Part shown: positions 1 to 64,000 of the stretch, piece after piece
How the letters are laid out: each line of letters opens with the position of its first letter
How positions within the stretch are numbered: the first letter of the stretch is position 1
Origin: Candidatus Latescibacterota bacterium
Lineage (GTDB): Bacteria; Latescibacterota; UBA2968; UBA8231
Length of the DNA stretch: 64,000 bases
Assembly: GCA_965200315.1 (NCBI GenBank)
Contig: OZ241362.1
Location: 4,480,001 to 4,544,000, forward strand
Direction: 5' to 3'
Made by a program: the position numbers and the translations under genes
The notes under the pieces: model-generated
The model's database searches: none
What the model saw: only the letters and a program-made list of their open reading frames with translations
Told to the model about the DNA's origin: nothing

Positions 1-475
1 ATGCACCTTGAGGTACCCGTCGAAGACCAGTCTGGCGAAAAGGCGCTTGGCATTCTAATCCCAAAAATCATCGGCTAACATACATTCAGGGTCATTAGCT
101 ACCGAGGAATCGGTCGCATTCCCAAAAATCTCAAGAGTAGCACCGATGCGAGCAAGCGCATTTTGCTCGACCAACTTCCCAAGCTGCTCAGTGGATATGG
201 AAAGGCATTTGCCGGACACTCTGCCTATCCGGCAGCCGTAATCGTGGGATGTGATTTAGATACCAAGTGCCTGAAAGGATTTCGCCAAGAACTCTTCACA
301 GTTCTGAATTCTGAATGCGTGCAATCCCCAACCCAAGATCCGGTTTTGCATTGCCATAGAAGAAGGCGAGGCCTGGCTACTCGGCGACGTTCCCGCGATC
401 AAAGCAGCTTATCCAAAGGCCAAGGACCTTATCTTGAGTCGTTACAAAAACGACGCCATTTGCGGCACCTCGGAA
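1..475 (+). pseudogene. DUF4276-family protein pseudogene (stop, frameshift, truncation)
   Basis: Reads MHLEVPVEDQSGEKALGILIPKIIG then TAA at 76-78, continuing in frame HTFRVISYRGIGRIPKNL...CDLD. A 7-bp duplication TCTGAAT (303-316) shifts the frame; the other frame continues ACNPQPKIRFCIAIEEGEAWLLGD, the family's E-x-E-A-W motif. Confidence 0.75.
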
Positions 476-1930
476 TCAGCGCGTGCTCTTGCCCGTCAGC
501 ACGAACCACACCGTTTGCAGCATGATCTTGAAATCCAGCTTGAGCGACATGTTCTCGATGTAGTATAAATCGTACTCCAGCCGCTCGCGGGCAATGCCCA
601 CGAGGTCCTTGGAATCGAGGTCGAACTCGTGCTTGGACTGCGCCCAGCCCAACAGGCCGGGCTTGACGTTGAAACGCCGCATGTACAAGGGAATCTGCTT
701 TTTGAACTGCTCGACGAAAAACGGGCGTTCGGGCCGCGGGCCGACCAAGCTCATGTCGCCGCGCAGGAAGTTGATGCACTGGGGAATCTCGTCTAAGTGC
801 AGGGCGCGCAGCACCCGGCCAACCGGCGTGACGCGCGGGTCGGCACCCTTGGCCCACACCGGGCCGGTTTTCTCCTCGGCATCCACGTACATCGAGCGAA
901 ACTTGAGCATCGCAAAAGTTCGGCCTCCCTCGCCGACGCGCTCTTGGCGAAAGAAAATAGGCCCCTTGGAGGTCAGCTTGATCGCCGCGGCCACCAACAG
1001 CCACAATGGGGCCAAGCCCGCGAGCACGACGACGGCCCCCACCACGTCGATGAGCCGCTTGACCGTCCGCTGCCAAGCCGGCATCAACTCGGGCGTGAGT
1101 TCCATCAGCGGCACGCCGTAAATCTGCGTCGTGCGCACATGCCCCGTAACAATGTCGTACAGGTCGGGCGTGATGCCGAAGGAGACCGGCAGTCCCTCGG
1201 CCTCCTCGACGATTTGCATGATTTCTGTGTGCGAATTGGATTGCAGGGCGATGAGCACGGCCTCAATGCCCTCGGCCGCTAGGATGGTGCGCAGGTCGCT
1301 TACTGCGCCAAGCACGGGTAGGCCGTCAATGGCCGCGTGATCGTTCTCGCCGCGCGCCCGCACAAGGCCCACAATTTCATATCCCTGTGCCGGTGCCGCA
1401 CGCAACGCACGCAGCAACCGGGTGCCGCGTGCATTCACGCCCACGATGGCCGTGCGCCGCAGGCCAATGCCGCGCAGCAAAAGCTGCCGCTCAAAGCTGC
1501 GCACTAGCACTCGCCCACCCGCTACTAGCGCGACCATGCCCAGCCAGTAGAACAAGACCAGCAGCCGAGTGAGGCGGATGTCGCGGTCAAAGGTGGCGAC
1601 CATGGCCAGCAAGATGCCCAAGGTAACGACCTTGAGAACCTCGTACATTTCGTCGAAGCGCGAGCTAGAGGGCGAGGATTGATAGAAGCCAAAAAACAGG
1701 AACAGCAGCAGCCAGCAGCCGCTAATCAGCGGCAGCACGTCTGAGTAATAGCCCAGTGCATACCAGAAGCTCGGTCCGGCCACCGCGTCTGGATAGAGCC
1801 GCTCGTAGTTGTGGCGGACGATCTCCAGCCCGCCGCCGGCTAACTTCATCCATACAAAGAAAATCGACGCCAAACTGACGGCGGCCATGTCGCTCAATAG
1901 CAGCAGAACAACGCGTTTCAGGCGCGACAT
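476..1930 (-). CDS. Polyprenyl-phosphate glycosylphosphotransferase (WcaJ/WbaP-like priming sugar transferase)
   Basis: N-terminal TM helices, Rossmann-like middle, C-terminal KFRSM...LDEIPQ...GDMSLVGPRPERP motifs. Confidence 0.93.
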   Translation of the reverse strand: MSRLKRVVLLLLSDMAAVSLASIFFVWMKLAGGGLEIVRHNYERLYPDAVAGPSFWYALGYYSDVLPLISGCWLLLFLFFGFYQSSPSSSRFDEMYEVLKVVTLGILLAMVATFDRDIRLTRLLVLFYWLGMVALVAGGRVLVRSFERQLLLRGIGLRRTAIVGVNARGTRLLRALRAAPAQGYEIVGLVRARGENDHAAIDGLPVLGAVSDLRTILAAEGIEAVLIALQSNSHTEIMQIVEEAEGLPVSFGITPDLYDIVTGHVRTTQIYGVPLMELTPELMPAWQRTVKRLIDVVGAVVVLAGLAPLWLLVAAAIKLTSKGPIFFRQERVGEGGRTFAMLKFRSMYVDAEEKTGPVWAKGADPRVTPVGRVLRALHLDEIPQCINFLRGDMSLVGPRPERPFFVEQFKKQIPLYMRRFNVKPGLLGWAQSKHEFDLDSKDLVGIARERLEYDLYYIENMSLKLDFKIMLQTVWFVLTGKSTR

Positions 1931-1937
1931 AAACGCT

Positions 1938-3077
1938 CTACCTCGCGGGCTGCCAGACGCGGTGGCGGCGGCCCATTAGAAAGCTCAAAAGCCCCAGCAA
2001 GGTGCCCCAATTGGTGGCGGTGAAATAGGCCGGCACGTAGAAAAGCCAATAGCGCCCGAGCCGCTCCGGCAGCAAGAGGCCCAACGCAGCCAAGCCGTAG
2101 AAAGCGGCTTGCAGCGCGAGCAAGATACCGTAGTACTCGCTTGCGGCCAACGGGATATTGACTGCGAGCACCACCAACAGCCACATTGGCACGAGCCAGC
2201 GGAGCAGCTTGTGGGAAAACATCTGAAACGCAAAAAAAAAGTGCGCGAACGGGTTGAGCACGCCGGCTTCGGTCCACAGCCCGTAGAGCGAGCGCGAGAC
2301 AATGCGGCGGCGGCGGCGGAACTCGTCGCCAAAGCGACCGCTGCTGTACTCGGTGGCAACGGCTGTTGGCTCGTACGCGATGCGAAAGCCGCGCCGCCAA
2401 GCGTGCAGGGGCGCGACAAAGTCGCTGATAATATCGCCGTGCAGCTCGACGAACAACTCGCGCCGGAGCGCGTAGATCGCCCCATTGGCGCCCAACGCAG
2501 AGCTGAGCAAGCTCTCCCGGCGCTTGAGAAACTGCTCGTAGCGCCAGTACAGGCCTTCGCCCTTGCCAGCACCTTGATCATCCGGGTTGGCGTATTGCAG
2601 TTCGCCACAGACGCAGCCGATTCGCTCGTCGGCAAAGGGTGCCAACAGCCGCTTGAGCGCACTGGGCGCGTACATGCTGTTGGCGTCGGAGAACGCGACA
2701 AACTGCCCCCGCGCCAAGCGCACCCCGGCGTTTTGCGCCTCGGTCTTGCCGCCGCGGACCTCCTGCCGGTGCAGCCGCACCCCGCGTGCGGCAAATTCGG
2801 CGGCAATGCGGTCGGTGCCATCGGTTGAGGCGTCTGAGACGACGATGATGTCGAGCCGCTCGGCCGGGTAGTCCATGGCCAGCGCGTTTTCTAGCTTGGC
2901 GCGCAATACGGCTTCTTCGTTGTGCGCGCCAATGATCAGCGACACTGTGGGCCATTCGCCGAGCGGCGCGTACTCGGGCATCTTGCGGCCGGCCGCTAAG
3001 AGCCAGAGCAAAACCGGGTAGATCAGATAGGTATAGACGACGAGGAATAAAGCGGCCCAAAAAATGGCGATGAGCAT
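1938..3077 (-). CDS. Glycosyltransferase family 2
   Basis: IGAHNEE, VSDASTD, FSDAN motifs; flanking TM segments. Confidence 0.92.
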   Translation of the reverse strand: MLIAIFWAALFLVVYTYLIYPVLLWLLAAGRKMPEYAPLGEWPTVSLIIGAHNEEAVLRAKLENALAMDYPAERLDIIVVSDASTDGTDRIAAEFAARGVRLHRQEVRGGKTEAQNAGVRLARGQFVAFSDANSMYAPSALKRLLAPFADERIGCVCGELQYANPDDQGAGKGEGLYWRYEQFLKRRESLLSSALGANGAIYALRRELFVELHGDIISDFVAPLHAWRRGFRIAYEPTAVATEYSSGRFGDEFRRRRRIVSRSLYGLWTEAGVLNPFAHFFFAFQMFSHKLLRWLVPMWLLVVLAVNIPLAASEYYGILLALQAAFYGLAALGLLLPERLGRYWLFYVPAYFTATNWGTLLGLLSFLMGRRHRVWQPAR

Positions 3078-3283
3078 GGGATTCTGGCGGTAGAAGGTGT
3101 ATCTTATCTCGTTATATTTTCGTCATTTGTATTCATTTATGCAACCGTGCATTGCTCGTGCTTTGGCCGGTCAGACCTGCGCCCATCACCACCGTTTATA
3201 GCCCCTTTGACAACCGCATCTTTTACCGCGATTTCGTCTTGGCCGAGTGCATCCTTTGCGCTGCCGGACAATCCCAAGCGGCC

Positions 3284-4441
3284 CTAACGCAGCACATCCT
3301 CGTAGACCGCTTGGATCTGCGCCGCCACCCGGCGATAGTCGTAGCGTGCCTCGGTCTGCTGGCGGATCGCCTCGCGGTCGTAGCGGTGGTAGTTATCTAG
3401 CACCGCGAGGATGCCCGCCGCTAAGTCCTCCGCATCGCCGACTGCCACTAGCCGTCCGACCTCCTCATTGACGACCTCCTCCGGCCCGCCACAGCGCGTG
3501 GCGACCACGGGCAGGCCACAGGCCATAGCCTCGACCAGCGAAGTGGTCAGGCCCTCGCTGAAACTGGGCAGCACGAACAGATCGGCGGCCGCCATATAGG
3601 GGGGTAGATCCTCCCAAGGTAGCGCGTCCTCAAACGACACCTGCGCGGACAGGTTCAAGGCCCTGACTTGAGGTAGGAAAGGATCGGCGGTCCCGGTCGC
3701 CGGGTGGCCGCCGACCAAGGTCAACGAGACTTGGCGGCCCTGACTGCGCACTTTAGCCAGCGCCGCCAGCAAGACGCGCAATCCCTTTGCCTCGACAAAC
3801 CGGCCCACATAAAGTAGGCGCCACCCTTCTTTGTCGGGCTGGTGCGACCCGGTCGCCGAAAAGAGCCGGCAATCGACGCCGTTGGGAATGCAGCGAACCT
3901 TATCGGGCGGAACTCCCAAGTGCAGGACCTCGCGGCGCAGCTCTTGGCTGACGGCAATAACGGCCGCCGCTTGCGTTAGGGCCTCAACTATTCGTTGCCG
4001 CCATTGGGACTTGAGCTTGGGCAGAATCTTGACGTCGGAACCGTGGACTGTGATGACTACGGGCCGGCCGGTTTGTGCGCCGTACTCAATAGCGGCCCGG
4101 CCGTCGGGATAGGCGCAGTGCGCGTGGATGATGTCCGGCCTACTCTCAACAGCGTTGAGCAAAGCCTTGAGGTGAAAACGCCACTGCTCGGTAAAGAAAA
4201 TCCGCCGCGGCAGGGCAAAGCGGCGGGGATGCCGCACCTCGATACCGTCCAGCACTTCGCGGCGCGGGACCTGGCGGTAGGCACTCCACAACCCAAATCC
4301 CGGCAGGGGAAACCAAGGCACGGGTGCCACTACCTCTAGCTGACAATGCTCTTTGAGGAAGCGCACCTGATTGTGGACAAAACTGCCGTAGATCTTGGAT
4401 ATGACGTTGGGATAGAGGTGCGATAGCACCAAGACCTTCAC
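3284..4441 (-). CDS. Glycosyltransferase family 4
   Basis: IPNGVD, YVGRF and PSFSEG...EAMACGLPVV (EX7E) motifs. Confidence 0.92.
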   Translation of the reverse strand: MKVLVLSHLYPNVISKIYGSFVHNQVRFLKEHCQLEVVAPVPWFPLPGFGLWSAYRQVPRREVLDGIEVRHPRRFALPRRIFFTEQWRFHLKALLNAVESRPDIIHAHCAYPDGRAAIEYGAQTGRPVVITVHGSDVKILPKLKSQWRQRIVEALTQAAAVIAVSQELRREVLHLGVPPDKVRCIPNGVDCRLFSATGSHQPDKEGWRLLYVGRFVEAKGLRVLLAALAKVRSQGRQVSLTLVGGHPATGTADPFLPQVRALNLSAQVSFEDALPWEDLPPYMAAADLFVLPSFSEGLTTSLVEAMACGLPVVATRCGGPEEVVNEEVGRLVAVGDAEDLAAGILAVLDNYHRYDREAIRQQTEARYDYRRVAAQIQAVYEDVLR

Positions 4442-5889
4442 GGTTGCTCCTCGCGCTTTTCAAGCGCCGGCACGGCAAACATGACTCCCGTGAACATCCA
4501 CAAGAAATTGTTGGCAAACTCGCCGGTGAAGGTGAGGCTGACTTGGAAGGTGACGAAAATCGCGGCGAGCGCGATCATCACACTGCGCAAGTACTCGTCC
4601 TGCATGCGCTTTATATGGTTGAGCGCAAAAGCCAAGATGCGCCAGACGATCCAGATAGCAGCGAGCATCCCCACGATCCCGAGTTCCGCGATGATGGTTG
4701 CAAACAGGGTGTGAGACTCGCGGGTCGGCAGCCAGTGGGGAAACCCTTCGGGCTTGTAGTCTTCAAAGACGACCGGAAAAGCACGCCAACCGACCCCGAG
4801 CAAGGGATGCGTTAAGAACATTTTGAATCCGGCGATGGCGAAGTAAACCCGCGCAGTACTCGAAGCCCGGCTGTCGGCTCCAAACTCCATAAATAGCGAG
4901 AAGATAGAATAGAACCGCTCGAAAATGTAATCGGCAAAAGAGACGTAGTTCTTGATAATCAAGATGGCGGCGCAAAACGCTATTGTGACGTAAAAGAGGT
5001 AGCGCAACTTGCCTGCCAAAAGCAGCAGCACGACCGTCCCCACGAACAGTGCCATCCAATTGCTGCGGCTGAAGGTGATGACCAAAGCCACAGTCCCCAG
5101 CCCAATTGCCACCAGCAACAGCAGCCGCTTCCACCAGCGCAGCTTGGGCACCAGGAAAATTCCGGCCATGAAGAGAATGCTCACGGCGAGAAAGGTGCCG
5201 AAGATGTTGGGATTGTGATAGGTTCCAGAAGCGCGCGGCGTATTGGCGCCCACGCTAGAAACCACGCTCGCCGGCAGGTAGAATTGTTCCGAGATGATCT
5301 GGAACACGGCTAGAATAGACGCGCCGGTCAATACTACTCCCAGCGACACAATCGTCAGGTTGAGCACGCGACGCGAGTCGATGAGCACTTGGGTCATATA
5401 GAGAAACAAGGCCAAAAAGACGATGCGAAAGAAACTAACCGTGGCTTCTGGTTGGTTGGGCGAATAGGTGAGGGAGACCGCCATACAACCGAGAAACAGC
5501 ACGAGCGGTGCTTGTATTTCGAGCGGTGGAAAGGTGCGGCGCTTTTGCAGAAAAATGTGGCTGGCTAATGCAATGAAGAGCAGGACAAACGACAAATGAA
5601 AGCCGGTAACCGACACCCCGAGGGCGGTTGTTTGGATGACGCGGCCGGCCGAATCCAAGGCCGTGGTGACAATGATTGCTGGAATCGCGAGCCAAGGATA
5701 GAGGGTCAGGAGGAATAGCGCGAGACACAACACAATGACGAGTGCCGCTCCCCCCAAGCCCCACAATGCCTGTTCGCGCGGCAAGAAGAGAATAGAGACC
5801 AAAACCGCTACTTGGACCAGCAGGAAAACAGCAAACCCTTTGTAGCCTATTTGGGTTAGATACGCACGCTGTTGGACCAATTGTGTCAT
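4438..5889 (-). CDS. O-antigen ligase / Wzy-type polymerase family membrane protein
   Basis: Many TM helices; RASGTYHNPN, TFSRS, HPLLGVG and H-x-L...AELG motifs. Confidence 0.85.
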   Translation of the reverse strand: MTQLVQQRAYLTQIGYKGFAVFLLVQVAVLVSILFLPREQALWGLGGAALVIVLCLALFLLTLYPWLAIPAIIVTTALDSAGRVIQTTALGVSVTGFHLSFVLLFIALASHIFLQKRRTFPPLEIQAPLVLFLGCMAVSLTYSPNQPEATVSFFRIVFLALFLYMTQVLIDSRRVLNLTIVSLGVVLTGASILAVFQIISEQFYLPASVVSSVGANTPRASGTYHNPNIFGTFLAVSILFMAGIFLVPKLRWWKRLLLLVAIGLGTVALVITFSRSNWMALFVGTVVLLLLAGKLRYLFYVTIAFCAAILIIKNYVSFADYIFERFYSIFSLFMEFGADSRASSTARVYFAIAGFKMFLTHPLLGVGWRAFPVVFEDYKPEGFPHWLPTRESHTLFATIIAELGIVGMLAAIWIVWRILAFALNHIKRMQDEYLRSVMIALAAIFVTFQVSLTFTGEFANNFLWMFTGVMFAVPALEKREEQP

Positions 5890-5895
5890 GGCACA

Positions 5896-7236
5896 TCACG
5901 CACGAATAAAGGCCAGCACCTCGTCCCGCTTCTCGGCCATGCGCTCCGCGGAAAGGGCCTCTAGGTTGAGGCGCAACAGCGGCTCGGTATTGGAGGGCCG
6001 CACGTTGAAGTGCCAGTCGTCGTAGCGGACCGAAATCCCGTCGAGGTGCTGGAGGCGACCGTCTTGGTAGCGGTCGGCTAGGGCCGCAATTTTGGCGGCC
6101 GGATCCGCGACCTCGGAGTTGATCTCCGAGGTCGTGAAGTAGTGGCGCTCTAACGGAGCGAGCAGCTCGGAGAGCTTAACCGCGCGCTGCGACAACAGCT
6201 CCAGCATCACCAGCGACGGCACGATGCCGGAATCTGCGCCAAAGAAGTCGCGAAAGTAGTAATGGCCACTCAGCTCGCCTGCGAAAACGGCTCCTTCCTC
6301 AAACATCCTCGGCTTGAGAAACGAATGGCCCACGCGCTCGATCAGTGGGATGCCGCCGGCTGCTTTTACGAGGTCGGACACGGCCCACGAGCAGCGCACG
6401 TCGTACACGATTTTGGCACCGGGATCGCGCTCTATCATGTAGCAAGCCATCAGCGCGGTCGCAAAGTCGCCGGGCACGAAGCGGCCCCGGTCATCGATGA
6501 TGAAGAAGCGGTCGCCATCGCCGTCAAAGGCAAAGCCGACGTCCGCGCCTTCGGCTAAGACGCGCTGCTCCAAGTCGGCGCGGTTTTCCGGCTGCATTGG
6601 GTCGAGGCCGTGGTGGGGCAGGTGGCCATCCGGCTCTAAATACATGCCGATAAACTCAATGGGCAATCGCTCGTACACCTCTTGCAGAACCGGCCCGACC
6701 ATGCCGTTGCCCGTATCGGCCACTACCTTGAGCGGCTTGATGCGGGCCGGATCCACGAGGCTCAACACCTTGTCGATAAAGCCCGGCGTCACGTCCTCGG
6801 CTCGAACCGCGCCCTGCCTCTGACCCGCGCCCCAGCTTTCTGCTGCCACGAGGCGGCGCAGGTCTTGGAGCCCGGATTCGCCGCTGAGTAGATAGGGCAT
6901 TTGGCGCACCATCTTGAAGCCGCAGTATTCGGGTGGGTTGTGCGAAGCCGTTACCATTGCGCCCGGGCGCTCCAAGGTGGCGCAGGCATAGTAGTATTGA
7001 TCGGTGCCGACCATGCCGATGTCGATGACGTCTGCGCCTTGATCGACGAGGCCGCGCGAGAGGTGCTCTTTTATGGCCGGACTCGAAAGGCGCATGTCGC
7101 GCCCCACGACGACCTCCTCGCACTTCAGCAGGGCCACAAAGGCGCGGCCTATGGAGTAGGCCACTTTTTCGCTCAGGGGGGCGGGATAGATGCCGCGGAT
7201 ATCGTACGCTTTGAAGATGGAAGGATCGACCTGCAT
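5896..7236 (-). CDS. manB: Phosphomannomutase/phosphoglucomutase
   Basis: FKAYDIRG, TASHNP (phosphoserine), DGDGDR and GELSGH motifs. Confidence 0.93.
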   Translation of the reverse strand: MQVDPSIFKAYDIRGIYPAPLSEKVAYSIGRAFVALLKCEEVVVGRDMRLSSPAIKEHLSRGLVDQGADVIDIGMVGTDQYYYACATLERPGAMVTASHNPPEYCGFKMVRQMPYLLSGESGLQDLRRLVAAESWGAGQRQGAVRAEDVTPGFIDKVLSLVDPARIKPLKVVADTGNGMVGPVLQEVYERLPIEFIGMYLEPDGHLPHHGLDPMQPENRADLEQRVLAEGADVGFAFDGDGDRFFIIDDRGRFVPGDFATALMACYMIERDPGAKIVYDVRCSWAVSDLVKAAGGIPLIERVGHSFLKPRMFEEGAVFAGELSGHYYFRDFFGADSGIVPSLVMLELLSQRAVKLSELLAPLERHYFTTSEINSEVADPAAKIAALADRYQDGRLQHLDGISVRYDDWHFNVRPSNTEPLLRLNLEALSAERMAEKRDEVLAFIRA

Positions 7237-7238
7237 GC

Positions 7239-8309
7239 TCAGATGAAGCGGCGCAGGGTGACGTCGAGCGTGCGCACGCCGCCCGCAGCCGGTTGGTGCT
7301 GCACTAGGATCGGGCTTTGGTACGTGCCCTGTAGGATGCGATTCGCGCCGGCTCCCGCGCTGTCTGAGACCAGCAGTCGGATGTGGCGCTTTAGGCGCAA
7401 GATGCGCTGGGCCGGCGTCGATAGCACCGAAAAGATGCGGTCGATGACCGACCTTCCCACCGGAACTTGGTCGAGCAATTCGTTGTAGAAGCGGAGGGAA
7501 TCGTAGGCCGCATACGCATGCATCTTGCCGGGGATGGAAGCCGGGTGCCGCAGGAGCCGCTTGCCGTGTTGGAACACGTAGCGCAGCGGATCGCTGAGGG
7601 CCAAGGGCAAGTCGTTGCGCATCAACAGAGTCTCGTACTCGTTGACGGTCATGCCGACGTGCTTTTCCTCCGGGGCGAGGCGGATGTCGATGCAGCCTTT
7701 GTCTATGCCGGATTGTCGCAACCGCTCGGCGAGCGTTGCAAAGAGGCCGTAGCGTGGGTCCTTGAGGTTGAAGGCGTCGATCGCATGGCTGCCGCCCACC
7801 GGGAGCTCCACCCGACCGCGATGCACGATCTCGGTGCGATTGTAGGCTATAACTGCGGTGTGTCGGCTGCGCACGTAGTGCTTGTAGATGCCGTCTAGCT
7901 CAATGAAGTACACCGGCTCCTCGGGGCGGTGGATGTAGGTCACGCAGTTTTTGAGACCCGCGGCGATAAAGGTCAGGTGTGAGTCGGCGTTGACCGGCTC
8001 CCTTTCCTTTTCGCCCTCGCTGAGCTCGTCGCGCAGCTGCATGCGGTCGTGGAAATAGCCGGCGTTGTAGGGAAATATCTTTTGGATGGCGCGGATAAAT
8101 GGGTCGATCTGCTTGCGGCTATGGCCCAAGCGCCTACTCGTGCCCTGCTCTATATAGCCGGCCGTGGTGTGTAACGAACAGTACGCGGCTTTGCGAAAAG
8201 GGCGCAACTCGTCGCCGACTTGCTGGCGGATTAGCTCGGCGATGTCGATGATCGCAAAGCGCCGCTGGGGGCGGATGGTTAAACTGAGCTCTGCGGGTTG
8301 TGGAGCCAC
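7239..8309 (-). CDS. Hypothetical protein with tandem YjbQ/UPF0047-like domains
   Basis: HTTAG...NADSHL...FIELDG in the first half; GMTVNE...GTYQSPIL in the second. The start is uncertain: GTG at 8309 follows AGGA, while the ORF is open to 8399. Confidence 0.6.
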   Translation of the reverse strand: MAPQPAELSLTIRPQRRFAIIDIAELIRQQVGDELRPFRKAAYCSLHTTAGYIEQGTSRRLGHSRKQIDPFIRAIQKIFPYNAGYFHDRMQLRDELSEGEKEREPVNADSHLTFIAAGLKNCVTYIHRPEEPVYFIELDGIYKHYVRSRHTAVIAYNRTEIVHRGRVELPVGGSHAIDAFNLKDPRYGLFATLAERLRQSGIDKGCIDIRLAPEEKHVGMTVNEYETLLMRNDLPLALSDPLRYVFQHGKRLLRHPASIPGKMHAYAAYDSLRFYNELLDQVPVGRSVIDRIFSVLSTPAQRILRLKRHIRLLVSDSAGAGANRILQGTYQSPILVQHQPAAGGVRTLDVTLRRFI

Positions 8310-8427
8310 ATTAAATATCCTGAGTCGCGTTTGTATCGAGCGCCGACACACACTATCTTGCTGTTGATTAAAAATACCCTCCAGTAAATGCCCACGCAAC
8401 CAAAGACGTTCCTAATTCTTAATTCCC

Positions 8428-8931
8428 ATGAAGACCTTGCTAATCATGCGCCATGCCAAGTCGGCTTATCCTCCCGGGATAAGCGACGATTTCGACCGCC
8501 CGCTCAACAAGCGCGGCCGTGCGGATTTGCCGCGTATCGCCCACCTGCTCGCAGCGTACGGCCCGCGCCCCGATCTCGTGCTGGCCTCGGCGGCACGCCG
8601 GGCGCAGCAGACGGCCACTGGCCTAGCCGCATCTCTCGGCCTGCCGCCGAGTGCCCTGCACTTGGACGACGCGCTCTACCTCGCATCCCCCAGCACTTTG
8701 GCCCGAGCGGCGGCCGACTTGCCAGACAGCACCCAGACCAGCCTCATCATCGCCCACAACCCCGGGCTGGAGGAGTGGATCGGCGAGCTAACGGGCGCAC
8801 ACATCGCCCTGCCGACTGCGGGTTTAGCCGCCGTCGAATTGGGCATCCACACTTGGGCAGAAATCCGCCGCGGCTGCTTGCTCTACTTCGTGGTGCCGCG
8901 GCTGGTAAAAGCCATAACTCAACGACAATGA
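8428..8931 (+). CDS. sixA: SixA-like phosphohistidine phosphatase
   Basis: MRHAKS, DFDRPL.KRG and AHNPG motifs. Confidence 0.85.
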   Translation: MKTLLIMRHAKSAYPPGISDDFDRPLNKRGRADLPRIAHLLAAYGPRPDLVLASAARRAQQTATGLAASLGLPPSALHLDDALYLASPSTLARAAADLPDSTQTSLIIAHNPGLEEWIGELTGAHIALPTAGLAAVELGIHTWAEIRRGCLLYFVVPRLVKAITQRQ

Positions 8932-8935
8932 GCGG

Positions 8936-8965
8936 TTGACGAATGTCGCGGGGATGGCTTATTTT
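8936..8965 (+). promoter_or_regulatory. Possible sigma70 promoter for the PTS EIIA gene
   Basis: TTGACG-N18-TATTTT in the intergenic gap. Confidence 0.35.
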
Positions 8966-8992
8966 TCAACAAATTACCCGGAGATAACGCGC

Positions 8993-9466
8993 ATGAACCT
9001 GTCGGACATTCTGTCGCTCGAATCCATCATAGTTGACCTCAAAGGAGAATCCAAAGAGGAGATCATCACCGAACTGGTCAACTCGCTCGTAGTCGGCGAT
9101 GCGATCACCGACCGCGACCAAGTATTGCAAGCTGTACTCGACCGCGAAAAAATCATGAGCACGGGCATTGGCGACGGCATCGCCATCCCCCACGGCAAGT
9201 CGGCCGCGGCGACCGAACTAGTCGCTGCTATGGGCACTCAGCGGTGGGGCATGGATTTCGACGCCCTCGATGGCGAGCCAGCCTATGTGTTCTTCCTGCT
9301 GGTCTCCCCGGCCAACGTCTCCGGCCCCCACATCAAGGCATTGGCGCGGATTTCGCGCTTGCTCAAAAACGAAGAGTTCAAAAAGAAGCTCATCGACGCG
9401 AATTCAGCCGAGGAAATCATCGCCACCATCGAAGCGGCCGAGCGCGATATTCCTGCTGCGAACTAG
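8993..9466 (+). CDS. PTS EIIA component (fructose/mannitol/Ntr family, PtsN-like)
   Basis: RE..MSTGIG.GIAIPHG phospho-His motif; GGAG upstream of ATG at 8993. Confidence 0.9.
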   Translation: MNLSDILSLESIIVDLKGESKEEIITELVNSLVVGDAITDRDQVLQAVLDREKIMSTGIGDGIAIPHGKSAAATELVAAMGTQRWGMDFDALDGEPAYVFFLLVSPANVSGPHIKALARISRLLKNEEFKKKLIDANSAEEIIATIEAAERDIPAAN

Positions 9467-9484
9467 CGCGGCCCCTTCCCCGTC

Positions 9485-11554
9485 TTGCAGTTTCTCAATC
9501 CCGCGGTCCTCTTAGGACTAGTCGCGGCCGCCCTTCCCCTAGCCATCCACCTGCTGCATCGAGGGCGCGCCCAGCCCCATCCTTTCAGCGACTTTACCTT
9601 TCTGCGCCAGCTACAGCAAAACCGCATGCGGCGGCTCCAACTGCGCCAGTGGCTGGTCCTGTTGCTGCGCACGCTCATCATTGTGCTCATCGTCTGTGCC
9701 TTTGCCCATCCTACGTATCAGGCTGGAGGCGGATGGGGAGGCGTCGATCGTCCGGTGGCCGTTCACGCGCTCTTGGACCTGTCGTACAGCACCCGCTACC
9801 AACGGCCCGCTGGCTCCTTCTTCAACCAACTCCAGCGCCAGCTCGGCGACCTGTTGGCCGTTTTGCCCCCGCGCGATCAAGTGGCAGTGCAGCCCTTTGC
9901 CCAACGGCCCTACGCCCCTTTTGCGGGCGACCGCTCCTACTTAGCCGAGCGCATGGCCGAACTGACGCCGACTCAAGAGGCAACCGACTTCCGCACGGCC
10001 TTGCGCGCGGCGGCCCAACGCTTCGACCAAGAAGCCGCACTCGCAGCACACGAGCTTTTTCTCTTTACCGACTTGGCCCAATACAATTGGGATCAACTTG
10101 ACGATTCAATCCCGTCCTTTGCCGACGTACGCGTCTATGTCGCTAGCCCGTGTACCCAGACCCGACCGAATGCTTACGTCGAGCGGGTTGCAGCCCCGAG
10201 TTGGATGCTCGCTGCCGACGCCAAAGTCACTTTGCAAGCCGCCATCGCGCACAGCGGTGCGGGCACGGCGCTCGACCTGTTTGTCGATGGCCAGCGCGTG
10301 AGCCGCCATAGCGTAGAGCCGGGAGCACCGGGCACGGCCCAAGTAGCACTTAGCTTTTCGCCGCGACGGTCCGGGCGGTTGAGTGGGCACGTCGCGCTCG
10401 CAGACGATGCGCTCGCGCTCGACAATCGACGCTACTTCACGCTCGACCTGCCCACCGCCATCACCGTGCTGCTGGTGGGCGAGCGGCCCGAGGATGCGTA
10501 CTATGCACGCCGGGCACTCGGGGCGGCGGCCCTTTCCGATCCGGTCGTGAAAATTCGCACCGATCTTTTTGCCAACCTCGACGCCAGCACCCTCGCCGGA
10601 GTAGATGTGCTCGTGCTCTGCAACCTCGCGCGGCTGAGCGCAACGCAAAAGGCAGCCTTAGACGAGTTCGTCGCCAGCGGTGGGGGCGTGATCCTCTTTC
10701 CCGCGCCGCAGAGCGATCTCGGCTACTACAACCGCGACCTCTTGCCCGGCCTAACTCCGGGGCGCTTCAAAGACCGGATTGGCGCACCCGGCAACACAGC
10801 CAACTATCAAGTCTTAGACGCAGACGAGCCGCACCACCCGCTTTTCAACGACCTCCTCGCCAGCGACGGCGATCAGTCGCGTTTCTACGCCTATTTCTCT
10901 ATAGTCTCCGCGCCCGACCTTTTGCCTTTGGTCCGCTTCAGCGATGGACAGCTCGCGATGGCACTAGCTTGGAAGGGGCAGGGGCGCGTCGCGCTCGCGG
11001 CCTTCCCTATGGACCCGGAGTGGAACGACTTGCACCAACGCGGGCTGTTCGCCCCCCTCCTGCACCGCTTGGTGCGCGAGTTGAGCCTGCCGCCCGATCG
11101 CCATGCCGCTTACTTGGTGGGAGAAACGGTTTATCGCCGCTTGGCCGATGTGCCAATGGAAGCAGTCGTAGAGGCCGAGACGCCATCGGGCGAGCGACTG
11201 CGCTTGGAGCCGGAGTCCGTCGGTGGCCAATACTTGTGGAAAATTCCCCACGTTGGCGAGGCTGGCATCTGGCGTCTACGCGCTGCGGGCGCAGCAGTCG
11301 ATGCGTTCGCCGTCAACTTCGACGGCCGCGAATCCGCGCTAGTGCCCATAGCACCCGAGCGCGTACGGAGCATTTTCGCGGACGCAGAAGTCCATTTCCT
11401 CAGCCCGGGCGACGACCTACGCCTCGCGGTTTTGGGCAATCGACACGGCCGCGAGTTGTGGCGCACATTCCTGATTTTAGTGCTCGCTCTCCTCCTCGCC
11501 GAACAGTGGATCGCCCGCGCCCCCCGCGACGTTGCAGCGCGTCGGGCTGCATAA
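9485..11554 (+). CDS. BatA N-terminal domain / VWA-like membrane protein
   Basis: FLNP..L...PLAIHL N-terminus, DLSYS and FTD MIDAS-like motifs, C-terminal LWR...LLAEQW helix. Confidence 0.8.
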   Translation: MQFLNPAVLLGLVAAALPLAIHLLHRGRAQPHPFSDFTFLRQLQQNRMRRLQLRQWLVLLLRTLIIVLIVCAFAHPTYQAGGGWGGVDRPVAVHALLDLSYSTRYQRPAGSFFNQLQRQLGDLLAVLPPRDQVAVQPFAQRPYAPFAGDRSYLAERMAELTPTQEATDFRTALRAAAQRFDQEAALAAHELFLFTDLAQYNWDQLDDSIPSFADVRVYVASPCTQTRPNAYVERVAAPSWMLAADAKVTLQAAIAHSGAGTALDLFVDGQRVSRHSVEPGAPGTAQVALSFSPRRSGRLSGHVALADDALALDNRRYFTLDLPTAITVLLVGERPEDAYYARRALGAAALSDPVVKIRTDLFANLDASTLAGVDVLVLCNLARLSATQKAALDEFVASGGGVILFPAPQSDLGYYNRDLLPGLTPGRFKDRIGAPGNTANYQVLDADEPHHPLFNDLLASDGDQSRFYAYFSIVSAPDLLPLVRFSDGQLAMALAWKGQGRVALAAFPMDPEWNDLHQRGLFAPLLHRLVRELSLPPDRHAAYLVGETVYRRLADVPMEAVVEAETPSGERLRLEPESVGGQYLWKIPHVGEAGIWRLRAAGAAVDAFAVNFDGRESALVPIAPERVRSIFADAEVHFLSPGDDLRLAVLGNRHGRELWRTFLILVLALLLAEQWIARAPRDVAARRAA

Positions 11555-11656
11555 AGAGAAAATTATATACGTGAGTGTTGGATTCAACGAGAAGTTTTAT
11601 GACCCTACGCCGAGAAAGTGCGCCGTGGGCAACCTGCAAGGAGACATAAAGAAAAA

Positions 11657-12076
11657 ATGAAAAACTATTTTGATCAAGAACTAGTAGATACCATAGGAGT
11701 ATTTCTGTCTTTTTCGTGTGTGATCCACTGTGTGGCAATGCCGCTTTTAGTAACAATTCTGCCGTTACTAGGGCTCGGATTCCTCGCAAGTGAACGCACG
11801 GAATTAATCATTATTGGAGCCGTTGCGCTCGCATTAGGTAGCGTCGTTTGGGGGATTAGGCATCACAGAAGTTGGAGAGCATTTCTCATTCTCGTAGCGG
11901 CAGTAGCGTTTATCGCCACCGCCCACATTGCTACTGAAGGAATCTTTGAAGTAGCCCTCCATGCAGCAGGAGGCATCCTACTGGCAGTAGCGCATCTCCT
12001 AAATCGGCACCTATGTAAGATATGTCCTGCATGTGAATGCGAACATACGGGTGATTCTCACTCGCTGCGGCATTGA
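11657..12076 (+). CDS. MerC-domain membrane protein
   Basis: D.IG...S..CVIHC..MP motif, 4 TM helices, Cys/His-rich tail; lower GC than neighbours. Confidence 0.8.
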   Translation: MKNYFDQELVDTIGVFLSFSCVIHCVAMPLLVTILPLLGLGFLASERTELIIIGAVALALGSVVWGIRHHRSWRAFLILVAAVAFIATAHIATEGIFEVALHAAGGILLAVAHLLNRHLCKICPACECEHTGDSHSLRH

Positions 12077-12096
12077 CAGAGTATACGACCTTTACC

Positions 12097-12414
12097 TCAT
12101 CTGCCCGCGTCTAGTTCGCGAAAAAACGCGAACGTATAAATGCCGTGGTCGTGCCCGTCGGCCCATTCGATGCGAATGCCGTAGTGCCCGACGTAGCTAA
12201 TCCCCCGCACCTCGGCCGTAGCCGACACAGCCTCGGGCTGCAAGAGCGTCAACCCACCCTCGCTCGTGTCGCGCAATTCCCGGCAGTGGGCGCAGGGGCA
12301 CTCGCGCCGCAACCCCTCCAAACTGTAGCGGCTCTCGCGGCCATCGCTCCACGCGATGACCAACTCGCCGGCCCGGCCATCCACGGCAATGTCGCGTGGC
12401 TTCGCCTTGTTCAA
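12097..12414 (-). CDS. DUF971 / GBBH-like N-terminal domain protein
   Basis: WSDG...LRRECPCAHC...VGHYG...WADGHDHGIYTF; TTG start overlaps the rimO stop. Confidence 0.85.
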   Translation of the reverse strand: MNKAKPRDIAVDGRAGELVIAWSDGRESRYSLEGLRRECPCAHCRELRDTSEGGLTLLQPEAVSATAEVRGISYVGHYGIRIEWADGHDHGIYTFAFFRELDAGR

Positions 12415-13730
12415 CGCGGCTCTCCCACCACCTCGGCACTCAGCTCGTAGGGCGCGGCTGCGGTGATTTCCACTTCGACGAAAGAACCCACCGGCGGCGT
12501 ACCCTCGGTGATGACGACTTGGCCGTCGATTTCCGGGGCGTCGCGCTCCATCCGCCCATAGCACATCTCCCCCACGCACGCATCGACCAAGACCTGATGC
12601 CGCGTGCCGACGAGCTCGTCGTTTTTCTCCGTGCCCACGCGCTCCTGCAGTTGCGTCAGGCGGCTGTAGCGCTCCTGCTTGACCTCCTCGCTGACCGGAT
12701 CGCCGAGCGCATACGCGGAAGTCCCCTCTTCCGGCGAGTAGAGAAAGCCGGTCGCATAGTCGAAGCGCGTCTCGGCCACGAACTCCAGCAAGGCGGCAAA
12801 ATCGGCTTCGGTCTCGCCGGGGAAACCCACGATGAACGTCGAGCGCAGCCCAGCCCCCGGCAGCCGTTCCTGCAGACGCGCCAACAAATCGAGCGTCTTT
12901 TGGCGCGTCGTCGCTCGCTTCATGCGCTTGAGCACCGGGTCGGAGATGTGTTGCAGCGGCATGTCGATGTACAGGCACATTTTGTCGCACGTGGCGTAGA
13001 AGTCGATCAGTTCCTCGGTCCAGAACGCCGGATAGGTGTACAGCAAGCGCATCCACTCAATGCCCTCCACCTCGGCGAGCGCTTGTAGGAGGCGCACGAG
13101 CTGGGGGCGGCCGTAGAGGTCGGCCCCGTAGCGAACCGAATCCTGAGAGACCAAAACCAACTCCCGCACCCCCTCTGCGGCCAGCCGTGCGGCCTCGGCC
13201 ACGAGCTGTTCAATCGGCTCGCTCACGTGCCGCCCGCGAATGGCGGGGATGGCGCAAAAGGCGCATTGGTGATCGCAGCCGTCCGATATGCGCAGGTATG
13301 CCCAGTGCTTGGGCGTCAGCGAGGTCCGCGGCAAGCTGGCCAAGTACTGGGGCCGCTGGACGCCCAACACGTCGTCAACGTGGTGGACGATGTCGGCCTC
13401 GTCGGAGATCGTCAGCAGCTTGTCGGCCTCCACCAACTCCTGAGCTAGCTCCTCGTAGTAGCGAGTCGATAGACACCCGGTGACGATCACCCCTTCGCAC
13501 TGACCCTCTTGCTTGAGCCGATGCGCGTCCATAATCGCGGCGATGGATTCTTCTTTGGCCGGCTCGATAAAGCCGCACGTATTGACCACCACGACCTCGG
13601 CCTCCTCGGGCGCGTCCGTTAGCTGATAGGCATGGCCCTGCAAAAGCCCCAGCATCCGCTCGGAATCAACCGTGTTTTTCGGGCACCCTAAGCTGATTAG
13701 GTGAACTTTATGGGGCTGGTTTTTGCTCAA
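12411..13730 (-). CDS. rimO: Ribosomal protein S12 methylthiotransferase
   Basis: SLGCPKN.VDSE, NTCGFI, CDHQCAFC radical SAM motif, TRAM domain with DAPEIDG. Confidence 0.95.
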   Translation of the reverse strand: MSKNQPHKVHLISLGCPKNTVDSERMLGLLQGHAYQLTDAPEEAEVVVVNTCGFIEPAKEESIAAIMDAHRLKQEGQCEGVIVTGCLSTRYYEELAQELVEADKLLTISDEADIVHHVDDVLGVQRPQYLASLPRTSLTPKHWAYLRISDGCDHQCAFCAIPAIRGRHVSEPIEQLVAEAARLAAEGVRELVLVSQDSVRYGADLYGRPQLVRLLQALAEVEGIEWMRLLYTYPAFWTEELIDFYATCDKMCLYIDMPLQHISDPVLKRMKRATTRQKTLDLLARLQERLPGAGLRSTFIVGFPGETEADFAALLEFVAETRFDYATGFLYSPEEGTSAYALGDPVSEEVKQERYSRLTQLQERVGTEKNDELVGTRHQVLVDACVGEMCYGRMERDAPEIDGQVVITEGTPPVGSFVEVEITAAAPYELSAEVVGEPR

Positions 13731-13732
13731 AA

Positions 13733-13760
13733 TAGTGATTGGTGGTTAGTGGTTAATGGG
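13733..13760. repeat. Heptamer tandem repeat (TAGTGGT-like x4)
   Basis: TAGTGAT TGGTGGT TAGTGGT TAATGGG; the same unit recurs at 38681-38750. Confidence 0.55.
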
Positions 13761-14871
13761 TGGCCGGCCAACTCGCGCTGCACTGCTGAGCGTATTCAAT
13801 GGCCGCTCGTACCGTCTCCTCGGTTATTCCTGCGGCGATCTCCACTTCCCCAATCCGCCGCCCCAGCACGAACCGCAACCGCCCATCCACTCGCTTCTTG
13901 TCGGCCTTGGCACAGGCCAAAATTCGTTCCGCCTCCATATCGGCCAACCCTTTGGGCACCCCCAACCGCTCCAGCAACGCATCCTGCCGCTGCCTTTCCG
14001 CTTCGGGCCAAAACCCCTCGCGGCAGGCGATTTCGCCCGCGGCGATCAGGCCCAAAATCACCGCCTCCCCGTGCCGGTAGCGGCCGTAGTCCGTGGCGGC
14101 CTCAATCGCGTGCCCAATGGTGTGCCCGTAATTGAGGATGGCCCGCAAACCCTGCTCCTTTTCGTCGGCAGCCACCACCTCGGCCTTGATCTCGACATTG
14201 CGACCAATCAGCCAGTCCAAGGTCTCCGGTGCCAACGCCATATCCACGACTTCCTCCAAGTACTCCTCCAAAAAGGCGAAGAGCGCAGCGTCGCGGATCA
14301 GCCCGTGTTTGACCACCTCGGCCATGCCCGCGACCCGTTCCCGCCGCGGCAGCGAGTGCAGCGCATTGGTGTCGGCCAAGACCAAACGCGGCTGGTGAAA
14401 GGTGCCGATCAGGTTTTTGCCCAGCGCGTGATTGACCCCTGTCTTGCCGCCGATGCTCGAATCCACCTGCGCGACAATGGTCGTCGGCACCTGCACATAG
14501 GGCACACCGCGCAAATAGGTGGAGGCCACAAAGCCCGCCATGTCGCCGACTACGCCGCCGCCGAGGGCCACGACCCAAGCGCCGCGGTCGAACTCGGCCG
14601 CGATCATCTGCGCGAAAAGGCCCTCGGCCCCGCTCAAGTTCTTGGCCTCTTCCCCCCCGGCATAGACAATCTCCAACACCTCAAACCCAGCAGCGCGCAA
14701 GCTGGCGGCCGCAGGTTGCAGGTAGCGCGCCGCCACGACCTCGTCGGACACTAGCGCGACCTGCCGGCCCAAGGCCAAGTCGCGGCAGCGCGGCCCCAGT
14801 TCCCCTAAGATATCGTGGCCGACGAAAATAGGATATGCAGCCCCCGGGATGTCTAAGTCAATTCTTAGCAT
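13753..14871 (-). CDS. aroB: 3-dehydroquinate synthase
   Basis: GGGVVGD, QVPTT..QVDSSIGGKTG.N and LNYGHTIGHA motifs. Confidence 0.96.
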   Translation of the reverse strand: MLRIDLDIPGAAYPIFVGHDILGELGPRCRDLALGRQVALVSDEVVAARYLQPAAASLRAAGFEVLEIVYAGGEEAKNLSGAEGLFAQMIAAEFDRGAWVVALGGGVVGDMAGFVASTYLRGVPYVQVPTTIVAQVDSSIGGKTGVNHALGKNLIGTFHQPRLVLADTNALHSLPRRERVAGMAEVVKHGLIRDAALFAFLEEYLEEVVDMALAPETLDWLIGRNVEIKAEVVAADEKEQGLRAILNYGHTIGHAIEAATDYGRYRHGEAVILGLIAAGEIACREGFWPEAERQRQDALLERLGVPKGLADMEAERILACAKADKKRVDGRLRFVLGRRIGEVEIAAGITEETVRAAIEYAQQCSASWPATH

Positions 14872-15391
14872 AGCTCTCCAACAAGGCGAGGAGTTGCCCG
14901 GCTGTGTCTTCAGGCGTCTGCGCCTGCGTGGTGTACAGCTCGATGTGGGCTTGGTCGTAGTACGGAGTGCGCTCGCGGAGCAGGGACTCTATTTTGGCGC
15001 GTTGCGCCTGCGGAGCCAACCCGACGAGCAGGGGCCGGTGCGAGCGGCACCGGACGCGGGCAAAAATCGTATCCACGTCGGCCTTGAGGCACACTAAGAT
15101 GCCAGCACAACGCACGGCCGCGACGTTGTCGGCGCGAGTAACTGCCCCACCACCCAAGGCCACTACGGCATCCGGGCGCTGGCAGGTTTCGAGGACGCAG
15201 TCGCGCTCTAGCTGGCGGAAGTGCGCCTCGCCTTCGCCAGCAAAAATCTCCGCAATGGACTTGCTGGCGCGCTGTTCGATCATCCGGTCGGTATCCAAAA
15301 AGCAACGCCCTAGCTGCTGCGCCAGAATGCGCCCGACTCGGGTCTTGCCCACGCCCATAAAACCAGTCAAAAATATCGGCCCTTCCGTCAT
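14858..15391 (-). CDS. aroK: Shikimate kinase
   Basis: GFMGVGKT P-loop, GEAHFR.LE, GGG and RPLL motifs. Confidence 0.95.
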   Translation of the reverse strand: MTEGPIFLTGFMGVGKTRVGRILAQQLGRCFLDTDRMIEQRASKSIAEIFAGEGEAHFRQLERDCVLETCQRPDAVVALGGGAVTRADNVAAVRCAGILVCLKADVDTIFARVRCRSHRPLLVGLAPQAQRAKIESLLRERTPYYDQAHIELYTTQAQTPEDTAGQLLALLESYAKN

Positions 15392-15401
15392 GGCCCACGC
15401 C

Positions 15402-17117
15402 TCACATTCGCTCGAGAGTCTCGATGCCGAGCAGGTCGAGGCCTTGGCGCAGGATGCGCGCGGTCAGCAGCGCGAGTAGTAGCCGACTCGTGCGTACCGG
15501 CTCGTCTGCGCGGAGGACCGGGCACTGCTCGTAGAACTTCATAAAGGCGTCCGCCAGCTCGTAGAGATAGTTGCATAGTACATGCGGATAGCACTGGCGG
15601 GCCACGGCCGCGACGGGCTCGGGAAACTGCAACAGCTTGATGGCCAGCGCATGCTCGGCTCTTTCGCCAATGGCGATCGCCCCGCCGAGCGCACCTTCAT
15701 CCACGCCAGCGCGGCGGAACATGCTCTTGATGCGGGCATACGAGTAGAGCATGTACGGAGCGGTGTTGCCGTCGAGGGATAGCATCTTGTCCCAGTCGAA
15801 CACGTAGTCCGAGGTGCGGTTGAACGACAGCTCCATGTATTTGATGCTGCCAATGCCGATCACGCGGGCTATCTGCTGCCGCTCGGCCTCGTCCATGTCG
15901 GGATTCTTGTCGCTCACTTGGGCAAAGGCCCGCGCCACACCCTCCTCCAATACGTCCATCAGCTTGACCGCGCCGCCGGCCCGCGTCCTGAACGGCCGGT
16001 TATCCGCGCCTAAAATCGCGCCAAACGCGTGGTGCTCCAAAGCAGTCGGCACCGGCGCGTACCCAGCCGCCCGCGCCACCGCGAAGACCTGCTGTAAGTG
16101 GAACGACTGGCGCGCATCGACTATGTAGAGGATGCGGTCGGCAGCAAGCGCACCGGCCCGATAGCGCACGGCCGCGAGGTCACTCGTCGCATAGAGGTAG
16201 CCACCGTCCGACTTCTGCACGATCACCGGCGTGATCTGGCCGTCCTTGTTTTTGAATTCCTTCAAGAAGACGCACTGTGCGCCGTTGGATTCCACGAGCA
16301 AGCCTTGGGCCCGCAAATCTTCGATCACGCGGGGCAAGTCATCGTTGTACGCGCTCTCTCCCTGCACGTCTTCGGGCTTGAGGCCGACCCCTAGCGAGGC
16401 GTACACGCGCTGGCCGTGGGCGAGCGACTCGTCGATGAACTGCTGCCACATCCGCTGCACGTGCGGGTCGCCGCTTTGCAGCTTGACCACGTATTCCCGC
16501 GACAAATCGGCGAAGGCTTCATCTTGGTCAAAGCGTTGACGCGCCGATTGGTAGAATACTTCTAGATCGGCCAATTCCGTGGCCGGGTCCGCGATCTCGT
16601 CCAAGTGAGCGATGAGCATCCCAAACTGCGTTCCCCAGTCGCCCACGTGATTGTGGCGCACCACCTCGTGGCCCAAAAATTCGAGGACGCGGGCGATGGC
16701 ATCACCGATGACCGTGCTGCGCAGATGGCCGATGTGCATTTCCTTGGCCAAGTTGGGATGCGAGTAGTCAATTACGGCCTTTTGCGGCGCATCCTCGGGC
16801 ACACCAAGCCGCGGATCGGCCAGCGCGTTCCCCAACTGCGCGGCCAGCCACTCGCCCTTGAGCTGGATATTGATAAAGCCCGGGCCGGCGATATCTACAG
16901 ACGCGGCCATGTCCTCCAAGTCCAGTTCCTCCACGACTTGGGCGGCGAGTGCGCGGGGGTTGGTCTTCAGCTTCTTGGCCGCGGCCATCACGCCATTGGC
17001 TTGGTAGTCGCCGAACTCCGGGCGGGTGGCCGGGCCGACGAGGGCCGGGGAATCCACCGGCGCGCCCGCTCGGGCCAGTGCCGCGCTGATGCGCGTTTCT
17101 AATGATTCGGTTATCAT
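15402..17117 (-). CDS. argS: Arginine--tRNA ligase
   Basis: FGDYQAN, HIGH, GDWGTQFG, GNTAPY and C-terminal ERM. Confidence 0.97.
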   Translation of the reverse strand: MITESLETRISAALARAGAPVDSPALVGPATRPEFGDYQANGVMAAAKKLKTNPRALAAQVVEELDLEDMAASVDIAGPGFINIQLKGEWLAAQLGNALADPRLGVPEDAPQKAVIDYSHPNLAKEMHIGHLRSTVIGDAIARVLEFLGHEVVRHNHVGDWGTQFGMLIAHLDEIADPATELADLEVFYQSARQRFDQDEAFADLSREYVVKLQSGDPHVQRMWQQFIDESLAHGQRVYASLGVGLKPEDVQGESAYNDDLPRVIEDLRAQGLLVESNGAQCVFLKEFKNKDGQITPVIVQKSDGGYLYATSDLAAVRYRAGALAADRILYIVDARQSFHLQQVFAVARAAGYAPVPTALEHHAFGAILGADNRPFRTRAGGAVKLMDVLEEGVARAFAQVSDKNPDMDEAERQQIARVIGIGSIKYMELSFNRTSDYVFDWDKMLSLDGNTAPYMLYSYARIKSMFRRAGVDEGALGGAIAIGERAEHALAIKLLQFPEPVAAVARQCYPHVLCNYLYELADAFMKFYEQCPVLRADEPVRTSRLLLALLTARILRQGLDLLGIETLERM

Positions 17118-17235
17118 GTGCTATAACAGTTCTGAATGACTTGAACGATGCAATCTGCGGATCGTCTTGCGTAGGGGCCCCCTACTATTCTGAGTCCATT
17201 GGCGGATTATCTCGTGAATCCACTCACCCAACGGC

Positions 17236-18084
17236 CTAAGCGGGGAAATGCTCTAGTGCGGCCGCAGTCATCGCCTCGACCGGCGGCTCGACACCCGTCC
17301 ATATCTCAAACGAGCGCGCGCCCTGCCAAGCGAGCATACCCAAGCCGTTGATCGCCCGCGCACCAGCGGCTGCGGCCTGCCGCATGAGCATAGTCTCTAA
17401 CGGATTGTACACAATGTCGGCGACCAGCATGCGCTCGTGCAGGCACGACGGGTCCGCCAGCGGCGAAGCACCTGCGCGGGGGTGCATCCCCAGCGCCGTG
17501 GCGTTGATGAGCAAACCAGCCTCCCCCATCGGCCCGGTCTCTGTCAGCGAGCCGACCCGCACCTTGCCCTCGCTGTCGAGGTCGCCAGCGAGAGCGGCGG
17601 CCTTTTCCACCGTGCGGTTGAGTAGCAGCACTTCCTCCACCTCGTCCCGCGCCAGCAGCGCATAGAGCACGGCCCGCGCCGCACCGCCCGCGCCGAGGAG
17701 TGCGACCTTGGGCGGCAGCGGGTCCAAGCCACCATCGGCCTTGAGGCTTTGGACGATTCCGAAGGCGTCGGTATTGTACCCCACGAGCCGGCCATCGCGG
17801 TTGGCAATGGTATTGACCGCGCCAATGCTCTGGGCTTCGGCGGAAACCTCGTCGAGATGCGCCATGACCGCCTGCTTGTGAGGCACCGTTACATTCAACC
17901 CAACCATGCCGAAGGCACGCATTCCGGCGAGCGCTTGAGACAAGGCTGCGGGAGCAACGCGTAACGCCGCGTACACATAGTTGAGATTCAGTGCCTTGAG
18001 CGCGGCATTGTGCATAGCCGGCGATGCCGTGTGTGCGACCGGGTCGCCGATGACGCCGAGCACCCGCGTCGTCCCGGAAATCAC
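17236..18084 (-). CDS. aroE: Shikimate dehydrogenase
   Basis: SPAMHN, NVTVPHK, AVNT, NTD and GAGGAARA motifs. Confidence 0.95.
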   Translation of the reverse strand: MISGTTRVLGVIGDPVAHTASPAMHNAALKALNLNYVYAALRVAPAALSQALAGMRAFGMVGLNVTVPHKQAVMAHLDEVSAEAQSIGAVNTIANRDGRLVGYNTDAFGIVQSLKADGGLDPLPPKVALLGAGGAARAVLYALLARDEVEEVLLLNRTVEKAAALAGDLDSEGKVRVGSLTETGPMGEAGLLINATALGMHPRAGASPLADPSCLHERMLVADIVYNPLETMLMRQAAAAGARAINGLGMLAWQGARSFEIWTGVEPPVEAMTAAALEHFPA

Positions 18085-18221
18085 CCCAACAAATCCTCAA
18101 TGAAGCAGTTGGCAATCTCAAAGGATTCGCGCCACGATACTCCGTAGAGCAAGCGAATGGCGAGTAGGCCACCGCCTAACATCACGGCCGCGCACACAAA
18201 GAGCCGAAAAATTCCTCTCAT
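18081..18221 (-). CDS. Unannotated 46-aa small membrane protein
   Basis: MRGIFRLFVCAAVMLGGGLLAIRLLYGVSWRESFEIANCFIEDLLG*; GGAGGAGG RBS; stop overlaps the aroE start (GTGA). Confidence 0.7.
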   Translation of the reverse strand: MRGIFRLFVCAAVMLGGGLLAIRLLYGVSWRESFEIANCFIEDLLG

Positions 18222-18223
18222 AT

Positions 18224-19468
18224 TCAACCTCCTCCAATAGATTGGACGGTCTTAAAAAAATCGGGCCAGATGGGCGTCAAGCAATCGCTGCCTTCGATGG
18301 TCAACTCTCCTTCGGCCAACAGCCCAGCCACGGCAAAGGCCATAGTTAAACCGGGATCGCCCTTGCCGTCGAGCCGGCCGCCTTGGAGCGGGAAGCCGCC
18401 TTTGATGACGAGCCCCTCGGGGAACTGGCCGATTCGCGCATCGAGCGAGCGCAGCGCAGCGCACAAATGCTCTACGTGCGGCAGGTCTTCGATATCGCGG
18501 ATGACCGTTGTCCCCGTCGCTTGGGTTGTCAAGACCGCTAGCAATGCGATCTGATCGGCGACCTTGGCCGCCCGCGGCCCGGCCACGCGGGTGGCTTTTA
18601 ACGGGCTGGTGCGCACGTGCAAGTCGCACTCAAAGCGCGTCGCTTCCTCGCGCTTTTTCCCGAGGGCTACCGCAGCGATCGGCGCCCCAATCTGCCGCAA
18701 CAAGTCCAAGAAGGCCCGCTGCCGAGGGCGAATGGCCACGCGCTTGATGGTTAGCTGCGACTCCTTGCGGCATAGCGCAGCCCCTATGAGCGGATAAGCC
18801 AACGCGAGTTGCCCGGGCACCTCTACGTCAGTTGCCTTTAACGCCTGTCCCCCCTCCACCGACAGCAGTCTGCGCCGCTCGACAGCAACCCCACGCTCGC
18901 GCAACAAGCGTTCCATGCGGCTGCCGACTTTCAGCACAGTCGTCCCCTCGGCAAAGAGCGCGGCCACCATTGCGCCCAGCGCGAGGGCGTTGGTCGGTGG
19001 TGCCTCGGAGAGGACGAACCCTTTGGCCTGCTGACCACCGATTACAAAGGTGTCCGTGCGCTCCTGTGCCACGGCGAACCCAAGTTGGGCCAGCAGGTTG
19101 AGCAAGGGCCGACACCGCTCGGCGTCCGCCCCCAACTTCACCGGCGAGCGAAACGTTTGCCCGGCGAGCAAGGGAAGCAACAACAGCGCGGTGTCGCCCA
19201 ACCCCGCTAGGTCAAGTGGGGCCGCTGCCTCCCGAAACCCCCGCAGCCCAACGCCGCGTACCCTATATGTGCCTGTGCGCTCGGCAATGTCAACTCCCAA
19301 CTCGCGCAACAGCGCGACCACGCGGCCAGCAGCAACGGGCACGTGGTGGACAGTACTATCTCCTTCGCTCAGCGCGGCCAACACGAGCGTACGCTCGGCT
19401 GGCTCCCGCTCTCCGGGCACTGAGACTTGCCCGGCGATTTTCTTGGCTGGACTTACGATTGCTGCCAT
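18224..19468 (-). CDS. aroA: AroA/EPSP synthase-fold protein with degenerate active site
   Basis: Collinear with EPSPS (VPG...LAALSEG, VRGVGLRG, LLAGQ, MAFAVAGL, PDFF) and sits in the tyrA-aroE position; catalytic motifs are substituted. Confidence 0.75.
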   Translation of the reverse strand: MAAIVSPAKKIAGQVSVPGEREPAERTLVLAALSEGDSTVHHVPVAAGRVVALLRELGVDIAERTGTYRVRGVGLRGFREAAAPLDLAGLGDTALLLLPLLAGQTFRSPVKLGADAERCRPLLNLLAQLGFAVAQERTDTFVIGGQQAKGFVLSEAPPTNALALGAMVAALFAEGTTVLKVGSRMERLLRERGVAVERRRLLSVEGGQALKATDVEVPGQLALAYPLIGAALCRKESQLTIKRVAIRPRQRAFLDLLRQIGAPIAAVALGKKREEATRFECDLHVRTSPLKATRVAGPRAAKVADQIALLAVLTTQATGTTVIRDIEDLPHVEHLCAALRSLDARIGQFPEGLVIKGGFPLQGGRLDGKGDPGLTMAFAVAGLLAEGELTIEGSDCLTPIWPDFFKTVQSIGGG

Positions 19469-19471
19469 CGA

Positions 19472-20572
19472 CTAGGGCCTCCGCACCACATACCCGAGCC
19501 GAGCCAAAATTCCCAGCGCATTTTCCGCGCTCTCCGCGCTGTCAAACCCCAACCGCAGCGTCCCTCCCTCGCCCTCGCGCACCTTCATCACCTCAATATC
19601 GTTGATGTTCACCCCTTGCGTCCCCAGTGCCTGCCCAATCTCGGCGATGACGCCTGGTCGGTCCTCGGCTAGCACCAAGATCTCGTGCAGTGCGTGAATA
19701 AACCCTTTTGAATCCCGCGGGATGGACCCCCGAATTTCATTGGCAAAATCGAAATCCGCCTTTAGCTCCTCGGCCTCCAGCCGCTCCCTCACTTCCGCGA
19801 GCGCGGTGCTGTAGCGGTCGATCATCGCACGAATCTCGTCGGCATTGGTCGCGCAGATATCCTCCCACACCGGCGCGAACGGGCTGGAAGCAATCCGCGT
19901 CAAATCGCGGAAACCGCCAGCAGCGAGCGGCAGGAAGTGGTCCCGCTCGGCATTCAGCCGCCCGACCATACTCACCAGCGAGGTCGCCAGCATCTGCGGC
20001 AGGTGGCTGATAGCGGCGACCGCCCGGTCGTGTGCCCCAGCGTCCAGTTCCATAACCCGTGCCCCAACCTGACTCAAGAGCGCAGTCAATGCTTGGTAGC
20101 ACTCGGCCGGCACCTTCTGGTCGGGGACCAAAATGTAGATCGCATTCTGGAAGAGGAACGGATCGGCCGCGGCCACGCCCGCCTTTTCAGAGCCAGCCAT
20201 TGGGTGGCCGCCGACAAAGTACATCTCGTCGCTGAAATGAGCTTGGGCCGCCGCGACAATGCGCCGCTTGGTGCTCCCCACATCGGTAACCAGCGTCCCC
20301 GGCTCGGCGAGCCGCCCCACCTCTGCAATCAGCGTGAGAATCCGCTTGATCGGGGTGCAGATAAAGACCAAGTCGGCGCCTTTGAGTGCGCACTCCAGCT
20401 CGTCGTAGCCCCAACCCTCGTCGATCACGCCCAACTCCAGCGCGCGGGCGATGGTTGCGGGGCGGCTTACGCCCACAAGCCGCCCGCCAAAGCCGGTGCG
20501 CTGGAGTGCCAAGCCTATTGAGCCGCCAATCAGGCCCACGCCGACGATGACGGCCCGCCGGAAGAAGGCTAG
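19472..20572 (-). CDS. tyrA: Prephenate dehydrogenase with C-terminal ACT domain (start unresolved)
   Basis: RAVIVGVGLIGGS Rossmann motif, TDVGSTK, GGHPMAGSE, HD...SHLP, GFRDLTRIA; ACT domain with DRPGVIA. Confidence 0.9.
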   Translation of the reverse strand, partial: LAFFRRAVIVGVGLIGGSIGLALQRTGFGGRLVGVSRPATIARALELGVIDEGWGYDELECALKGADLVFICTPIKRILTLIAEVGRLAEPGTLVTDVGSTKRRIVAAAQAHFSDEMYFVGGHPMAGSEKAGVAAADPFLFQNAIYILVPDQKVPAECYQALTALLSQVGARVMELDAGAHDRAVAAISHLPQMLATSLVSMVGRLNAERDHFLPLAAGGFRDLTRIASSPFAPVWEDICATNADEIRAMIDRYSTALAEVRERLEAEELKADFDFANEIRGSIPRDSKGFIHALHEILVLAEDRPGVIAEIGQALGTQGVNINDIEVMKVREGEGGTLRLGFDSAESAENALGILARLGYVVRRP

Positions 20573-20832
20573 GTCTCCTCGCGTTCAAAGTTGGTGGTGA
20601 GTTCGATGAGCAGCCGGTAGAGCATCTCTAGGGCCTCGTCCTTCATCGGCCCTTGGTTGTAGGCCTTGATCTTGGCGAGCACGATGCGCTCGCGTTCGGC
20701 ATCGCGTATTGGTTTTCCCGCGGCCTTTTTGATTCGCCCGATCTCTTGCGCGCACTGTATGCGCTCGTTGAGCAGATCGATCAGTTGCTGGTCGATGCCA
20801 TCTATGCGTTCGCGCCAGTCACTCAGGTCCAT
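20569..20832 (-). CDS. Chorismate mutase (AroQ, type II)
   Basis: L..WRERID.ID..L..LLNER...IG..K...D..RE motif. Confidence 0.92.
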   Translation of the reverse strand: MDLSDWRERIDGIDQQLIDLLNERIQCAQEIGRIKKAAGKPIRDAERERIVLAKIKAYNQGPMKDEALEMLYRLLIELTTNFEREET

Positions 20833-20841
20833 AGTTGCCCC

Positions 20842-21825
20842 TTACCGATGTCCCATGGCTCGGCGGACCGCATCCATTGTCGCGTCGACGATCGGGCGCA
20901 GCTCCTCGACGCTCTCGGCGAGCACCCCGTCAATGTACGCGGGATCCGCGGTCAACTTCCGATAGCGAGCTTGAATCGGTTCGATCTCGGCGAGGACCAC
21001 TGCGGCCAGTTCCTTTTTTAAGTCGCCGTACCCTTTGCCGGCAAAATGCGCCTCAATCTCGTCGTTCTCTAGGCCGGTCAACGCCTGATAGATGGTCAGG
21101 AGGTTGTACAGCCCGGGGCGCTGCGGGTCGAGGACAATGTCGCGCTGCGAATCCGTCACCGCCCGCATGATCGTCTTGCGGACAGTGGCTGGGTCATCGA
21201 GCAAACCGATGCTGTGGTACTGGCCCTCGGCGGATTTAGACATTTTCGCGGTCGGATCGTCGAGCCCCATGATCCGCGCCCCAACTTGCGGAATGACTGG
21301 CTCGGGCACGGTGAACACCTCGCCGAACTGGCGATTGAACCGCTCGGCGATGTCGCGGGTCAGTTCCACGTGCTGTTTTTGGTCGTCGCCGACCGGCACC
21401 TCGTGCGCCTGATAGAGCAAAATATCGGCCGCCATCAACGCTGGATAGACGAACAGTCCGGTGCCGACGCGCTCGCGCCGCGCCCCCACCCGATCCTTGA
21501 ACTGGGTCATCCGCTCTAGCCAGCCCATCGGCGTGATGCAGGTCAACAGCCAAGCCAACTCAGTGTGCTCCGGGATGTGCGACTGCACGAAGAGGCGACA
21601 CTTTTGCGGATCGAGGCCGCAGGCGATGTACAGGGCCACGGCCTCGCGCGTACCGCAGCGCAAAGCCTGCGGGTCGTAGGGCCCGGTGATCGCGTGCTGA
21701 TCGACCACGCAGAAGATGTTGTCGCGGTCCGCTAGGTTGGCCAGCCAGTTGCGGACGGCCCCGATGTAGTTGCCGATGTGGATGTGGCCCGAAGGCTGAA
21801 TGCCCGAAAACACTCGTTTTTTCAC
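20842..21825 (-). CDS. trpS: Tryptophan--tRNA ligase
   Basis: SGIQPSG, HIGN, YPALMAADIL, VPVGDDQ and KMSKS motifs. Confidence 0.97.
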   Translation of the reverse strand: MKKRVFSGIQPSGHIHIGNYIGAVRNWLANLADRDNIFCVVDQHAITGPYDPQALRCGTREAVALYIACGLDPQKCRLFVQSHIPEHTELAWLLTCITPMGWLERMTQFKDRVGARRERVGTGLFVYPALMAADILLYQAHEVPVGDDQKQHVELTRDIAERFNRQFGEVFTVPEPVIPQVGARIMGLDDPTAKMSKSAEGQYHSIGLLDDPATVRKTIMRAVTDSQRDIVLDPQRPGLYNLLTIYQALTGLENDEIEAHFAGKGYGDLKKELAAVVLAEIEPIQARYRKLTADPAYIDGVLAESVEELRPIVDATMDAVRRAMGHR

Positions 21826-22601
21826 GTGCCCAATAGCTCCCTCACTTTAGCCCCGATATCGGCTTCGCGCATCAGGGATTCGCCGACCAAGATCGCATCG
21901 ACGCCGGCGCCGGCGAGCCGCTCGACATCGCGGCGATGTTCAATTCCGCTCTCGCTGACCACGACAGCCCCCTCCGGCATCTGCTCCAGAAGCGCGAAAG
22001 TCGTCTCCAAGGTCGTCTCGAAGGTCCGCAGATCGCGGTTGTTGACGCCGATGAGCCGGGCACCGGCCGCTTTGGCCCGCGTCAGTTCCGCTCCATCGTG
22101 GACTTCAACGAGCGCGTCTAATTCCAACTCGCTGGCGAGGCCAAGATAGTCGTCGAGCTGGCTGGAGTCCATTAGCGCCACGATCAGCAAAACGGCGTCA
22201 GCACCGATGACGCGGGCTTCGTAGAGCTGGTACTCGTCGATAGTGAAGTCCTTGCGCAACACTGGCAAGCCCGCAACCTCTTTGGCCATCTGCACATACG
22301 CATCGCATCCCTGAAAATACGCCTCGTCCGTCAATACCGAAAGACAGCGCGCACCATGAGCGGCATACGCATCGGCGATCCACTCGGGGTCGAAGTCGGC
22401 ACGGATGACACCTTTGGACGGCGAGGCTTTTTTTACCTCGGCGATCAACGCAATCTCGTCCGCAGTTAGCGCCCCTATAAAATCGGCCGGCGAGGACGTA
22501 TCGCGCGCCTGTGACCGCACATCGGCCAAACTGCGCTGACGCTGGCGGTCGGCGACGAACTCGCGCTTGTACGCGGCTATTTGGCTTAGGATATCCGCCA
22601 T
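21822..22601 (-). CDS. trpC: Indole-3-glycerol phosphate synthase
   Basis: IAEVKKASPSKG, SVLTD, LRKDF, GVNNRDL and SESG motifs. Confidence 0.96.
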   Translation of the reverse strand: MADILSQIAAYKREFVADRQRQRSLADVRSQARDTSSPADFIGALTADEIALIAEVKKASPSKGVIRADFDPEWIADAYAAHGARCLSVLTDEAYFQGCDAYVQMAKEVAGLPVLRKDFTIDEYQLYEARVIGADAVLLIVALMDSSQLDDYLGLASELELDALVEVHDGAELTRAKAAGARLIGVNNRDLRTFETTLETTFALLEQMPEGAVVVSESGIEHRRDVERLAGAGVDAILVGESLMREADIGAKVRELLGT

Positions 22602-22603
22602 CG

Positions 22604-23614
22604 TCAGGAGTTGCTTACCTCGACCAGCCGCTCTAGGGCTTGGCGCGCCTGGCCCGAGTCTATGGATTCTTGGGCTACTTCGAGACCAGCGGTTATATCC
22701 TCGGCCAGCCCGCCAACGACTATGGCCGCGGCCGCGTTGAGCAACACTACATCGCGCTGTGGCCCCTCCTCGCCGTCGAGTACCTCGCGCAGGATGCGCG
22801 CATTGTAGGCCGCGTCGCCGCCTTTGAGGGCCCAGGCTGAGACTGTCTGCAAACCAAAATCCTCTGGGTGGAGCTGGCGCGTATTGATTTGTCCGTCTCT
22901 AAGCTCGCTGACCTGCGTCGGCCCGGTCAGGGTGATCTCGTCTAGCCCGTCCGCGCCGTGTACCACCAAGGCCCGCGCCGATCCCAACTCGCGCAGCACC
23001 CCGGCGAGCACCTCGGTCAACGCGCCATCGTACACCCCGAGCAATTGCCTTTGGGCTCCGGCCGGATTGGTCAGCGGCCCCAAGGCGTTAAAAACCGTGC
23101 GAGTGGCCAACTCCCGGCGCGGGCCAATGGCGTGTTTCATCGCCCCGTGCAAGGCCACCGCAAAGAGGAAGCCGATGCCGACTTCGTCGATGCACTCGCC
23201 GACCTTTTCCGGCGTGGCTGCGACGTTGACGCCGAGCTCGCCGAGCACGTCCGCCGAGCCGCACTGGCTCGATATGGATCGGTTGCCGTGCTTGGCCACC
23301 GCTAGGCCCGCGCCGCAGGCGACAAAGGCTACCGCAGTAGAAATGTTGAAGGTGCCCGAGGCATCGCCGCCGGTGCCACAGGTATCGATGAGATCGGGGC
23401 GCACCGTCGCTATGGGCGTGGCTTTCTCGCGCATGACTTCGGCGCAGCCGGCGATCTCGTCGATGGTCTCGCCCTTGATCCGCAGGGCGACGAGAAACGC
23501 GCCGATCTGCGCGTCGGTGGCTTGGCCGCTCATGATCTGCTCCATGGCCGCCCGCGCCGCGGCGCGACTCAAATCCGCTCCGGCGATCAGGTCTTTTATA
23601 GCTTCTTGTATCAT
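22604..23614 (-). CDS. trpD: Anthranilate phosphoribosyltransferase
   Basis: DTCGTGGD...FNIST, KHGNRS and GLDE motifs. Confidence 0.96.
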   Translation of the reverse strand: MIQEAIKDLIAGADLSRAAARAAMEQIMSGQATDAQIGAFLVALRIKGETIDEIAGCAEVMREKATPIATVRPDLIDTCGTGGDASGTFNISTAVAFVACGAGLAVAKHGNRSISSQCGSADVLGELGVNVAATPEKVGECIDEVGIGFLFAVALHGAMKHAIGPRRELATRTVFNALGPLTNPAGAQRQLLGVYDGALTEVLAGVLRELGSARALVVHGADGLDEITLTGPTQVSELRDGQINTRQLHPEDFGLQTVSAWALKGGDAAYNARILREVLDGEEGPQRDVVLLNAAAAIVVGGLAEDITAGLEVAQESIDSGQARQALERLVEVSNS

Positions 23615-23624
23615 GCTCGCTCCC

Positions 23625-24188
23625 CTATATGCGAAGAAAATTGGCCAGCAGTTGTTTGCCTTCTATCGTCAGAATCGATTCCGGGTGGAACTGCACCCCT
23701 TCGAGGGGCCAGCGCCGGTGCCGAAGCCCCATAATGGTCCCATCGTCGCTTTCCGCCGATACTTCGAGGCATTCGGGTAAACTCGCTCGCTCGACAGCCA
23801 GCGAGTGATAGCGAGTGGCCGCGAAGGGGTTTTGCAGGCCGGCGAACAGGGTGCGGCCGTCGTGTTGCACGGCCGTCGCACGGCCGTGGACAATCTCGCT
23901 GGCCCGCAGGACGCGCCCGCCGCAAACTTGGGCGATGACTTGGTGCCCTAAGCACACGCCTAAAATGGGAACCACACCGGCCAACTGCTCGACGAGTGCG
24001 CACGAAATTCCAGCTTGCGCTGGGCCACCGGGACCAGGCGATATAACGACGCGCTCGGGCGCGAGTGCCACCGCTGCGGCGACCGTCAATTCGTCGTTGT
24101 GCAAGACCTTGGTCGCCGCCCCTAATTCCTCTAAATAATGCACCAAATTGTAGGTAAAGGAGTCGTAGTTATCAAGTATCAGCAGCAT
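23625..24188 (-). CDS. trpG: Anthranilate/aminodeoxychorismate synthase glutaminase subunit (TrpG/PabA)
   Basis: DNYDSFTYNL, SPGPG, GVCLGHQ, RYHSL and QFHPES motifs. Confidence 0.9.
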   Translation of the reverse strand: MLLILDNYDSFTYNLVHYLEELGAATKVLHNDELTVAAAVALAPERVVISPGPGGPAQAGISCALVEQLAGVVPILGVCLGHQVIAQVCGGRVLRASEIVHGRATAVQHDGRTLFAGLQNPFAATRYHSLAVERASLPECLEVSAESDDGTIMGLRHRRWPLEGVQFHPESILTIEGKQLLANFLRI

Positions 24189-24192
24189 GGCT

Positions 24193-26367
24193 TCAGCGCG
24201 CTAGTTTCCCTATTACTTGGGCAATCAGCCGCAAGCCTAAATCGTCCTTGAGCGTCAAGATCGACTCCGGGTGAAACTGCACGGCCGCCACTGGTAATTC
24301 GCGGTGTTCCACAGCCATGATGACCTCGTCGGTCTGCGCTAACACCCGCAAGCACTCGGGCAACTTCTCCGGCACGGCATAGAGCGAGTGATAGCGCCCG
24401 GCGACAAACTCCGTGGGAAACCCAGCGAAAATCCCTTCCGGCGTGCAGTGGATCGTCGATTTCTTGCCGTGCATCGGGTAGGAAAGCACCCCTAACTCGC
24501 CACCGAGCGCCTCGACGATGCCCTGCAAGCCGAGGCACACGCCGAAAACCGGCAGCGTACGTCGGACGCACTCGTCGACCAACTCCGGTACGCCGAATTC
24601 CTCGGGCATACCGGGCCCCGGCGAGATAAAGACCAGATCGGGATCAAACTCGGCGAAGACGCGCTGGGGGTCGCGCAGGCCCCGCACACCACTGCCGTCG
24701 CGCGCTCTCGCAGCGCGCACGGTCACCACTTCGGCTCCCGTCTGCCGCACGTAATCGCCGAGCATGTGGACGAAAGAGTCGCGGTTATCGACAAAGAGCA
24801 CCCGCTTGCCCTGCCCGGAAGCCGCGATTTGCACACTCTTCTTCGCGGCATCGTTCGCGCCGATCACCGCGTTGATAAAGGTCTCGGCCTTGGCCCGCGT
24901 TTCGCGCTCCTCGGCGTCCGGGTCCGAGTCGCAGAGGAGGGTCGCCCCGGCCCGCACTTGGGCCATGCCGTCCTCCAAGTGTACGGTGCGAATGGTGATT
25001 CCGGTGTTTATCTCGCCGCTAAAGAGCAGCATGCCAATGCAGCCGCCGTACCAGCGCCGCGCCGAGTTTTCCAGTTCCTCAATTTTCTGCATGGCCGCTG
25101 GCTTGGGTGCGCCGGTAAGTGTTACCGCCCATAGATGCGAAAGCAGGGCGTCGAATCCATCGCAGTCGTCCTTCAGCTCGCCGACGACTTGGTCTACGGT
25201 GTGAAAGACCTTGGAGTACTTTTCGATCATCCGCCGCCCGACCACTCGCACCGATCCTTCCTTGCAAACCCGCGCTTTGTCGTTGCGGTCGACGTCCGTA
25301 CACATGTTCAACTCGGCTTCGTCCTTTTTTGAGTTGAGCAAGTCGCGGATTTGCTCGGCGTCCTCCATCACGGTTTTGCCGCGGCCAATGGTCCCGGCAA
25401 TCGGACTGGTCTCGACGAATGACCCGTTGACCCGCACGAACATCTCGGGCGAAGCACCGATCAGATACTCGTCGCCGAGGTTGATGAAAAACTCATAGGG
25501 GCTGGGACTAGTGCGGCGAATATTCTCAAAGAGGGTGTGCGGGCTGCCGACATAGCCCGCGCTGAGCACTTGGCTCGGGGTCACTTCAAAGAAGTCGCCG
25601 CGCTCGGTCCCGGCGATGACCTCGCGCACTTTGTCGGCGTATTCCCCAGGGGCGTGGTCGCACGTGATCTCGGTCGCTGCGCCGCGCACATAAGGCACGG
25701 CGTCCGTGCAGCGCGCCAAGCCCTCGGTTGAAGCCCCGTTAGCGGCAAATTCATAGTGGTAGCGCCGCGCCTGCTCCTTGCGGTGATCGACGACGACCAA
25801 TTCGTCTGGCAAAAAGAGGTGCAGATCGGGCCGGTCTTCGCGGCGCGGGTGGCACAGTTGGAGCGGCTCAAACTGGAGTACCAAGTCGTAGCCCAGTGCC
25901 CCGTAAAACCCCAAGTGGTTTTCGCCCTCAGCTCGCATCTGCGCCATTAGGGCGCGCAGGACGCTGAAGATCGTCGGCTGCTTGGAACGCTCCTCTTCGG
26001 GGAAGTACTCGGGCATGGGTGCCACCGCGCCTTTGAGCTGCCCCTCGGTTCGCTTCAACTCAATCACATGTTCGTGCTGGGCAAGGCTCCCGCGAAAGAT
26101 ATCCAGCAGCATCTCGCCGCGGGCGTTGAGTGCCCGCAAGGCAAAGGCGCGCTGACGCGCCACCAGTTCCAGCGGCGGATCGACGAAGCCGATGTCCCAG
26201 CGACTGTACCGCCCTGGATACTCGTAGCCGCTGGCAAAGACCGCACCTCGGTGAGTATTGAGCCGTTCGAGCAGAGACGTTAGCGGCCTTTCTATGGGTA
26301 ATTCCTCGGTTTGGCGCTTGACTTCGACGCCGCCAGCCGTGCGAAAAGTTTCCGTGTGAATGGTCAT
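24193..26367 (-). CDS. trpE: Fused anthranilate synthase TrpE(G)
   Basis: SGYEYPGRYSRWD, GASPEMFVRV, DVDRND, TGAPK; C-terminal GATase with GVCLG and QFHPES; GGAG RBS before ATG at 26367. Confidence 0.93.
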   Translation of the reverse strand: MTIHTETFRTAGGVEVKRQTEELPIERPLTSLLERLNTHRGAVFASGYEYPGRYSRWDIGFVDPPLELVARQRAFALRALNARGEMLLDIFRGSLAQHEHVIELKRTEGQLKGAVAPMPEYFPEEERSKQPTIFSVLRALMAQMRAEGENHLGFYGALGYDLVLQFEPLQLCHPRREDRPDLHLFLPDELVVVDHRKEQARRYHYEFAANGASTEGLARCTDAVPYVRGAATEITCDHAPGEYADKVREVIAGTERGDFFEVTPSQVLSAGYVGSPHTLFENIRRTSPSPYEFFINLGDEYLIGASPEMFVRVNGSFVETSPIAGTIGRGKTVMEDAEQIRDLLNSKKDEAELNMCTDVDRNDKARVCKEGSVRVVGRRMIEKYSKVFHTVDQVVGELKDDCDGFDALLSHLWAVTLTGAPKPAAMQKIEELENSARRWYGGCIGMLLFSGEINTGITIRTVHLEDGMAQVRAGATLLCDSDPDAEERETRAKAETFINAVIGANDAAKKSVQIAASGQGKRVLFVDNRDSFVHMLGDYVRQTGAEVVTVRAARARDGSGVRGLRDPQRVFAEFDPDLVFISPGPGMPEEFGVPELVDECVRRTLPVFGVCLGLQGIVEALGGELGVLSYPMHGKKSTIHCTPEGIFAGFPTEFVAGRYHSLYAVPEKLPECLRVLAQTDEVIMAVEHRELPVAAVQFHPESILTLKDDLGLRLIAQVIGKLAR

Positions 26368-26383
26368 GGCGTTCTCCAAGAAC

Positions 26384-26416
26384 AAAAAAACGCGGACACC
26401 CGAGGGCATCCGCGTT
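26384..26416 (-). terminator. trp attenuator intrinsic terminator
   Basis: Minus strand AACGCGGATGCCC-TCG-GGTGTCCGCGTT with a terminal T7 run, just upstream of trpE. Confidence 0.85.
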
Positions 26417-26439
26417 GGATTGAAAAATCTCGTCGCAGT

Positions 26440-26520
26440 CTAGCGGATGGACGCACCTCTCTCCCGGCTCGGGGGATACCAAGCGCGCCACCAGCGACGA
26501 ATGTGAGGCGAAAATTTCAT
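26440..26520 (-). CDS. trpL: trp operon leader peptide (26 aa)
   Basis: MKFSPHIRRWWRAWYPPSRERGASIR* with three Trp codons, two of them tandem, ahead of the terminator. Confidence 0.88.
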   Translation of the reverse strand: MKFSPHIRRWWRAWYPPSRERGASIR

Positions 26521-26529
26521 AACGGGCAA

Positions 26530-26558
26530 AAAGTAAAGGGGCCGCTAGTACCTGTCAA
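26530..26558 (-). promoter_or_regulatory. sigma70 promoter of the trp leader
   Basis: TTGACA-N17-TACTTT. Confidence 0.75.
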
Positions 26559-26579
26559 GCTGTTGGCGAATCAATGCCG

Positions 26580-26951
26580 CTACGGCAGAGGGCATATAAC
26601 CACCCGGCCTCCGTCTACGACTTGAACGATCAACTCACAGCCGTAAAGCAGAGACATGCCAACAAGAGGAGCACAGTCTGCCTCGTCCACAGCAATCCGT
26701 CTCGGCCTGCTATTCCATGTGACAGTGGCCTCGTAGATATCGAAAAGGCTGTCTCGGCCATCGGCTAGCATAGCCCGCCCCCGCCGGCACCAGACAAGAC
26801 CCAACTCCTGAATGAGGGATGCCGGAAGCGTCAGGAAACCGTTGAAACCTGTATCGACAACCGCATCGATTGAGCACCTCCGGTTTTGGGGTCCCCTCAC
26901 ATTCAGAGAGATGATGGCTTCGCGGTATGCAGTAACATGGCCGGTTATCAT
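26580..26951 (-). CDS. Clan AA (retropepsin-like) aspartic protease
   Basis: AVVDTGFNG catalytic motif, LADG flap, LVGMSLL; ATGA overlap with the upstream gene. Confidence 0.85.
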   Translation of the reverse strand: MITGHVTAYREAIISLNVRGPQNRRCSIDAVVDTGFNGFLTLPASLIQELGLVWCRRGRAMLADGRDSLFDIYEATVTWNSRPRRIAVDEADCAPLVGMSLLYGCELIVQVVDGGRVVICPLP

Positions 26952-27223
26952 GCGCCTCCCCCCCGTTCGCACGGTCCAAAGCGGCGGGCATACCGGGATC
27001 CGACGCGTCTTGTCCACATTTGTGCATCGAGTCTGCGGGCAAGAAGCCGGTCGGATGCAGCTAGTTCGTCCTGATCAATTTCATAATCCCCCGTCTCGAT
27101 GTCGATGATCACGAACTTACCTTCGTCGTCAGGTTCAACATGGGGGCTTATATCTCGGTCATAAATCTCATCGCCGCGGCGGGCGAACTCCTCTTTGCTG
27201 TACCGAGGTTTTGATACGGACAT
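26948..27223 (-). CDS. Small DUF5678-like protein coupled to the aspartic protease
   Basis: GDEIY...GKFVIIDIETGDYE...RVG pattern. Confidence 0.65.
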   Translation of the reverse strand: MSVSKPRYSKEEFARRGDEIYDRDISPHVEPDDEGKFVIIDIETGDYEIDQDELAASDRLLARRLDAQMWTRRVGSRYARRFGPCERGGGA

Positions 27224-27288
27224 ATCGTTTCGCCTTGCGATTACAGGGGCCGCTCTTCTGAAGTTACTGACGGATGGTACGTCCGCCC

Positions 27289-30267
27289 TCAGCGAATCAA
27301 CGCCAACTTAGCCGTTTGAACCGCAGCGCCAGCTTGCAGCACGGCCCAATAGACCCCAGAAGCCACCTCCACACCCGCCTCCGTGCGGCCATCCCAACGC
27401 ACCCGATGCACCCCCGCATCCACCCAGCCATCGGCCAACACGCGAACCTGCTGGCCCATCAAGTTATAGACGGCAAGCCGCACCGGACCAGCCTCGGCCA
27501 AGGCAAAGGGAATGGTCACTTCTGCGTTGAAGGGCGTGGGAAAGGGATTGCCTAGGCCATCCGGTAACTCGGACAGGAGCCGTGGCCCGGCCGCCAGCTT
27601 GGCATTAAAAGGCTTCCACAACTTCACGTCCTTCAACTGCCAGCGGACAAAAGAGGCCGCACGGTCTTGGTTGATGATATTGCGAAACTCGATGACGTTT
27701 TGACCGGAGTGCTGCTGGGCGGCGTAGAGGACGAGATGCCACGTCGTCCAATCCTCGCTGGCTGGCAGCGCGGCGTATGGCTGTTCGTTGAGCAAAGGGA
27801 CGACTTCGCCATCGCTTGTTTCCCTGATCGAATACAGCAGCACGACATTGTGGCCGCCTCCGTCGAAAACGAACTTGACGCTGCGTGGATGCTCGGTGAC
27901 CGCCGGCGGACTATAGCCAAAAATTCCAGTGCTCGGCAGCGGCTCTAGCCATTCGCTGCCAATCTCGACTGGTATAGACCCGGTGGCCCCATCGGCCGTA
28001 AAAATCTGCACCGCGCCGCTGCGAGCCTCCGGCGGAACTCGGACGACGATGATGCCACTAGACCAAACCGCATAATCGTCGGCCTCGGCTTGTACACTGG
28101 GATTAAACAACACGTACCCCGTGCCGCGCTCGGGGCCAAAGTTGCCGCCGATCAGCGTTAGGTTCTCGCCAGCCTGTACTTGCGGTGGCGAAAGTTGCGC
28201 CAGATACGGACTGGCGATTTCCAAGTGGACGGCATTGCTGGTGGCTTCAGCCGTCGTAACGGTTACGTTGCCCGAAGGCGCGTTGAGCGGTACGCGAAAT
28301 CGTATCGCCTTGTCCGACCAAGTCGCAAACGAAGACACCGCGACCGAATCAATCCACGCGGAACTGTTGGCCCGCGAGAGGCCGAAATTGTCTCCGTCAA
28401 TTTGGATGAGATCGTCGGTCTTGGCCCCCGCATCTGTGCGCGTGTGATTGGTAATCACCTCAATGTAAGGCGACGAGACGACCACCTGCGCGCTGTCGCG
28501 GCCGACGCCAGTTATCACCTGCACCTTGCCGGTGCGAGCACCGGTCGGTACGAGCACTTGGATTTGCGCGTCGCTCCAAGCGAGATAGGCGGAATCGCTC
28601 GGCTCCTTGTCCGCGAAAAAGACCACTTTGCTCGTCCCTCTATCTGCGCCGAAACCTTGGCCGACGATAGTAGCTGTTTGGCCGTATTGAATGCGACGCG
28701 GCGAGACATCCGCAATTTGCGGCACTGAGACTGACAGCACGAGCTTGCCGTATCCCGTGCTGTTGTCTTTGCCCGGGGGGCCCAAGTCAACAGCGGCCTC
28801 GACGAGCGCCTGCCACAGACCGTCGCGCGAGAGCGACGGGTTGGCCGATTTGAGCAGGGCGGCGGCACCAGCCACGTGGGGAGTTGCAGCCGAGGTTCCC
28901 CCAAACAACCTCCATGCACCGTAAGAAGCCGTTGTCACGCCCGAAGGCGCGACGAGGTCGGGCTTGATGCGGCCATCCGCGGTGGGGCCGCGCGAGCTGT
29001 AGCTTGCCACTGTTCCCAAGTCCCACTGGTCGCGGTGAATCGCCCCAACGCTCAGCGCACCACGCGCGTCCGATGGAATCCCCAAGCTGCTAGTCGGAAC
29101 CGGATATTCGATGTCGTGGTGCCAAGACCACACTCGCAGCTTCTTGGGCGCGGCCTCGCCGACGCGGACCACGGAAATGCCATAAGTGCCCGCTCGCCCG
29201 GCAAAGTATTCGATAAACTCCACTGGGGCGCCGTTCCCCTGCACATCCGTGCTTTTATCAACTTCTTTGATGTTGCCAAACGCGTCTTGATGGTAGAGAT
29301 ATAGATCGTAATCCTGAGTGGTGGTGGGCCAATCGTCCCAAGTTAGCGTCACCCTTATGGCGTCGCCGATTTTGGCGGCAAAATTCACCGCGTCGTCGCC
29401 AGCGGCAAAATTGTGCCGATTGTCGTCATCGCTATCATGCCAAAAACCCGCGTAGTGCTTTTGGGCGTAGTTGCCGGCGGCGTTGACCCAGAGAATGCCA
29501 TTGTCAGCCGCGTCATTTACAATGTCGCAGATGATCCCGCGCCCGTCCCCAAAGCCCTCGCCCACCCAAGTCGCCGAGTAGTTTACGATGGCCACTCCGT
29601 TTTGTATGCAGCGGTCTTTGGCATTCTCCATATCCACTATATCCGCAACCTTATACAGATAGAGTTCGGCTTCTGGGGCCACGTCGTGGATGATCTCGGC
29701 ACACGCCGTGCCGTGGGCGTCCGTACCAGCGTATATCCCCGTGCCCGTATAGTCGCGCTGCCACCAACCCACCGGCATGTCTTCGTTCAATTTGTCAGCC
29801 CCCTTAAATCCACCGTCGATAATCGCGACCTTGACCCCTTGGCCCTTCGCGCCAGCAGCGTGATTTTCAAGAGCGTGGATGAGCGCTAAGCCTTCGCTAA
29901 GGGTCTGTTGCGCGTGCGGACGGCGTGGCCTGCGGACAAAGGCCACGCTTGGCAACTCAGACACCGCTCGCAGCGCTGCGGCCGGGACCGACACGCGCAT
30001 CAGGCTCTTGGACTGGGCCAAAATTTCAACGCCAAGGGCGACTAACGTCGTAGTGTCAATGGTGGCCGCCACGCCCGCCGCGGGCACCAAAATGACGACC
30101 ACATCTGAGCTGTCTGCCTCAGGAGTTGTCTTGGCCGCTGAGGGTCTGGCTAGTTCCCACAGTGCGCTTTCTATATTGGGAGGGCCGACGGGTTTGACTG
30201 GCGCAACGTCGAGGTCTTGCCCCCACAGGGGCACCACAAAGAGAAAAAAAAGAAAGATATAGCGCAC
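27289..30267 (-). CDS. Secreted S8 subtilase with IPT/TIG repeats and C-terminal FlgD/T9SS-like sorting domain
   Basis: Signal peptide; triad IIDGG, HGTAC, GTSAATP; KPDLVAP; three IxGxNFG-type Ig repeats; NPFPTPFN...YNLMGQ...WDG...SGVY tail. Confidence 0.9.
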   Translation of the reverse strand: MRYIFLFFLFVVPLWGQDLDVAPVKPVGPPNIESALWELARPSAAKTTPEADSSDVVVILVPAAGVAATIDTTTLVALGVEILAQSKSLMRVSVPAAALRAVSELPSVAFVRRPRRPHAQQTLSEGLALIHALENHAAGAKGQGVKVAIIDGGFKGADKLNEDMPVGWWQRDYTGTGIYAGTDAHGTACAEIIHDVAPEAELYLYKVADIVDMENAKDRCIQNGVAIVNYSATWVGEGFGDGRGIICDIVNDAADNGILWVNAAGNYAQKHYAGFWHDSDDDNRHNFAAGDDAVNFAAKIGDAIRVTLTWDDWPTTTQDYDLYLYHQDAFGNIKEVDKSTDVQGNGAPVEFIEYFAGRAGTYGISVVRVGEAAPKKLRVWSWHHDIEYPVPTSSLGIPSDARGALSVGAIHRDQWDLGTVASYSSRGPTADGRIKPDLVAPSGVTTASYGAWRLFGGTSAATPHVAGAAALLKSANPSLSRDGLWQALVEAAVDLGPPGKDNSTGYGKLVLSVSVPQIADVSPRRIQYGQTATIVGQGFGADRGTSKVVFFADKEPSDSAYLAWSDAQIQVLVPTGARTGKVQVITGVGRDSAQVVVSSPYIEVITNHTRTDAGAKTDDLIQIDGDNFGLSRANSSAWIDSVAVSSFATWSDKAIRFRVPLNAPSGNVTVTTAEATSNAVHLEIASPYLAQLSPPQVQAGENLTLIGGNFGPERGTGYVLFNPSVQAEADDYAVWSSGIIVVRVPPEARSGAVQIFTADGATGSIPVEIGSEWLEPLPSTGIFGYSPPAVTEHPRSVKFVFDGGGHNVVLLYSIRETSDGEVVPLLNEQPYAALPASEDWTTWHLVLYAAQQHSGQNVIEFRNIINQDRAASFVRWQLKDVKLWKPFNAKLAAGPRLLSELPDGLGNPFPTPFNAEVTIPFALAEAGPVRLAVYNLMGQQVRVLADGWVDAGVHRVRWDGRTEAGVEVASGVYWAVLQAGAAVQTAKLALIR

Positions 30268-30272
30268 GGCGA

Positions 30273-31226
30273 TCAGGGCTGGCGAGCTTTGTACGACTCG
30301 TGTGTGCCCTGCATCCCCAGCGCTTGCGTCCGCTCCAACAGCGCGAGCCGCTCGTCGTCAGCCAAGGGCGCCAACTGCCGGGCAAGGTCCGCATTCTGCC
30401 GCAGCTTTTCCAGCGAATCCATCCCGGAACACACAGTAGCCACCGGCAGGCTCATGGCGTAGCGCAAGCACTCTGCCGCCGTCGCCACACCCGTTGCGAG
30501 GATCGCTTCGGGCGACCCTCCCAAGGTCTTCATGGCGATGACCCCGATATTTTTTTCCACTGCGAGCGGCAGCACCTGCTTGACAAAGCTGAGGTAGTGC
30601 GGGTCGAACACGTTGATCGGCATTTGCGTGGCATCCCAAGCAAAGCCGCGCTCGATCATCTCCAAGTGCAGGGAGGGCAAGGTATGGCCGGTAAAGCCAA
30701 TGTAGCGAATTTTGCCCTCCTCTTTGGCTTTGAGCGCGGCCTCTAGCAGGCCCTGTTCGTAGATCCGCTCTGGATCGTCGGGCTGTCTGATGCTGTGAAA
30801 CTGCCATAGATCGATCACGTCGGTTTGCAGTCGGCGCAAGCTCTCTTCGAGGTGGGCAATCGCCCGCTTAGGGTGGCGGCTCGCGTCCTTAGTCATTAGA
30901 AATACGCGGTCGCGATAACCGCCGCGCAGCGCCTTGCCCATGCGTATCTCGCTCGCACCATTGGAATAACCCCAAGCATTGTCGAAGAAATTAATCCCCT
31001 CGTCGATGGCCGCGTGCATCAAGGCGATGGCCGCCTTCTCCTCCATGTTGCCGTGATCGGCCAGATGCGCGCCGCCCAAGCCGAGCAGAGAAACGGATTC
31101 GCCGGTGCGGCCCAAAATTCGGTGGGGCATGTCGCGATGGTTCGGAGCGGCATTTATGGAAAGGCCGGCGGCGGCCGCGGTCGAGAGCTTGAGGAAAGTG
31201 CGGCGGGAATAAGGTCTATCGTTCAT
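30273..31226 (-). CDS. Aldo/keto reductase with Tat signal
   Basis: SRRTFLK twin-arginine motif; FFDNAWGY, SLRRLQTDVIDL and GKIRYIG. Confidence 0.9.
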   Translation of the reverse strand: MNDRPYSRRTFLKLSTAAAAGLSINAAPNHRDMPHRILGRTGESVSLLGLGGAHLADHGNMEEKAAIALMHAAIDEGINFFDNAWGYSNGASEIRMGKALRGGYRDRVFLMTKDASRHPKRAIAHLEESLRRLQTDVIDLWQFHSIRQPDDPERIYEQGLLEAALKAKEEGKIRYIGFTGHTLPSLHLEMIERGFAWDATQMPINVFDPHYLSFVKQVLPLAVEKNIGVIAMKTLGGSPEAILATGVATAAECLRYAMSLPVATVCSGMDSLEKLRQNADLARQLAPLADDERLALLERTQALGMQGTHESYKARQP

Positions 31227-31354
31227 TAAGCGTACCTATCCTTGCGAGGTTGCGACCTAGCTTTCTTGACACTGGCAACCGCCTTTTTAATTGTGGATAT
31301 CTTTATCTTTCCCTTTTTGGGTGCTTTCTGTACGACGCGCTTTGTCTTTGTCAT
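31226..31354 (-). CDS. Unannotated 42-aa lysine-rich small protein
   Basis: MTKTKRVVQKAPKKGKIKISTIKKAVASVKKARSQPRKDRYA*; AAGGGA RBS; TAATG overlap with the AKR start. Confidence 0.55.
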   Translation of the reverse strand: MTKTKRVVQKAPKKGKIKISTIKKAVASVKKARSQPRKDRYA

Positions 31355-31405
31355 TTTTTGTTTCCCTTAGTAAGCCCAATAGACAATTCCTCAATTTCGC
31401 TGGGA

Positions 31406-31426
31406 TCGAGGGCGTCTCGCCCTCGA
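31406..31426. repeat. REP-like palindrome
   Basis: TCGAGGGCG-TCT-CGCCCTCGA perfect 9-bp stem. Confidence 0.5.
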
Positions 31427-31469
31427 AAACTGCTGGTAATGCAGCAGTCAATTCGGCCAAAAACAGCCC

Positions 31470-32258
31470 CTAGCCCCCACGGACCATCCCCCCCAGTAGA
31501 TTATCTCCGGTAATCAACTGTAGCGCCGTTGCCAGCAACATCCCATACACGACCCTATTAAACCACACGTCGCTAAATCGCTGAAGCAAAAACACGCCCA
31601 ACCGCACCCCAGCGTACGCCAGCGGAGCCAACAGCAACGTCGTCTTAAAAATGTCGGCGTGAAAAAGACCCAAGCCCCAATAGGGCGGCAGTTTGAGCAA
31701 GTTGAGCATGGCAAAGAAGATGACCGTGGTGCCGACGAACACGTGGCGCGGTAGCTGCTGTGGCAGCAGGTAGATGACCACCGGCGGTGCCCCGGCGTGA
31801 GCAATTGTCGAGGTAAAACCCGAGGCTGCCCCCATCAGCACGCCGGTGAGCGGCCCCGGGCGCTGCTTGCGCACGGCCCCGACAATCGCCGCCCGCCCAA
31901 ACTGGAAAGCGACAAACAGCAAGGCCAAGCAGCCCAGGCCCACCTCTAGAACGCGCTCGTGTTGACTGAAGTACCTAAAAAAAAAGGCCCCTGCGCCGAT
32001 CCCCAAGACGGAACCGGGCAGAAGCCGTTGGACGCTCATTTTGTCGAAGGTACGGCGGTAGTGCCGGACGGCGAACACATCGCAGGCGATCAACAGCGGC
32101 AGCAACAGGGCCGCCGCATCCGCCACCGAAACCGTCAGCGCCAAAAGCGGGGTGGCCAAAATCCCGATGCCGCCGCCAAAGCCGGCCTTGGCCACCCCCA
32201 TCAACAACACGGCCCCGACCGCGCAAACCCAGAAGGCGGCCGGGTAGGTCGGCAGCAC
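31470..32258 (-). CDS. TauE/SafE sulfite exporter family permease
   Basis: GVAKAGFGGG, AHAGAPP, FVGT...NLLKLPPY; about 8 TM helices. Confidence 0.88.
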   Translation of the reverse strand: MLPTYPAAFWVCAVGAVLLMGVAKAGFGGGIGILATPLLALTVSVADAAALLLPLLIACDVFAVRHYRRTFDKMSVQRLLPGSVLGIGAGAFFFRYFSQHERVLEVGLGCLALLFVAFQFGRAAIVGAVRKQRPGPLTGVLMGAASGFTSTIAHAGAPPVVIYLLPQQLPRHVFVGTTVIFFAMLNLLKLPPYWGLGLFHADIFKTTLLLAPLAYAGVRLGVFLLQRFSDVWFNRVVYGMLLATALQLITGDNLLGGMVRGG

Positions 32259-33028
32259 TATTCGCCTTCTACGTGCGTTACTTCGATATCTAGATCTTCG
32301 CGTTTGCGGACGTGATCGACTTGGCCATCTTTGACCCACACCACGCGGTCGGAGACGCTGAGCATCTTGTGGTCGTGGGTCGCCGAGATGACGGTCACAC
32401 CGGAATTCTCGTTCATTTCTTTGAGCAATTCGATGATTTCAGTGCCCGTGCGTAGGTCTAGGTTCCCGGTCGGCTCGTCGGCGAGGACGACGGCTGGGTC
32501 GTTGGCTAGGGCGCGGGCGACAGCCACGCGCTGCTGCTGGCCACCCGACAGTTCGTAGGGCTTGTGAGAGTACCGCTCGCCAAGACCCACCTTGACCAAC
32601 AGCTCCATGCCCTTGTCGCGGGCTTCGTCGCTGGTCAGGCCGGCAAATACCATCGGCAAGGTGACGTTTTCGAGCGCGGTCATCACCGGGATCAAGTTAA
32701 AAGACTGGAAGATATAGCCGATCTTGCGGCAGCGCAGCCAAGCTAGCTCATACGCATCGAGCTGGGCGACATCCACCTCGTCGATGTACACCTTGCCCTC
32801 CGAGGGCTTATCGAGACCACCGACCATGTTGAAGAAGGTGCTCTTGCCCGAGCCTGAAGGCCCCATGATCGACAGGTACTCGCCAGTGTAGATCTCCATA
32901 TCGACGCCGCGCAGGGCGTGAACCTCAATCTCGCCCATCACGTACGTTTTCTTTACCTGTTGGGTCCGTACTACCGTGCGTTTTTCCGCTTCTTGGACAG
33001 CAACCTCGCTCGGGGCGGTTTCGGTCAT
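32258..33028 (-). CDS. ABC transporter ATP-binding protein (LolD/MacB type)
   Basis: GPSGSGKS, LSGGQQQRVAVARAL and DEPTGNLD motifs. Confidence 0.93.
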   Translation of the reverse strand: MTETAPSEVAVQEAEKRTVVRTQQVKKTYVMGEIEVHALRGVDMEIYTGEYLSIMGPSGSGKSTFFNMVGGLDKPSEGKVYIDEVDVAQLDAYELAWLRCRKIGYIFQSFNLIPVMTALENVTLPMVFAGLTSDEARDKGMELLVKVGLGERYSHKPYELSGGQQQRVAVARALANDPAVVLADEPTGNLDLRTGTEIIELLKEMNENSGVTVISATHDHKMLSVSDRVVWVKDGQVDHVRKREDLDIEVTHVEGE

Positions 33029-33048
33029 TTCAGATCTCCTCTAAAGAA

Positions 33049-33750
33049 TCAAGTGTCGGAGCGCATGGCTTCGACCGGCTCCATCTTGGCCGCGCGGTAT
33101 GCTGGCAACATGGCACCGACTAGCGAAAGCAAAGTTCCCACCACCAAGGCGTAACCGGCCGATTCGGCGATGCCGCCCAGTGGAAAATAGGTGAACGTGT
33201 AACCGCCGTAATCGAGCAGAGCCAACCCCAGCGTCAGCGCAAAGCCAATGACGATCCCCGCCGAAGTTCCGGCCAACCCCTGAAAGGTCGATTCGAGCAG
33301 GAAGAGCTTGACGATAAAGGTGTCCAAGGCCCCGAGGCACTTCATGGTGCCGATCTCGCGGAACCGCTCGGTCACCGACATCAACATGGCGTTGGCAATG
33401 CCAACGACGCAGACCAACAGCGAGAGACTGATAAGCCAAGCCTGCTTGGATTGCTCTTCCTGCATGCGGGCCTTGGCCTCTGCGGAAGCGTCGCCGGCCT
33501 CCGTGACGCCGGTCTCAATGCCGTTTTTTTGCAACAGCAAGTTGATCTCGCTTTTGTCTGCGTCCCGCAGGCTGCTGATGATTTCGTTGTTGCTCCACAC
33601 CGACATTAAAAAGGCGATGGCCAGAATCACGCCGCTGGTGGTGATCAGCGAGCGGCCAAAGCGAATTTTCAGACTGCGAAAACTAATTTCTACTGCTTTA
33701 CTCATCGGCAGCACGATCTCCCGACCGCCTGCCAAACGCCTCTCAGACAT
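33049..33750 (-). CDS. FtsX-like ABC permease (short)
   Basis: GIANAMLMSVTERFREIGTMKCLGA and PAYRAAKMEPVEAMR motifs. Confidence 0.88.
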   Translation of the reverse strand: MSERRLAGGREIVLPMSKAVEISFRSLKIRFGRSLITTSGVILAIAFLMSVWSNNEIISSLRDADKSEINLLLQKNGIETGVTEAGDASAEAKARMQEEQSKQAWLISLSLLVCVVGIANAMLMSVTERFREIGTMKCLGALDTFIVKLFLLESTFQGLAGTSAGIVIGFALTLGLALLDYGGYTFTYFPLGGIAESAGYALVVGTLLSLVGAMLPAYRAAKMEPVEAMRSDT

Positions 33751-33779
33751 GGTTATTCTCCCAGCGTATGCTCGCGTTC

Positions 33780-33808
33780 ACAATACGTAAATAAAGGTAA
33801 AAAATCAA
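33780..33808 (-). promoter_or_regulatory. Possible sigma70 promoter for the ABC genes
   Basis: TTGATT-N17-TATTGT in an AT-rich gap. Confidence 0.45.
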
Positions 33809-33819
33809 CACTGCCCCAC

Positions 33820-35502
33820 TCAACTGCCCGTCCTAATTTCCACGAGGGGTAGCGGCGCGGAGTCGTGCGCGCCGCGATCGGCAACCATCTCGGCAAAAGC
33901 GACCGGCACCATGCTAACGCGCAAATCCCGCGCGCCCCGCGACTGCACTGGCTGCTCCAAGAACGACGCCATGGCACTCGGAGTGAACACGAGGTGATCA
34001 ATGGCAAAGTCGTTCACCAATGCCTCCAGTTGGCCAACGTGGCCGACCACCGGGCGACCAGCCAGCGGGCAGCCCCGCTGTTGGGAACCATCTCCCACCA
34101 CGCCGATTAGATCGCAGTGGACCATACCCGTGCTCTCTAGCTGATCGACGAAATGCACGGCAACCGCATCCGTTCCCACCAGCAGGGTGCGCAATCGGCC
34201 TTCGCGGCCGCGCTGGTGCAAAAACCAACGCACGACGAAGCGCCAACCGGCGATTAACAGCAAGTTGCAAAACCAAGCCGCGACCACAGCTAGCCGTGAG
34301 AAATTGTAAGCCTTAAAGAAGAACACCAGCATTGCGATGCAGGCAAACCCCAGCGTCACCCCCACTACCGACCACGCCACCGAGTAGCGACGGCGGTCGT
34401 ACAGGCCCGACGCGTAAAACGCCAACAGCCAAACCAAGGTCGAAGCACCGTACACAGCAGCCCATTGCAAATCCGAATACGGAGGCGGCACCAGCCAGCG
34501 CGTCGGCTGGACGTCGAGGCCGAAGAGATTGCCGACTTGCTCAATGCGGTAGATAAAAGGCATCAACTCTTGGTGGTAGCGCACCGCTAATCCCAGCTTC
34601 AAGCCACAGAGCACTAAGCCGGCGTCGATCAGCGGCATAGCCAAGGTGCGCCCCGCCCGGGCGAAGAGGCGGAACGTTCCGTGTAGCGCAATGCCCACCT
34701 GCAAAAGCCACAGCGGGAAGAAGCGATAGCGCCGCGCCATGTGCTTGTTGACAAAAATCGACATGGCTTGGCTCTTGCGATAGAGGATTTTTAGCGGCGT
34801 CCCTCGGCCACTCTCGCCGCGAAAGTGAATGATTGAGGTCGTTGGCACGTAGTAGATCTTCCAGCCGGCTTGGTGGAAGCGATAGCACCAGTCGATGTCC
34901 TCGCCGTACATGAAGTAGTCCTCGTCGAGCAGGCCGATTTGGTCCATGGCCGCTTTGCGCACCATCATGCACGATCCAGATAACACCTCGACTTCAGCCG
35001 TTTGCTCGGGATCGAGATACGTCATGTGGTAGTGGGCGATGAGCGGGTGCTTGGGAAAGAAGCGGCTCAGGCCCGACATCTTGCAGAAGGCAGCCAATGG
35101 CTTGGGAAAGCCGCGGCGGCTGTCGAGCTGCAAGGTGCCGTCCGGGTCGAGGATTTTGCACCCGCAGGCCCCGGCTTCCGGGTGCGCGTCCAAGAACTCT
35201 ACCATCGTGTGCAGCGCATCCTGACGCACAATGGTATCGGTGTTGATCAGTAGCGCATATTCTCCGACTACCTGCCGCAGGGCTACGTTGTTGCCGGCTG
35301 CAAAACCCACATTGGCCGCGTTGCGGATCAGCTTCACTTGCGGGAACTCCTCGGCTACCATGTCAGCGCTGCCGTCTGCCGAGGCATTGTCAACGACGAA
35401 TATCTCCACTTCTAGCCCTTCGGCTGCTGAGAGCACAGAACTCAGGGCCTGTCGGGTCAGGTCGCGGGTATTATAGTTGAGGAAGACGACGCTCAGTCGC
35501 AC
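33820..35502 (-). CDS. GT2 glycosyltransferase (rhamnosyltransferase-like) fused to TM and Rossmann-like domains
   Basis: VDNASADGS, NVGFAAGNN, DEDYFMYGEDIDWC; then 4-5 TM helices and RTLLVG. Confidence 0.85.
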   Translation of the reverse strand: MRLSVVFLNYNTRDLTRQALSSVLSAAEGLEVEIFVVDNASADGSADMVAEEFPQVKLIRNAANVGFAAGNNVALRQVVGEYALLINTDTIVRQDALHTMVEFLDAHPEAGACGCKILDPDGTLQLDSRRGFPKPLAAFCKMSGLSRFFPKHPLIAHYHMTYLDPEQTAEVEVLSGSCMMVRKAAMDQIGLLDEDYFMYGEDIDWCYRFHQAGWKIYYVPTTSIIHFRGESGRGTPLKILYRKSQAMSIFVNKHMARRYRFFPLWLLQVGIALHGTFRLFARAGRTLAMPLIDAGLVLCGLKLGLAVRYHQELMPFIYRIEQVGNLFGLDVQPTRWLVPPPYSDLQWAAVYGASTLVWLLAFYASGLYDRRRYSVAWSVVGVTLGFACIAMLVFFFKAYNFSRLAVVAAWFCNLLLIAGWRFVVRWFLHQRGREGRLRTLLVGTDAVAVHFVDQLESTGMVHCDLIGVVGDGSQQRGCPLAGRPVVGHVGQLEALVNDFAIDHLVFTPSAMASFLEQPVQSRGARDLRVSMVPVAFAEMVADRGAHDSAPLPLVEIRTGS

Positions 35503-36218
35503 GATCTAGCCCCTCGGTGGCGGCCCATGATCTTGTAGCCGCTGAAGTAGAGAATCTGTTTGGCAAAGAGTAGGTACTCGCGCAGGTCCAGCTTGCTGGT
35601 GCTGAACTGGCGGTTGCGAAAGATAAAAGGCACGGACCGATGCTGCCGATAGCGGCCCTTGACCAAAATTTCGAGCAGAATTTTGTAGCCCGAAGACGTG
35701 AGCACTAAGTCCTGTATCACTTGGCGGCGCAAACAAAAATAACCCGACAGCGGGTCCTCAACCCCGGTTAGCAGACGGGCCGTGCCCACGCCGACTTGCG
35801 AAATCAGCTTGCGGTGCCAAGCCCACCGTTCGACTCGACTAGTCTCCCCAAAGCGGCTACCCATGGCAATATCGCATTCGCGCAGGCTGCGTACGAGCTT
35901 GGGCAGGATCGCCGGGTCGTGGCTCAAGTCGGCGTCTATCACCCCGAGGTATGGTCGCACCGACTGCGCAAAACCCGCCATCACCGCCGACCCCAAGCCG
36001 AGCTTGCCCGGCCGATGTACCACCTCGACGGGATAGTGGGCCCCCAGCGATTCGGCCACCTCGCCGGTGCCGTCGGGCGAGTTGTCATCTACTACGATAA
36101 GCTCCAAGTCGATATCTGACTCTTGGCCGACGATCGCGAAGATTTCTTCGGCCAAAAGCGGCAGATTTTCCCGCTCATTGTACGTGGGCGTCACCAGCGA
36201 AATCTGTGTGGGGTCCAT
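35493..36218 (-). CDS. Polyprenol monophosphomannose synthase (Dpm1-like GT2)
   Basis: PTYNEREN, VDDNSPDGT, GLGSA and DADLSHDP motifs. Confidence 0.88.
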   Translation of the reverse strand: MDPTQISLVTPTYNERENLPLLAEEIFAIVGQESDIDLELIVVDDNSPDGTGEVAESLGAHYPVEVVHRPGKLGLGSAVMAGFAQSVRPYLGVIDADLSHDPAILPKLVRSLRECDIAMGSRFGETSRVERWAWHRKLISQVGVGTARLLTGVEDPLSGYFCLRRQVIQDLVLTSSGYKILLEILVKGRYRQHRSVPFIFRNRQFSTSKLDLREYLLFAKQILYFSGYKIMGRHRGARSCD

Positions 36219-36227
36219 GAGGATAGG

Positions 36228-37127
36228 CTAGCGGGCAAATTGGGGAAAGTCGCGGCGAAAAAGCGGGTCCGCAACGAGGCATTGCAGTCCCTCGGCAAAG
36301 CTCAGGGGCCGGCGACCGAGCGCGGCTTCCAGCGCGTCGGTACGCAGACCGGAGCGCAGGGGGCGCTCGGCTGGCAGCCCGGCTGCGCGGGTCGGCACAG
36401 GTTCGATCAATGCGCCGTCAATGCCAAAGAAACAGGCTATCTCCCGCGCCATCTCCCAGCGCGTCATAAAAGTCGCTCCGCCGGTGTGCAACAGGCCCCG
36501 CGCCTCTTGGCCGCACAGGGCCACCAAGGCGCGGGCCAAATCGCGGATATAGGTCGGGTTGCCCCACTGATCGGCAAAGACCCGCAGGGACTGACCGCTA
36601 GACAGCCCCCGCAACACCCAAGTGAGGAAGTTAGACCCGGCCTGCGGGACATAGCCGTACAGCCACAGGGTCCGCACGACTAGCACCCGCTCCATTTTCT
36701 TTAATATGCCCTCGCTTTCGAGTTTGAGCTGGCCGTAGCAAGACAGCGGATGGGTCGCATCTCTTTCGCCGTAGGGGCCGCGCTTGCCGTCGAAGACGTA
36801 ATCCGTGGAAATATGGACCAAGCCTGCGCCGGTCGCCTCGCAGGCCGCTGCCAGGTTCTCGGGAATATCGACGTTGGCTTGCCGCGCGGCCCGCGCGTCT
36901 TTTTCGCAGCCATCGACATCAGTCATGGCCGCGGCGTTGATCACCCAATCGGGTGCTAGTTCGGCGACGAGTGTGGCTACGGACTTGCGGTCGGCTAGGT
37001 CGACTTGGCAATAGGGAATGCCCGCGCCCGCGGGCCGGCGGCCGCAACCCATCCACTCGGCTTCCCCTGCCAAGGAGAGCAGAGTACGGCCCAAAAAGCC
37101 CGTGGCACCTGTCACCAAAATTCTCAT
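36228..37127 (-). CDS. rfbD: dTDP-4-dehydrorhamnose reductase
   Basis: GATGFLG, AAMTDVDGCE, STDYVFDG, YGQLK and DQWGNPT motifs. Confidence 0.9.
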   Translation of the reverse strand: MRILVTGATGFLGRTLLSLAGEAEWMGCGRRPAGAGIPYCQVDLADRKSVATLVAELAPDWVINAAAMTDVDGCEKDARAARQANVDIPENLAAACEATGAGLVHISTDYVFDGKRGPYGERDATHPLSCYGQLKLESEGILKKMERVLVVRTLWLYGYVPQAGSNFLTWVLRGLSSGQSLRVFADQWGNPTYIRDLARALVALCGQEARGLLHTGGATFMTRWEMAREIACFFGIDGALIEPVPTRAAGLPAERPLRSGLRTDALEAALGRRPLSFAEGLQCLVADPLFRRDFPQFAR

Positions 37128-38554
37128 AGCGGTGGGCCGTACAGCAGCACGGCCCGCGCCCACGCGCTATGCGCTCGGTCGGGCGACAAGCGCGGCTTGC
37201 TGGCCAAGGCGCCCACGCGCTCGGCACGGCCCTGTCGCCCGTAGAGCTGGAGAGCGAGGGCCTCTCCAATGTGCGGCAGTGGGCTGAGATCAGCGGGGTG
37301 GTCGTACGATCTTTCGATAAAATGCACAACCTGCTCGGCAGCCGCGGCAAAGCGCTCCTCCCCGCTCCACTCGCCCAACTCCCATAGAGCCAATGCCACC
37401 AAGGCTTGATCGACGAGCAGACCCGCGCTGCCTTCGCTGTCTGAGCCACAGACGTGCTGCACCCGGCCACGACCGTCGATGCAGCGGTTGAGGAGCACAT
37501 CGCCAGCTTGCAGGGCCACCTGAGCAGCGCGGTCGTCACCTAGCGCAGCGGCTGCAGCAAGATAGGCTCGTATCAGGGCCGCTTGGCGGTCGGCGTAGAG
37601 CGCGGGGTCGGTCCACCAAGTGTCGGCCATGACTTGGCGGCCGCGGAACACACCTTCGGCTTTGTCAAAGAGTGTATCCTCCACAAAGCCGAGCAACGCT
37701 CTGGCCGACTCGGCGTAGCGGGACTGGCCAGCCTCCAGCAACAGATGCAGCATGGCCGCCTGATCAAGGGCATCCCGCTCATTCGCAGGTGCGCTCCAAT
37801 CCGGTGTGTATGAGTACGCGCGAAAACCACCGCTGTCCCCGAGCGGCGAGGCGAGCACTGCATCCAAGCTGGCCAAGGCCATCTGACGCGCCGACGCTGC
37901 GCCTCGCACCTCGGCATAGGTGAGCAGGAAGCGCAACGTCGAAATTTCGAGAAACTTGGTCGGGCCTCCGAAGCCGCCGTGGGCCGAGTCAAAAGCGGCC
38001 GCACACGCGCGGTAAACACCATCTATTGCAACAGGTTTCTCAACCTTGGGACGGGCAGTGGTGCGCTGCACCTTGGCGACGATTACTTCGCGCTTTTCTT
38101 CGTAGGTGGTGCGCAACCGGCGCAGATAAGACTCGACGTTGGCTGGCGGAATATCCACGGCCCGCGCGAAAATCCGCCCATCCGGCAGGGCCACCACCAA
38201 GGCCGGCCAACCGCCGCTGTCGTAGCGCCGAGCGATGTCCGGCCGCTTGAATGGATCGACCCGCACACTGACGAATTTCTCGGCGACCAGTTGGCGCAAC
38301 GCCGGCGTCGGCGCGGGAAACAGGCCCTCGCATCCTGGGGCAGCCAAATACACCAATATGGGATGGTCCTCGCGTTGAGCACGTGCGAACAAAGACTCGT
38401 CCCAAGCACCCCAAGGCACCTCGCCATCAACCCACTGCCACTCGGCCAAAACGGGCTGCGCGCTGCGAGCCGCTTCTTCTTGCGGCGGTTCCTCTGGGAT
38501 GGCGCATCCAGCCAACATTAGCAGCGCCAGTAGCTTGGCCTTAAATTGATACAT
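37124..38554 (-). CDS. DUF255/YyaL-like thioredoxin plus alpha/alpha-toroid lipoprotein
   Basis: Lipobox LAGC; W..W....FARA, RPDIARRY..GGWP, GGFGGPTKF and LDQA motifs. Confidence 0.75.
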   Translation of the reverse strand: MYQFKAKLLALLMLAGCAIPEEPPQEEAARSAQPVLAEWQWVDGEVPWGAWDESLFARAQREDHPILVYLAAPGCEGLFPAPTPALRQLVAEKFVSVRVDPFKRPDIARRYDSGGWPALVVALPDGRIFARAVDIPPANVESYLRRLRTTYEEKREVIVAKVQRTTARPKVEKPVAIDGVYRACAAAFDSAHGGFGGPTKFLEISTLRFLLTYAEVRGAASARQMALASLDAVLASPLGDSGGFRAYSYTPDWSAPANERDALDQAAMLHLLLEAGQSRYAESARALLGFVEDTLFDKAEGVFRGRQVMADTWWTDPALYADRQAALIRAYLAAAAALGDDRAAQVALQAGDVLLNRCIDGRGRVQHVCGSDSEGSAGLLVDQALVALALWELGEWSGEERFAAAAEQVVHFIERSYDHPADLSPLPHIGEALALQLYGRQGRAERVGALASKPRLSPDRAHSAWARAVLLYGPPL

Positions 38555-38604
38555 CTCTTTTATATTCAATGAGTTCGGGATAATTTATAAAGGAAAGGAT
38601 TTTT

Positions 38605-38633
38605 AATGTACGGCATGCCCCTGTGAGCGTCAA
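38605..38633 (-). promoter_or_regulatory. sigma70 promoter of the DUF255-rfbD-GT operon
   Basis: TTGACG-N17-TACATT. Confidence 0.6.
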
Positions 38634-38761
38634 GCAAATCCCAAGGGAGCGGGCTTTTTGCGCCGGGTGGTTTGGCCTATGTTAGTGGCCAGGCCCCGCG
38701 CCCGTAGGGGCTGGGAGTTGGGAGGACTGCTCACTAACCACTAACTACTGAGGATCACGCC

Positions 38762-39745
38762 ATGAATCCACTCGAAAAAGTTACCCTCGGCAGTGGCGGC
38801 CTGCGCGTCACCCGCCTCGGCTTGGGCTGCGCCTCTATCGGCGGTCTATACGGCGACATACCCGACGACCAAGCCGTCGCCGTCGTACACCGCGCCCTGT
38901 CTTTGGGCCTGAACCTCTTAGACACCGCACCGCTGTACGGGTCGGGCAAAAGCGAAATCCGCCTCGGGCAGGCCCTCGTAGGCGTGCCGCGCGACAGCTA
39001 TGTGCTCGCGTCCAAAGTGGGGCGCGTCTTGGTCCCAACCGAACAAGACCAACAGGTGGGTGCGTTCAAGGACTCGGCCCCGTACCAACCCGTGTTCGAC
39101 TTCAGCTACGACGGCGTTATGCGCTCCTTTGAAGACAGCCTCAAACGCCTAGGCATAGAGCGCATCGACATTCTCCACATCCACGACCCGGACAACCACT
39201 GGCAGGAAGCCATCGACAATGCGTACCCCGCGCTCGACACGCTGCGCAGCGAGGGTATTATCCGCGCCGTTAGTGCGGGCATGAACCAATGGGAAATGCT
39301 GGCCCGCTTTGCCCGCGAGGGCGATTTCGACTGCTTCCTCCTCGCCGGACGCTACAGCTTACTCGACCAAGGCGCGCTCGACGAACTCTTGCCACTGTGC
39401 GTGGAAAAGAACATCGGCATCATGGCCGGCGGCACGTACAACAGCGGCATCTTGGCCAAAGGCGCGCACCCGGGCGCGACTTACAACTACCGAGAAGCGC
39501 CGCCCGAAATTGCGGCTAGAGCCAAATCCCTAGAGGCTGTGGCCGCTCGCCACCAAGTTGATCTGCGAGCGGCGGCCTCGCAATTCGTCTTTGCCCATCC
39601 GGCCATCACCTGCATCATCCCCGGGACGCGGCAACCCGAGCGCGTACAAGAGAATTTCAACTTGCTTACTCAGGAGATCCCCGCCTCGTTTTGGGCCGAA
39701 CTCCGCGACGAGGGCTTAGTCCGCGACGACGCCCCGCTGCCGTGA
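38762..39745 (+). CDS. Aldo/keto reductase (D-threo-aldose dehydrogenase-like)
   Basis: DTAPLYG.G.SE, SKVGR, FDFSYDG, HIHDPD and LAGRYSLL motifs. Confidence 0.9.
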   Translation: MNPLEKVTLGSGGLRVTRLGLGCASIGGLYGDIPDDQAVAVVHRALSLGLNLLDTAPLYGSGKSEIRLGQALVGVPRDSYVLASKVGRVLVPTEQDQQVGAFKDSAPYQPVFDFSYDGVMRSFEDSLKRLGIERIDILHIHDPDNHWQEAIDNAYPALDTLRSEGIIRAVSAGMNQWEMLARFAREGDFDCFLLAGRYSLLDQGALDELLPLCVEKNIGIMAGGTYNSGILAKGAHPGATYNYREAPPEIAARAKSLEAVAARHQVDLRAAASQFVFAHPAITCIIPGTRQPERVQENFNLLTQEIPASFWAELRDEGLVRDDAPLP

Positions 39746-39772
39746 GCTTGTGCATTGCCGGCAGCGCGGATT

Positions 39773-39874
39773 TTTCAAGCGCACTATCCCCAATGGCAAT
39801 GCGAATACGACATCGAGCAGACGCTGCGGGAAACAGTGGAGGCAGCCCAAGAGCGAGAGGCCGATAGGGCATGA
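39773..39874 (+). pseudogene. Orphan C-terminal remnant, possibly of an NAD-dependent sugar epimerase
   Basis: Start-less frame FQAHYPQWQCEYDIEQTLRETVEAAQEREADRA*, resembling the end of CDP-paratose 2-epimerase-like proteins (from recall). Confidence 0.4.
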
Positions 39875-39905
39875 ATGACCCCTATACCGCGACCTACGCT
39901 CCAAG

Positions 39906-40890
39906 CTACTTGAGGTAAAGCAACCGTCGGGTCTGGACTTCGCCGGAGTAGTGCAGACGGCTGAGATAGACGCCCGCCGCTACTGGGCCCCCACTGGTCG
40001 CGGGCGTCCCAGTGGACCTAATAAAAGCCGGTGGCCTGGAACTCATCTGCCAGTGTATGCATCGGCTGTCCCAGAACATTAGTAGATCTCCAGTCTCACC
40101 GGGCCAGGGGTGGCCAAGCGATAGGCGATCTGGGTGCTGGCATTGAAGAGATTGAGGAAATTGGGATATAGGCCACTGATGATCGACGTCACCGCCTTGG
40201 CCGCACCCGGATCGTCTGGATTGTTTTCACGCATGAGGACCTGCACCTCAATGGCCGACAATGTTCCATCGTATATTCTGAGGTCGTCCGACGCACCCGA
40301 GAGAACCTGCCCCGCGTCGCCCCCCCCACCGAACGTATCCTGATCTTGACCGAGAATGAGCCCTCCCGCCTCGACCTTGAGTGTGTCGTACGCCAAGTGC
40401 CCACAATGCTTGGTATACCCCTCGCCATCAATGAAAAAGTCGGCATGGCCCCGCGAGGCATTGCGAATCACGGCAAAGTGGTGCCAAGTGCCGTCGGCAA
40501 TCGGTTGGATTTCTACGTCGCACCAGACCTGATTTCTCCCCACTCTCCCATGCGAATAGAAGCGGATCAGGCCTTCGTTCAAAAAAAGACAATATATTCG
40601 TTGTCGTTGAGTTGGTTGGCGCCGCTGACAATGGTTTGATCCCCAGACTTGGAGGTTTTCAACCAGAAGGCGATGGTCACATCCAGCCGGCCATCGAGCA
40701 CTTTGTGCGGCAGGTCAATGCGATGGTCAGTACCGTGGAAGAGAATAGTACTATCTTCGTTGCCAAAGCGATCCCATGTAGGTTCGGGGCCAGACAGGGT
40801 GCCGTGGTACTCGTTTCCACTGACGTCTCGGACATTGCCATTGAAGGGGTATAATGGGCAATCAATTCGGCTTCTCTGACCTTCCACCAT
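39906..40890 (-). pseudogene. LamG-like domain protein with FlgD/T9SS tail, pseudogene
   Basis: YPFNGN..D.SGN..HG, TIAFWLK, WHH, LGQDQD, DDLRIY; frameshift in the T7 run at 40581-40587, another near 40080, and an in-frame TAG at 40018-40020. Confidence 0.8.
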
Positions 40891-40948
40891 CCTGTTATTT
40901 CGCGACAGCTCTTTTGTCTCTCTTTTTATAGCTAGAAGCTATTAGAAG

Positions 40949-41797
40949 CTATCCGTTTAGCTCAAAGGCTCGTTGTTTGATGGCAGCGAACTGAGGGATG
41001 GACACCTTGCGTAGAGTCTCCACCACCTCTTTCCCCTCTAGAGAGCAGCCCGTCTCTTTCTCGTAGGCTAAAGCCACCCGTTGGCTTCCTAGGGAGTGGA
41101 CCAAATCCAACACGTCGGAGCTCCATCGTGGGCTATCCCCGTGGAATATACCCCGCCAGCCCTGTTTATCTACTTGCTTGACTGAGCAGAAACCACAAGA
41201 ACGCAACATGGCCTTTACACATTGGGCCGTGGGAGTCCACCAAGTCGTTGGATCGGCATTGACTTGCGCCCCTTCGCAAAAGCGCATAGAAGGGCTGCGA
41301 TTGTCCGGGCCTAGCAGACGGCGCTTGAGCCCCCCCCACAAGCCAAAAGGGGAGTCTAAACGCGTTTCCAAAATCAGCTTTTCGCGACACAAGCTTGCGA
41401 TGCGCTCTATACCAAGGAGGGGGTGGCGCAAGTGGTAGAGAACGCCCAGAAACAGGACGATATCAAAGCATCCATCCTCGTCTGGATCCAAACTGAACAA
41501 GTCTGCTTGGCGAAATTCCACTTTTGAATTAAGCAAGGTATGGGCCATGTGAAAACCGGACGGCGAGTCAACCAAGGGCGAACTGTAATTGTCCACGGCT
41601 AGGACACGAGAAGCCCCCCGACGCTCACATTCAAAGCTATAGAACCCATCTGAACAGCCGATATCAAGCACTGTCTTGCCGGAAAGATCCTCAGGTAGCT
41701 GCAACCGCTTAAGCAGGGCCGGCGAGTCCTGTACCCCCGGAGTTACTGTACCGTCGGGTAAGGAAATGCGGTGCCGCCACCGTGGTACATTCGTCAT
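40949..41797 (-). CDS. Class I SAM methyltransferase (DUF1698/CmoB-like)
   Basis: LSGKTVLDIGCSDGFYSF, FDIVLFLGVLYHLRHP and TWWTP motifs. Confidence 0.85.
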   Translation of the reverse strand: MTNVPRWRHRISLPDGTVTPGVQDSPALLKRLQLPEDLSGKTVLDIGCSDGFYSFECERRGASRVLAVDNYSSPLVDSPSGFHMAHTLLNSKVEFRQADLFSLDPDEDGCFDIVLFLGVLYHLRHPLLGIERIASLCREKLILETRLDSPFGLWGGLKRRLLGPDNRSPSMRFCEGAQVNADPTTWWTPTAQCVKAMLRSCGFCSVKQVDKQGWRGIFHGDSPRWSSDVLDLVHSLGSQRVALAYEKETGCSLEGKEVVETLRKVSIPQFAAIKQRAFELNG

Positions 41798-41995
41798 GTT
41801 CGAATACGCTCGGAAAAAAAGGATGGACAGAGATCCCCGAAGGACTCGGGCCGTTGTCCATCCTCATGGGAGAAGCTCTACCTAGTTATCAAAAGGCTCT
41901 TGTATTTGGCAGATAACCCGAAAAACCACAACACAGCGTACAGCCGTACAGCGAGGGGATAGACCCGGCCAAAATAGCGATGAGAAACCCGTATG

Positions 41996-42265
41996 TCAAT
42001 CAGCGTCACTAACTACCCGGTAGCCTATTACGCCGTCGTACTTGTAAAATTGCTCCAGAGGCAAACCGGCCTCCAAATAGTGCCGGATCGGCGCGTAACC
42101 GCTATAAGACGGATGTACGAACACATAGCCCAAGTTGACAGCTTGCACCAGATCCCGCAGCGATCCTGAGTGTGGGGCCTGCTTTAATGGCGCGTCGGAG
42201 AGAAAGCGATGCACCGAGTTGCTGCTCAGTAGTCGATCGCGCAAAAAGTTTGGCAAATGAGACAA
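41996..42265 (-). pseudogene. Probable C-terminal gene fragment
   Basis: Short ORF without a convincing start or RBS; its ending (YVFVH...YRV) resembles the tail of membrane glycosyltransferases; lies in the eroded island. Confidence 0.3.
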
Positions 42266-42416
42266 AAGCTCCCGTAGCTGTTCCCTGATAGCGGACCGAC
42301 GAGCTGCTGTTGGCGAAGCGGCGGCGGTATCAGCGTCGAATCACAGACACCTTCTTTATTGGAGAAAACGGGCGAGGCATTTCAAAAGACGCGAGCGGGC
42401 GGCAAGGGCAAATGAC

Positions 42417-44042
42417 CTATTGCTTGAGAAAACGCAGCACATACGTCGGCACCACCGGGTCGTGCCACACCACTTGGAAGCGGCTCTCGTACTCCTCGAT
42501 AGCCGGGTACAAGTACTGCCAAGTCTGCGCAAAACCGAGGTTCTCCAACACGACGTAATCTACCTTTTCGCGCTCCATATGGGCCAGCACTTTGGCCGGC
42601 TCGTCAAAGGGGAATCCGACGCAGCGCCGACCCGAGACGATGTACATCCAGTAACCCTTGCGGCACAGCACGATGGCGTCTTCCGCGGCATTGGTTTTGA
42701 GCCATTGACCGGCCTGGTAGTAGCGGTGCCAAGGCGGAAGATAGTCAGCGGCAGCGTAATCGGCTAGGCGCTTGACGCCTCCAAGTTGGCCGATGACGCA
42801 TACCAGAAAGCAGCCCCATACCACGAATCCGCCCACACTTCCCCTAGCCAGTCTAGCGCGAATTTGCAAAACAGCCCAGACTCCCAACAACACGAGCACC
42901 GGCACAATCGGCACCAGAAAGCGATCCCCCGGCCAAGGCCAGAGCAACACAATACCCATAAAAAAGGCCGCGTAGAGCAGCAGCAGCAGGTGTTCGCCGC
43001 GCTTGATGCAGAGCACCGTCACCGCAACGACGAGCGCGATTAGCAACAACGGTGCGGGGTGGAAAATCGTCTCAGTGCCGTCAAAAAAAGGCACTAGCGT
43101 ATAGGGCAATTCCTTCGTCAAATAGAGATGTACATGGCCGATAAAGCGCTCGACAAAGCCACCCACGTTGAGCAGCCCCCGCTCTGGGTAATAGGGATTG
43201 ACCATGAAGAGCTGCTTGATATAGACGCTGCCGCCACCTACCGCCTGATTGCGCAAGGTCCACGGCAGCCAGCAGACAAACGCCGCGCCGCTAAAGAGTA
43301 AACACCGCCGGAAATCGCGCCGGAGCAACAGATAGACGACCACAGCTACCCCTAGCGCGATCCCAACCGTGCGGATGTAGTACGCCCATAGCGTGCAGGC
43401 GAACCCGCCGACGAGCCACCAATTTCCCTTGAGGCCCTCGCGCCCGACGCCCCGTTCGACAAGCCACAGTGCCAAAAGCGAAAAGGTCAGATAGGGCACT
43501 TCGGACATGACTTGGTGTGCGTAGTGCAAAAGCAGCGGGCCGTAGGCTACGCCGCTTGGTCCGTGCGTCAAATAGCTCTTGCCTAGCACGACGCTCAGCA
43601 CCACCACCGCTAGGCCGGGCAAGACGCCCACCCGCTCCTTGGCCAATTGGTAGAGCACCCCCATCCCCAGTGAAAAGAGCACCAACACCCCAACCTTCAT
43701 CGGCACCCAATTGCCGGGAAAAGCCCATGCCAAAGGAGCCAGCAACAGGGGAAAGCCAAAAGGGTACTTGGTCGCTGGCTGCGGATCGGGCGAGTTGATG
43801 TGCGAAAGCCCCTCGCCTTGAGCCAGACTGCGCGCTAGCGTGATGAACTCGGCGTTATCGCCGCTCAAGGAAAGTTTGGGGTCGAAGGTCCAGATCCCTA
43901 GGAGGAATGTTGCCGCGACGATAAAAAAGGGAACCCGAGGCGTTTCCAATAACCCAACTATGCGCGTACCGATATCCGCTTTGAGATCCTGCTGCTCGGA
44001 TTTTTTAGGCGCTGCTCTCTTGTTTGGGGAGGATGCCTTCAT
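42417..44042 (-). CDS. GT-C fold (GT39/ArnT-like) membrane glycosyltransferase
   Basis: GDNAEFITLARSLAQG, YPFGFPLLL, MSEVPY, RFLVP; many TM helices. Confidence 0.8.
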   Translation of the reverse strand: MKASSPNKRAAPKKSEQQDLKADIGTRIVGLLETPRVPFFIVAATFLLGIWTFDPKLSLSGDNAEFITLARSLAQGEGLSHINSPDPQPATKYPFGFPLLLAPLAWAFPGNWVPMKVGVLVLFSLGMGVLYQLAKERVGVLPGLAVVVLSVVLGKSYLTHGPSGVAYGPLLLHYAHQVMSEVPYLTFSLLALWLVERGVGREGLKGNWWLVGGFACTLWAYYIRTVGIALGVAVVVYLLLRRDFRRCLLFSGAAFVCWLPWTLRNQAVGGGSVYIKQLFMVNPYYPERGLLNVGGFVERFIGHVHLYLTKELPYTLVPFFDGTETIFHPAPLLLIALVVAVTVLCIKRGEHLLLLLYAAFFMGIVLLWPWPGDRFLVPIVPVLVLLGVWAVLQIRARLARGSVGGFVVWGCFLVCVIGQLGGVKRLADYAAADYLPPWHRYYQAGQWLKTNAAEDAIVLCRKGYWMYIVSGRRCVGFPFDEPAKVLAHMEREKVDYVVLENLGFAQTWQYLYPAIEEYESRFQVVWHDPVVPTYVLRFLKQ

Positions 44043-44052
44043 GGGTAAACAC

Positions 44053-44757
44053 TCACGAGCTATCTGCCCAGCGTCCGATCTTAAAAGGTATGAGTAGCAA
44101 GTAAAACAAAACGAGCGCCACGCCATCGAGGATTGGGATATACCACGGCCACGGGGCAAAGAAAAACGGCGATTGGGTAACGGGCGGCCGGCTGAGGAAC
44201 ATATAATTGCTCCCCAGCACCCAATTGACGCCAAACGCGACAAGGGCCAAAAAGTTGAGCAGCGCAAAGACGCGGATGACGGACTTGGACGTCGGTCGCA
44301 TGCCGAGGCCCCAAGTTGCGAACAGCGCACCGGCGACGATGCCGCCGTGCGCGATGAAATACTGAAAGAAGCGATACGCTGGATAGTCAGCTATGAGTTG
44401 CGGCGTGACGACGGCGTTGGTCGCGCCGGCGAGTCCCCAGAAATAGGCGATTTCATACGCTGTCTGCCAGCGGAAGACGAGCGCGGCCGCGACGGCGAAG
44501 ATGGTAATGCTACAGACGTGCAACGGCAGGTACCACCGCACAAACTCGTGCGCTCCGACCATGGCCAAGCGATGGCCCCAAGGCAGGATTTCGTTGAGCA
44601 GGAGTACGCCCGCGAACGCGCCGCAGATGGCTTGAGTCACCTTGGCCGAATTGAGCCGCTTGACGACGATGGTCAAGAGGACCGGCAAGGCCAGCGTCGC
44701 ACCTATCGCGGCGAGGTGGGGAAAGCCGAGAAACTCGAACTGGCTTGCAGACATCAC
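44053..44757 (-). CDS. YwaF/TIGR02206-family integral membrane protein
   Basis: LPLHVC, FFQYFIAHG, SNYMFL..PP and PWPWY motifs. Confidence 0.85.
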   Translation of the reverse strand: MMSASQFEFLGFPHLAAIGATLALPVLLTIVVKRLNSAKVTQAICGAFAGVLLLNEILPWGHRLAMVGAHEFVRWYLPLHVCSITIFAVAAALVFRWQTAYEIAYFWGLAGATNAVVTPQLIADYPAYRFFQYFIAHGGIVAGALFATWGLGMRPTSKSVIRVFALLNFLALVAFGVNWVLGSNYMFLSRPPVTQSPFFFAPWPWYIPILDGVALVLFYLLLIPFKIGRWADSS

Positions 44758-44851
44758 GTCTCATCGCTCTCGTTTTCAGTACTTCTCAATGCAGCTTGGC
44801 CAATACGCGCTCGCAGTCCTTCCGCTTCATCTTCGCCAACCCAAAAACGCA

Positions 44852-44977
44852 CCTAAGTACCCGACCGTAGACTTGGGTGGGCATTTTTAGTATCGCCCTA
44901 AGATCGCGGGCCTCTGGCCCACAGGCGGGCAGGATGCCCGCGATCCCAAGAAAGACCTTACTGTCGGGTACTTTAGG
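44852..44977. mobile_element. MITE-like element with terminal inverted repeats and an internal REP-like hairpin
   Basis: Left CCTAAGTACCCGACCGTA versus right TACTGTCGGGTACTTTAGG; internal GATCGCGGGC...GCCCGCGATC at 44902-44945. Confidence 0.65.
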
Positions 44978-45057
44978 ACAGTAGTGCGCGAAAACTTGCC
45001 TAGCCCCCACCAGCCATATACCTTGTCGCGCACACCGCTTAACCGACAAGGACCCTT

Positions 45058-46590
45058 ATGAGCCAAGCACCCCGCCCCAACCTGCTTTACATCCACTCCG
45101 ACCAACACAGCCCCTACGTGGCCGGCTGCTATGGCGATCCCTTAGTCGAGACCCCCCACCTCGATGCCCTCGCCGAGCGCGGCGTGGTGTTCGACAACAC
45201 CTATTGCCCCTCGCCGATTTGTGTGCCCTCGCGGATGTCCATGCTCTCGGGCCGCTACCCCTGCGACAACCAAGTCTGGACCAACACCCACATCCTCGAC
45301 TCCGGCATCCCCACCCTCGCCCACGCCATGGGTGCTGGCGGCTACCGCCCGGTGCTCGTCGGCCGCATGCACTCAGTTGGGCCAGACCAACTACGCGGGT
45401 ACGCACAGCGGCTCGTCGGCGACCACGGCCCCAACCAACCCGGAGGCAAGGGCGTCGATCACGGCCAACTTTCGGGCACGGCCGGGCCGGGCCGCGTCAG
45501 CCTGCGCCTGTCCGGCCACGGCCAGAGTGCCTACGAGGTCCACGACGAAGACGTCACCGCCGCGACCGTTGACTACCTCAACCGCCTCGGCGTTGCCAAG
45601 CGCGCCGGCCAAGCCGCTGAGCCGTTTTCGCTCTCGGTTGGTTTCATGCTGCCGCACCAGCCTTTTGTCGCTCGCTTGCAAGACTATCGCTACTACTATG
45701 AAAACATCACCCCACCGCAAATCCCCGAACCCTTCGGCAACCACCTGCATCCCCACATCAAGTGCTGGCGTCAAGCCTGCGATATCGAGGAAGTCAGCGC
45801 GGAAGAGACCCGCCGCGCCCGCGCCGCCTATTGGGCGTTAGTCCACCGCATGGACGCGCTGATCGGCCAGATCGTAGCCGCGCTGCGGGAAAACGACTTG
45901 GAGGAAGATACCCTCATCCTCTATACGTCGGACCACGGCGAGCAGGTCGGCGAGCACGGGCTGTGGTGGAAGCAGACCTTTTACGAGGACTCGGTTAAGG
46001 TGCCGGCCATACTTACTTGGCCCGGGCGCTTGCCCGCCGGCACCCGTTGCGACCGGGTGATTTCTTCGCTCGACCTCAACGCGACCATGCTCGACGCCTT
46101 GGGCTGCCCGGCCCTGCCCCACTCGCGGGGCCGCAGCTTGCTGCCCTTGCTCGCGGCACCCCACAACGCCGCGTGGGACGACGTCGCCTTCTCCGAGTTC
46201 TGCCAAGACGCGGCCGGGGCCGGCGGCCCCTTCCCAGCAGAGGGCATTTTCCAGCGCATGATTCGGCGCGGGCCGTGGAAACTCAACTACTACCACGGCC
46301 AGCCCTGCCAGCTTTTTAACCTCCAAGACGATCCGCACGAGCGCTGCGACCTCGCAGCCGACCCGGCGCACCAAGAGACACTGGCCGCGCTCAAAGCCGA
46401 AGTCCTAGATGGGTGGGACCCAGAGTGGATCGCCGCGCGCATGGCTGCGTTCCGCGCTGACCGCTCCATACTAGCCGCGTGGGGCCGCACCGTCCAGCCC
46501 CCGGACCAGTGCCGCTGGAAGCTCGATCCGGCCATGGATTACCTCGACCGAGAGCAGCTCGACAACAGCCAGCGCAATACCAACAAATGA
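45058..46590 (+). CDS. Sulfatase (choline-sulfatase-like)
   Basis: PNLL...SDQH, TPHLD, CVPSR (formylglycine motif CxPxR) and SDHGE. Confidence 0.92.
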   Translation: MSQAPRPNLLYIHSDQHSPYVAGCYGDPLVETPHLDALAERGVVFDNTYCPSPICVPSRMSMLSGRYPCDNQVWTNTHILDSGIPTLAHAMGAGGYRPVLVGRMHSVGPDQLRGYAQRLVGDHGPNQPGGKGVDHGQLSGTAGPGRVSLRLSGHGQSAYEVHDEDVTAATVDYLNRLGVAKRAGQAAEPFSLSVGFMLPHQPFVARLQDYRYYYENITPPQIPEPFGNHLHPHIKCWRQACDIEEVSAEETRRARAAYWALVHRMDALIGQIVAALRENDLEEDTLILYTSDHGEQVGEHGLWWKQTFYEDSVKVPAILTWPGRLPAGTRCDRVISSLDLNATMLDALGCPALPHSRGRSLLPLLAAPHNAAWDDVAFSEFCQDAAGAGGPFPAEGIFQRMIRRGPWKLNYYHGQPCQLFNLQDDPHERCDLAADPAHQETLAALKAEVLDGWDPEWIAARMAAFRADRSILAAWGRTVQPPDQCRWKLDPAMDYLDREQLDNSQRNTNK

Positions 46591-47252
46591 CCCAATAGAG
46601 CGGCTGGTGCCAAGACTGTCGGCAGCCAGACGTAAGGCGCATAAGTCGCAAACGTGCTAGGCGGCTCGTTGGTGAAGACGCGGAACTCCGTCGGCATGGA
46701 GAGGACCGCGATGACAATTGCCTCGGCCAGTAGCATTAACCCAAGCGCATTCCAAGCCCATATCGAATAAGAGCCTACTTTGCCGCGCCAGACCAGCCAA
46801 GCCATGGCCGGCGCAGTCAAGCCAGCGAAGATGTCGAGATTGAGTCCCTCGGACGTCATCTGTACCGGTACCTGCCCGGCTTGGTACATTCCTCGTAAGA
46901 ACACGGCGACCGGCACGCGGAAAAACTGGAAGCCAATCAGCCCAACCGGGCCGACCGCAGCCACTAGCACAGTCCCCACCCGCGAAAAGGCCGCACCGCC
47001 CGTTAGGATCATCAAGGCCGTGAAGAGAGGTAGCGAAAAGCCGTGCAGTGCGCCCGAGAGCGCAGCTAGTCCGGTCGCCATCAACCAGAGCATCGCTCCC
47101 ATAGCCGCCCGCATCGTCCACAGGTCGGCGGCCTGCCCTACCCGCTGGGCCGCGACGCGCATGGCCAGTACGGAGAGCGCCAAAACGCCCAAGACCGTGG
47201 CGAAAAAGAGCGCGTCAATGCGGAGGGGGACCTTGTCGAGCGCTAGTTCCAT
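46539..47252 (-). CDS. Hypothetical membrane protein
   Basis: About 7 TM helices; FQFFR, DIFAG, WNALG and PYVWLP motifs; convergent 52-bp overlap with the sulfatase. Confidence 0.75.
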   Translation of the reverse strand: MELALDKVPLRIDALFFATVLGVLALSVLAMRVAAQRVGQAADLWTMRAAMGAMLWLMATGLAALSGALHGFSLPLFTALMILTGGAAFSRVGTVLVAAVGPVGLIGFQFFRVPVAVFLRGMYQAGQVPVQMTSEGLNLDIFAGLTAPAMAWLVWRGKVGSYSIWAWNALGLMLLAEAIVIAVLSMPTEFRVFTNEPPSTFATYAPYVWLPTVLAPAALLGHLLVLRWLLSSCSRSR

Positions 47253-47261
47253 ATCACTTGC

Positions 47262-48065
47262 TTATTCTTCGTCCCTTTCGCGCGCTTTCACCTCGTCCCA
47301 TATCTCGTCTAGGGCCGCTAGCGAGAGCGTGGCTACTTCCTCACCCCGCGCCAGCACCGTCTCTTCTAGAGCGCGGAAGCGGTGCTCAAACTTGGTGCTT
47401 GCACGCCTGAGTGCCTGTTCGGGATCTACTTTGAGGAATCGGCTGGCGTTGACTAACGAGAAGAGCAAGTCGCCAAACTCCTCCTCAACCGCCGCGGCCC
47501 CATCCGTCTCCCAAGCCTTGCGCACTTCGGCAAATTCCTCTTCGACCTTGTCGAGTGCGCCATCAACCTCGTCCCAATCAAACCCCTGCTGTGCAACTCG
47601 CGCTTGAATCCGATAGGCACGCATCAGAGCGGGCAGGTGCTTGGGAATGCCCTCCAGCAACGACGGCGCAGTTTCCCCGCGCTCTCGGCGCTCCTGCTTT
47701 TTGATCTGCTCCCAGCGGAGCAAGACCTCGTCGGCTCCGTCCGCACTCGCATCGCCAAAGACGTGAGGATGGCGACGAATCAGTTTATCGACGATGGCTT
47801 GGCCGACCGCCTCAATGTCGAAGCGCCCCCCCTCGGCCGCGATCTGGGCGTGGAACACCACCTGTAGTAACACATCGCCGAGCTCTTTGCAGAGCTCGGC
47901 GGCGTCTTCTGAGTCAATGGCTTCAAGAGCCTCGTACGCCTCTTCCAACAGGTAGGGCCTGAGCGTGGCATGCGTCTGCTGGCGGTCCCAAGGGCAGCCA
48001 TCGGGGCCGCGCAGATGCGCCATGATGGCAACTAATTCTGAGAACGTGGAATCGCTTTTCATCAT
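47262..48065 (-). CDS. mazG: Nucleoside triphosphate pyrophosphohydrolase
   Basis: LRGPDGCPWD, EEAYE, ELGDVLLQ, RRHPHVF and GFDW motifs. Confidence 0.95.
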   Translation of the reverse strand: MMKSDSTFSELVAIMAHLRGPDGCPWDRQQTHATLRPYLLEEAYEALEAIDSEDAAELCKELGDVLLQVVFHAQIAAEGGRFDIEAVGQAIVDKLIRRHPHVFGDASADGADEVLLRWEQIKKQERRERGETAPSLLEGIPKHLPALMRAYRIQARVAQQGFDWDEVDGALDKVEEEFAEVRKAWETDGAAAVEEEFGDLLFSLVNASRFLKVDPEQALRRASTKFEHRFRALEETVLARGEEVATLSLAALDEIWDEVKARERDEE

Positions 48066-48151
48066 TTTCCGCTTCTGGATTTTGTATGAAGAAAAACAAT
48101 AATAAGAAACCGCGCCCGCTACCGGCCCAAAAACCTTGCAACGCAGCTTAT

Positions 48152-48182
48152 GCAATCGATTGCTAAAGTATGTAACATACTT
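48152..48182. promoter_or_regulatory. Two adjacent palindromic operator candidates
   Basis: GCAATCGATTGC (48152-48163) and AAGTATGT-A-ACATACTT (48166-48182) in the divergent mazG/parA gap. Confidence 0.5.
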
Positions 48183-48240
48183 AATTTTATAAGCTTTATG
48201 TGTTTTTTATGCTTAGCTGTAACCAAATTGGCACAAAGCC

Positions 48241-48268
48241 TTGACAGGCCATTGCGCCGATTTATATT
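48241..48268 (+). promoter_or_regulatory. sigma70 promoter upstream of parA
   Basis: TTGACA-N16-TATATT. Confidence 0.65.
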
Positions 48269-48272
48269 GAAT

Positions 48273-48370
48273 GCAGGCGGTGATTAGGGCCTCCTGTACA
48301 ACTCCCCCGAAGTACAGTTCTGACGGCTCCTTTTACATTGAGAGTGGTCAGTTGGCCCGCTTGCTTTGTT
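48273..48370 (+). ncRNA. Candidate structured leader or small RNA
   Basis: Nested helices GCAGGCGG/CCGCTTGC, TGATTA/TGGTCA, GGGCC/GGCTC and CTGTAC/GTACAG with a C-rich loop, starting at the predicted TSS. Confidence 0.4.
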
Positions 48371-48446
48371 GCTCATTAAGGCACGGTCCAAATTAGCTAG
48401 TTGAGCCTTTTTATAGGCTTCGACGAGGCAAGATCAAGATATAGGT

Positions 48447-49223
48447 ATGGGCAAAATCATCGCTATCGCCAATCAAAAAGGCGGGGTGGGCAAGACTACT
48501 ACGGCAGTCAATCTCGCTGCTTGTCTAGCCCTTTCCGGGTATCGCACCCTACTCATCGACTTAGACCCGCAGGCCAATGCCACTAGTAGTTGCGACGCCG
48601 AACTCGTCAGCGACTACGCCTCGATCTACGAGGTCTTGATAGGCCAGCTCAGCACCTCCTCGGCGACCTTTCCCACCTATATAAAGGACCTCTTCGTAGT
48701 ACCCGGACACGTCCGCCTCGCAGGTGCCGAAGTGGAGATGGCCGCTATGGTCGGGCGCGACAAGCGGCTGGCCGAAGCTCTGGGTCCGATAAATCGACAG
48801 TACGAATTTATACTTATTGATTGCCCGCCGTCCTTGGGCTTGCTGACTATCAACGCGCTGAGCGCGGCCCATTCCGTGCTCATTCCGGTGCAATGTGAGT
48901 ACTATGCCTTAGAAGGCGTGAGCAAGCTCAACGATACCATCCGCGTGGTGCGGCGCTATCTAAACCCCAATCTCGAAATCGAAGGTGTTTTACTTACCCT
49001 GTACGACAACCGCTTGCAGCTTTGTCGCCACGTGGCCCAAGAAGTGCGCAACCACTTCGGCGACAAGGTCTATCAGACGATCATCAGCCGCAACATTAGC
49101 TTGGCCGAGGCTCCGGGTTTTAGCCAACCCATCGCGCTCTACGACTCAGAATCGAGAGGCTCTAGCAACTACAGCAGCTTAGTTTCCGAAATCTGTGCCG
49201 CTAGGCCCTCTGTCTTGGCCTAA
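48447..49223 (+). CDS. parA: ParA/Soj-family ATPase
   Basis: [27 protein letters not shown] and [11 protein letters not shown] motifs. Confidence 0.92.
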
Positions 49224-49253
49224 TCCCCATCTACATTTCTGCATTGATTGTTC

Positions 49254-49281
49254 TTGACAATCGTTTGCATTGGCATATTAT
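49254..49281 (+). promoter_or_regulatory. sigma70 promoter with overlapping LacI-like site
   Basis: TTGACA-N16-TATTAT; CAATCGTTTG overlaps the -35 element. Confidence 0.5.
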
Positions 49282-49325
49282 ATTCACTTTTGCATTATAT
49301 ATCCAAAAAGAAAGGGAGGTTGTCT

Positions 49326-50354
49326 ATGTATTCTTGTACATCTGCGAACTCGGACGCGGCTACGCAAGTGGGCGCGTCCTCCCCCCGCTGTGCTGACCAT
49401 CCCGAATTTATCACCCAAAACGCCCAAGTCCGCCGCCTGCTAGCCCAAGCCGACCGGATCGCTGAGTCCCTAGCGACTGTACTCCTCACCGGAGAAAGCG
49501 GCACGGGCAAAGAAGTGTTGGCGAGGCGTTTGCACGGGCGCAGTCCAAGGCGCAGGGCCTCGTTTGTGCGGCTCAACTGCGCCTCGCTGCCCGAAGGTGT
49601 GTTGGAGAGCGAGCTGTTCGGGCACGAAAAAGGAGCCTTTACCGGCGCGGTGCGCCAGCGCTTAGGCCGCTTTGAGCTAGCCGATCGCGGCACCTTGTTT
49701 CTCGACGAGATTGGCGCGGCGGATATGCGCGTGCAACTGCGCCTGTTGCGCGTCCTGCAAGAACGCGAGTTTGAACGCGTCGGAGGCGCGGAGACCTTGC
49801 GGGTAGATGTGCGGGTCATCGCCGCCACCAACGTCGATTTGCGGGAGGAAGTCCGCAAAGGGGCCTTCCGCGAAGACCTCTTCTACCGGCTCAACGTCGT
49901 ACCGCTCAAGCTGCCGCCGCTGCGCCAGCGCAAGGGAGACATTCCCCTACTAGTCGAACACTTTATCCGCCGATTGGCAGCGCAAAACGGATGCAAAATT
50001 CGCGGGCTTGACGCCGCGGCCTTGAACCATTTTTTGGCCTATCCATGGCCGGGCAATGTGCGGCAGTTGGAAAACGCGCTCGAGCGCATGGTTCTCCTCG
50101 CAAGCGACAGCTTGTTGCGGGAAGAAGACGTGCCCGAAGAGATCGTCCACTGGCAGGATGAAGAAGAGCTCGATCTAAGCCAGCGCGGTTTTAGGGAAGC
50201 GCGGAACTCGTTTGAGCGGCACTTCCTCTGCAAAGCTCTGCATCGACACCGCGGGGTAATTTCGCAAGTAGCCGAAGACGTGGGTCTGTCGCGCAAAAGC
50301 CTGTACGCGAAGCTAGAACACCTCGACATCGACTACCAACACTACCGCACCTAA
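49326..50354 (+). CDS. sigma54-dependent enhancer-binding protein without an N-terminal sensor domain
   Basis: GESGTGKE, ELFGHEKGAFTGA, FLDEIG, WPGNVR and a Fis-type HTH; GGGAGG RBS. Confidence 0.92.
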   Translation: MYSCTSANSDAATQVGASSPRCADHPEFITQNAQVRRLLAQADRIAESLATVLLTGESGTGKEVLARRLHGRSPRRRASFVRLNCASLPEGVLESELFGHEKGAFTGAVRQRLGRFELADRGTLFLDEIGAADMRVQLRLLRVLQEREFERVGGAETLRVDVRVIAATNVDLREEVRKGAFREDLFYRLNVVPLKLPPLRQRKGDIPLLVEHFIRRLAAQNGCKIRGLDAAALNHFLAYPWPGNVRQLENALERMVLLASDSLLREEDVPEEIVHWQDEEELDLSQRGFREARNSFERHFLCKALHRHRGVISQVAEDVGLSRKSLYAKLEHLDIDYQHYRT

Positions 50355-50355
50355 C

Positions 50356-51414
50356 TCACGGGCGTGTGGCGAGCGCCCGGCGAAATTTCGCCATCTGGCC
50401 TTCGAGATAGGCCCGATGCTCGCCATCGGTCGGCTCGAGCGCGAGGGCTTGGCGCATAATGGCCATTGCGTAGGCATGCCGCCCCAACAGGTGCAACAAT
50501 TCCGCATAGGTATCCAAATAGACCGAGCTTTCCGCATCGAGTTTGACCGCGCGCATCGACAGATTTAGGGCATAGCTAAGGCGTTGGCCCTCTTCTGCAT
50601 AAGTCCAAGCCAAGTTGTTGAGGATCAGGGGGTCGTCTGGAGCACCGGCCAAGGCACGCTCGTAGTATTCAATAGCGCGGTCGGGCCGCTCGCGCTCGTA
50701 GTAGATGAGGGCGATGTCAACTACACTAACGACCCCGGCCGTCAGCGCTTGAGCAAAAGTGTGAGCGGCCCGCTCCGCAAGCCCTTGGCGGAGTTGGCAA
50801 TCGCCCAAGGCGAGGACGAGTTGCGGGTCATCGGGTTGAATGCGCACCGCCTCGGTGAGCGCGACTTCGGCCTCGGCGAATCGACCCTCGTCAATCAAAA
50901 GGCGGCCGAGTTCAATGTGGGCGAAGAGGTGGTGCGCGTCGAGTCGGGTGGCTTGGCGCAGTGCTTCTATGGCTGCGTCGGGCCGCTCTTGACGAGCGTA
51001 GAGCCAGCCCTTGGTTGCCCACAGCGACGCACTCTGCCCGTGGTCTGTGCGCAATTGCGCGAGGAGTTTTTCGGTTTGGGCGCAGCGCTCCTCTTTTTCG
51101 CAAATGTTGCGCAAAGCCCTGTACAGGTCGTCGTTGTCCGGTGCCAAGGCAACGGCTTGGCCGATCAGCTCTAGTGCGGCATCCACTTCGTCCAAGCCCA
51201 GTCGGGCGAGGGCAGCGATGAGCAGCAAGCGGTCATCCGGCCCGTCTTGGCGAATGGCCCGGCGGGTTTCGGTCAAGGCTTGGTCGTAGAGGCCGTCGCG
51301 CAAATAGGCGTACGCTAGCTGGGCGTGCCCGGCTCGATAGGTGCCGCACTGCGGGTTGCTAATGACAAACGCGCCGAGCAGGGCGCAACAGACGGCCTGT
51401 CTAGCAACGCGCAT
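50356..51414 (-). CDS. Tetratricopeptide repeat protein (exported)
   Basis: Repeated A...L.P.D TPR units, NNLAW and YLDT motifs; hydrophobic N-terminus. Confidence 0.85.
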   Translation of the reverse strand: MRVARQAVCCALLGAFVISNPQCGTYRAGHAQLAYAYLRDGLYDQALTETRRAIRQDGPDDRLLLIAALARLGLDEVDAALELIGQAVALAPDNDDLYRALRNICEKEERCAQTEKLLAQLRTDHGQSASLWATKGWLYARQERPDAAIEALRQATRLDAHHLFAHIELGRLLIDEGRFAEAEVALTEAVRIQPDDPQLVLALGDCQLRQGLAERAAHTFAQALTAGVVSVVDIALIYYERERPDRAIEYYERALAGAPDDPLILNNLAWTYAEEGQRLSYALNLSMRAVKLDAESSVYLDTYAELLHLLGRHAYAMAIMRQALALEPTDGEHRAYLEGQMAKFRRALATRP

Positions 51415-52653
51415 TCAGAACTCGTGGCGGTAGGAGCCGATGTGGAGGAGCAGACCGATGGCGAGGAGGTTGGACAGCAGCGAAGAGCCTCCCGAGCTAA
51501 GAAAGGGCAGTGGCAGGCCGGTGATGGGCATGACGCCAATGGTCATGCCAACGTTGATAAACACGTGAAAGGTCAGCATCGCAGCCAAGCCGAGGGCTGT
51601 TAGGCCGTAAAAGGCATTGTTGGCCATGGAGGCGATGTGCAGCGCCCGATAGATAAGCAGAAAGAACAGGCCCAGCACGATCAGGGCCATGACAAACCCC
51701 CCCTCCTCCGCGATGACCGAGAAGATAAAATCGGTATGAGCCGCCGGCAGGAACTGGTGCTTAGTCTGCGTACCTTCTAGCAGGCCCTTACCCGTCAGCC
51801 CTCCGGAGCCAATGGCGATCTTGGATTGGATGATGTTCCACCCGGATCCAAGTGGATCGCTCTCCGGATTAAAGAAGGTCATAATGCGGGCCTTCTGGTA
51901 TGAATGCAGAAAATTCTCCAAAAAGTACACCGTGAGCAAACATGCCGAGGTGTTGACGATAACCATGGAAATGGTCAGCCAGAGCCGGCGCATAAGATGG
52001 TGAATCAAGAAGGTGCTGCTGATGCCAAAGACAGCGAAGACATAGGGAGTATTCTGTTGCCACAGCGGCTCTAAGGAGCAGAAGACGCTGATGAGCGGAG
52101 AGATGACGAGGAAGATGAAGACCTTGCGCATCCCCGCCCAGTAAAGCATGGGGAAAAACGGCGCGCCAAAAGAAATCGCGGTTCCCAAGTCGGGCTGGCG
52201 CACAATCAAGATGATCGGCACCAATATGAGAATCAAGGCCCCGATAAAGCCACCCAAGGAGTTGACGTGTTCGGTGTTGCGATCACTCAGGTAGCGGGCT
52301 AGTGCTATGATGGTGGCGATCTTGGCCAGTTCTGAAGGCTGCAACATCACCGGCCCCAAGCGTAGCCAGCGAGTAGCGTCGCCCGTGCCCCACATCAACA
52401 CCGCGACTAGGCTTACAATGCTGAACAGGTACAGCATATACGCCACGCTGTAAATGACTTTTTCCGGGATATAGACGACGGCTATGGCCACGGCAAAGGC
52501 CAAAATTGCGAATTGGAGTTGCTTGATCCAAGAGTTCTGCACCGAGATAGAGTCGTTGTGATACGTAGCGCTGTAGATCGCGATGATACCGATCAGTACG
52601 GTGGCCAAAGTCGCAATCAGGAGTGGAACATCGAGTCTGCGAAGCAAGCGCAT
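51415..52653 (-). CDS. rodA: Rod shape-determining protein
   Basis: QPSELAK, QPDLGT, IGSGG..GKG, HTDFIF and PITGLPLPF motifs. Confidence 0.95.
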   Translation of the reverse strand: MRLLRRLDVPLLIATLATVLIGIIAIYSATYHNDSISVQNSWIKQLQFAILAFAVAIAVVYIPEKVIYSVAYMLYLFSIVSLVAVLMWGTGDATRWLRLGPVMLQPSELAKIATIIALARYLSDRNTEHVNSLGGFIGALILILVPIILIVRQPDLGTAISFGAPFFPMLYWAGMRKVFIFLVISPLISVFCSLEPLWQQNTPYVFAVFGISSTFLIHHLMRRLWLTISMVIVNTSACLLTVYFLENFLHSYQKARIMTFFNPESDPLGSGWNIIQSKIAIGSGGLTGKGLLEGTQTKHQFLPAAHTDFIFSVIAEEGGFVMALIVLGLFFLLIYRALHIASMANNAFYGLTALGLAAMLTFHVFINVGMTIGVMPITGLPLPFLSSGGSSLLSNLLAIGLLLHIGSYRHEF

Positions 52654-52656
52654 GAG

Positions 52657-54435
52657 TTAAAGCATCCCCTGATTAGCCAAAAGCGTGTCCGCCGCGGTCA
52701 CTTCTGGCGCAATGATGCCCTCTTGGATGCCAAAGGCTTTGACGACCTCGCGCACAACCGGGCCTACTCGCGCCCCACCGCTGCCACCCCCTTCGACCAC
52801 GGCCGCTATGACAATGGCGGGTTTCTCGTACGGAGCAAAGGCCACCATCCAAGCGTCATCGTCTCGGCTGGGCACTTGCGCAGTACCGGTCTTGGCCGCA
52901 ATCGCGACGCCGTCAACCCGTGATCGGCGGCCGGTACCGGTATCGCTGGCCACCACCCGACGCATGGCCTTTCTCACAATGCTGAGGGTCCGCTGCGAAA
53001 TGCCGTTAATGCGTTGGCGGGGAGGGGGATTGCCACTGACGTATGGCGTGACTAAATAGCCGCCGTTGGCAATAGCGGCCACGTAGCGGGCCATCTGCAT
53101 GGGCGTGACCAATAAGGAACCTTGACCAATGGAGAGGTTGAGCAGGTGGCCGAAGGACCAGCCGCCGCGCTCTTTGAAGTACTGGCGCGGGGGCAGGAGA
53201 CCAGCAGCTTCCCCGGGATAGGCGATCCCGGTCGGCTGGCCGAAGCCTAATTTGGCCCCGTACTTGTGCCACGTTTCAATGCTAATCAACCGAGCTAAAT
53301 GGTAGAAGTAAACATTGCAGGAGACCTCAATCGCCCTTGTCAGGGTCAGGCCACCGTGCCCTGTTCGCTTGTGGCAGCGAAACGTGCTCCTACCCACCCG
53401 CAGTGCACCATAGCAAGGCTTAAACAGGCTCAGTGTATCGGTGACACCCATTTCGAGTGCGGCTATGGCACTGACCATCTTGAACGTCGAGCCCGGTGGA
53501 TAACGCCCTTGCAAGGCGCGGTTGAGTAACACAGTCTCGCTCTGCAACACCCGCCGTCGCTCCTTTTGGGCTTGGAACGACACGAAAATGTTGGGATCAA
53601 AGGTCGGCTTGCTGACCAAAGCGAGCACGGCCCCGGTGCGCGGGTCAAGGGCAACCAGCGCACTAGCAAAGCTATCGGGCAGGGTGCGCTCGGCCGCTAG
53701 CTGCAATTCCAAGTCAAGGGTCAGGTGCAGGGGTTCGCCGGGCACGGGGAGCCGATCGCGCTCTGGAAACTCTCGGCCCGTGCGTCCGATCGCGTCGATC
53801 TCGACGTACATCATGCCGTCGCGGCCGCGCAGGCTGTTTTCGTGCACCTTCTCGATCCCAGTCTTGCCGATAAAATCGCCGAGCACATAGGCGTTCTCGT
53901 TTTTCCCTTGTAGATCCTGGTCGCGGATGATGCCGATATAGCCGAGCAGATGGGCGGCGGCCGTACCGTGGGGATAGTAGCGCTGGGTCTCGATTTCAAT
54001 GTCGAGCAGGGGCCAATCCGCCTTGAGCCGCTCCTCTACGATCGACACCGTGCGAAAGTCAACATCGCGCTTGAGGCGGATGGTGCGGTATTTGCGACTG
54101 TATTCGCCGTCTAGTTCTATATCCCCAATGGCCCTTGTAAACGCTGCGGTGGCTGCCTCAAAGTCCTTGCGCGTGGTGCGTTCTAACGAGACAGTGTAAA
54201 AGGGCCGGGTGCGGGCCAATATGCGTCCATCGCGGTCGTAGATCAGCCCGCGGGGGGCTTTGACGCGCCGCTGAGCAATGCGATTTTCCTCGGACTCGCG
54301 CACGTAGTCGGCCGAGGTGACAACCTGCAAATAGAACAGACGCAGGAGCAAAATCGCGAACAGCAAGACGACGGGCGCGAAGAGGAGTTTGAGGGGCGGG
54401 CGCTCGTCTTGTGGCAGTGGGTGTTGCATAATCAA
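52657..54435 (-). CDS. mrdA: Penicillin-binding protein 2
   Basis: APRG.IYDR, PGSTFK (SxxK), SCN and KTGTAQ motifs. Confidence 0.95.
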   Translation of the reverse strand: MIMQHPLPQDERPPLKLLFAPVVLLFAILLLRLFYLQVVTSADYVRESEENRIAQRRVKAPRGLIYDRDGRILARTRPFYTVSLERTTRKDFEAATAAFTRAIGDIELDGEYSRKYRTIRLKRDVDFRTVSIVEERLKADWPLLDIEIETQRYYPHGTAAAHLLGYIGIIRDQDLQGKNENAYVLGDFIGKTGIEKVHENSLRGRDGMMYVEIDAIGRTGREFPERDRLPVPGEPLHLTLDLELQLAAERTLPDSFASALVALDPRTGAVLALVSKPTFDPNIFVSFQAQKERRRVLQSETVLLNRALQGRYPPGSTFKMVSAIAALEMGVTDTLSLFKPCYGALRVGRSTFRCHKRTGHGGLTLTRAIEVSCNVYFYHLARLISIETWHKYGAKLGFGQPTGIAYPGEAAGLLPPRQYFKERGGWSFGHLLNLSIGQGSLLVTPMQMARYVAAIANGGYLVTPYVSGNPPPRQRINGISQRTLSIVRKAMRRVVASDTGTGRRSRVDGVAIAAKTGTAQVPSRDDDAWMVAFAPYEKPAIVIAAVVEGGGSGGARVGPVVREVVKAFGIQEGIIAPEVTAADTLLANQGML

Positions 54436-54899
54436 GCGGGAAAGAGATAGCGTTTGATGAGCAAGCCGGTCAAGAAAACCGCACTCACCAGACCCGTGTA
54501 CACAGCGCGGCCCAAAATCCTGCCCACCTCAAAGGGCACATCGGCACTGGTGCCCACATAGTAGATCAGATCGTGGAAGATCACAGCACCGAAAATCAGC
54601 GCGGCCTGAACTTGAATGCTGTCGGAGACCATGTGAGTATGGCTGTAGCCAAAGCCCGCGCCGATGAGCGACTTGGCGAGCGCATTGACTCCGAGGTCGG
54701 CGGGAATATAGATGTCTTGGAAGATGCCAAGCCCAAGCCCCATATAGGCCCCGACCACCGGCCCGCTGCGCAGCGCGACGAAACTCAACGCCACAATCAA
54801 TAGATCGGGTTTGACCGACCCTATCTTGATAGAATCAACCCAAGTAGTTTGCAGGATGAAGGCCAGTGCCAACAAGAGAATATGGCGGACCACACTCAT
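54432..54899 (-). CDS. mreD: Rod shape-determining protein
   Basis: KPDL, G...G...D...G motif, TM-rich, directly upstream of mrdA. Confidence 0.85.
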   Translation of the reverse strand: MSVVRHILLLALAFILQTTWVDSIKIGSVKPDLLIVALSFVALRSGPVVGAYMGLGLGIFQDIYIPADLGVNALAKSLIGAGFGYSHTHMVSDSIQVQAALIFGAVIFHDLIYYVGTSADVPFEVGRILGRAVYTGLVSAVFLTGLLIKRYLFPA

Positions 54900-54900
54900 G

Positions 54901-56793
54901 TCACTTGGGGATTTGCAAGGTCGTGCCCTCCAGCAATATCTCCGAGAGGCCGATGTTGTTCAGGCGGGCAATAGCGCTGGGAGGGTGGCCGAATTTGCGG
55001 GCGATGCTGTGCAGCGTATCACCCTCGACCACGGTGTACATCTGCGTTTGCTCGTGGGGCACTACTAGCTGTTGACCAGGTTTAATCAGTGCCTTCTTGA
55101 GACCGTTCCACGCCTGTAACTCAGGGACGCTAACCGCAAAGCGTCGGGCCAGCCCCCACAGTGTATCGCCCGACTGCACAGTGTAGGTTTTGTCGCCTCT
55201 CAGCACTTTTTGGCGACTAGGCGGCTGCAACACGAGTTCCTGCCCAGGTTGGATCAGCGTAGTTTTGAGGCCATTCCACTTCATCAGGTCGCGCAGGTTC
55301 ACCTCTTGCATAGAGGCTATGGTGCTGAGTGAATCTTTCGGGCGCACAGTATAGGTCTTTTCGCTGCGGTTCGTTTGCTTGGCGTTCTGGACAATCGGAA
55401 CCGAGATCGGGATATAGAGCATTTGCCGCGGCCGGATGACATTGGGGTTTTTGAGGCTATTGGCCGCGATAACGACCCGCGTGGAAACGCCAAAAGTCTG
55501 GGCGATGCCAGAGATCGTGTCGCCGCGTTGCACCTGATACTGATGGATCGCTGCCCCCGGCGAAGCCGGCAGGCTAGCGTACTGGTCGAGCAAGATCTGG
55601 CCTTTGCCCGGCGGCACCTTCAAAACATAAGGCGGGCGGCTCCCCGGCGGCGTGATGTCTTGGCGCAACTCGGGATTGAGGTCGTGCAACACCTGACGTT
55701 TGATGCCCAGCAGTTGGGCTGCTGCTTTCAGATCGACATAAAGCCAGTCTTTGGGCAGGACGACTTCCTCGTACGCAAGGGCTGGCTCTTCGACTTGGGG
55801 CTCAAAACCGAAAATCTGGGGATCCTTGGCTATGACGGTCGCGGCCATAAAAAGCGGCACGTATTTTTTTGTTTCGCGGGGCAGATCGAGCTGCCAGTAG
55901 TCGTTAGTGTTGGCGCGGGCGATGGCCCGGCGGACTCGCCCTGGCCCGGCGTTGTACGCAGCCAACGCTAAGCGCCAGTCACCAAATTCCGCTAAAAGGT
56001 CTTTTAGGTACCGGGTAGCCGCAACGGTCGCCTTGCTCGGGTCGCGCCGCTCGTCAACCCAGTGGGTGCGCTTGAGGCCCATAATGCGACCCGTGGGTGC
56101 CATAAACTGCCACAACCCCACCGCTCGCGACCGCGAATAGGCCCTTGGATTGAGACCGCTTTCGATAACCGCTAGATAGAAAAGGTCGCTGGGCATTCCC
56201 TCGCGCTGGAGAATATCGGTGATCAGTGTGCGATAGCGCCCGGCGCGCTGCAACCAAATGGCAAAGGTCTGGCGACCCTGCGTCTGAAAAAAGTGGAGGC
56301 TGGCAGCGACGCGGCCATTGGCGTCAATGGGCATGTCGCTGCGGCTGCCGAGACGGTGGATGAGGACCAAAGGCTCGGCAGCCGCCGGTAGATGCTCGAT
56401 TTTTTCCTCGACCCCTTCAAGCAAAAGGTTCAAATGGCTGTCAGTGGGCAAGTGCTCCAAGTGCGGCAACAAGTCTAAATATGCCCGCTCAATAGCCAAG
56501 CCAAGTGCTGCGGCCTGCACAGTATCCACGAGCGCGTCGTGCTCGTCGAGGTCGGCGAGAATGCCAAAGGCCGCATCGAGCGACTCTTGCGCCCGTTGAA
56601 TCTGACCGAGAGCGTGGCTTTCGATGGCGGACAGCAAGTGCCAGCGAACAGCGCGTAGGTCGACCACATCTGGCGGTGGATTCTCAACTGGCACGACAGG
56701 GACGGCCTCGTCGTCGAAGACCATCGGTCCGGTGCTTTTGCCATGGGCACAGCCGATAAGCAGCAATGCGATGATACAGCAGCACAAGCGCAT
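54901..56793 (-). CDS. MltD-like lytic transglycosylase with four LysM domains
   Basis: IESG, GLWQFM, AYNAG, LPRET..YV; four YxV..GD(T/S)-type LysM repeats; lipobox LIGC. Confidence 0.92.
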   Translation of the reverse strand: MRLCCCIIALLLIGCAHGKSTGPMVFDDEAVPVVPVENPPPDVVDLRAVRWHLLSAIESHALGQIQRAQESLDAAFGILADLDEHDALVDTVQAAALGLAIERAYLDLLPHLEHLPTDSHLNLLLEGVEEKIEHLPAAAEPLVLIHRLGSRSDMPIDANGRVAASLHFFQTQGRQTFAIWLQRAGRYRTLITDILQREGMPSDLFYLAVIESGLNPRAYSRSRAVGLWQFMAPTGRIMGLKRTHWVDERRDPSKATVAATRYLKDLLAEFGDWRLALAAYNAGPGRVRRAIARANTNDYWQLDLPRETKKYVPLFMAATVIAKDPQIFGFEPQVEEPALAYEEVVLPKDWLYVDLKAAAQLLGIKRQVLHDLNPELRQDITPPGSRPPYVLKVPPGKGQILLDQYASLPASPGAAIHQYQVQRGDTISGIAQTFGVSTRVVIAANSLKNPNVIRPRQMLYIPISVPIVQNAKQTNRSEKTYTVRPKDSLSTIASMQEVNLRDLMKWNGLKTTLIQPGQELVLQPPSRQKVLRGDKTYTVQSGDTLWGLARRFAVSVPELQAWNGLKKALIKPGQQLVVPHEQTQMYTVVEGDTLHSIARKFGHPPSAIARLNNIGLSEILLEGTTLQIPK

Positions 56794-56799
56794 GGCGCG

Positions 56800-57573
56800 T
56801 TACTCCTCCTGAGAGACGAGGATCTGGGAGCGGACCTTGAGGGCATTGGGGTAATGCCTCCCGATTCGTTCGGCCGCGGCTTGGGCTTGCGCCTCAGTGC
56901 GATAGTTGCCGACTTCGATCTTGTAATAAGGCCCCTTAAGGGTCACGTTGATGTCTTCGCGCTTCAGGCGCTTTTTTGCCTCTTCCGCGAGGAGGACGGC
57001 TTTGTCGTGATGGTGAGATAGGAACTGGTCGATCAGCACCCTCCAGCCAGTGATATTCACCAACTCGGGCGCGGCCGCCGGAACGGAGGCGGGCACCGCG
57101 CTCGCTGGAACCTCGACGACATAGGCATCGGCATAGTCCGGGCCAAGTGCGGCGACCTGTTCCTTGAGGGCCGCGGCCGCGGCGCGGGTAGCGTATTGGC
57201 CAGCTTGCAGCACCGAGTGCTCGTTGCGGACCACTAGATAAACCCTCACGCCGAGTGTGCGTTCTAGTTCGGCACGACGCTGGCGGGCCATAGTTTCGTT
57301 GCTCAGAGCTAGTAGCTGGAGGCGATAGACCGAAGTGTGCGCTGACGGGGCGTACTCTTGTACGGGAGCCGCCGGTTCCGCTGGGGTTTGGGTTTGATCG
57401 CGGCTCTCGCGTTGAACCGGCTCAATTAGCAAATCTTCGCCGAGAGTGCGCGGATCGAATTCTTCGCGGCTGACGGGCGCGGCATCGCCCGAATCGCTGC
57501 GCCAGCGCGGTGTGCTCGTGCAGTGGGCCGTGCCGAGCAGGGCCAGCAAGAAGAGGAAGGAGTGCGTTCTCAT
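56800..57573 (-). CDS. SPOR-domain lipoprotein
   Basis: Signal peptide ending in Cys; YRLQL...AGQY and GWRV...YKIEVGNY SPOR-like repeats. Confidence 0.75.
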   Translation of the reverse strand: MRTHSFLFLLALLGTAHCTSTPRWRSDSGDAAPVSREEFDPRTLGEDLLIEPVQRESRDQTQTPAEPAAPVQEYAPSAHTSVYRLQLLALSNETMARQRRAELERTLGVRVYLVVRNEHSVLQAGQYATRAAAAALKEQVAALGPDYADAYVVEVPASAVPASVPAAAPELVNITGWRVLIDQFLSHHHDKAVLLAEEAKKRLKREDINVTLKGPYYKIEVGNYRTEAQAQAAAERIGRHYPNALKVRSQILVSQEE

Positions 57574-58610
57574 GGCTCGACCCAAGCGCGTAGGGTGGGT
57601 TCGTATGGAGCGCGGGCGACGCCCTTTTCCGAAATGATCGCCGACACCAAGTCGCAGGGCGTGACGTCAAAGGCCGGATTGTAAACCGGCACCGCGTCCG
57701 GGGCCGTGGGCTTACCCATGCCTTGGCGGACCTCGGCTGCATCGCGCTTTTCAATGGGAATTTCCGCACCCGAGGCCAAGGCCATGTCGAGGGTCGAAAC
57801 CGGCGCGGCTACGTAGAAAGGCACGCCGTGTTCGCGGGCGAGGACAGCCAGCCCATAGGTGCCGATTTTGTTGGCCACGTCGCCATTTTTGGCGATGCGG
57901 TCAGCACCCACGATACAGCAGTCAATCGCCTCATTGCACAGCACGACCGCAGCCGCATTGTCGCAGATGACTTTGACGTCGATGTCGCTCTGCATGAGCT
58001 CCCACGCGGTCAGTCGCGAACCTTGGAGCAACGGGCGAGTTTCGTCGGCAAATACGGCGACTTTCTTACCTGCCTCTTGGGCTGCATAGACGACGCCCAA
58101 GGCCGTGCCATAGTCGGCCGTGGCCAAGCCGCCGGCGTTGCAGTGGGTGATGACTTGGCTACCGTCGCGCAGGAGTGCTGCGCCGTGAGCACCGATCTGG
58201 CGGCAGATTTGGCGGTCTTCTTCAAAGAGGCGGTGAGCAGCCGTCAGCAGGGCGTCGCAGATGGCGTGGTTGTCGCGGTCCTGATTGGCCGCCAACACCT
58301 CCTGCATCTGATCTAAGGCCCAGAACAGGTTGACCGCAGTAGGCCGGGTGCGGGCGAGGCGATCAATGGCTGCTTCGACGCGGCAACAAAAAGTCTCAGG
58401 AGCGCAATCAACCGCGGCGTGCGCACCCACCACAACGCCGTATGCAGCCGCCAAACCAATGGCCGGTGCGCCGCGCACCACCAGCCCTTCAATGGCGCGG
58501 GCAAGGCCCTCGACGTCGCGGTAGGTTGTGTACACCAGCTCCTCGGGCAAGCGAGTTTGATCGAGCAGGACAAGCGCCTCATCCTGCCATCTAAGCGTTT
58601 GCATCGGCAT
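57570..58610 (-). CDS. mtnA: S-methyl-5-thioribose-1-phosphate isomerase
   Basis: LDQTRLP, VRGAPAIG, RPTAVNL, THCNAG, ETRP..QG and NKIGTY motifs. Confidence 0.95.
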   Translation of the reverse strand: MPMQTLRWQDEALVLLDQTRLPEELVYTTYRDVEGLARAIEGLVVRGAPAIGLAAAYGVVVGAHAAVDCAPETFCCRVEAAIDRLARTRPTAVNLFWALDQMQEVLAANQDRDNHAICDALLTAAHRLFEEDRQICRQIGAHGAALLRDGSQVITHCNAGGLATADYGTALGVVYAAQEAGKKVAVFADETRPLLQGSRLTAWELMQSDIDVKVICDNAAAVVLCNEAIDCCIVGADRIAKNGDVANKIGTYGLAVLAREHGVPFYVAAPVSTLDMALASGAEIPIEKRDAAEVRQGMGKPTAPDAVPVYNPAFDVTPCDLVSAIISEKGVARAPYEPTLRAWVEP

Positions 58611-59017
58611 TAGAAGGTCGAAAATTCAAAGGGGGTTTCTGAGGCTTTCTCGGGCGCACCCCCATCTGGGAAATCCGTGCGCTCGGCGTCGCCCCACAGC
58701 CTCTCTAGGGCGTAAAAGTCGCGCGCTTCCTCGCGAAAGATGTGGACGACAAAATCGACGTAATCTATCAGCACCCAGCGCCGCGTATCCGCGCCTTCGA
58801 TGTGCCAAGGCTTTTCCCCTACCTCGGCGAGTTGATCCCGCACTTCGTCGGCGAGGCTGCGGATGTGCTGCTCAGAAGTGCCCGTACAGAGCAGGAAGTA
58901 GTCGCAAGTGTCGGTGATGTCGCGCAGGTCCAGCAAGGTTATTGCGAGGGCCTTTCTATTTTGTAAAGTTTCTACGACGCGGGCGATGCGCGGATCTTGG
59001 CACAGTCTCATGGACAT
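58610..59017 (-). CDS. rsfS: Ribosome silencing factor
   Basis: KA..I..LD, DYF, WVLIDY...VVHIF...R.FY.LERLW motifs. Confidence 0.94.
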   Translation of the reverse strand: MSMRLCQDPRIARVVETLQNRKALAITLLDLRDITDTCDYFLLCTGTSEQHIRSLADEVRDQLAEVGEKPWHIEGADTRRWVLIDYVDFVVHIFREEARDFYALERLWGDAERTDFPDGGAPEKASETPFEFSTF

Positions 59018-59029
59018 TTTCTCGCAAAG

Positions 59030-59497
59030 TTACTTAACTGGGTCGAGCAGACCGATGCGGCGATAGTCGTGCCCGATGACAATCGAGACGCTCGCCAAGC
59101 TGAACTGATCTTCCTTCTTCTGGCGAATAAAATGGGGTATCCCCAACACATTCGCCACTTGTCTGGCTCGCTCGATATCGCCGTCCAAAGCGACCACGAG
59201 CGTGTGCAGATAATTGAAGCTCGGTGCGTTGCCTTCGTGAATCACATCTAGCCCGAGGGCGCGTGCCTTTTTGCGGAGGCGGGCAGCGATTTGGGGTTCA
59301 CCTCTGCCGTTGAGAATTTCGACCCGAATGGGGCTGATCTGGGGAGCGGTTTCCGACTTGGCAACTTCCCGCTGGAGCACTGGCTCGGGGGCAGTAGCAG
59401 AACGCGGCCAAAAGGCCGTCTTGAGGAGAAGGGCTATGGCTACCGTGGCCAGCCCCCATAAAATTAGCTCCTGCAGGTTGGGGTTTCCTCGCTTCAT
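59030..59497 (-). CDS. LytR C-terminal domain-containing membrane protein
   Basis: N-terminal TM helix; VEILNG.G....A, GNA and VSIVIG.D motifs. Confidence 0.8.
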   Translation of the reverse strand: MKRGNPNLQELILWGLATVAIALLLKTAFWPRSATAPEPVLQREVAKSETAPQISPIRVEILNGRGEPQIAARLRKKARALGLDVIHEGNAPSFNYLHTLVVALDGDIERARQVANVLGIPHFIRQKKEDQFSLASVSIVIGHDYRRIGLLDPVK

Positions 59498-59560
59498 CGC
59501 TCCAACGTTGTCAAATGAATAGAAAACGGCAAGTTACGTCAAGCAAACAAAGGATGAGAC

Positions 59561-60514
59561 ATGGATATTTTGCGCGAAGAAACCTTTGCCCATCGCTTCT
59601 CTACGACTGATTTTCTCGCGGCCTGTCACCAAGCGTTTGAGTGCTACGGCACCGGGGTTATCGACAATCCGCCGCGCACCGAGTCCATCCAAAAGCGCGG
59701 GGCACTCGACTACTTTCGCTTGGACCTGCCGGCCGAATGGCCGGGAAAGTTCCGTGCGCGAAAAATTATCGAAGAATTCTCCGACATAGCAAGTGGGCGG
59801 CTAGCCAAACGGGAGGCGTATATCGCATTTGAAGATCTGCAACAAGGCCGATCTTGGCGGTTAGAGGCCGGACACATCACCGACCAGCGCACCGGCGCGG
59901 CCGGCGCACTGGGTCTGCAATATCTAGCCGGCGAGTCCGTTGAGCGAGTCGCCATTTTAGGGACCGGCCGGATTGCGCGAACCTTAGCTCTGTCCTGCGA
60001 CGCGCTCTTTGATTTGGCGGAAATTGCCTGCACGAGCCGCCGGCCTGCGAACCGGGCGGCGTTTGCCGAAGCGGTTGAGCCAGACCTGCGTACGCGTCTG
60101 CGGTTAGCAACGTCGCTAGAAGCGTGTATCGCCGGTGCCGACGCCGTGCTGACAGCGGTGCCGACGCCGCGGCCCATTTTGACAGTGCCGGCACTGGCCG
60201 AGGTGCCCTACCTCGCCGTCATCGCCGGGGACAGTCGCACGCGCCAGCTCGCGCCAGAAGTGCTCTACGAGCGCACAGTGGTTGTCGATGTCCTCGCCCA
60301 AGCCGAGAAGTCCGGGGAGTTTCGCTTTGCGGCCGAGCAGGGCCAAGCCGAGCAGATAGACTTGGCGCGCAATGCCGAGGGCAAGGTCTTGGACATCGGC
60401 GATGCCGCCTGCGGGCGGCTTGGCACGTCAGGGCCGAGCGCGGTCTATCTGACGGGGATGGGGGCACAGGACTTGTGCGCGGCGGCCATGGTGTACCGCC
60501 GCCTGCTCACTTGA
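59561..60514 (+). CDS. Ornithine cyclodeaminase / mu-crystallin family protein (divergent)
   Basis: ITDQRTGAAG, ILGTGRIA and TGMGAQDL motifs. Confidence 0.8.
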   Translation: MDILREETFAHRFSTTDFLAACHQAFECYGTGVIDNPPRTESIQKRGALDYFRLDLPAEWPGKFRARKIIEEFSDIASGRLAKREAYIAFEDLQQGRSWRLEAGHITDQRTGAAGALGLQYLAGESVERVAILGTGRIARTLALSCDALFDLAEIACTSRRPANRAAFAEAVEPDLRTRLRLATSLEACIAGADAVLTAVPTPRPILTVPALAEVPYLAVIAGDSRTRQLAPEVLYERTVVVDVLAQAEKSGEFRFAAEQGQAEQIDLARNAEGKVLDIGDAACGRLGTSGPSAVYLTGMGAQDLCAAAMVYRRLLT

Positions 60515-63338
60515 ACAACCCCGAGTACTTAAAGGTCATAATGTAATCCTGTGAGCCTTTCTTCTTGGCTTGAGGTCGGCTGTCGTAAATGTCCCAGCCA
60601 AAGCCGAAGAGAAACTGATCTTTGTAAAAGGAAATGGCCACGCCCAGCGAAATGGCCAGCGAGTTTCCAGTTGAAAGGGCTTCGAGGACATTGCCGATGG
60701 CGGTGAAATGGATGCCGGAAATCAACGGGTTGTCCACGTTGTGCCAGCCGGCAAAGGCCAATCCGGGCAAGCCAATCAGGCGCTCGGTTTGGCCTTGGAC
60801 CGGGTTGCCGTCGGCGTCGGTATAATCGCGCCCGGGACGGATCGTCAAAAAGGAAACCAGCGGCTTGGCCTCAAATTCCCACTTCCAGCCCCCGGCTTCC
60901 AAAAGTTGCGACACGCTCTGCGGCGGGGCACCCGGGTAGCTATGGGTAGTGATTTTGAGCCGCACTCGGCGATTGTCTTCTTCCGATAGCTGCAAGTTGA
61001 GATCCTCGGCCAAGACGCGCCCACCGCTAGACTCGTAGATTGTGACCTTCTTCTTTTGGATACTGCCTTTGGGGGCGTAGTTCTCGTCGAGCCGGGTCCA
61101 CTCGACGACCATCTCGCGACCGATTAGCGCCCGCCGCAGCGAGTCGGGAATCGCAAAGGCCACATCCACTTTGGTGCCGTCTTTTTGCACCACCGGAGTA
61201 TTGCTCCAGCCGACGGCCAAGGGCTGGGTCTGCTCGCCGCGCGAGACCAAGACCTCGACAATCTGCGCCAAGTGGATATCTGCGAGTACCCCGTGCCCCT
61301 TGTATTCGAGTGGACGGGCGCGGTCCTTGACGTCGTTGCTGACCAACAAAACGCGCCCGCGGCGCTCGCCTAAGGCATCGGGTGTAAAAAAGAGCGTGAG
61401 GCGTGTGGACTCGCCCGGGGCCAGCGCGAATTGCGCCGGCTCAACGTGAGCCTCCTCGCTCTGGGGATGCGCTTCGACTTGCAGCACAGTATCGCCGACG
61501 TTGGTGGCCACGAAGGTCCTTTCCGCCTGCTCCCCCAAGGCCACGTAGCCAAAATCGACGACGCCCGCCGGATTCAGCTCGATTTCCGCGGCCACGCCGT
61601 TGCCCTTGAGCAAGATGTCGAGCGCCATGATCTCATTTGCGCCCAAGCCGTCCAAGCGCAAGGTTCCCGAAATCGCTCCGCGGGCCGACGGGCTGAAGGA
61701 CACGTGCAGCGGCAAGGTGCGCTGGCTGTGGGCCGGCAGCAGGAACCTACTGTCGGCGTCGATTGGGGTGTGGGCGGTAAATTCGGCGCTCATCGAGCGA
61801 AGCTGGTGAATCTCAAAGTCGGCGTTGCCCACATTGGCTATTTCGAGGACTCGGCTGCTGCTTTCGCCAACGGCGACTCGGCCGAAGTCCACGGTCGCCG
61901 GGCTGAGGGCGAAAAACTGGCCTACGCCCTGCAAGCGCACGATCTGACGCTCGGCTTCGGCCTCGACGTGGAGGGTAGCTTGACGAGGACCGGATTCCTT
62001 GGGCGAGAAACTCAGCGCCACTTGGACGCTGGCTTTAGGCTGGACGAGGACCGAGTGTTGTTCGAGACCAAATTCAACGCCCTCATCTGCGGCCACGGCG
62101 ACCTCCACTACACCCGGCTGGCCGCCCCTGTTCCACAACAGCAAATAGCCGTGCGCAGTCCCGCCGATGGGTACGCTGCCGAAGTCAATGTCATCACTGA
62201 TAATCTCGATGCGCGGCGGGCTGATCTGACCGCGACCTACGAGGGAAATGGCCACTTCGGCGGCTTGCGGATCGCTAGTGTACAGGCGCAAGATGCCCCT
62301 TTGATCGCCTTCGCTCTGCGGCACAAACGCCGCACTTAGGTCGAGCCGCCCTTGGGGACCAATGGTCGCCGACGAGTCCCCGACCCCGAGGGCAAAGGCC
62401 GCGCCCTCAAGGGCGACGTTTTCAATGTGCAACTCGGCTTGGCCCTGATTGAGGACCGTAACGCGGCGTGTCAGGCGCTGGCCCACTTCGACAGCGCCAA
62501 AGTCGAGGCCCACTTGCGGCAGGGGCGAAAAAGCCGCTTGCGGCACCAAACCGCTCCCCCGCAGGGGAATAGACCAATCCCCAAAGTCAGGCGAGGCGAC
62601 GACTAATTCAGCCTCGACCGGCTCCATGCGCGTCGGGGCGAACGCAACGTCGATCCGCGTTTCATCGCCGGGAGCAGGCCAAGGGCCAACTTCGCCTTCA
62701 ACGCTAAAGGGACCCTGTAGGTCGGCAACTTTCATCTGCCCCGCCGTAACGGGCGCGGTGCCGGTGTTTTTGACGATAACGGCCGCCGTCGCCACTTGCC
62801 CGACGGGCACTGAGCCAAAATCCAGCCCTTCGGTTGGCAAAATCACTATAGTCGGAACGACGGCTACCGCTTGCAGCGGCACGACCAAGCGCTCGTCTTT
62901 GAACAAGGCAGCTACCTGCAAAGTCAGTTCGCCTGCATATTCCCCGGCCGCAGGGGCGCTGAAGCGCACTTCAACGCGGCTGACGGCCTTGCCATCCAAG
63001 CGCAGCGTATCTGATAACGCGCTAAAGCCGTCGCCGCTAATACCGACGATCACTTCGAGCGCGTCGTCTTGCAGATTTTCGACGGAAACGGATGCTCGCG
63101 TCTCCACGCCGACGCCGACCACACCCAAGTCGAGCGCATTCAGGTCAATGGCGAGAGGTTGGGCGCGCAGAACCGCTGGCAGAATCAGGAGGACGAGCAG
63201 AGGCAAAAAAGAAGAGCGACCAACCCGCCAGAATACCGAATACAATGTTTGTCGAAGTTCCACGTCGTAGAGGAGTGGAAAACTTCCTCTGAGGTATTCT
63301 TCACGCCGATTCAGGTCGCTCTCTGTTAGCTGAAACAT
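60507..63338 (-). CDS. Secreted protein with six Ig-like (choice-of-anchor D / ASH) repeats
   Basis: Six (L/I/V)D(F/L)GxVxxG...N.G...L.G.G repeats; signal-like LPLLVLLILPAVLRA, so the true start is probably downstream of 63338. Confidence 0.8.
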   Translation of the reverse strand: MFQLTESDLNRREEYLRGSFPLLYDVELRQTLYSVFWRVGRSSFLPLLVLLILPAVLRAQPLAIDLNALDLGVVGVGVETRASVSVENLQDDALEVIVGISGDGFSALSDTLRLDGKAVSRVEVRFSAPAAGEYAGELTLQVAALFKDERLVVPLQAVAVVPTIVILPTEGLDFGSVPVGQVATAAVIVKNTGTAPVTAGQMKVADLQGPFSVEGEVGPWPAPGDETRIDVAFAPTRMEPVEAELVVASPDFGDWSIPLRGSGLVPQAAFSPLPQVGLDFGAVEVGQRLTRRVTVLNQGQAELHIENVALEGAAFALGVGDSSATIGPQGRLDLSAAFVPQSEGDQRGILRLYTSDPQAAEVAISLVGRGQISPPRIEIISDDIDFGSVPIGGTAHGYLLLWNRGGQPGVVEVAVAADEGVEFGLEQHSVLVQPKASVQVALSFSPKESGPRQATLHVEAEAERQIVRLQGVGQFFALSPATVDFGRVAVGESSSRVLEIANVGNADFEIHQLRSMSAEFTAHTPIDADSRFLLPAHSQRTLPLHVSFSPSARGAISGTLRLDGLGANEIMALDILLKGNGVAAEIELNPAGVVDFGYVALGEQAERTFVATNVGDTVLQVEAHPQSEEAHVEPAQFALAPGESTRLTLFFTPDALGERRGRVLLVSNDVKDRARPLEYKGHGVLADIHLAQIVEVLVSRGEQTQPLAVGWSNTPVVQKDGTKVDVAFAIPDSLRRALIGREMVVEWTRLDENYAPKGSIQKKKVTIYESSGGRVLAEDLNLQLSEEDNRRVRLKITTHSYPGAPPQSVSQLLEAGGWKWEFEAKPLVSFLTIRPGRDYTDADGNPVQGQTERLIGLPGLAFAGWHNVDNPLISGIHFTAIGNVLEALSTGNSLAISLGVAISFYKDQFLFGFGWDIYDSRPQAKKKGSQDYIMTFKYSGLFK

Positions 63339-63359
63339 ACGTTTAAATAAACTACCGTG

Positions 63360-64000
63360 TCAAGCAGAGAGAATCTGCTCCAAGCCCCCGACGAGCCGAT
63401 CCATGCCCTCGGCCACATCCTCTTGGCGCAGGGCGCCGTAGGCAACGCGCAAATAGCAGTCCGCGCTCAATCCGAAGGCATTGCCGGGAATGACGGCAAC
63501 CTTGTGTTCCCGCACCAAGCGAGCGACCACGTCCATGGCGTCGAGGTCGGTTTGCAGACGCATTAATACATAAAAAGCGCCTTCGGCTGCCGGCACGTGT
63601 ACGCGCTCGCCGAGCGCTTTGAGCCGCTCTAGGCAAAGCCGACGCACCGCATCCATATCCGCTAGATGGTCCTTGCAGTACGCGGCTCCAGCCGCGAGGG
63701 CACCGAGCGCGGCGCGTTGCGAAATAACCGGCGGGCAGATGAGCAGGGTGTCTTGGATTTTTTCCAGCGCGCCCAGCAGGTGCCGTGGGGCCACGAGGTA
63801 GCCGACCCGCCAACTGGCGAGTCCGTATGCCTTAGAAAAGGAAAATAGCGAGATAGTGTACGCCGCGCTTTCAGGCAGTGAGCCGGGCGAAAAGTGCTGA
63901 GCCGCACCGTAAGTAAAGTACTCGTACGCCTCGTCGGCAAAGTGGTAGAGACCGCGCTCGCGGCAGAGCCGATTGACTGCCGCCAAGTCTGCGGGCCGAT
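63360..64000 (-). CDS. Class I/II PLP-dependent aminotransferase (5' end outside window)
   Basis: DEAYE, SFSKAYG..SWRVG, GAFY and LRVAY motifs. Confidence 0.9.
   Translation of the reverse strand, partial: RPADLAAVNRLCRERGLYHFADEAYEYFTYGAAQHFSPGSLPESAAYTISLFSFSKAYGLASWRVGYLVAPRHLLGALEKIQDTLLICPPVISQRAALGALAAGAAYCKDHLADMDAVRRLCLERLKALGERVHVPAAEGAFYVLMRLQTDLDAMDVVARLVREHKVAVIPGNAFGLSADCYLRVAYGALRQEDVAEGMDRLVGGLEQILSA

Follow-up and report, generated by a model that had tools for sequence, protein, structure and literature searches.

An intact EPSP synthase homologue without its active site lies between tyrA and aroE in Latescibacterota and is probably retained for a non-catalytic role

A dead EPSP synthase, here called psAroA, is encoded in the window, a 64,000-nucleotide stretch of the genome of a Candidatus Latescibacterota bacterium, and is probably a displaced class-II enzyme that has been kept in place under selection for a non-catalytic, protein-binding job. 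Ancestrally, the Latescibacterota would have encoded a class-II EPSP synthase between tyrA and aroE, of which psAroA would be the in-place descendant. In the class of the window, a second AroA of the class-I type, encoded elsewhere in the genome, would have taken over the reaction, and the operon copy has lost its substrate-binding and catalytic residues, so that it would no longer make EPSP. It is kept under purifying selection as a folded protein, the non-catalytic function of which would reside in a single lobe (residues 1-19 and 223-414); this lobe may bind another protein as a structural or regulatory subunit. The most likely partner would be a product of the tightly packed and putatively translationally coupled unit that comprises tyrA, psAroA, a small ORF (sORF) and aroE. 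The initial annotation had read the gene as an intact pseudoenzyme of the AroA fold that either was retained for a non-catalytic role (ligand sensor, scaffold or partner of a real AroA) or had gained a new activity. The residue loss, the dN/dS values and the class-wide retention described below support the first of these readings.

The psAroA gene (18,224..19,468, minus strand) encodes 414 aa followed by a TGA stop, and its reading frame, which runs from ATG to TGA without interruption and is flanked by tyrA and aroE, was found as initially described. The frame is not open by chance, because the orthologue is a single open frame in all 20 loci examined of the window's genus and in all 20 of another genus. 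The Pfam profile EPSP_synthase (PF00275) matches psAroA with 124.4 bits (E 6e-36), residues 7-406 corresponding to profile positions 3-415 of 417, and the AlphaFold2 model (pLDDT 93.0) has the open two-lobe EPSPS fold. Thus, the alignment and modelling checks that had been suggested yielded a full-length match and a confident fold. The top Foldseek matches of the model were all EPSPS, and 3roi_B gave the best overall fit (TM 0.80); this is a Coxiella AroA entry, the title of which names no ligand. In contrast to the fold, which agrees with membership in the functional EPSP synthases (TIGR01356 equivalog), the score against this aroA model does not, being 140.8 bits and below the cut-off of 287.25. 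Identity as a MurA was not indicated by TIGR01072 (51.5 bits versus a cut-off of 392.7). These proteins are labelled 3-phosphoshikimate 1-carboxyvinyltransferase in JGI records and hypothetical in NCBI records, and a literature search retrieved no paper that describes a dead EPSP synthase.

Class-II AroA (Bacillus halodurans 3rmt, Coxiella burnetii 3roi) has the same fold and length as psAroA and provides its best sequence matches (E 4e-48 and E 4e-40, respectively). Unlike class-II AroA, psAroA has lost 14 of 18 positions and the KE..R loop, and relatives have been reduced to one lobe. The motifs were read in HMMER alignments to these two solved enzymes and in MAFFT alignments, and the 18 substrate-binding or catalytic positions were scored with the genome's own canonical AroA as the reference; sites are given in E. 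coli numbering, following the initial annotation. Only R27, G96, D313 and D384 are kept. The GDKSxxHR motif has become GEREPAER, with R, E and R in place of K22, S23 and R27, and GNSGTTxR has become GLGDTALL, with G, G, D and L at N94, G96, T97 and R100 in the MAFFT alignment; the N94-R100 loop is gone in both the MAFFT and the HMMER alignments. The SAQxK motif reads TNA-L (T, N and A at S169, S/A170 and Q171). The residue at R124 depends on the alignment, as MAFFT places E there and the HMMER pairwise alignment places R-P opposite the RP of R124. A gap of five residues stands where KETNR would lie (EDL-----PHVE), so that K340, E341 and R344 appear as gap, gap and H in the MAFFT table, and DHR has become DPG (GDPG), in which D384 is kept and H385 and R386 are replaced by P and G. 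The DE(I/F)P motif reads DQIA (VADQIA), with D313 present. All of the motifs previously read by eye (GERE, GLGDTALL, PTNAL, EDLPHV and GDPG) were recovered by HMMER and MAFFT, R27 and D313 did prove to remain, and the claimed broad loss of the active site withstood proper alignment, by which the catalytic residues were not recovered. The 22 nearest database clusters retain 1-6 of the 18 positions and differ among themselves there, and 114 of 119 more distant representatives retain 16-18. Thus, as in a pseudoenzyme, the catalytic residues have been lost (4/18 kept) in an intact, confidently modelled fold. That psAroA is still an EPSP synthase, merely with unusual residues, is very improbable: its family match and fold are indeed full-length, but positions 22/23, 94-100, 169-171, 340-344 (loop deleted) and 385/386 are lost, the aroA equivalog score stays below the cut-off, relatives exist without a whole lobe, and a canonical AroA is present in the genome.

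This genome contains three PF00275 genes on one 5.36-Mb contig, encoding a class-I-type AroA, a MurA (TIGR01072, 451.3 bits) and psAroA. The class-I-type AroA (PF00275, 396.6 bits; TIGR01356, 420.5 bits) is located ~3 Mb from psAroA, at about 1,496,085-1,497,368 of the contig, and has 18 of the 18 positions, K340 being read as Q; its best solved relatives are the EPSPS of E. coli, Vibrio and plants (~330 bits). Judging from its sequence, it would catalyse the EPSP step with Q at the K340-aligned position, and the genome would thus encode an enzyme for the step to which psAroA no longer contributes. The two proteins share ~25% identity, represent different classes of AroA and are not encoded side by side. 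The concern had been raised that psAroA might be the sole aroA, which would call for a replacement enzyme; the recommended search for a second canonical aroA found one on the same contig, and the concern does not apply. A TIGR01356 match above the cut-off is present in 113 of 121 genomes sampled from the window's class and was not obtained in the other 8, five of which were inspected further. One of these five encodes a divergent class-I-type AroA in which the key residues are present, another two carry pieces of an additional AroA copy at contig ends, and in the last two (90% and 95% complete) no further AroA was found. Among the remaining three, two have partial TIGR01356 matches below the cut-off, and the third reaches the cut-off only together with an adjacent match in the same frame.

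psAroA is the positional and phylogenetic orthologue of the active class-II AroA of the sister classes. The gene order tyrA-psAroA-aroE is found in 22 of 22 related loci that span the region, and the surrounding order in these loci is trpE/G-trpG-trpD-trpC-trpS-tyrA-ps-aroE-argS-aroK-aroB. In the sister classes, a single AroA with canonical class-II motifs was found in nine loci (L054-L062); it adjoins tyrA, the sORF or aroE in the loci with flanks present, and thereby shares the operon slot of psAroA (tyrA-X-sORF-aroE). One such active in-cluster AroA scores 404.3 bits against TIGR01356, and phylogenetically these enzymes are the sister clade of the dead forms. A careful tree built from 47 hand-picked rows gives the dead clade (18 rows) a support of 100/99 and its grouping with the active in-cluster AroA of the sister classes one of 100/97, and places the class-I-type AroA of the window's genome elsewhere with 100/100. 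Root-to-tip paths are roughly four times longer in the dead clade. The best-scoring NCBIfam model for psAroA is that of the bifunctional prephenate dehydrogenase/EPSP synthase, NF011381 (PRK14806), which is matched in its AroA half with 184.2 bits, far below the cut-off of 902. The order of tyrA followed by aroA is shared with this fusion, but in the window the genes are unfused and 3 nt apart, and the AroA part is catalytically dead. The database relatives include fusions of 739 and 721 aa (P0167, P0187).

As read from the listed matches, the dead copy is present in 70 of the 73 genomes of the window's class in the phylum sample (the window's own and 72 others). The three exceptions are G044, in which tyrA was not found either, G026, in which the contig ends inside tyrA, and G074 (95% complete), in which the gene has been deleted and a gap-free stretch carries tyrA-sORF-aroE with no psAroA between. 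In G058 only a C-terminal piece of ~160 aa is left. Sequence divergence is considerable: psAroA identity is 38-60% among loci whose TyrA identity is 62-81%, and families with a TyrA identity of only ~55% still carry the gene.

In 20 loci of the window's genus, the dN/dS of psAroA is 0.244 (bootstrap 0.204-0.294), which is 2-3 times that of its neighbours in the same loci (0.088 for tyrA, 0.117 for aroE). For the single-lobe form described below, the value is 0.165 (0.124-0.208; 20 loci), with 0.129 for tyrA and 0.151 for aroE. The evolution of psAroA, which the initial annotation had wished to see checked by dN/dS and conservation, is therefore not neutral (0.24, 0.20-0.29), and the gene is retained across the class; a pseudoenzyme with a function would show both this purifying selection (0.244, 0.165) and this long-term retention (70/73 genomes). 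Because the folded protein stays under purifying selection, psAroA should do something non-catalytic. Alternatively, it could be a slowly decaying, functionless relic that gave way to the class-I-type AroA and is heading for deletion, given that its evolution is accelerated relative to its neighbours, that within the class it has been truncated independently at least three times and lost outright once, and that the former catalytic positions drift freely. This is unlikely, however, as both dN/dS values are far below 1, the frame is open in all loci of both genera, the gene is kept in distantly related families, and the single-lobe form is constrained like tyrA and aroE. Bacterial pseudogenes are not known to remain open over such distances. 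It should be noted that faster evolution than that of the neighbours and dispensability in at least one lineage (G074) nevertheless weaken the reading of psAroA as a protein under selection for a non-catalytic job.

The two lobes have fared very differently. The contiguous lobe (residues 20-222; 18,803..19,411, minus strand) contains the degenerate GERE, GLGDTALL and PTNAL motifs, its only conserved columns across 22 clade members are G, L, V and P, and its dN/dS within the window's genus is 0.243. It is dispensable in relatives: genus g2 of family f2 and family f3 each lost it independently, which leaves proteins of ~216-227 aa; these two single-lobe forms branch apart on the tree, that of g2 being nested beside full-length forms, and about 16 near-full-length clusters of each type are found in the database. 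The retained lobe consists of residues 1-19 (19,412..19,468, minus strand), N-terminal strands (E2-5 and E12-16 in the model) that are kept in the f2 and f3 single-lobe forms, and of residues 223-414 (18,227..18,802, minus strand), the conserved core of the family and the only part common to every truncated form. All conserved polar columns lie within residues 223-414 (R251, D255, R258, K291, T293, R294, R299, T315, Q316, R324, D325, D330, R340 and E348), and the lowest dN/dS windows of psAroA (0.10-0.16) cover residues 286-315 and 331-390. On its own, the single-lobe form is predicted to adopt a fold (pLDDT 94.4) that superimposes on one lobe of solved EPSPS (TM 0.81, rmsd 2.3-2.7 A). As constraint has persisted through two deletions of the other lobe, the function would be located in the lobe of residues 1-19 and 223-414. 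A clear gain of newly conserved residues was not seen in the dead forms, most conserved residues being inherited from the active ancestor: R251, D255, R258, T293 and R294 show stronger conservation in the dead forms than in active enzymes and are already majority residues in the active in-cluster relatives. A basic charge shift hinting at nucleic-acid binding is absent, the median pI of the dead forms being 5.4. Judging from their molecule names and matched ranges, PDB entries 1p88 and 3ti2 are EPSPS lobe fragments, indicating that one lobe can exist as a separate polypeptide; they match residues 19-241 of the live AroA, that is, the contiguous lobe, which is the one that the natural single-lobe forms deleted.

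This dissection also bears on whether the cleft between the lobes might have been remodelled for a new catalytic activity or for the binding of a small molecule, so that psAroA could, for instance, sense S3P, PEP or an aromatic compound. The two-lobe fold is kept in the window's family, with a dN/dS of 0.24 on both lobes, the model shows an open two-lobe EPSPS with high confidence, and the equivalents of R27 and D313 remain. Nevertheless, such an activity is hardly probable: among 25 full-length dead forms R27 is present in only 28% and D313 in only 36%, the 18 cleft positions vary among clade members with no common new set, residues 20-222 lack a conserved polar column, and the contiguous lobe was deleted in two lineages with the rest under strong constraint. 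In particular, a sensor role through the old cleft is unlikely because one cleft lobe has been deleted twice in relatives.

The gene is tightly embedded in its operon. Upstream, tyrA (19,472..20,539, minus strand) encodes a prephenate dehydrogenase with a C-terminal ACT domain (PF02153, PF20463, PF01842), and its TAG stop lies 3 nt ahead of the psAroA ATG. A GGAGG motif within the end of tyrA (19,478..19,482, minus strand), read from the sequence as a putative ribosome-binding motif, is located 9 nt before this ATG. Downstream, the sORF (18,081..18,221, minus strand), which encodes 46 aa predicted to form a hydrophobic helix followed by an acidic tail, starts 2 nt past the psAroA stop, and its own stop overlaps the GTG start of aroE (GTGA), the shikimate dehydrogenase gene (17,236..18,084, minus strand; PF08501, PF18317, PF01488). 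The sORF is conserved: it was seen in all 24 related loci and in both of the other in-class loci that were checked, it also adjoins the active in-cluster AroA, a 46-aa ORF of membrane type is found phylum-wide, and its dN/dS is 0.11. Its alignment (A2) has 27 rows and its relatives form 260 database clusters, none of which is named; a Pfam search with the sORF matched no family. An Rfam scan of positions 12,000-28,000 gave no match, and in a promoter and terminator scan of positions 17,000-21,200 nothing exceeded the shuffled expectation. Contigs of three libraries labelled as metatranscriptomic span the stretch, but these libraries contain contigs of 30-60 kb and stem from the study from which this DNA may itself originate, so that DNA carry-over is possible.

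Gaps of 3 and 2 nt and the GTGA overlap join the four genes, and the size of the ORF differs widely between lineages; an open frame might therefore have been kept solely for translational coupling of tyrA to the sORF and aroE, the protein itself being irrelevant. However, coupling would act on the frame and leave the amino acids free, whereas non-synonymous change is in fact suppressed 4- to 6-fold and the same structural core is conserved between families. In addition, the gap between tyrA and psAroA reaches ~200 nt in other loci, and G074 manages without psAroA. The odds are thus heavily against coupling as the sole reason for retention.

As regards a partner of the retained lobe, a complex prediction for the TyrA dimer and the single-lobe form of G025 (A4 x2, A3), run without controls, returned 'no answer' with a score of 0.00 versus a mark of 0.32 and is uninformative either way. 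A mirror-tree rate correlation (14 loci, 9 genes) gave the highest partial r (0.80) for psAroA and TyrA, but its background control was too weak. TyrA and AroE reach the same value and most pairs are high; the correlation was not used as evidence. Dead paralogues that serve live enzymes include HisZ, which serves the live ATP phosphoribosyltransferase. Likewise, the AdoMetDC prozyme of Trypanosoma brucei is described as a dead paralogue serving the live enzyme (PMC5201418). psAroA resembles HisZ and the prozyme in being a dead homologue of a biosynthetic enzyme under selection beside an active homologue; unlike those two, psAroA and the live AroA come from different classes and are not neighbours, psAroA can shrink to a single lobe, and its partner and any regulatory effect are putative.

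A more far-reaching and tentative possibility is that the lobe of residues 1-19 and 223-414 has an ancient, catalysis-independent job as an assembly or regulatory subunit for the surrounding aromatic-pathway proteins, possibly together with the 46-aa protein. After the takeover by the class-I AroA, selection would then have kept only this second job, and the protein would have been stripped to the bare single lobe twice independently. If this were true, the active in-cluster AroA of the sister classes would share the non-catalytic function, and perhaps also class-II AroA that adjoins or is fused to TyrA in other bacteria.

EPSP synthase is among the best-studied enzymes, is the target of glyphosate and of antimicrobials, and is treated as a monomeric, single-function enzyme. 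A clade-wide dead copy under selection that was twice cut to one lobe would amount to a dissection by nature; it suggests that one lobe has a task besides catalysis, and it supplies minimal constructs for the study of that task. Annotation of these proteins as 3-phosphoshikimate 1-carboxyvinyltransferase would mislead pathway reconstruction as well as predictions of glyphosate sensitivity that are based on the EPSPS class. Finally, psAroA documents how one class of an enzyme has been replaced by another while the superseded version was preserved at its original position.

The 414-aa open reading frame between tyrA and aroE (18224-19468, minus strand), here called psAroA, belongs by its fold to the EPSP synthase superfamily and does not pass as a functional AroA in the tests applied. 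The Pfam EPSP_synthase match spans the whole protein (124.4 bits), and the 140.8 bits scored against the NCBIfam aroA equivalog model TIGR01356 fall short of its cut-off (287.25). The closest solved structures are class-II AroA enzymes (3rmt, E 4e-48; 3roi, E 4e-40), with E. coli AroA matching at E 4e-5 only. Alignments to these two class-II structures bear out the motif losses that the initial annotation had read by eye: GDKSxxHR is replaced by GEREPAER, GNSGTTxR by GLGDTALL, SAQxK by TNA-L, DE(I/F)P by DQIA, DHR by DPG, and KETNR by a five-residue gap. When 18 positions were scored with the organism's own canonical AroA as reference, with E. coli residue numbers that partly follow the initial annotation, psAroA retained four (R27, G96, D313 and D384). 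The AlphaFold2 model, built from a 22-row alignment, reached a pLDDT of 93.0 and a pTM of 0.90, and its top Foldseek matches were EPSPS chains throughout. The best overall fit was 3roi_B (TM 0.80), a Coxiella AroA entry with no ligand in its title; those of the listed Coxiella, CP4 and E. coli entries that have a ligand gave TM values of 0.57-0.61.

The concern that psAroA might be the only aroA of this organism proved unfounded. The genome, one contig of 5.36 Mb, contains three PF00275 genes, which encode psAroA, MurA (TIGR01072, 451.3 bits) and, about 3 Mb from psAroA, a second AroA of 427 aa (TIGR01356, 420.5 bits). Among solved structures, the latter is closest to class I, with E. coli, Vibrio and plant enzymes at about 330 bits versus 130 for class II, and all 18 scored positions are kept if Q is counted at the K340 column. 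Because the three genes share one contig, contamination of the bin does not account for the AroA pair. In a sample of 121 genomes of the organism's class, 113 have a TIGR01356 match over the cut-off. Among five of the eight others, one encodes a class-I-type AroA that is divergent and retains the key residues, two have fragments of a further AroA copy at contig ends, and in two (90% and 95% completeness) no further AroA copy was found; of the remaining three, two have partial matches under the cut-off and one reaches it only together with an adjacent in-frame match. Two genes of genome G126 from genus g6 (L098:594-1880 (-) and L099:456-1877 (-)) stand out. The live AroA of this genus, 428 aa long, is class-I-type but divergent and contains insertions; it scores under the cut-off and keeps most key residues, with L in the N94 column and Q in the K340 column. 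The other is an additional MurA-like gene, in which D occupies what is presumably the position of the fosfomycin-target cysteine.

The degenerate gene is embedded in a long series of minus-strand genes, starting with a trpE/G fusion (24193-26409) and continuing with trpG, trpD, trpC, trpS (20842-21825), tyrA (19472-20539), psAroA, a 46-aa small ORF (18081-18221, including the stop), aroE (17236-18084), argS (15402-17117), aroK and aroB. The ATG of psAroA lies 3 nt after the tyrA stop, with GGAGG 9 nt upstream; 2 nt separate the psAroA stop from the start of the small ORF, the stop of which shares nucleotides with the start codon of aroE. When species genomes were scanned, the 24 loci recovered all came from MAGs of the same group. 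Two of them are cut inside psAroA; in all 22 that span it, tyrA, psAroA and aroE stand in the same long gene order. The trpE/G product (738 aa) joins a chorismate-binding domain to a glutamine amidotransferase domain and is directly followed by the separate 187-aa trpG-like amidotransferase (23625-24188, minus strand); both are kept in most related loci. The related loci also keep the positions of the two embedded aminoacyl-tRNA synthetase genes, trpS and argS. Since argS identity to the local copy is 31-36% in many loci and 62-81% in others, the sequences suggest that the argS slot holds two types.

psAroA does not stand alone. A full HMMER scan of 1.84 billion representatives yielded 5835 proteins with E no higher than 0.001, and 140 proteins of at least 380 aa among the matches listed were aligned together with two added sequences. 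The 22 rows nearest to psAroA keep 1-6 of the 18 positions and differ among themselves at those positions; 114 of the 119 other rows keep 16-18, and five are partly degenerate. The close relatives are named 'hypothetical protein' at NCBI, from MAGs labelled Latescibacterota, Handelsmanbacteria or Gemmatimonadetes, and '3-phosphoshikimate 1-carboxyvinyltransferase' at JGI. At equal divergence psAroA is far less conserved than its neighbours (in locus L039, 41% identity compared to 66% for TyrA and 63% for AroE). Five class-II AroA-like proteins of 445-464 aa (P0149, P0150, P0166, P0190 and P0257) keep 4-12 positions and share a DLxxELDRRMKR-type insert with the active in-cluster enzymes of f11 and f13 (L057, L062), which suggests further, possibly intermediate, activity losses in related lineages.

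The origin of the dead copies was traced with a clade-profile search of 101 genomes across the phylum. The class in question (families f1-f4) usually has two AroA-family matches, read as the dead copy plus the class-I-type enzyme, and f5, f6, f9, f11, f12 and f13 have a single one. In all nine single copies fetched from those families the motifs are canonical for class II (PGDKSISHR, a G/ENSGT..R-type loop, SAQ/SAT-VKS, IDE(I/L)P, KE(T/A)DR and DHR), with tyrA upstream in three, the small ORF alongside in four and aroE downstream in five of the nine loci; in three f13 loci, on short contigs, neither flank was found. In f7, aroE follows tyrA directly with nothing between, and in f10, from a second class, a 445-aa AroA-like gene starts 2 nt after tyrA and another AroA lies elsewhere in the genome. 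Thus the operon copy is canonical wherever no class-I-type AroA was found, and it is dead or absent wherever there is one. The f10 gene (genome G133, L093:150-1487 (-)) is more degenerate than psAroA, reading VPGDRILTLT and lacking GNSGT..R, DE.P and DHR; the separate AroA reads GNSGTTLYM, with Y at the expected R100. In f6 (genome G129), tyrA is separated from the active in-cluster AroA by two unrelated small genes (L054:5438-6518 (-)), so the tight tyrA-AroA junction is not phylum-wide. By eye, their products of 141 and 205 aa resemble a nucleotidyltransferase and a methyltransferase.

A careful maximum-likelihood tree was restricted to 47 hand-picked rows, all others being excluded: 18 dead forms, six in-cluster active enzymes, 17 other class-II representatives, five class-I-type sequences from the phylum, and the organism's MurA as outgroup. 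The dead forms constitute one clade (bootstrap 100, SH-aLRT 99) with root-to-tip paths about four times longer, and this clade is united with the in-cluster active enzymes (100/97). The organism's live AroA groups with the AroA of f7 and f8 (100/100), outside the class-II clade.

In genus g2 of f2 and in f3 the gene product is only about 216-227 aa long. The N-terminal strands are fused straight to the C-terminal half, and the equivalents of residues 20-222 are gone, leaving exactly one EPSPS lobe. On a tree the g2 forms are nested next to a full-length form from f2 (SH-aLRT 99), whereas the two f3 forms fall on a separate branch, so the same lobe was deleted at least twice. The g2 form is predicted to fold alone (pLDDT 94.4), and its model superposes on one solved EPSPS lobe (TM 0.81, rmsd 2.3-2.7 Å). 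Each single-lobe type is represented by about 16 near-full-length clusters in a large protein collection, from Latescibacteria or Gemmatimonadota MAGs where sources are named; the other matches listed seem to be pieces of full-length genes from short contigs.

Nei-Gojobori dN/dS values, computed with a custom script and bootstrapped over codons from genome pairs that are not independent, were 0.244 (0.204-0.294) for psAroA in its own genus and 0.165 (0.124-0.208) for the single-lobe form in g2, with 20 loci each. The corresponding values were 0.088 and 0.129 for tyrA and 0.117 and 0.151 for aroE, and 0.112 for the 46-aa ORF in the 20 g2 loci; the g2 form is thus indistinguishable from the neighbouring enzymes. 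Both psAroA lobes evolve at about 0.24, with the lowest windows (0.10-0.16) at residues 286-315 and 331-390. All 20 loci of the psAroA genus have an open frame, and all 20 g2 loci an intact single-lobe gene. Two genomes speak against a universal need for the gene: G058 retains only a C-terminal piece of about 160 aa, and G074 (95% complete) reads tyrA, small ORF, aroE with nothing between in a stretch without N.

The 46-aa ORF encodes an N-terminal hydrophobic helix with a GG(G) motif and a conserved acidic tail (SWRESLEIADQFVEDLL type), which, from the charge distribution, may face the periplasm. It always lies between the AroA-like gene and aroE (besides the copy described here, L024, L025, L030-L055, L059, L062, L067-L070 and L074), and neither the classes with an active AroA in this slot nor G074, from which the dead copy is missing, are exceptions. 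None of its 260 database clusters is named, and no Pfam or NCBIfam match was found. Near-identical copies of the stretch 17236-20539 occur in sponge-associated metagenome runs and in three libraries of one study labelled metatranscriptomic, which probably contain DNA because their contigs reach 30-60 kb. The organism seems to live in symbiosis with sponges.

In the dead-clade alignment no conserved polar column was found within residues 20-222. All lie within 223-414 (R251, D255, R258, K291, T293, R294, R299, T315, Q316, R324, D325, D330, R340 and E348), and most were inherited from the active ancestor rather than newly acquired. Neither catalysis nor binding in the old cleft can therefore be the common function, because the residues of the cleft drift and the lobe formed by 20-222, devoid of such columns, is dispensable. 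Judged from these sequence patterns, psAroA is most likely a displaced enzyme retained for a non-catalytic function of the lobe that contains residues 223-414. We infer that this lobe might bind a protein within the tightly coupled unit of tyrA, psAroA, small ORF and aroE, and in its proposed function psAroA resembles known dead paralogues that serve live enzymes. Searches of the openly accessible literature gave no description of dead EPSP synthases or single-lobe forms. The evolutionary pattern of psAroA is clean, and it is unusual for an EPSP synthase.
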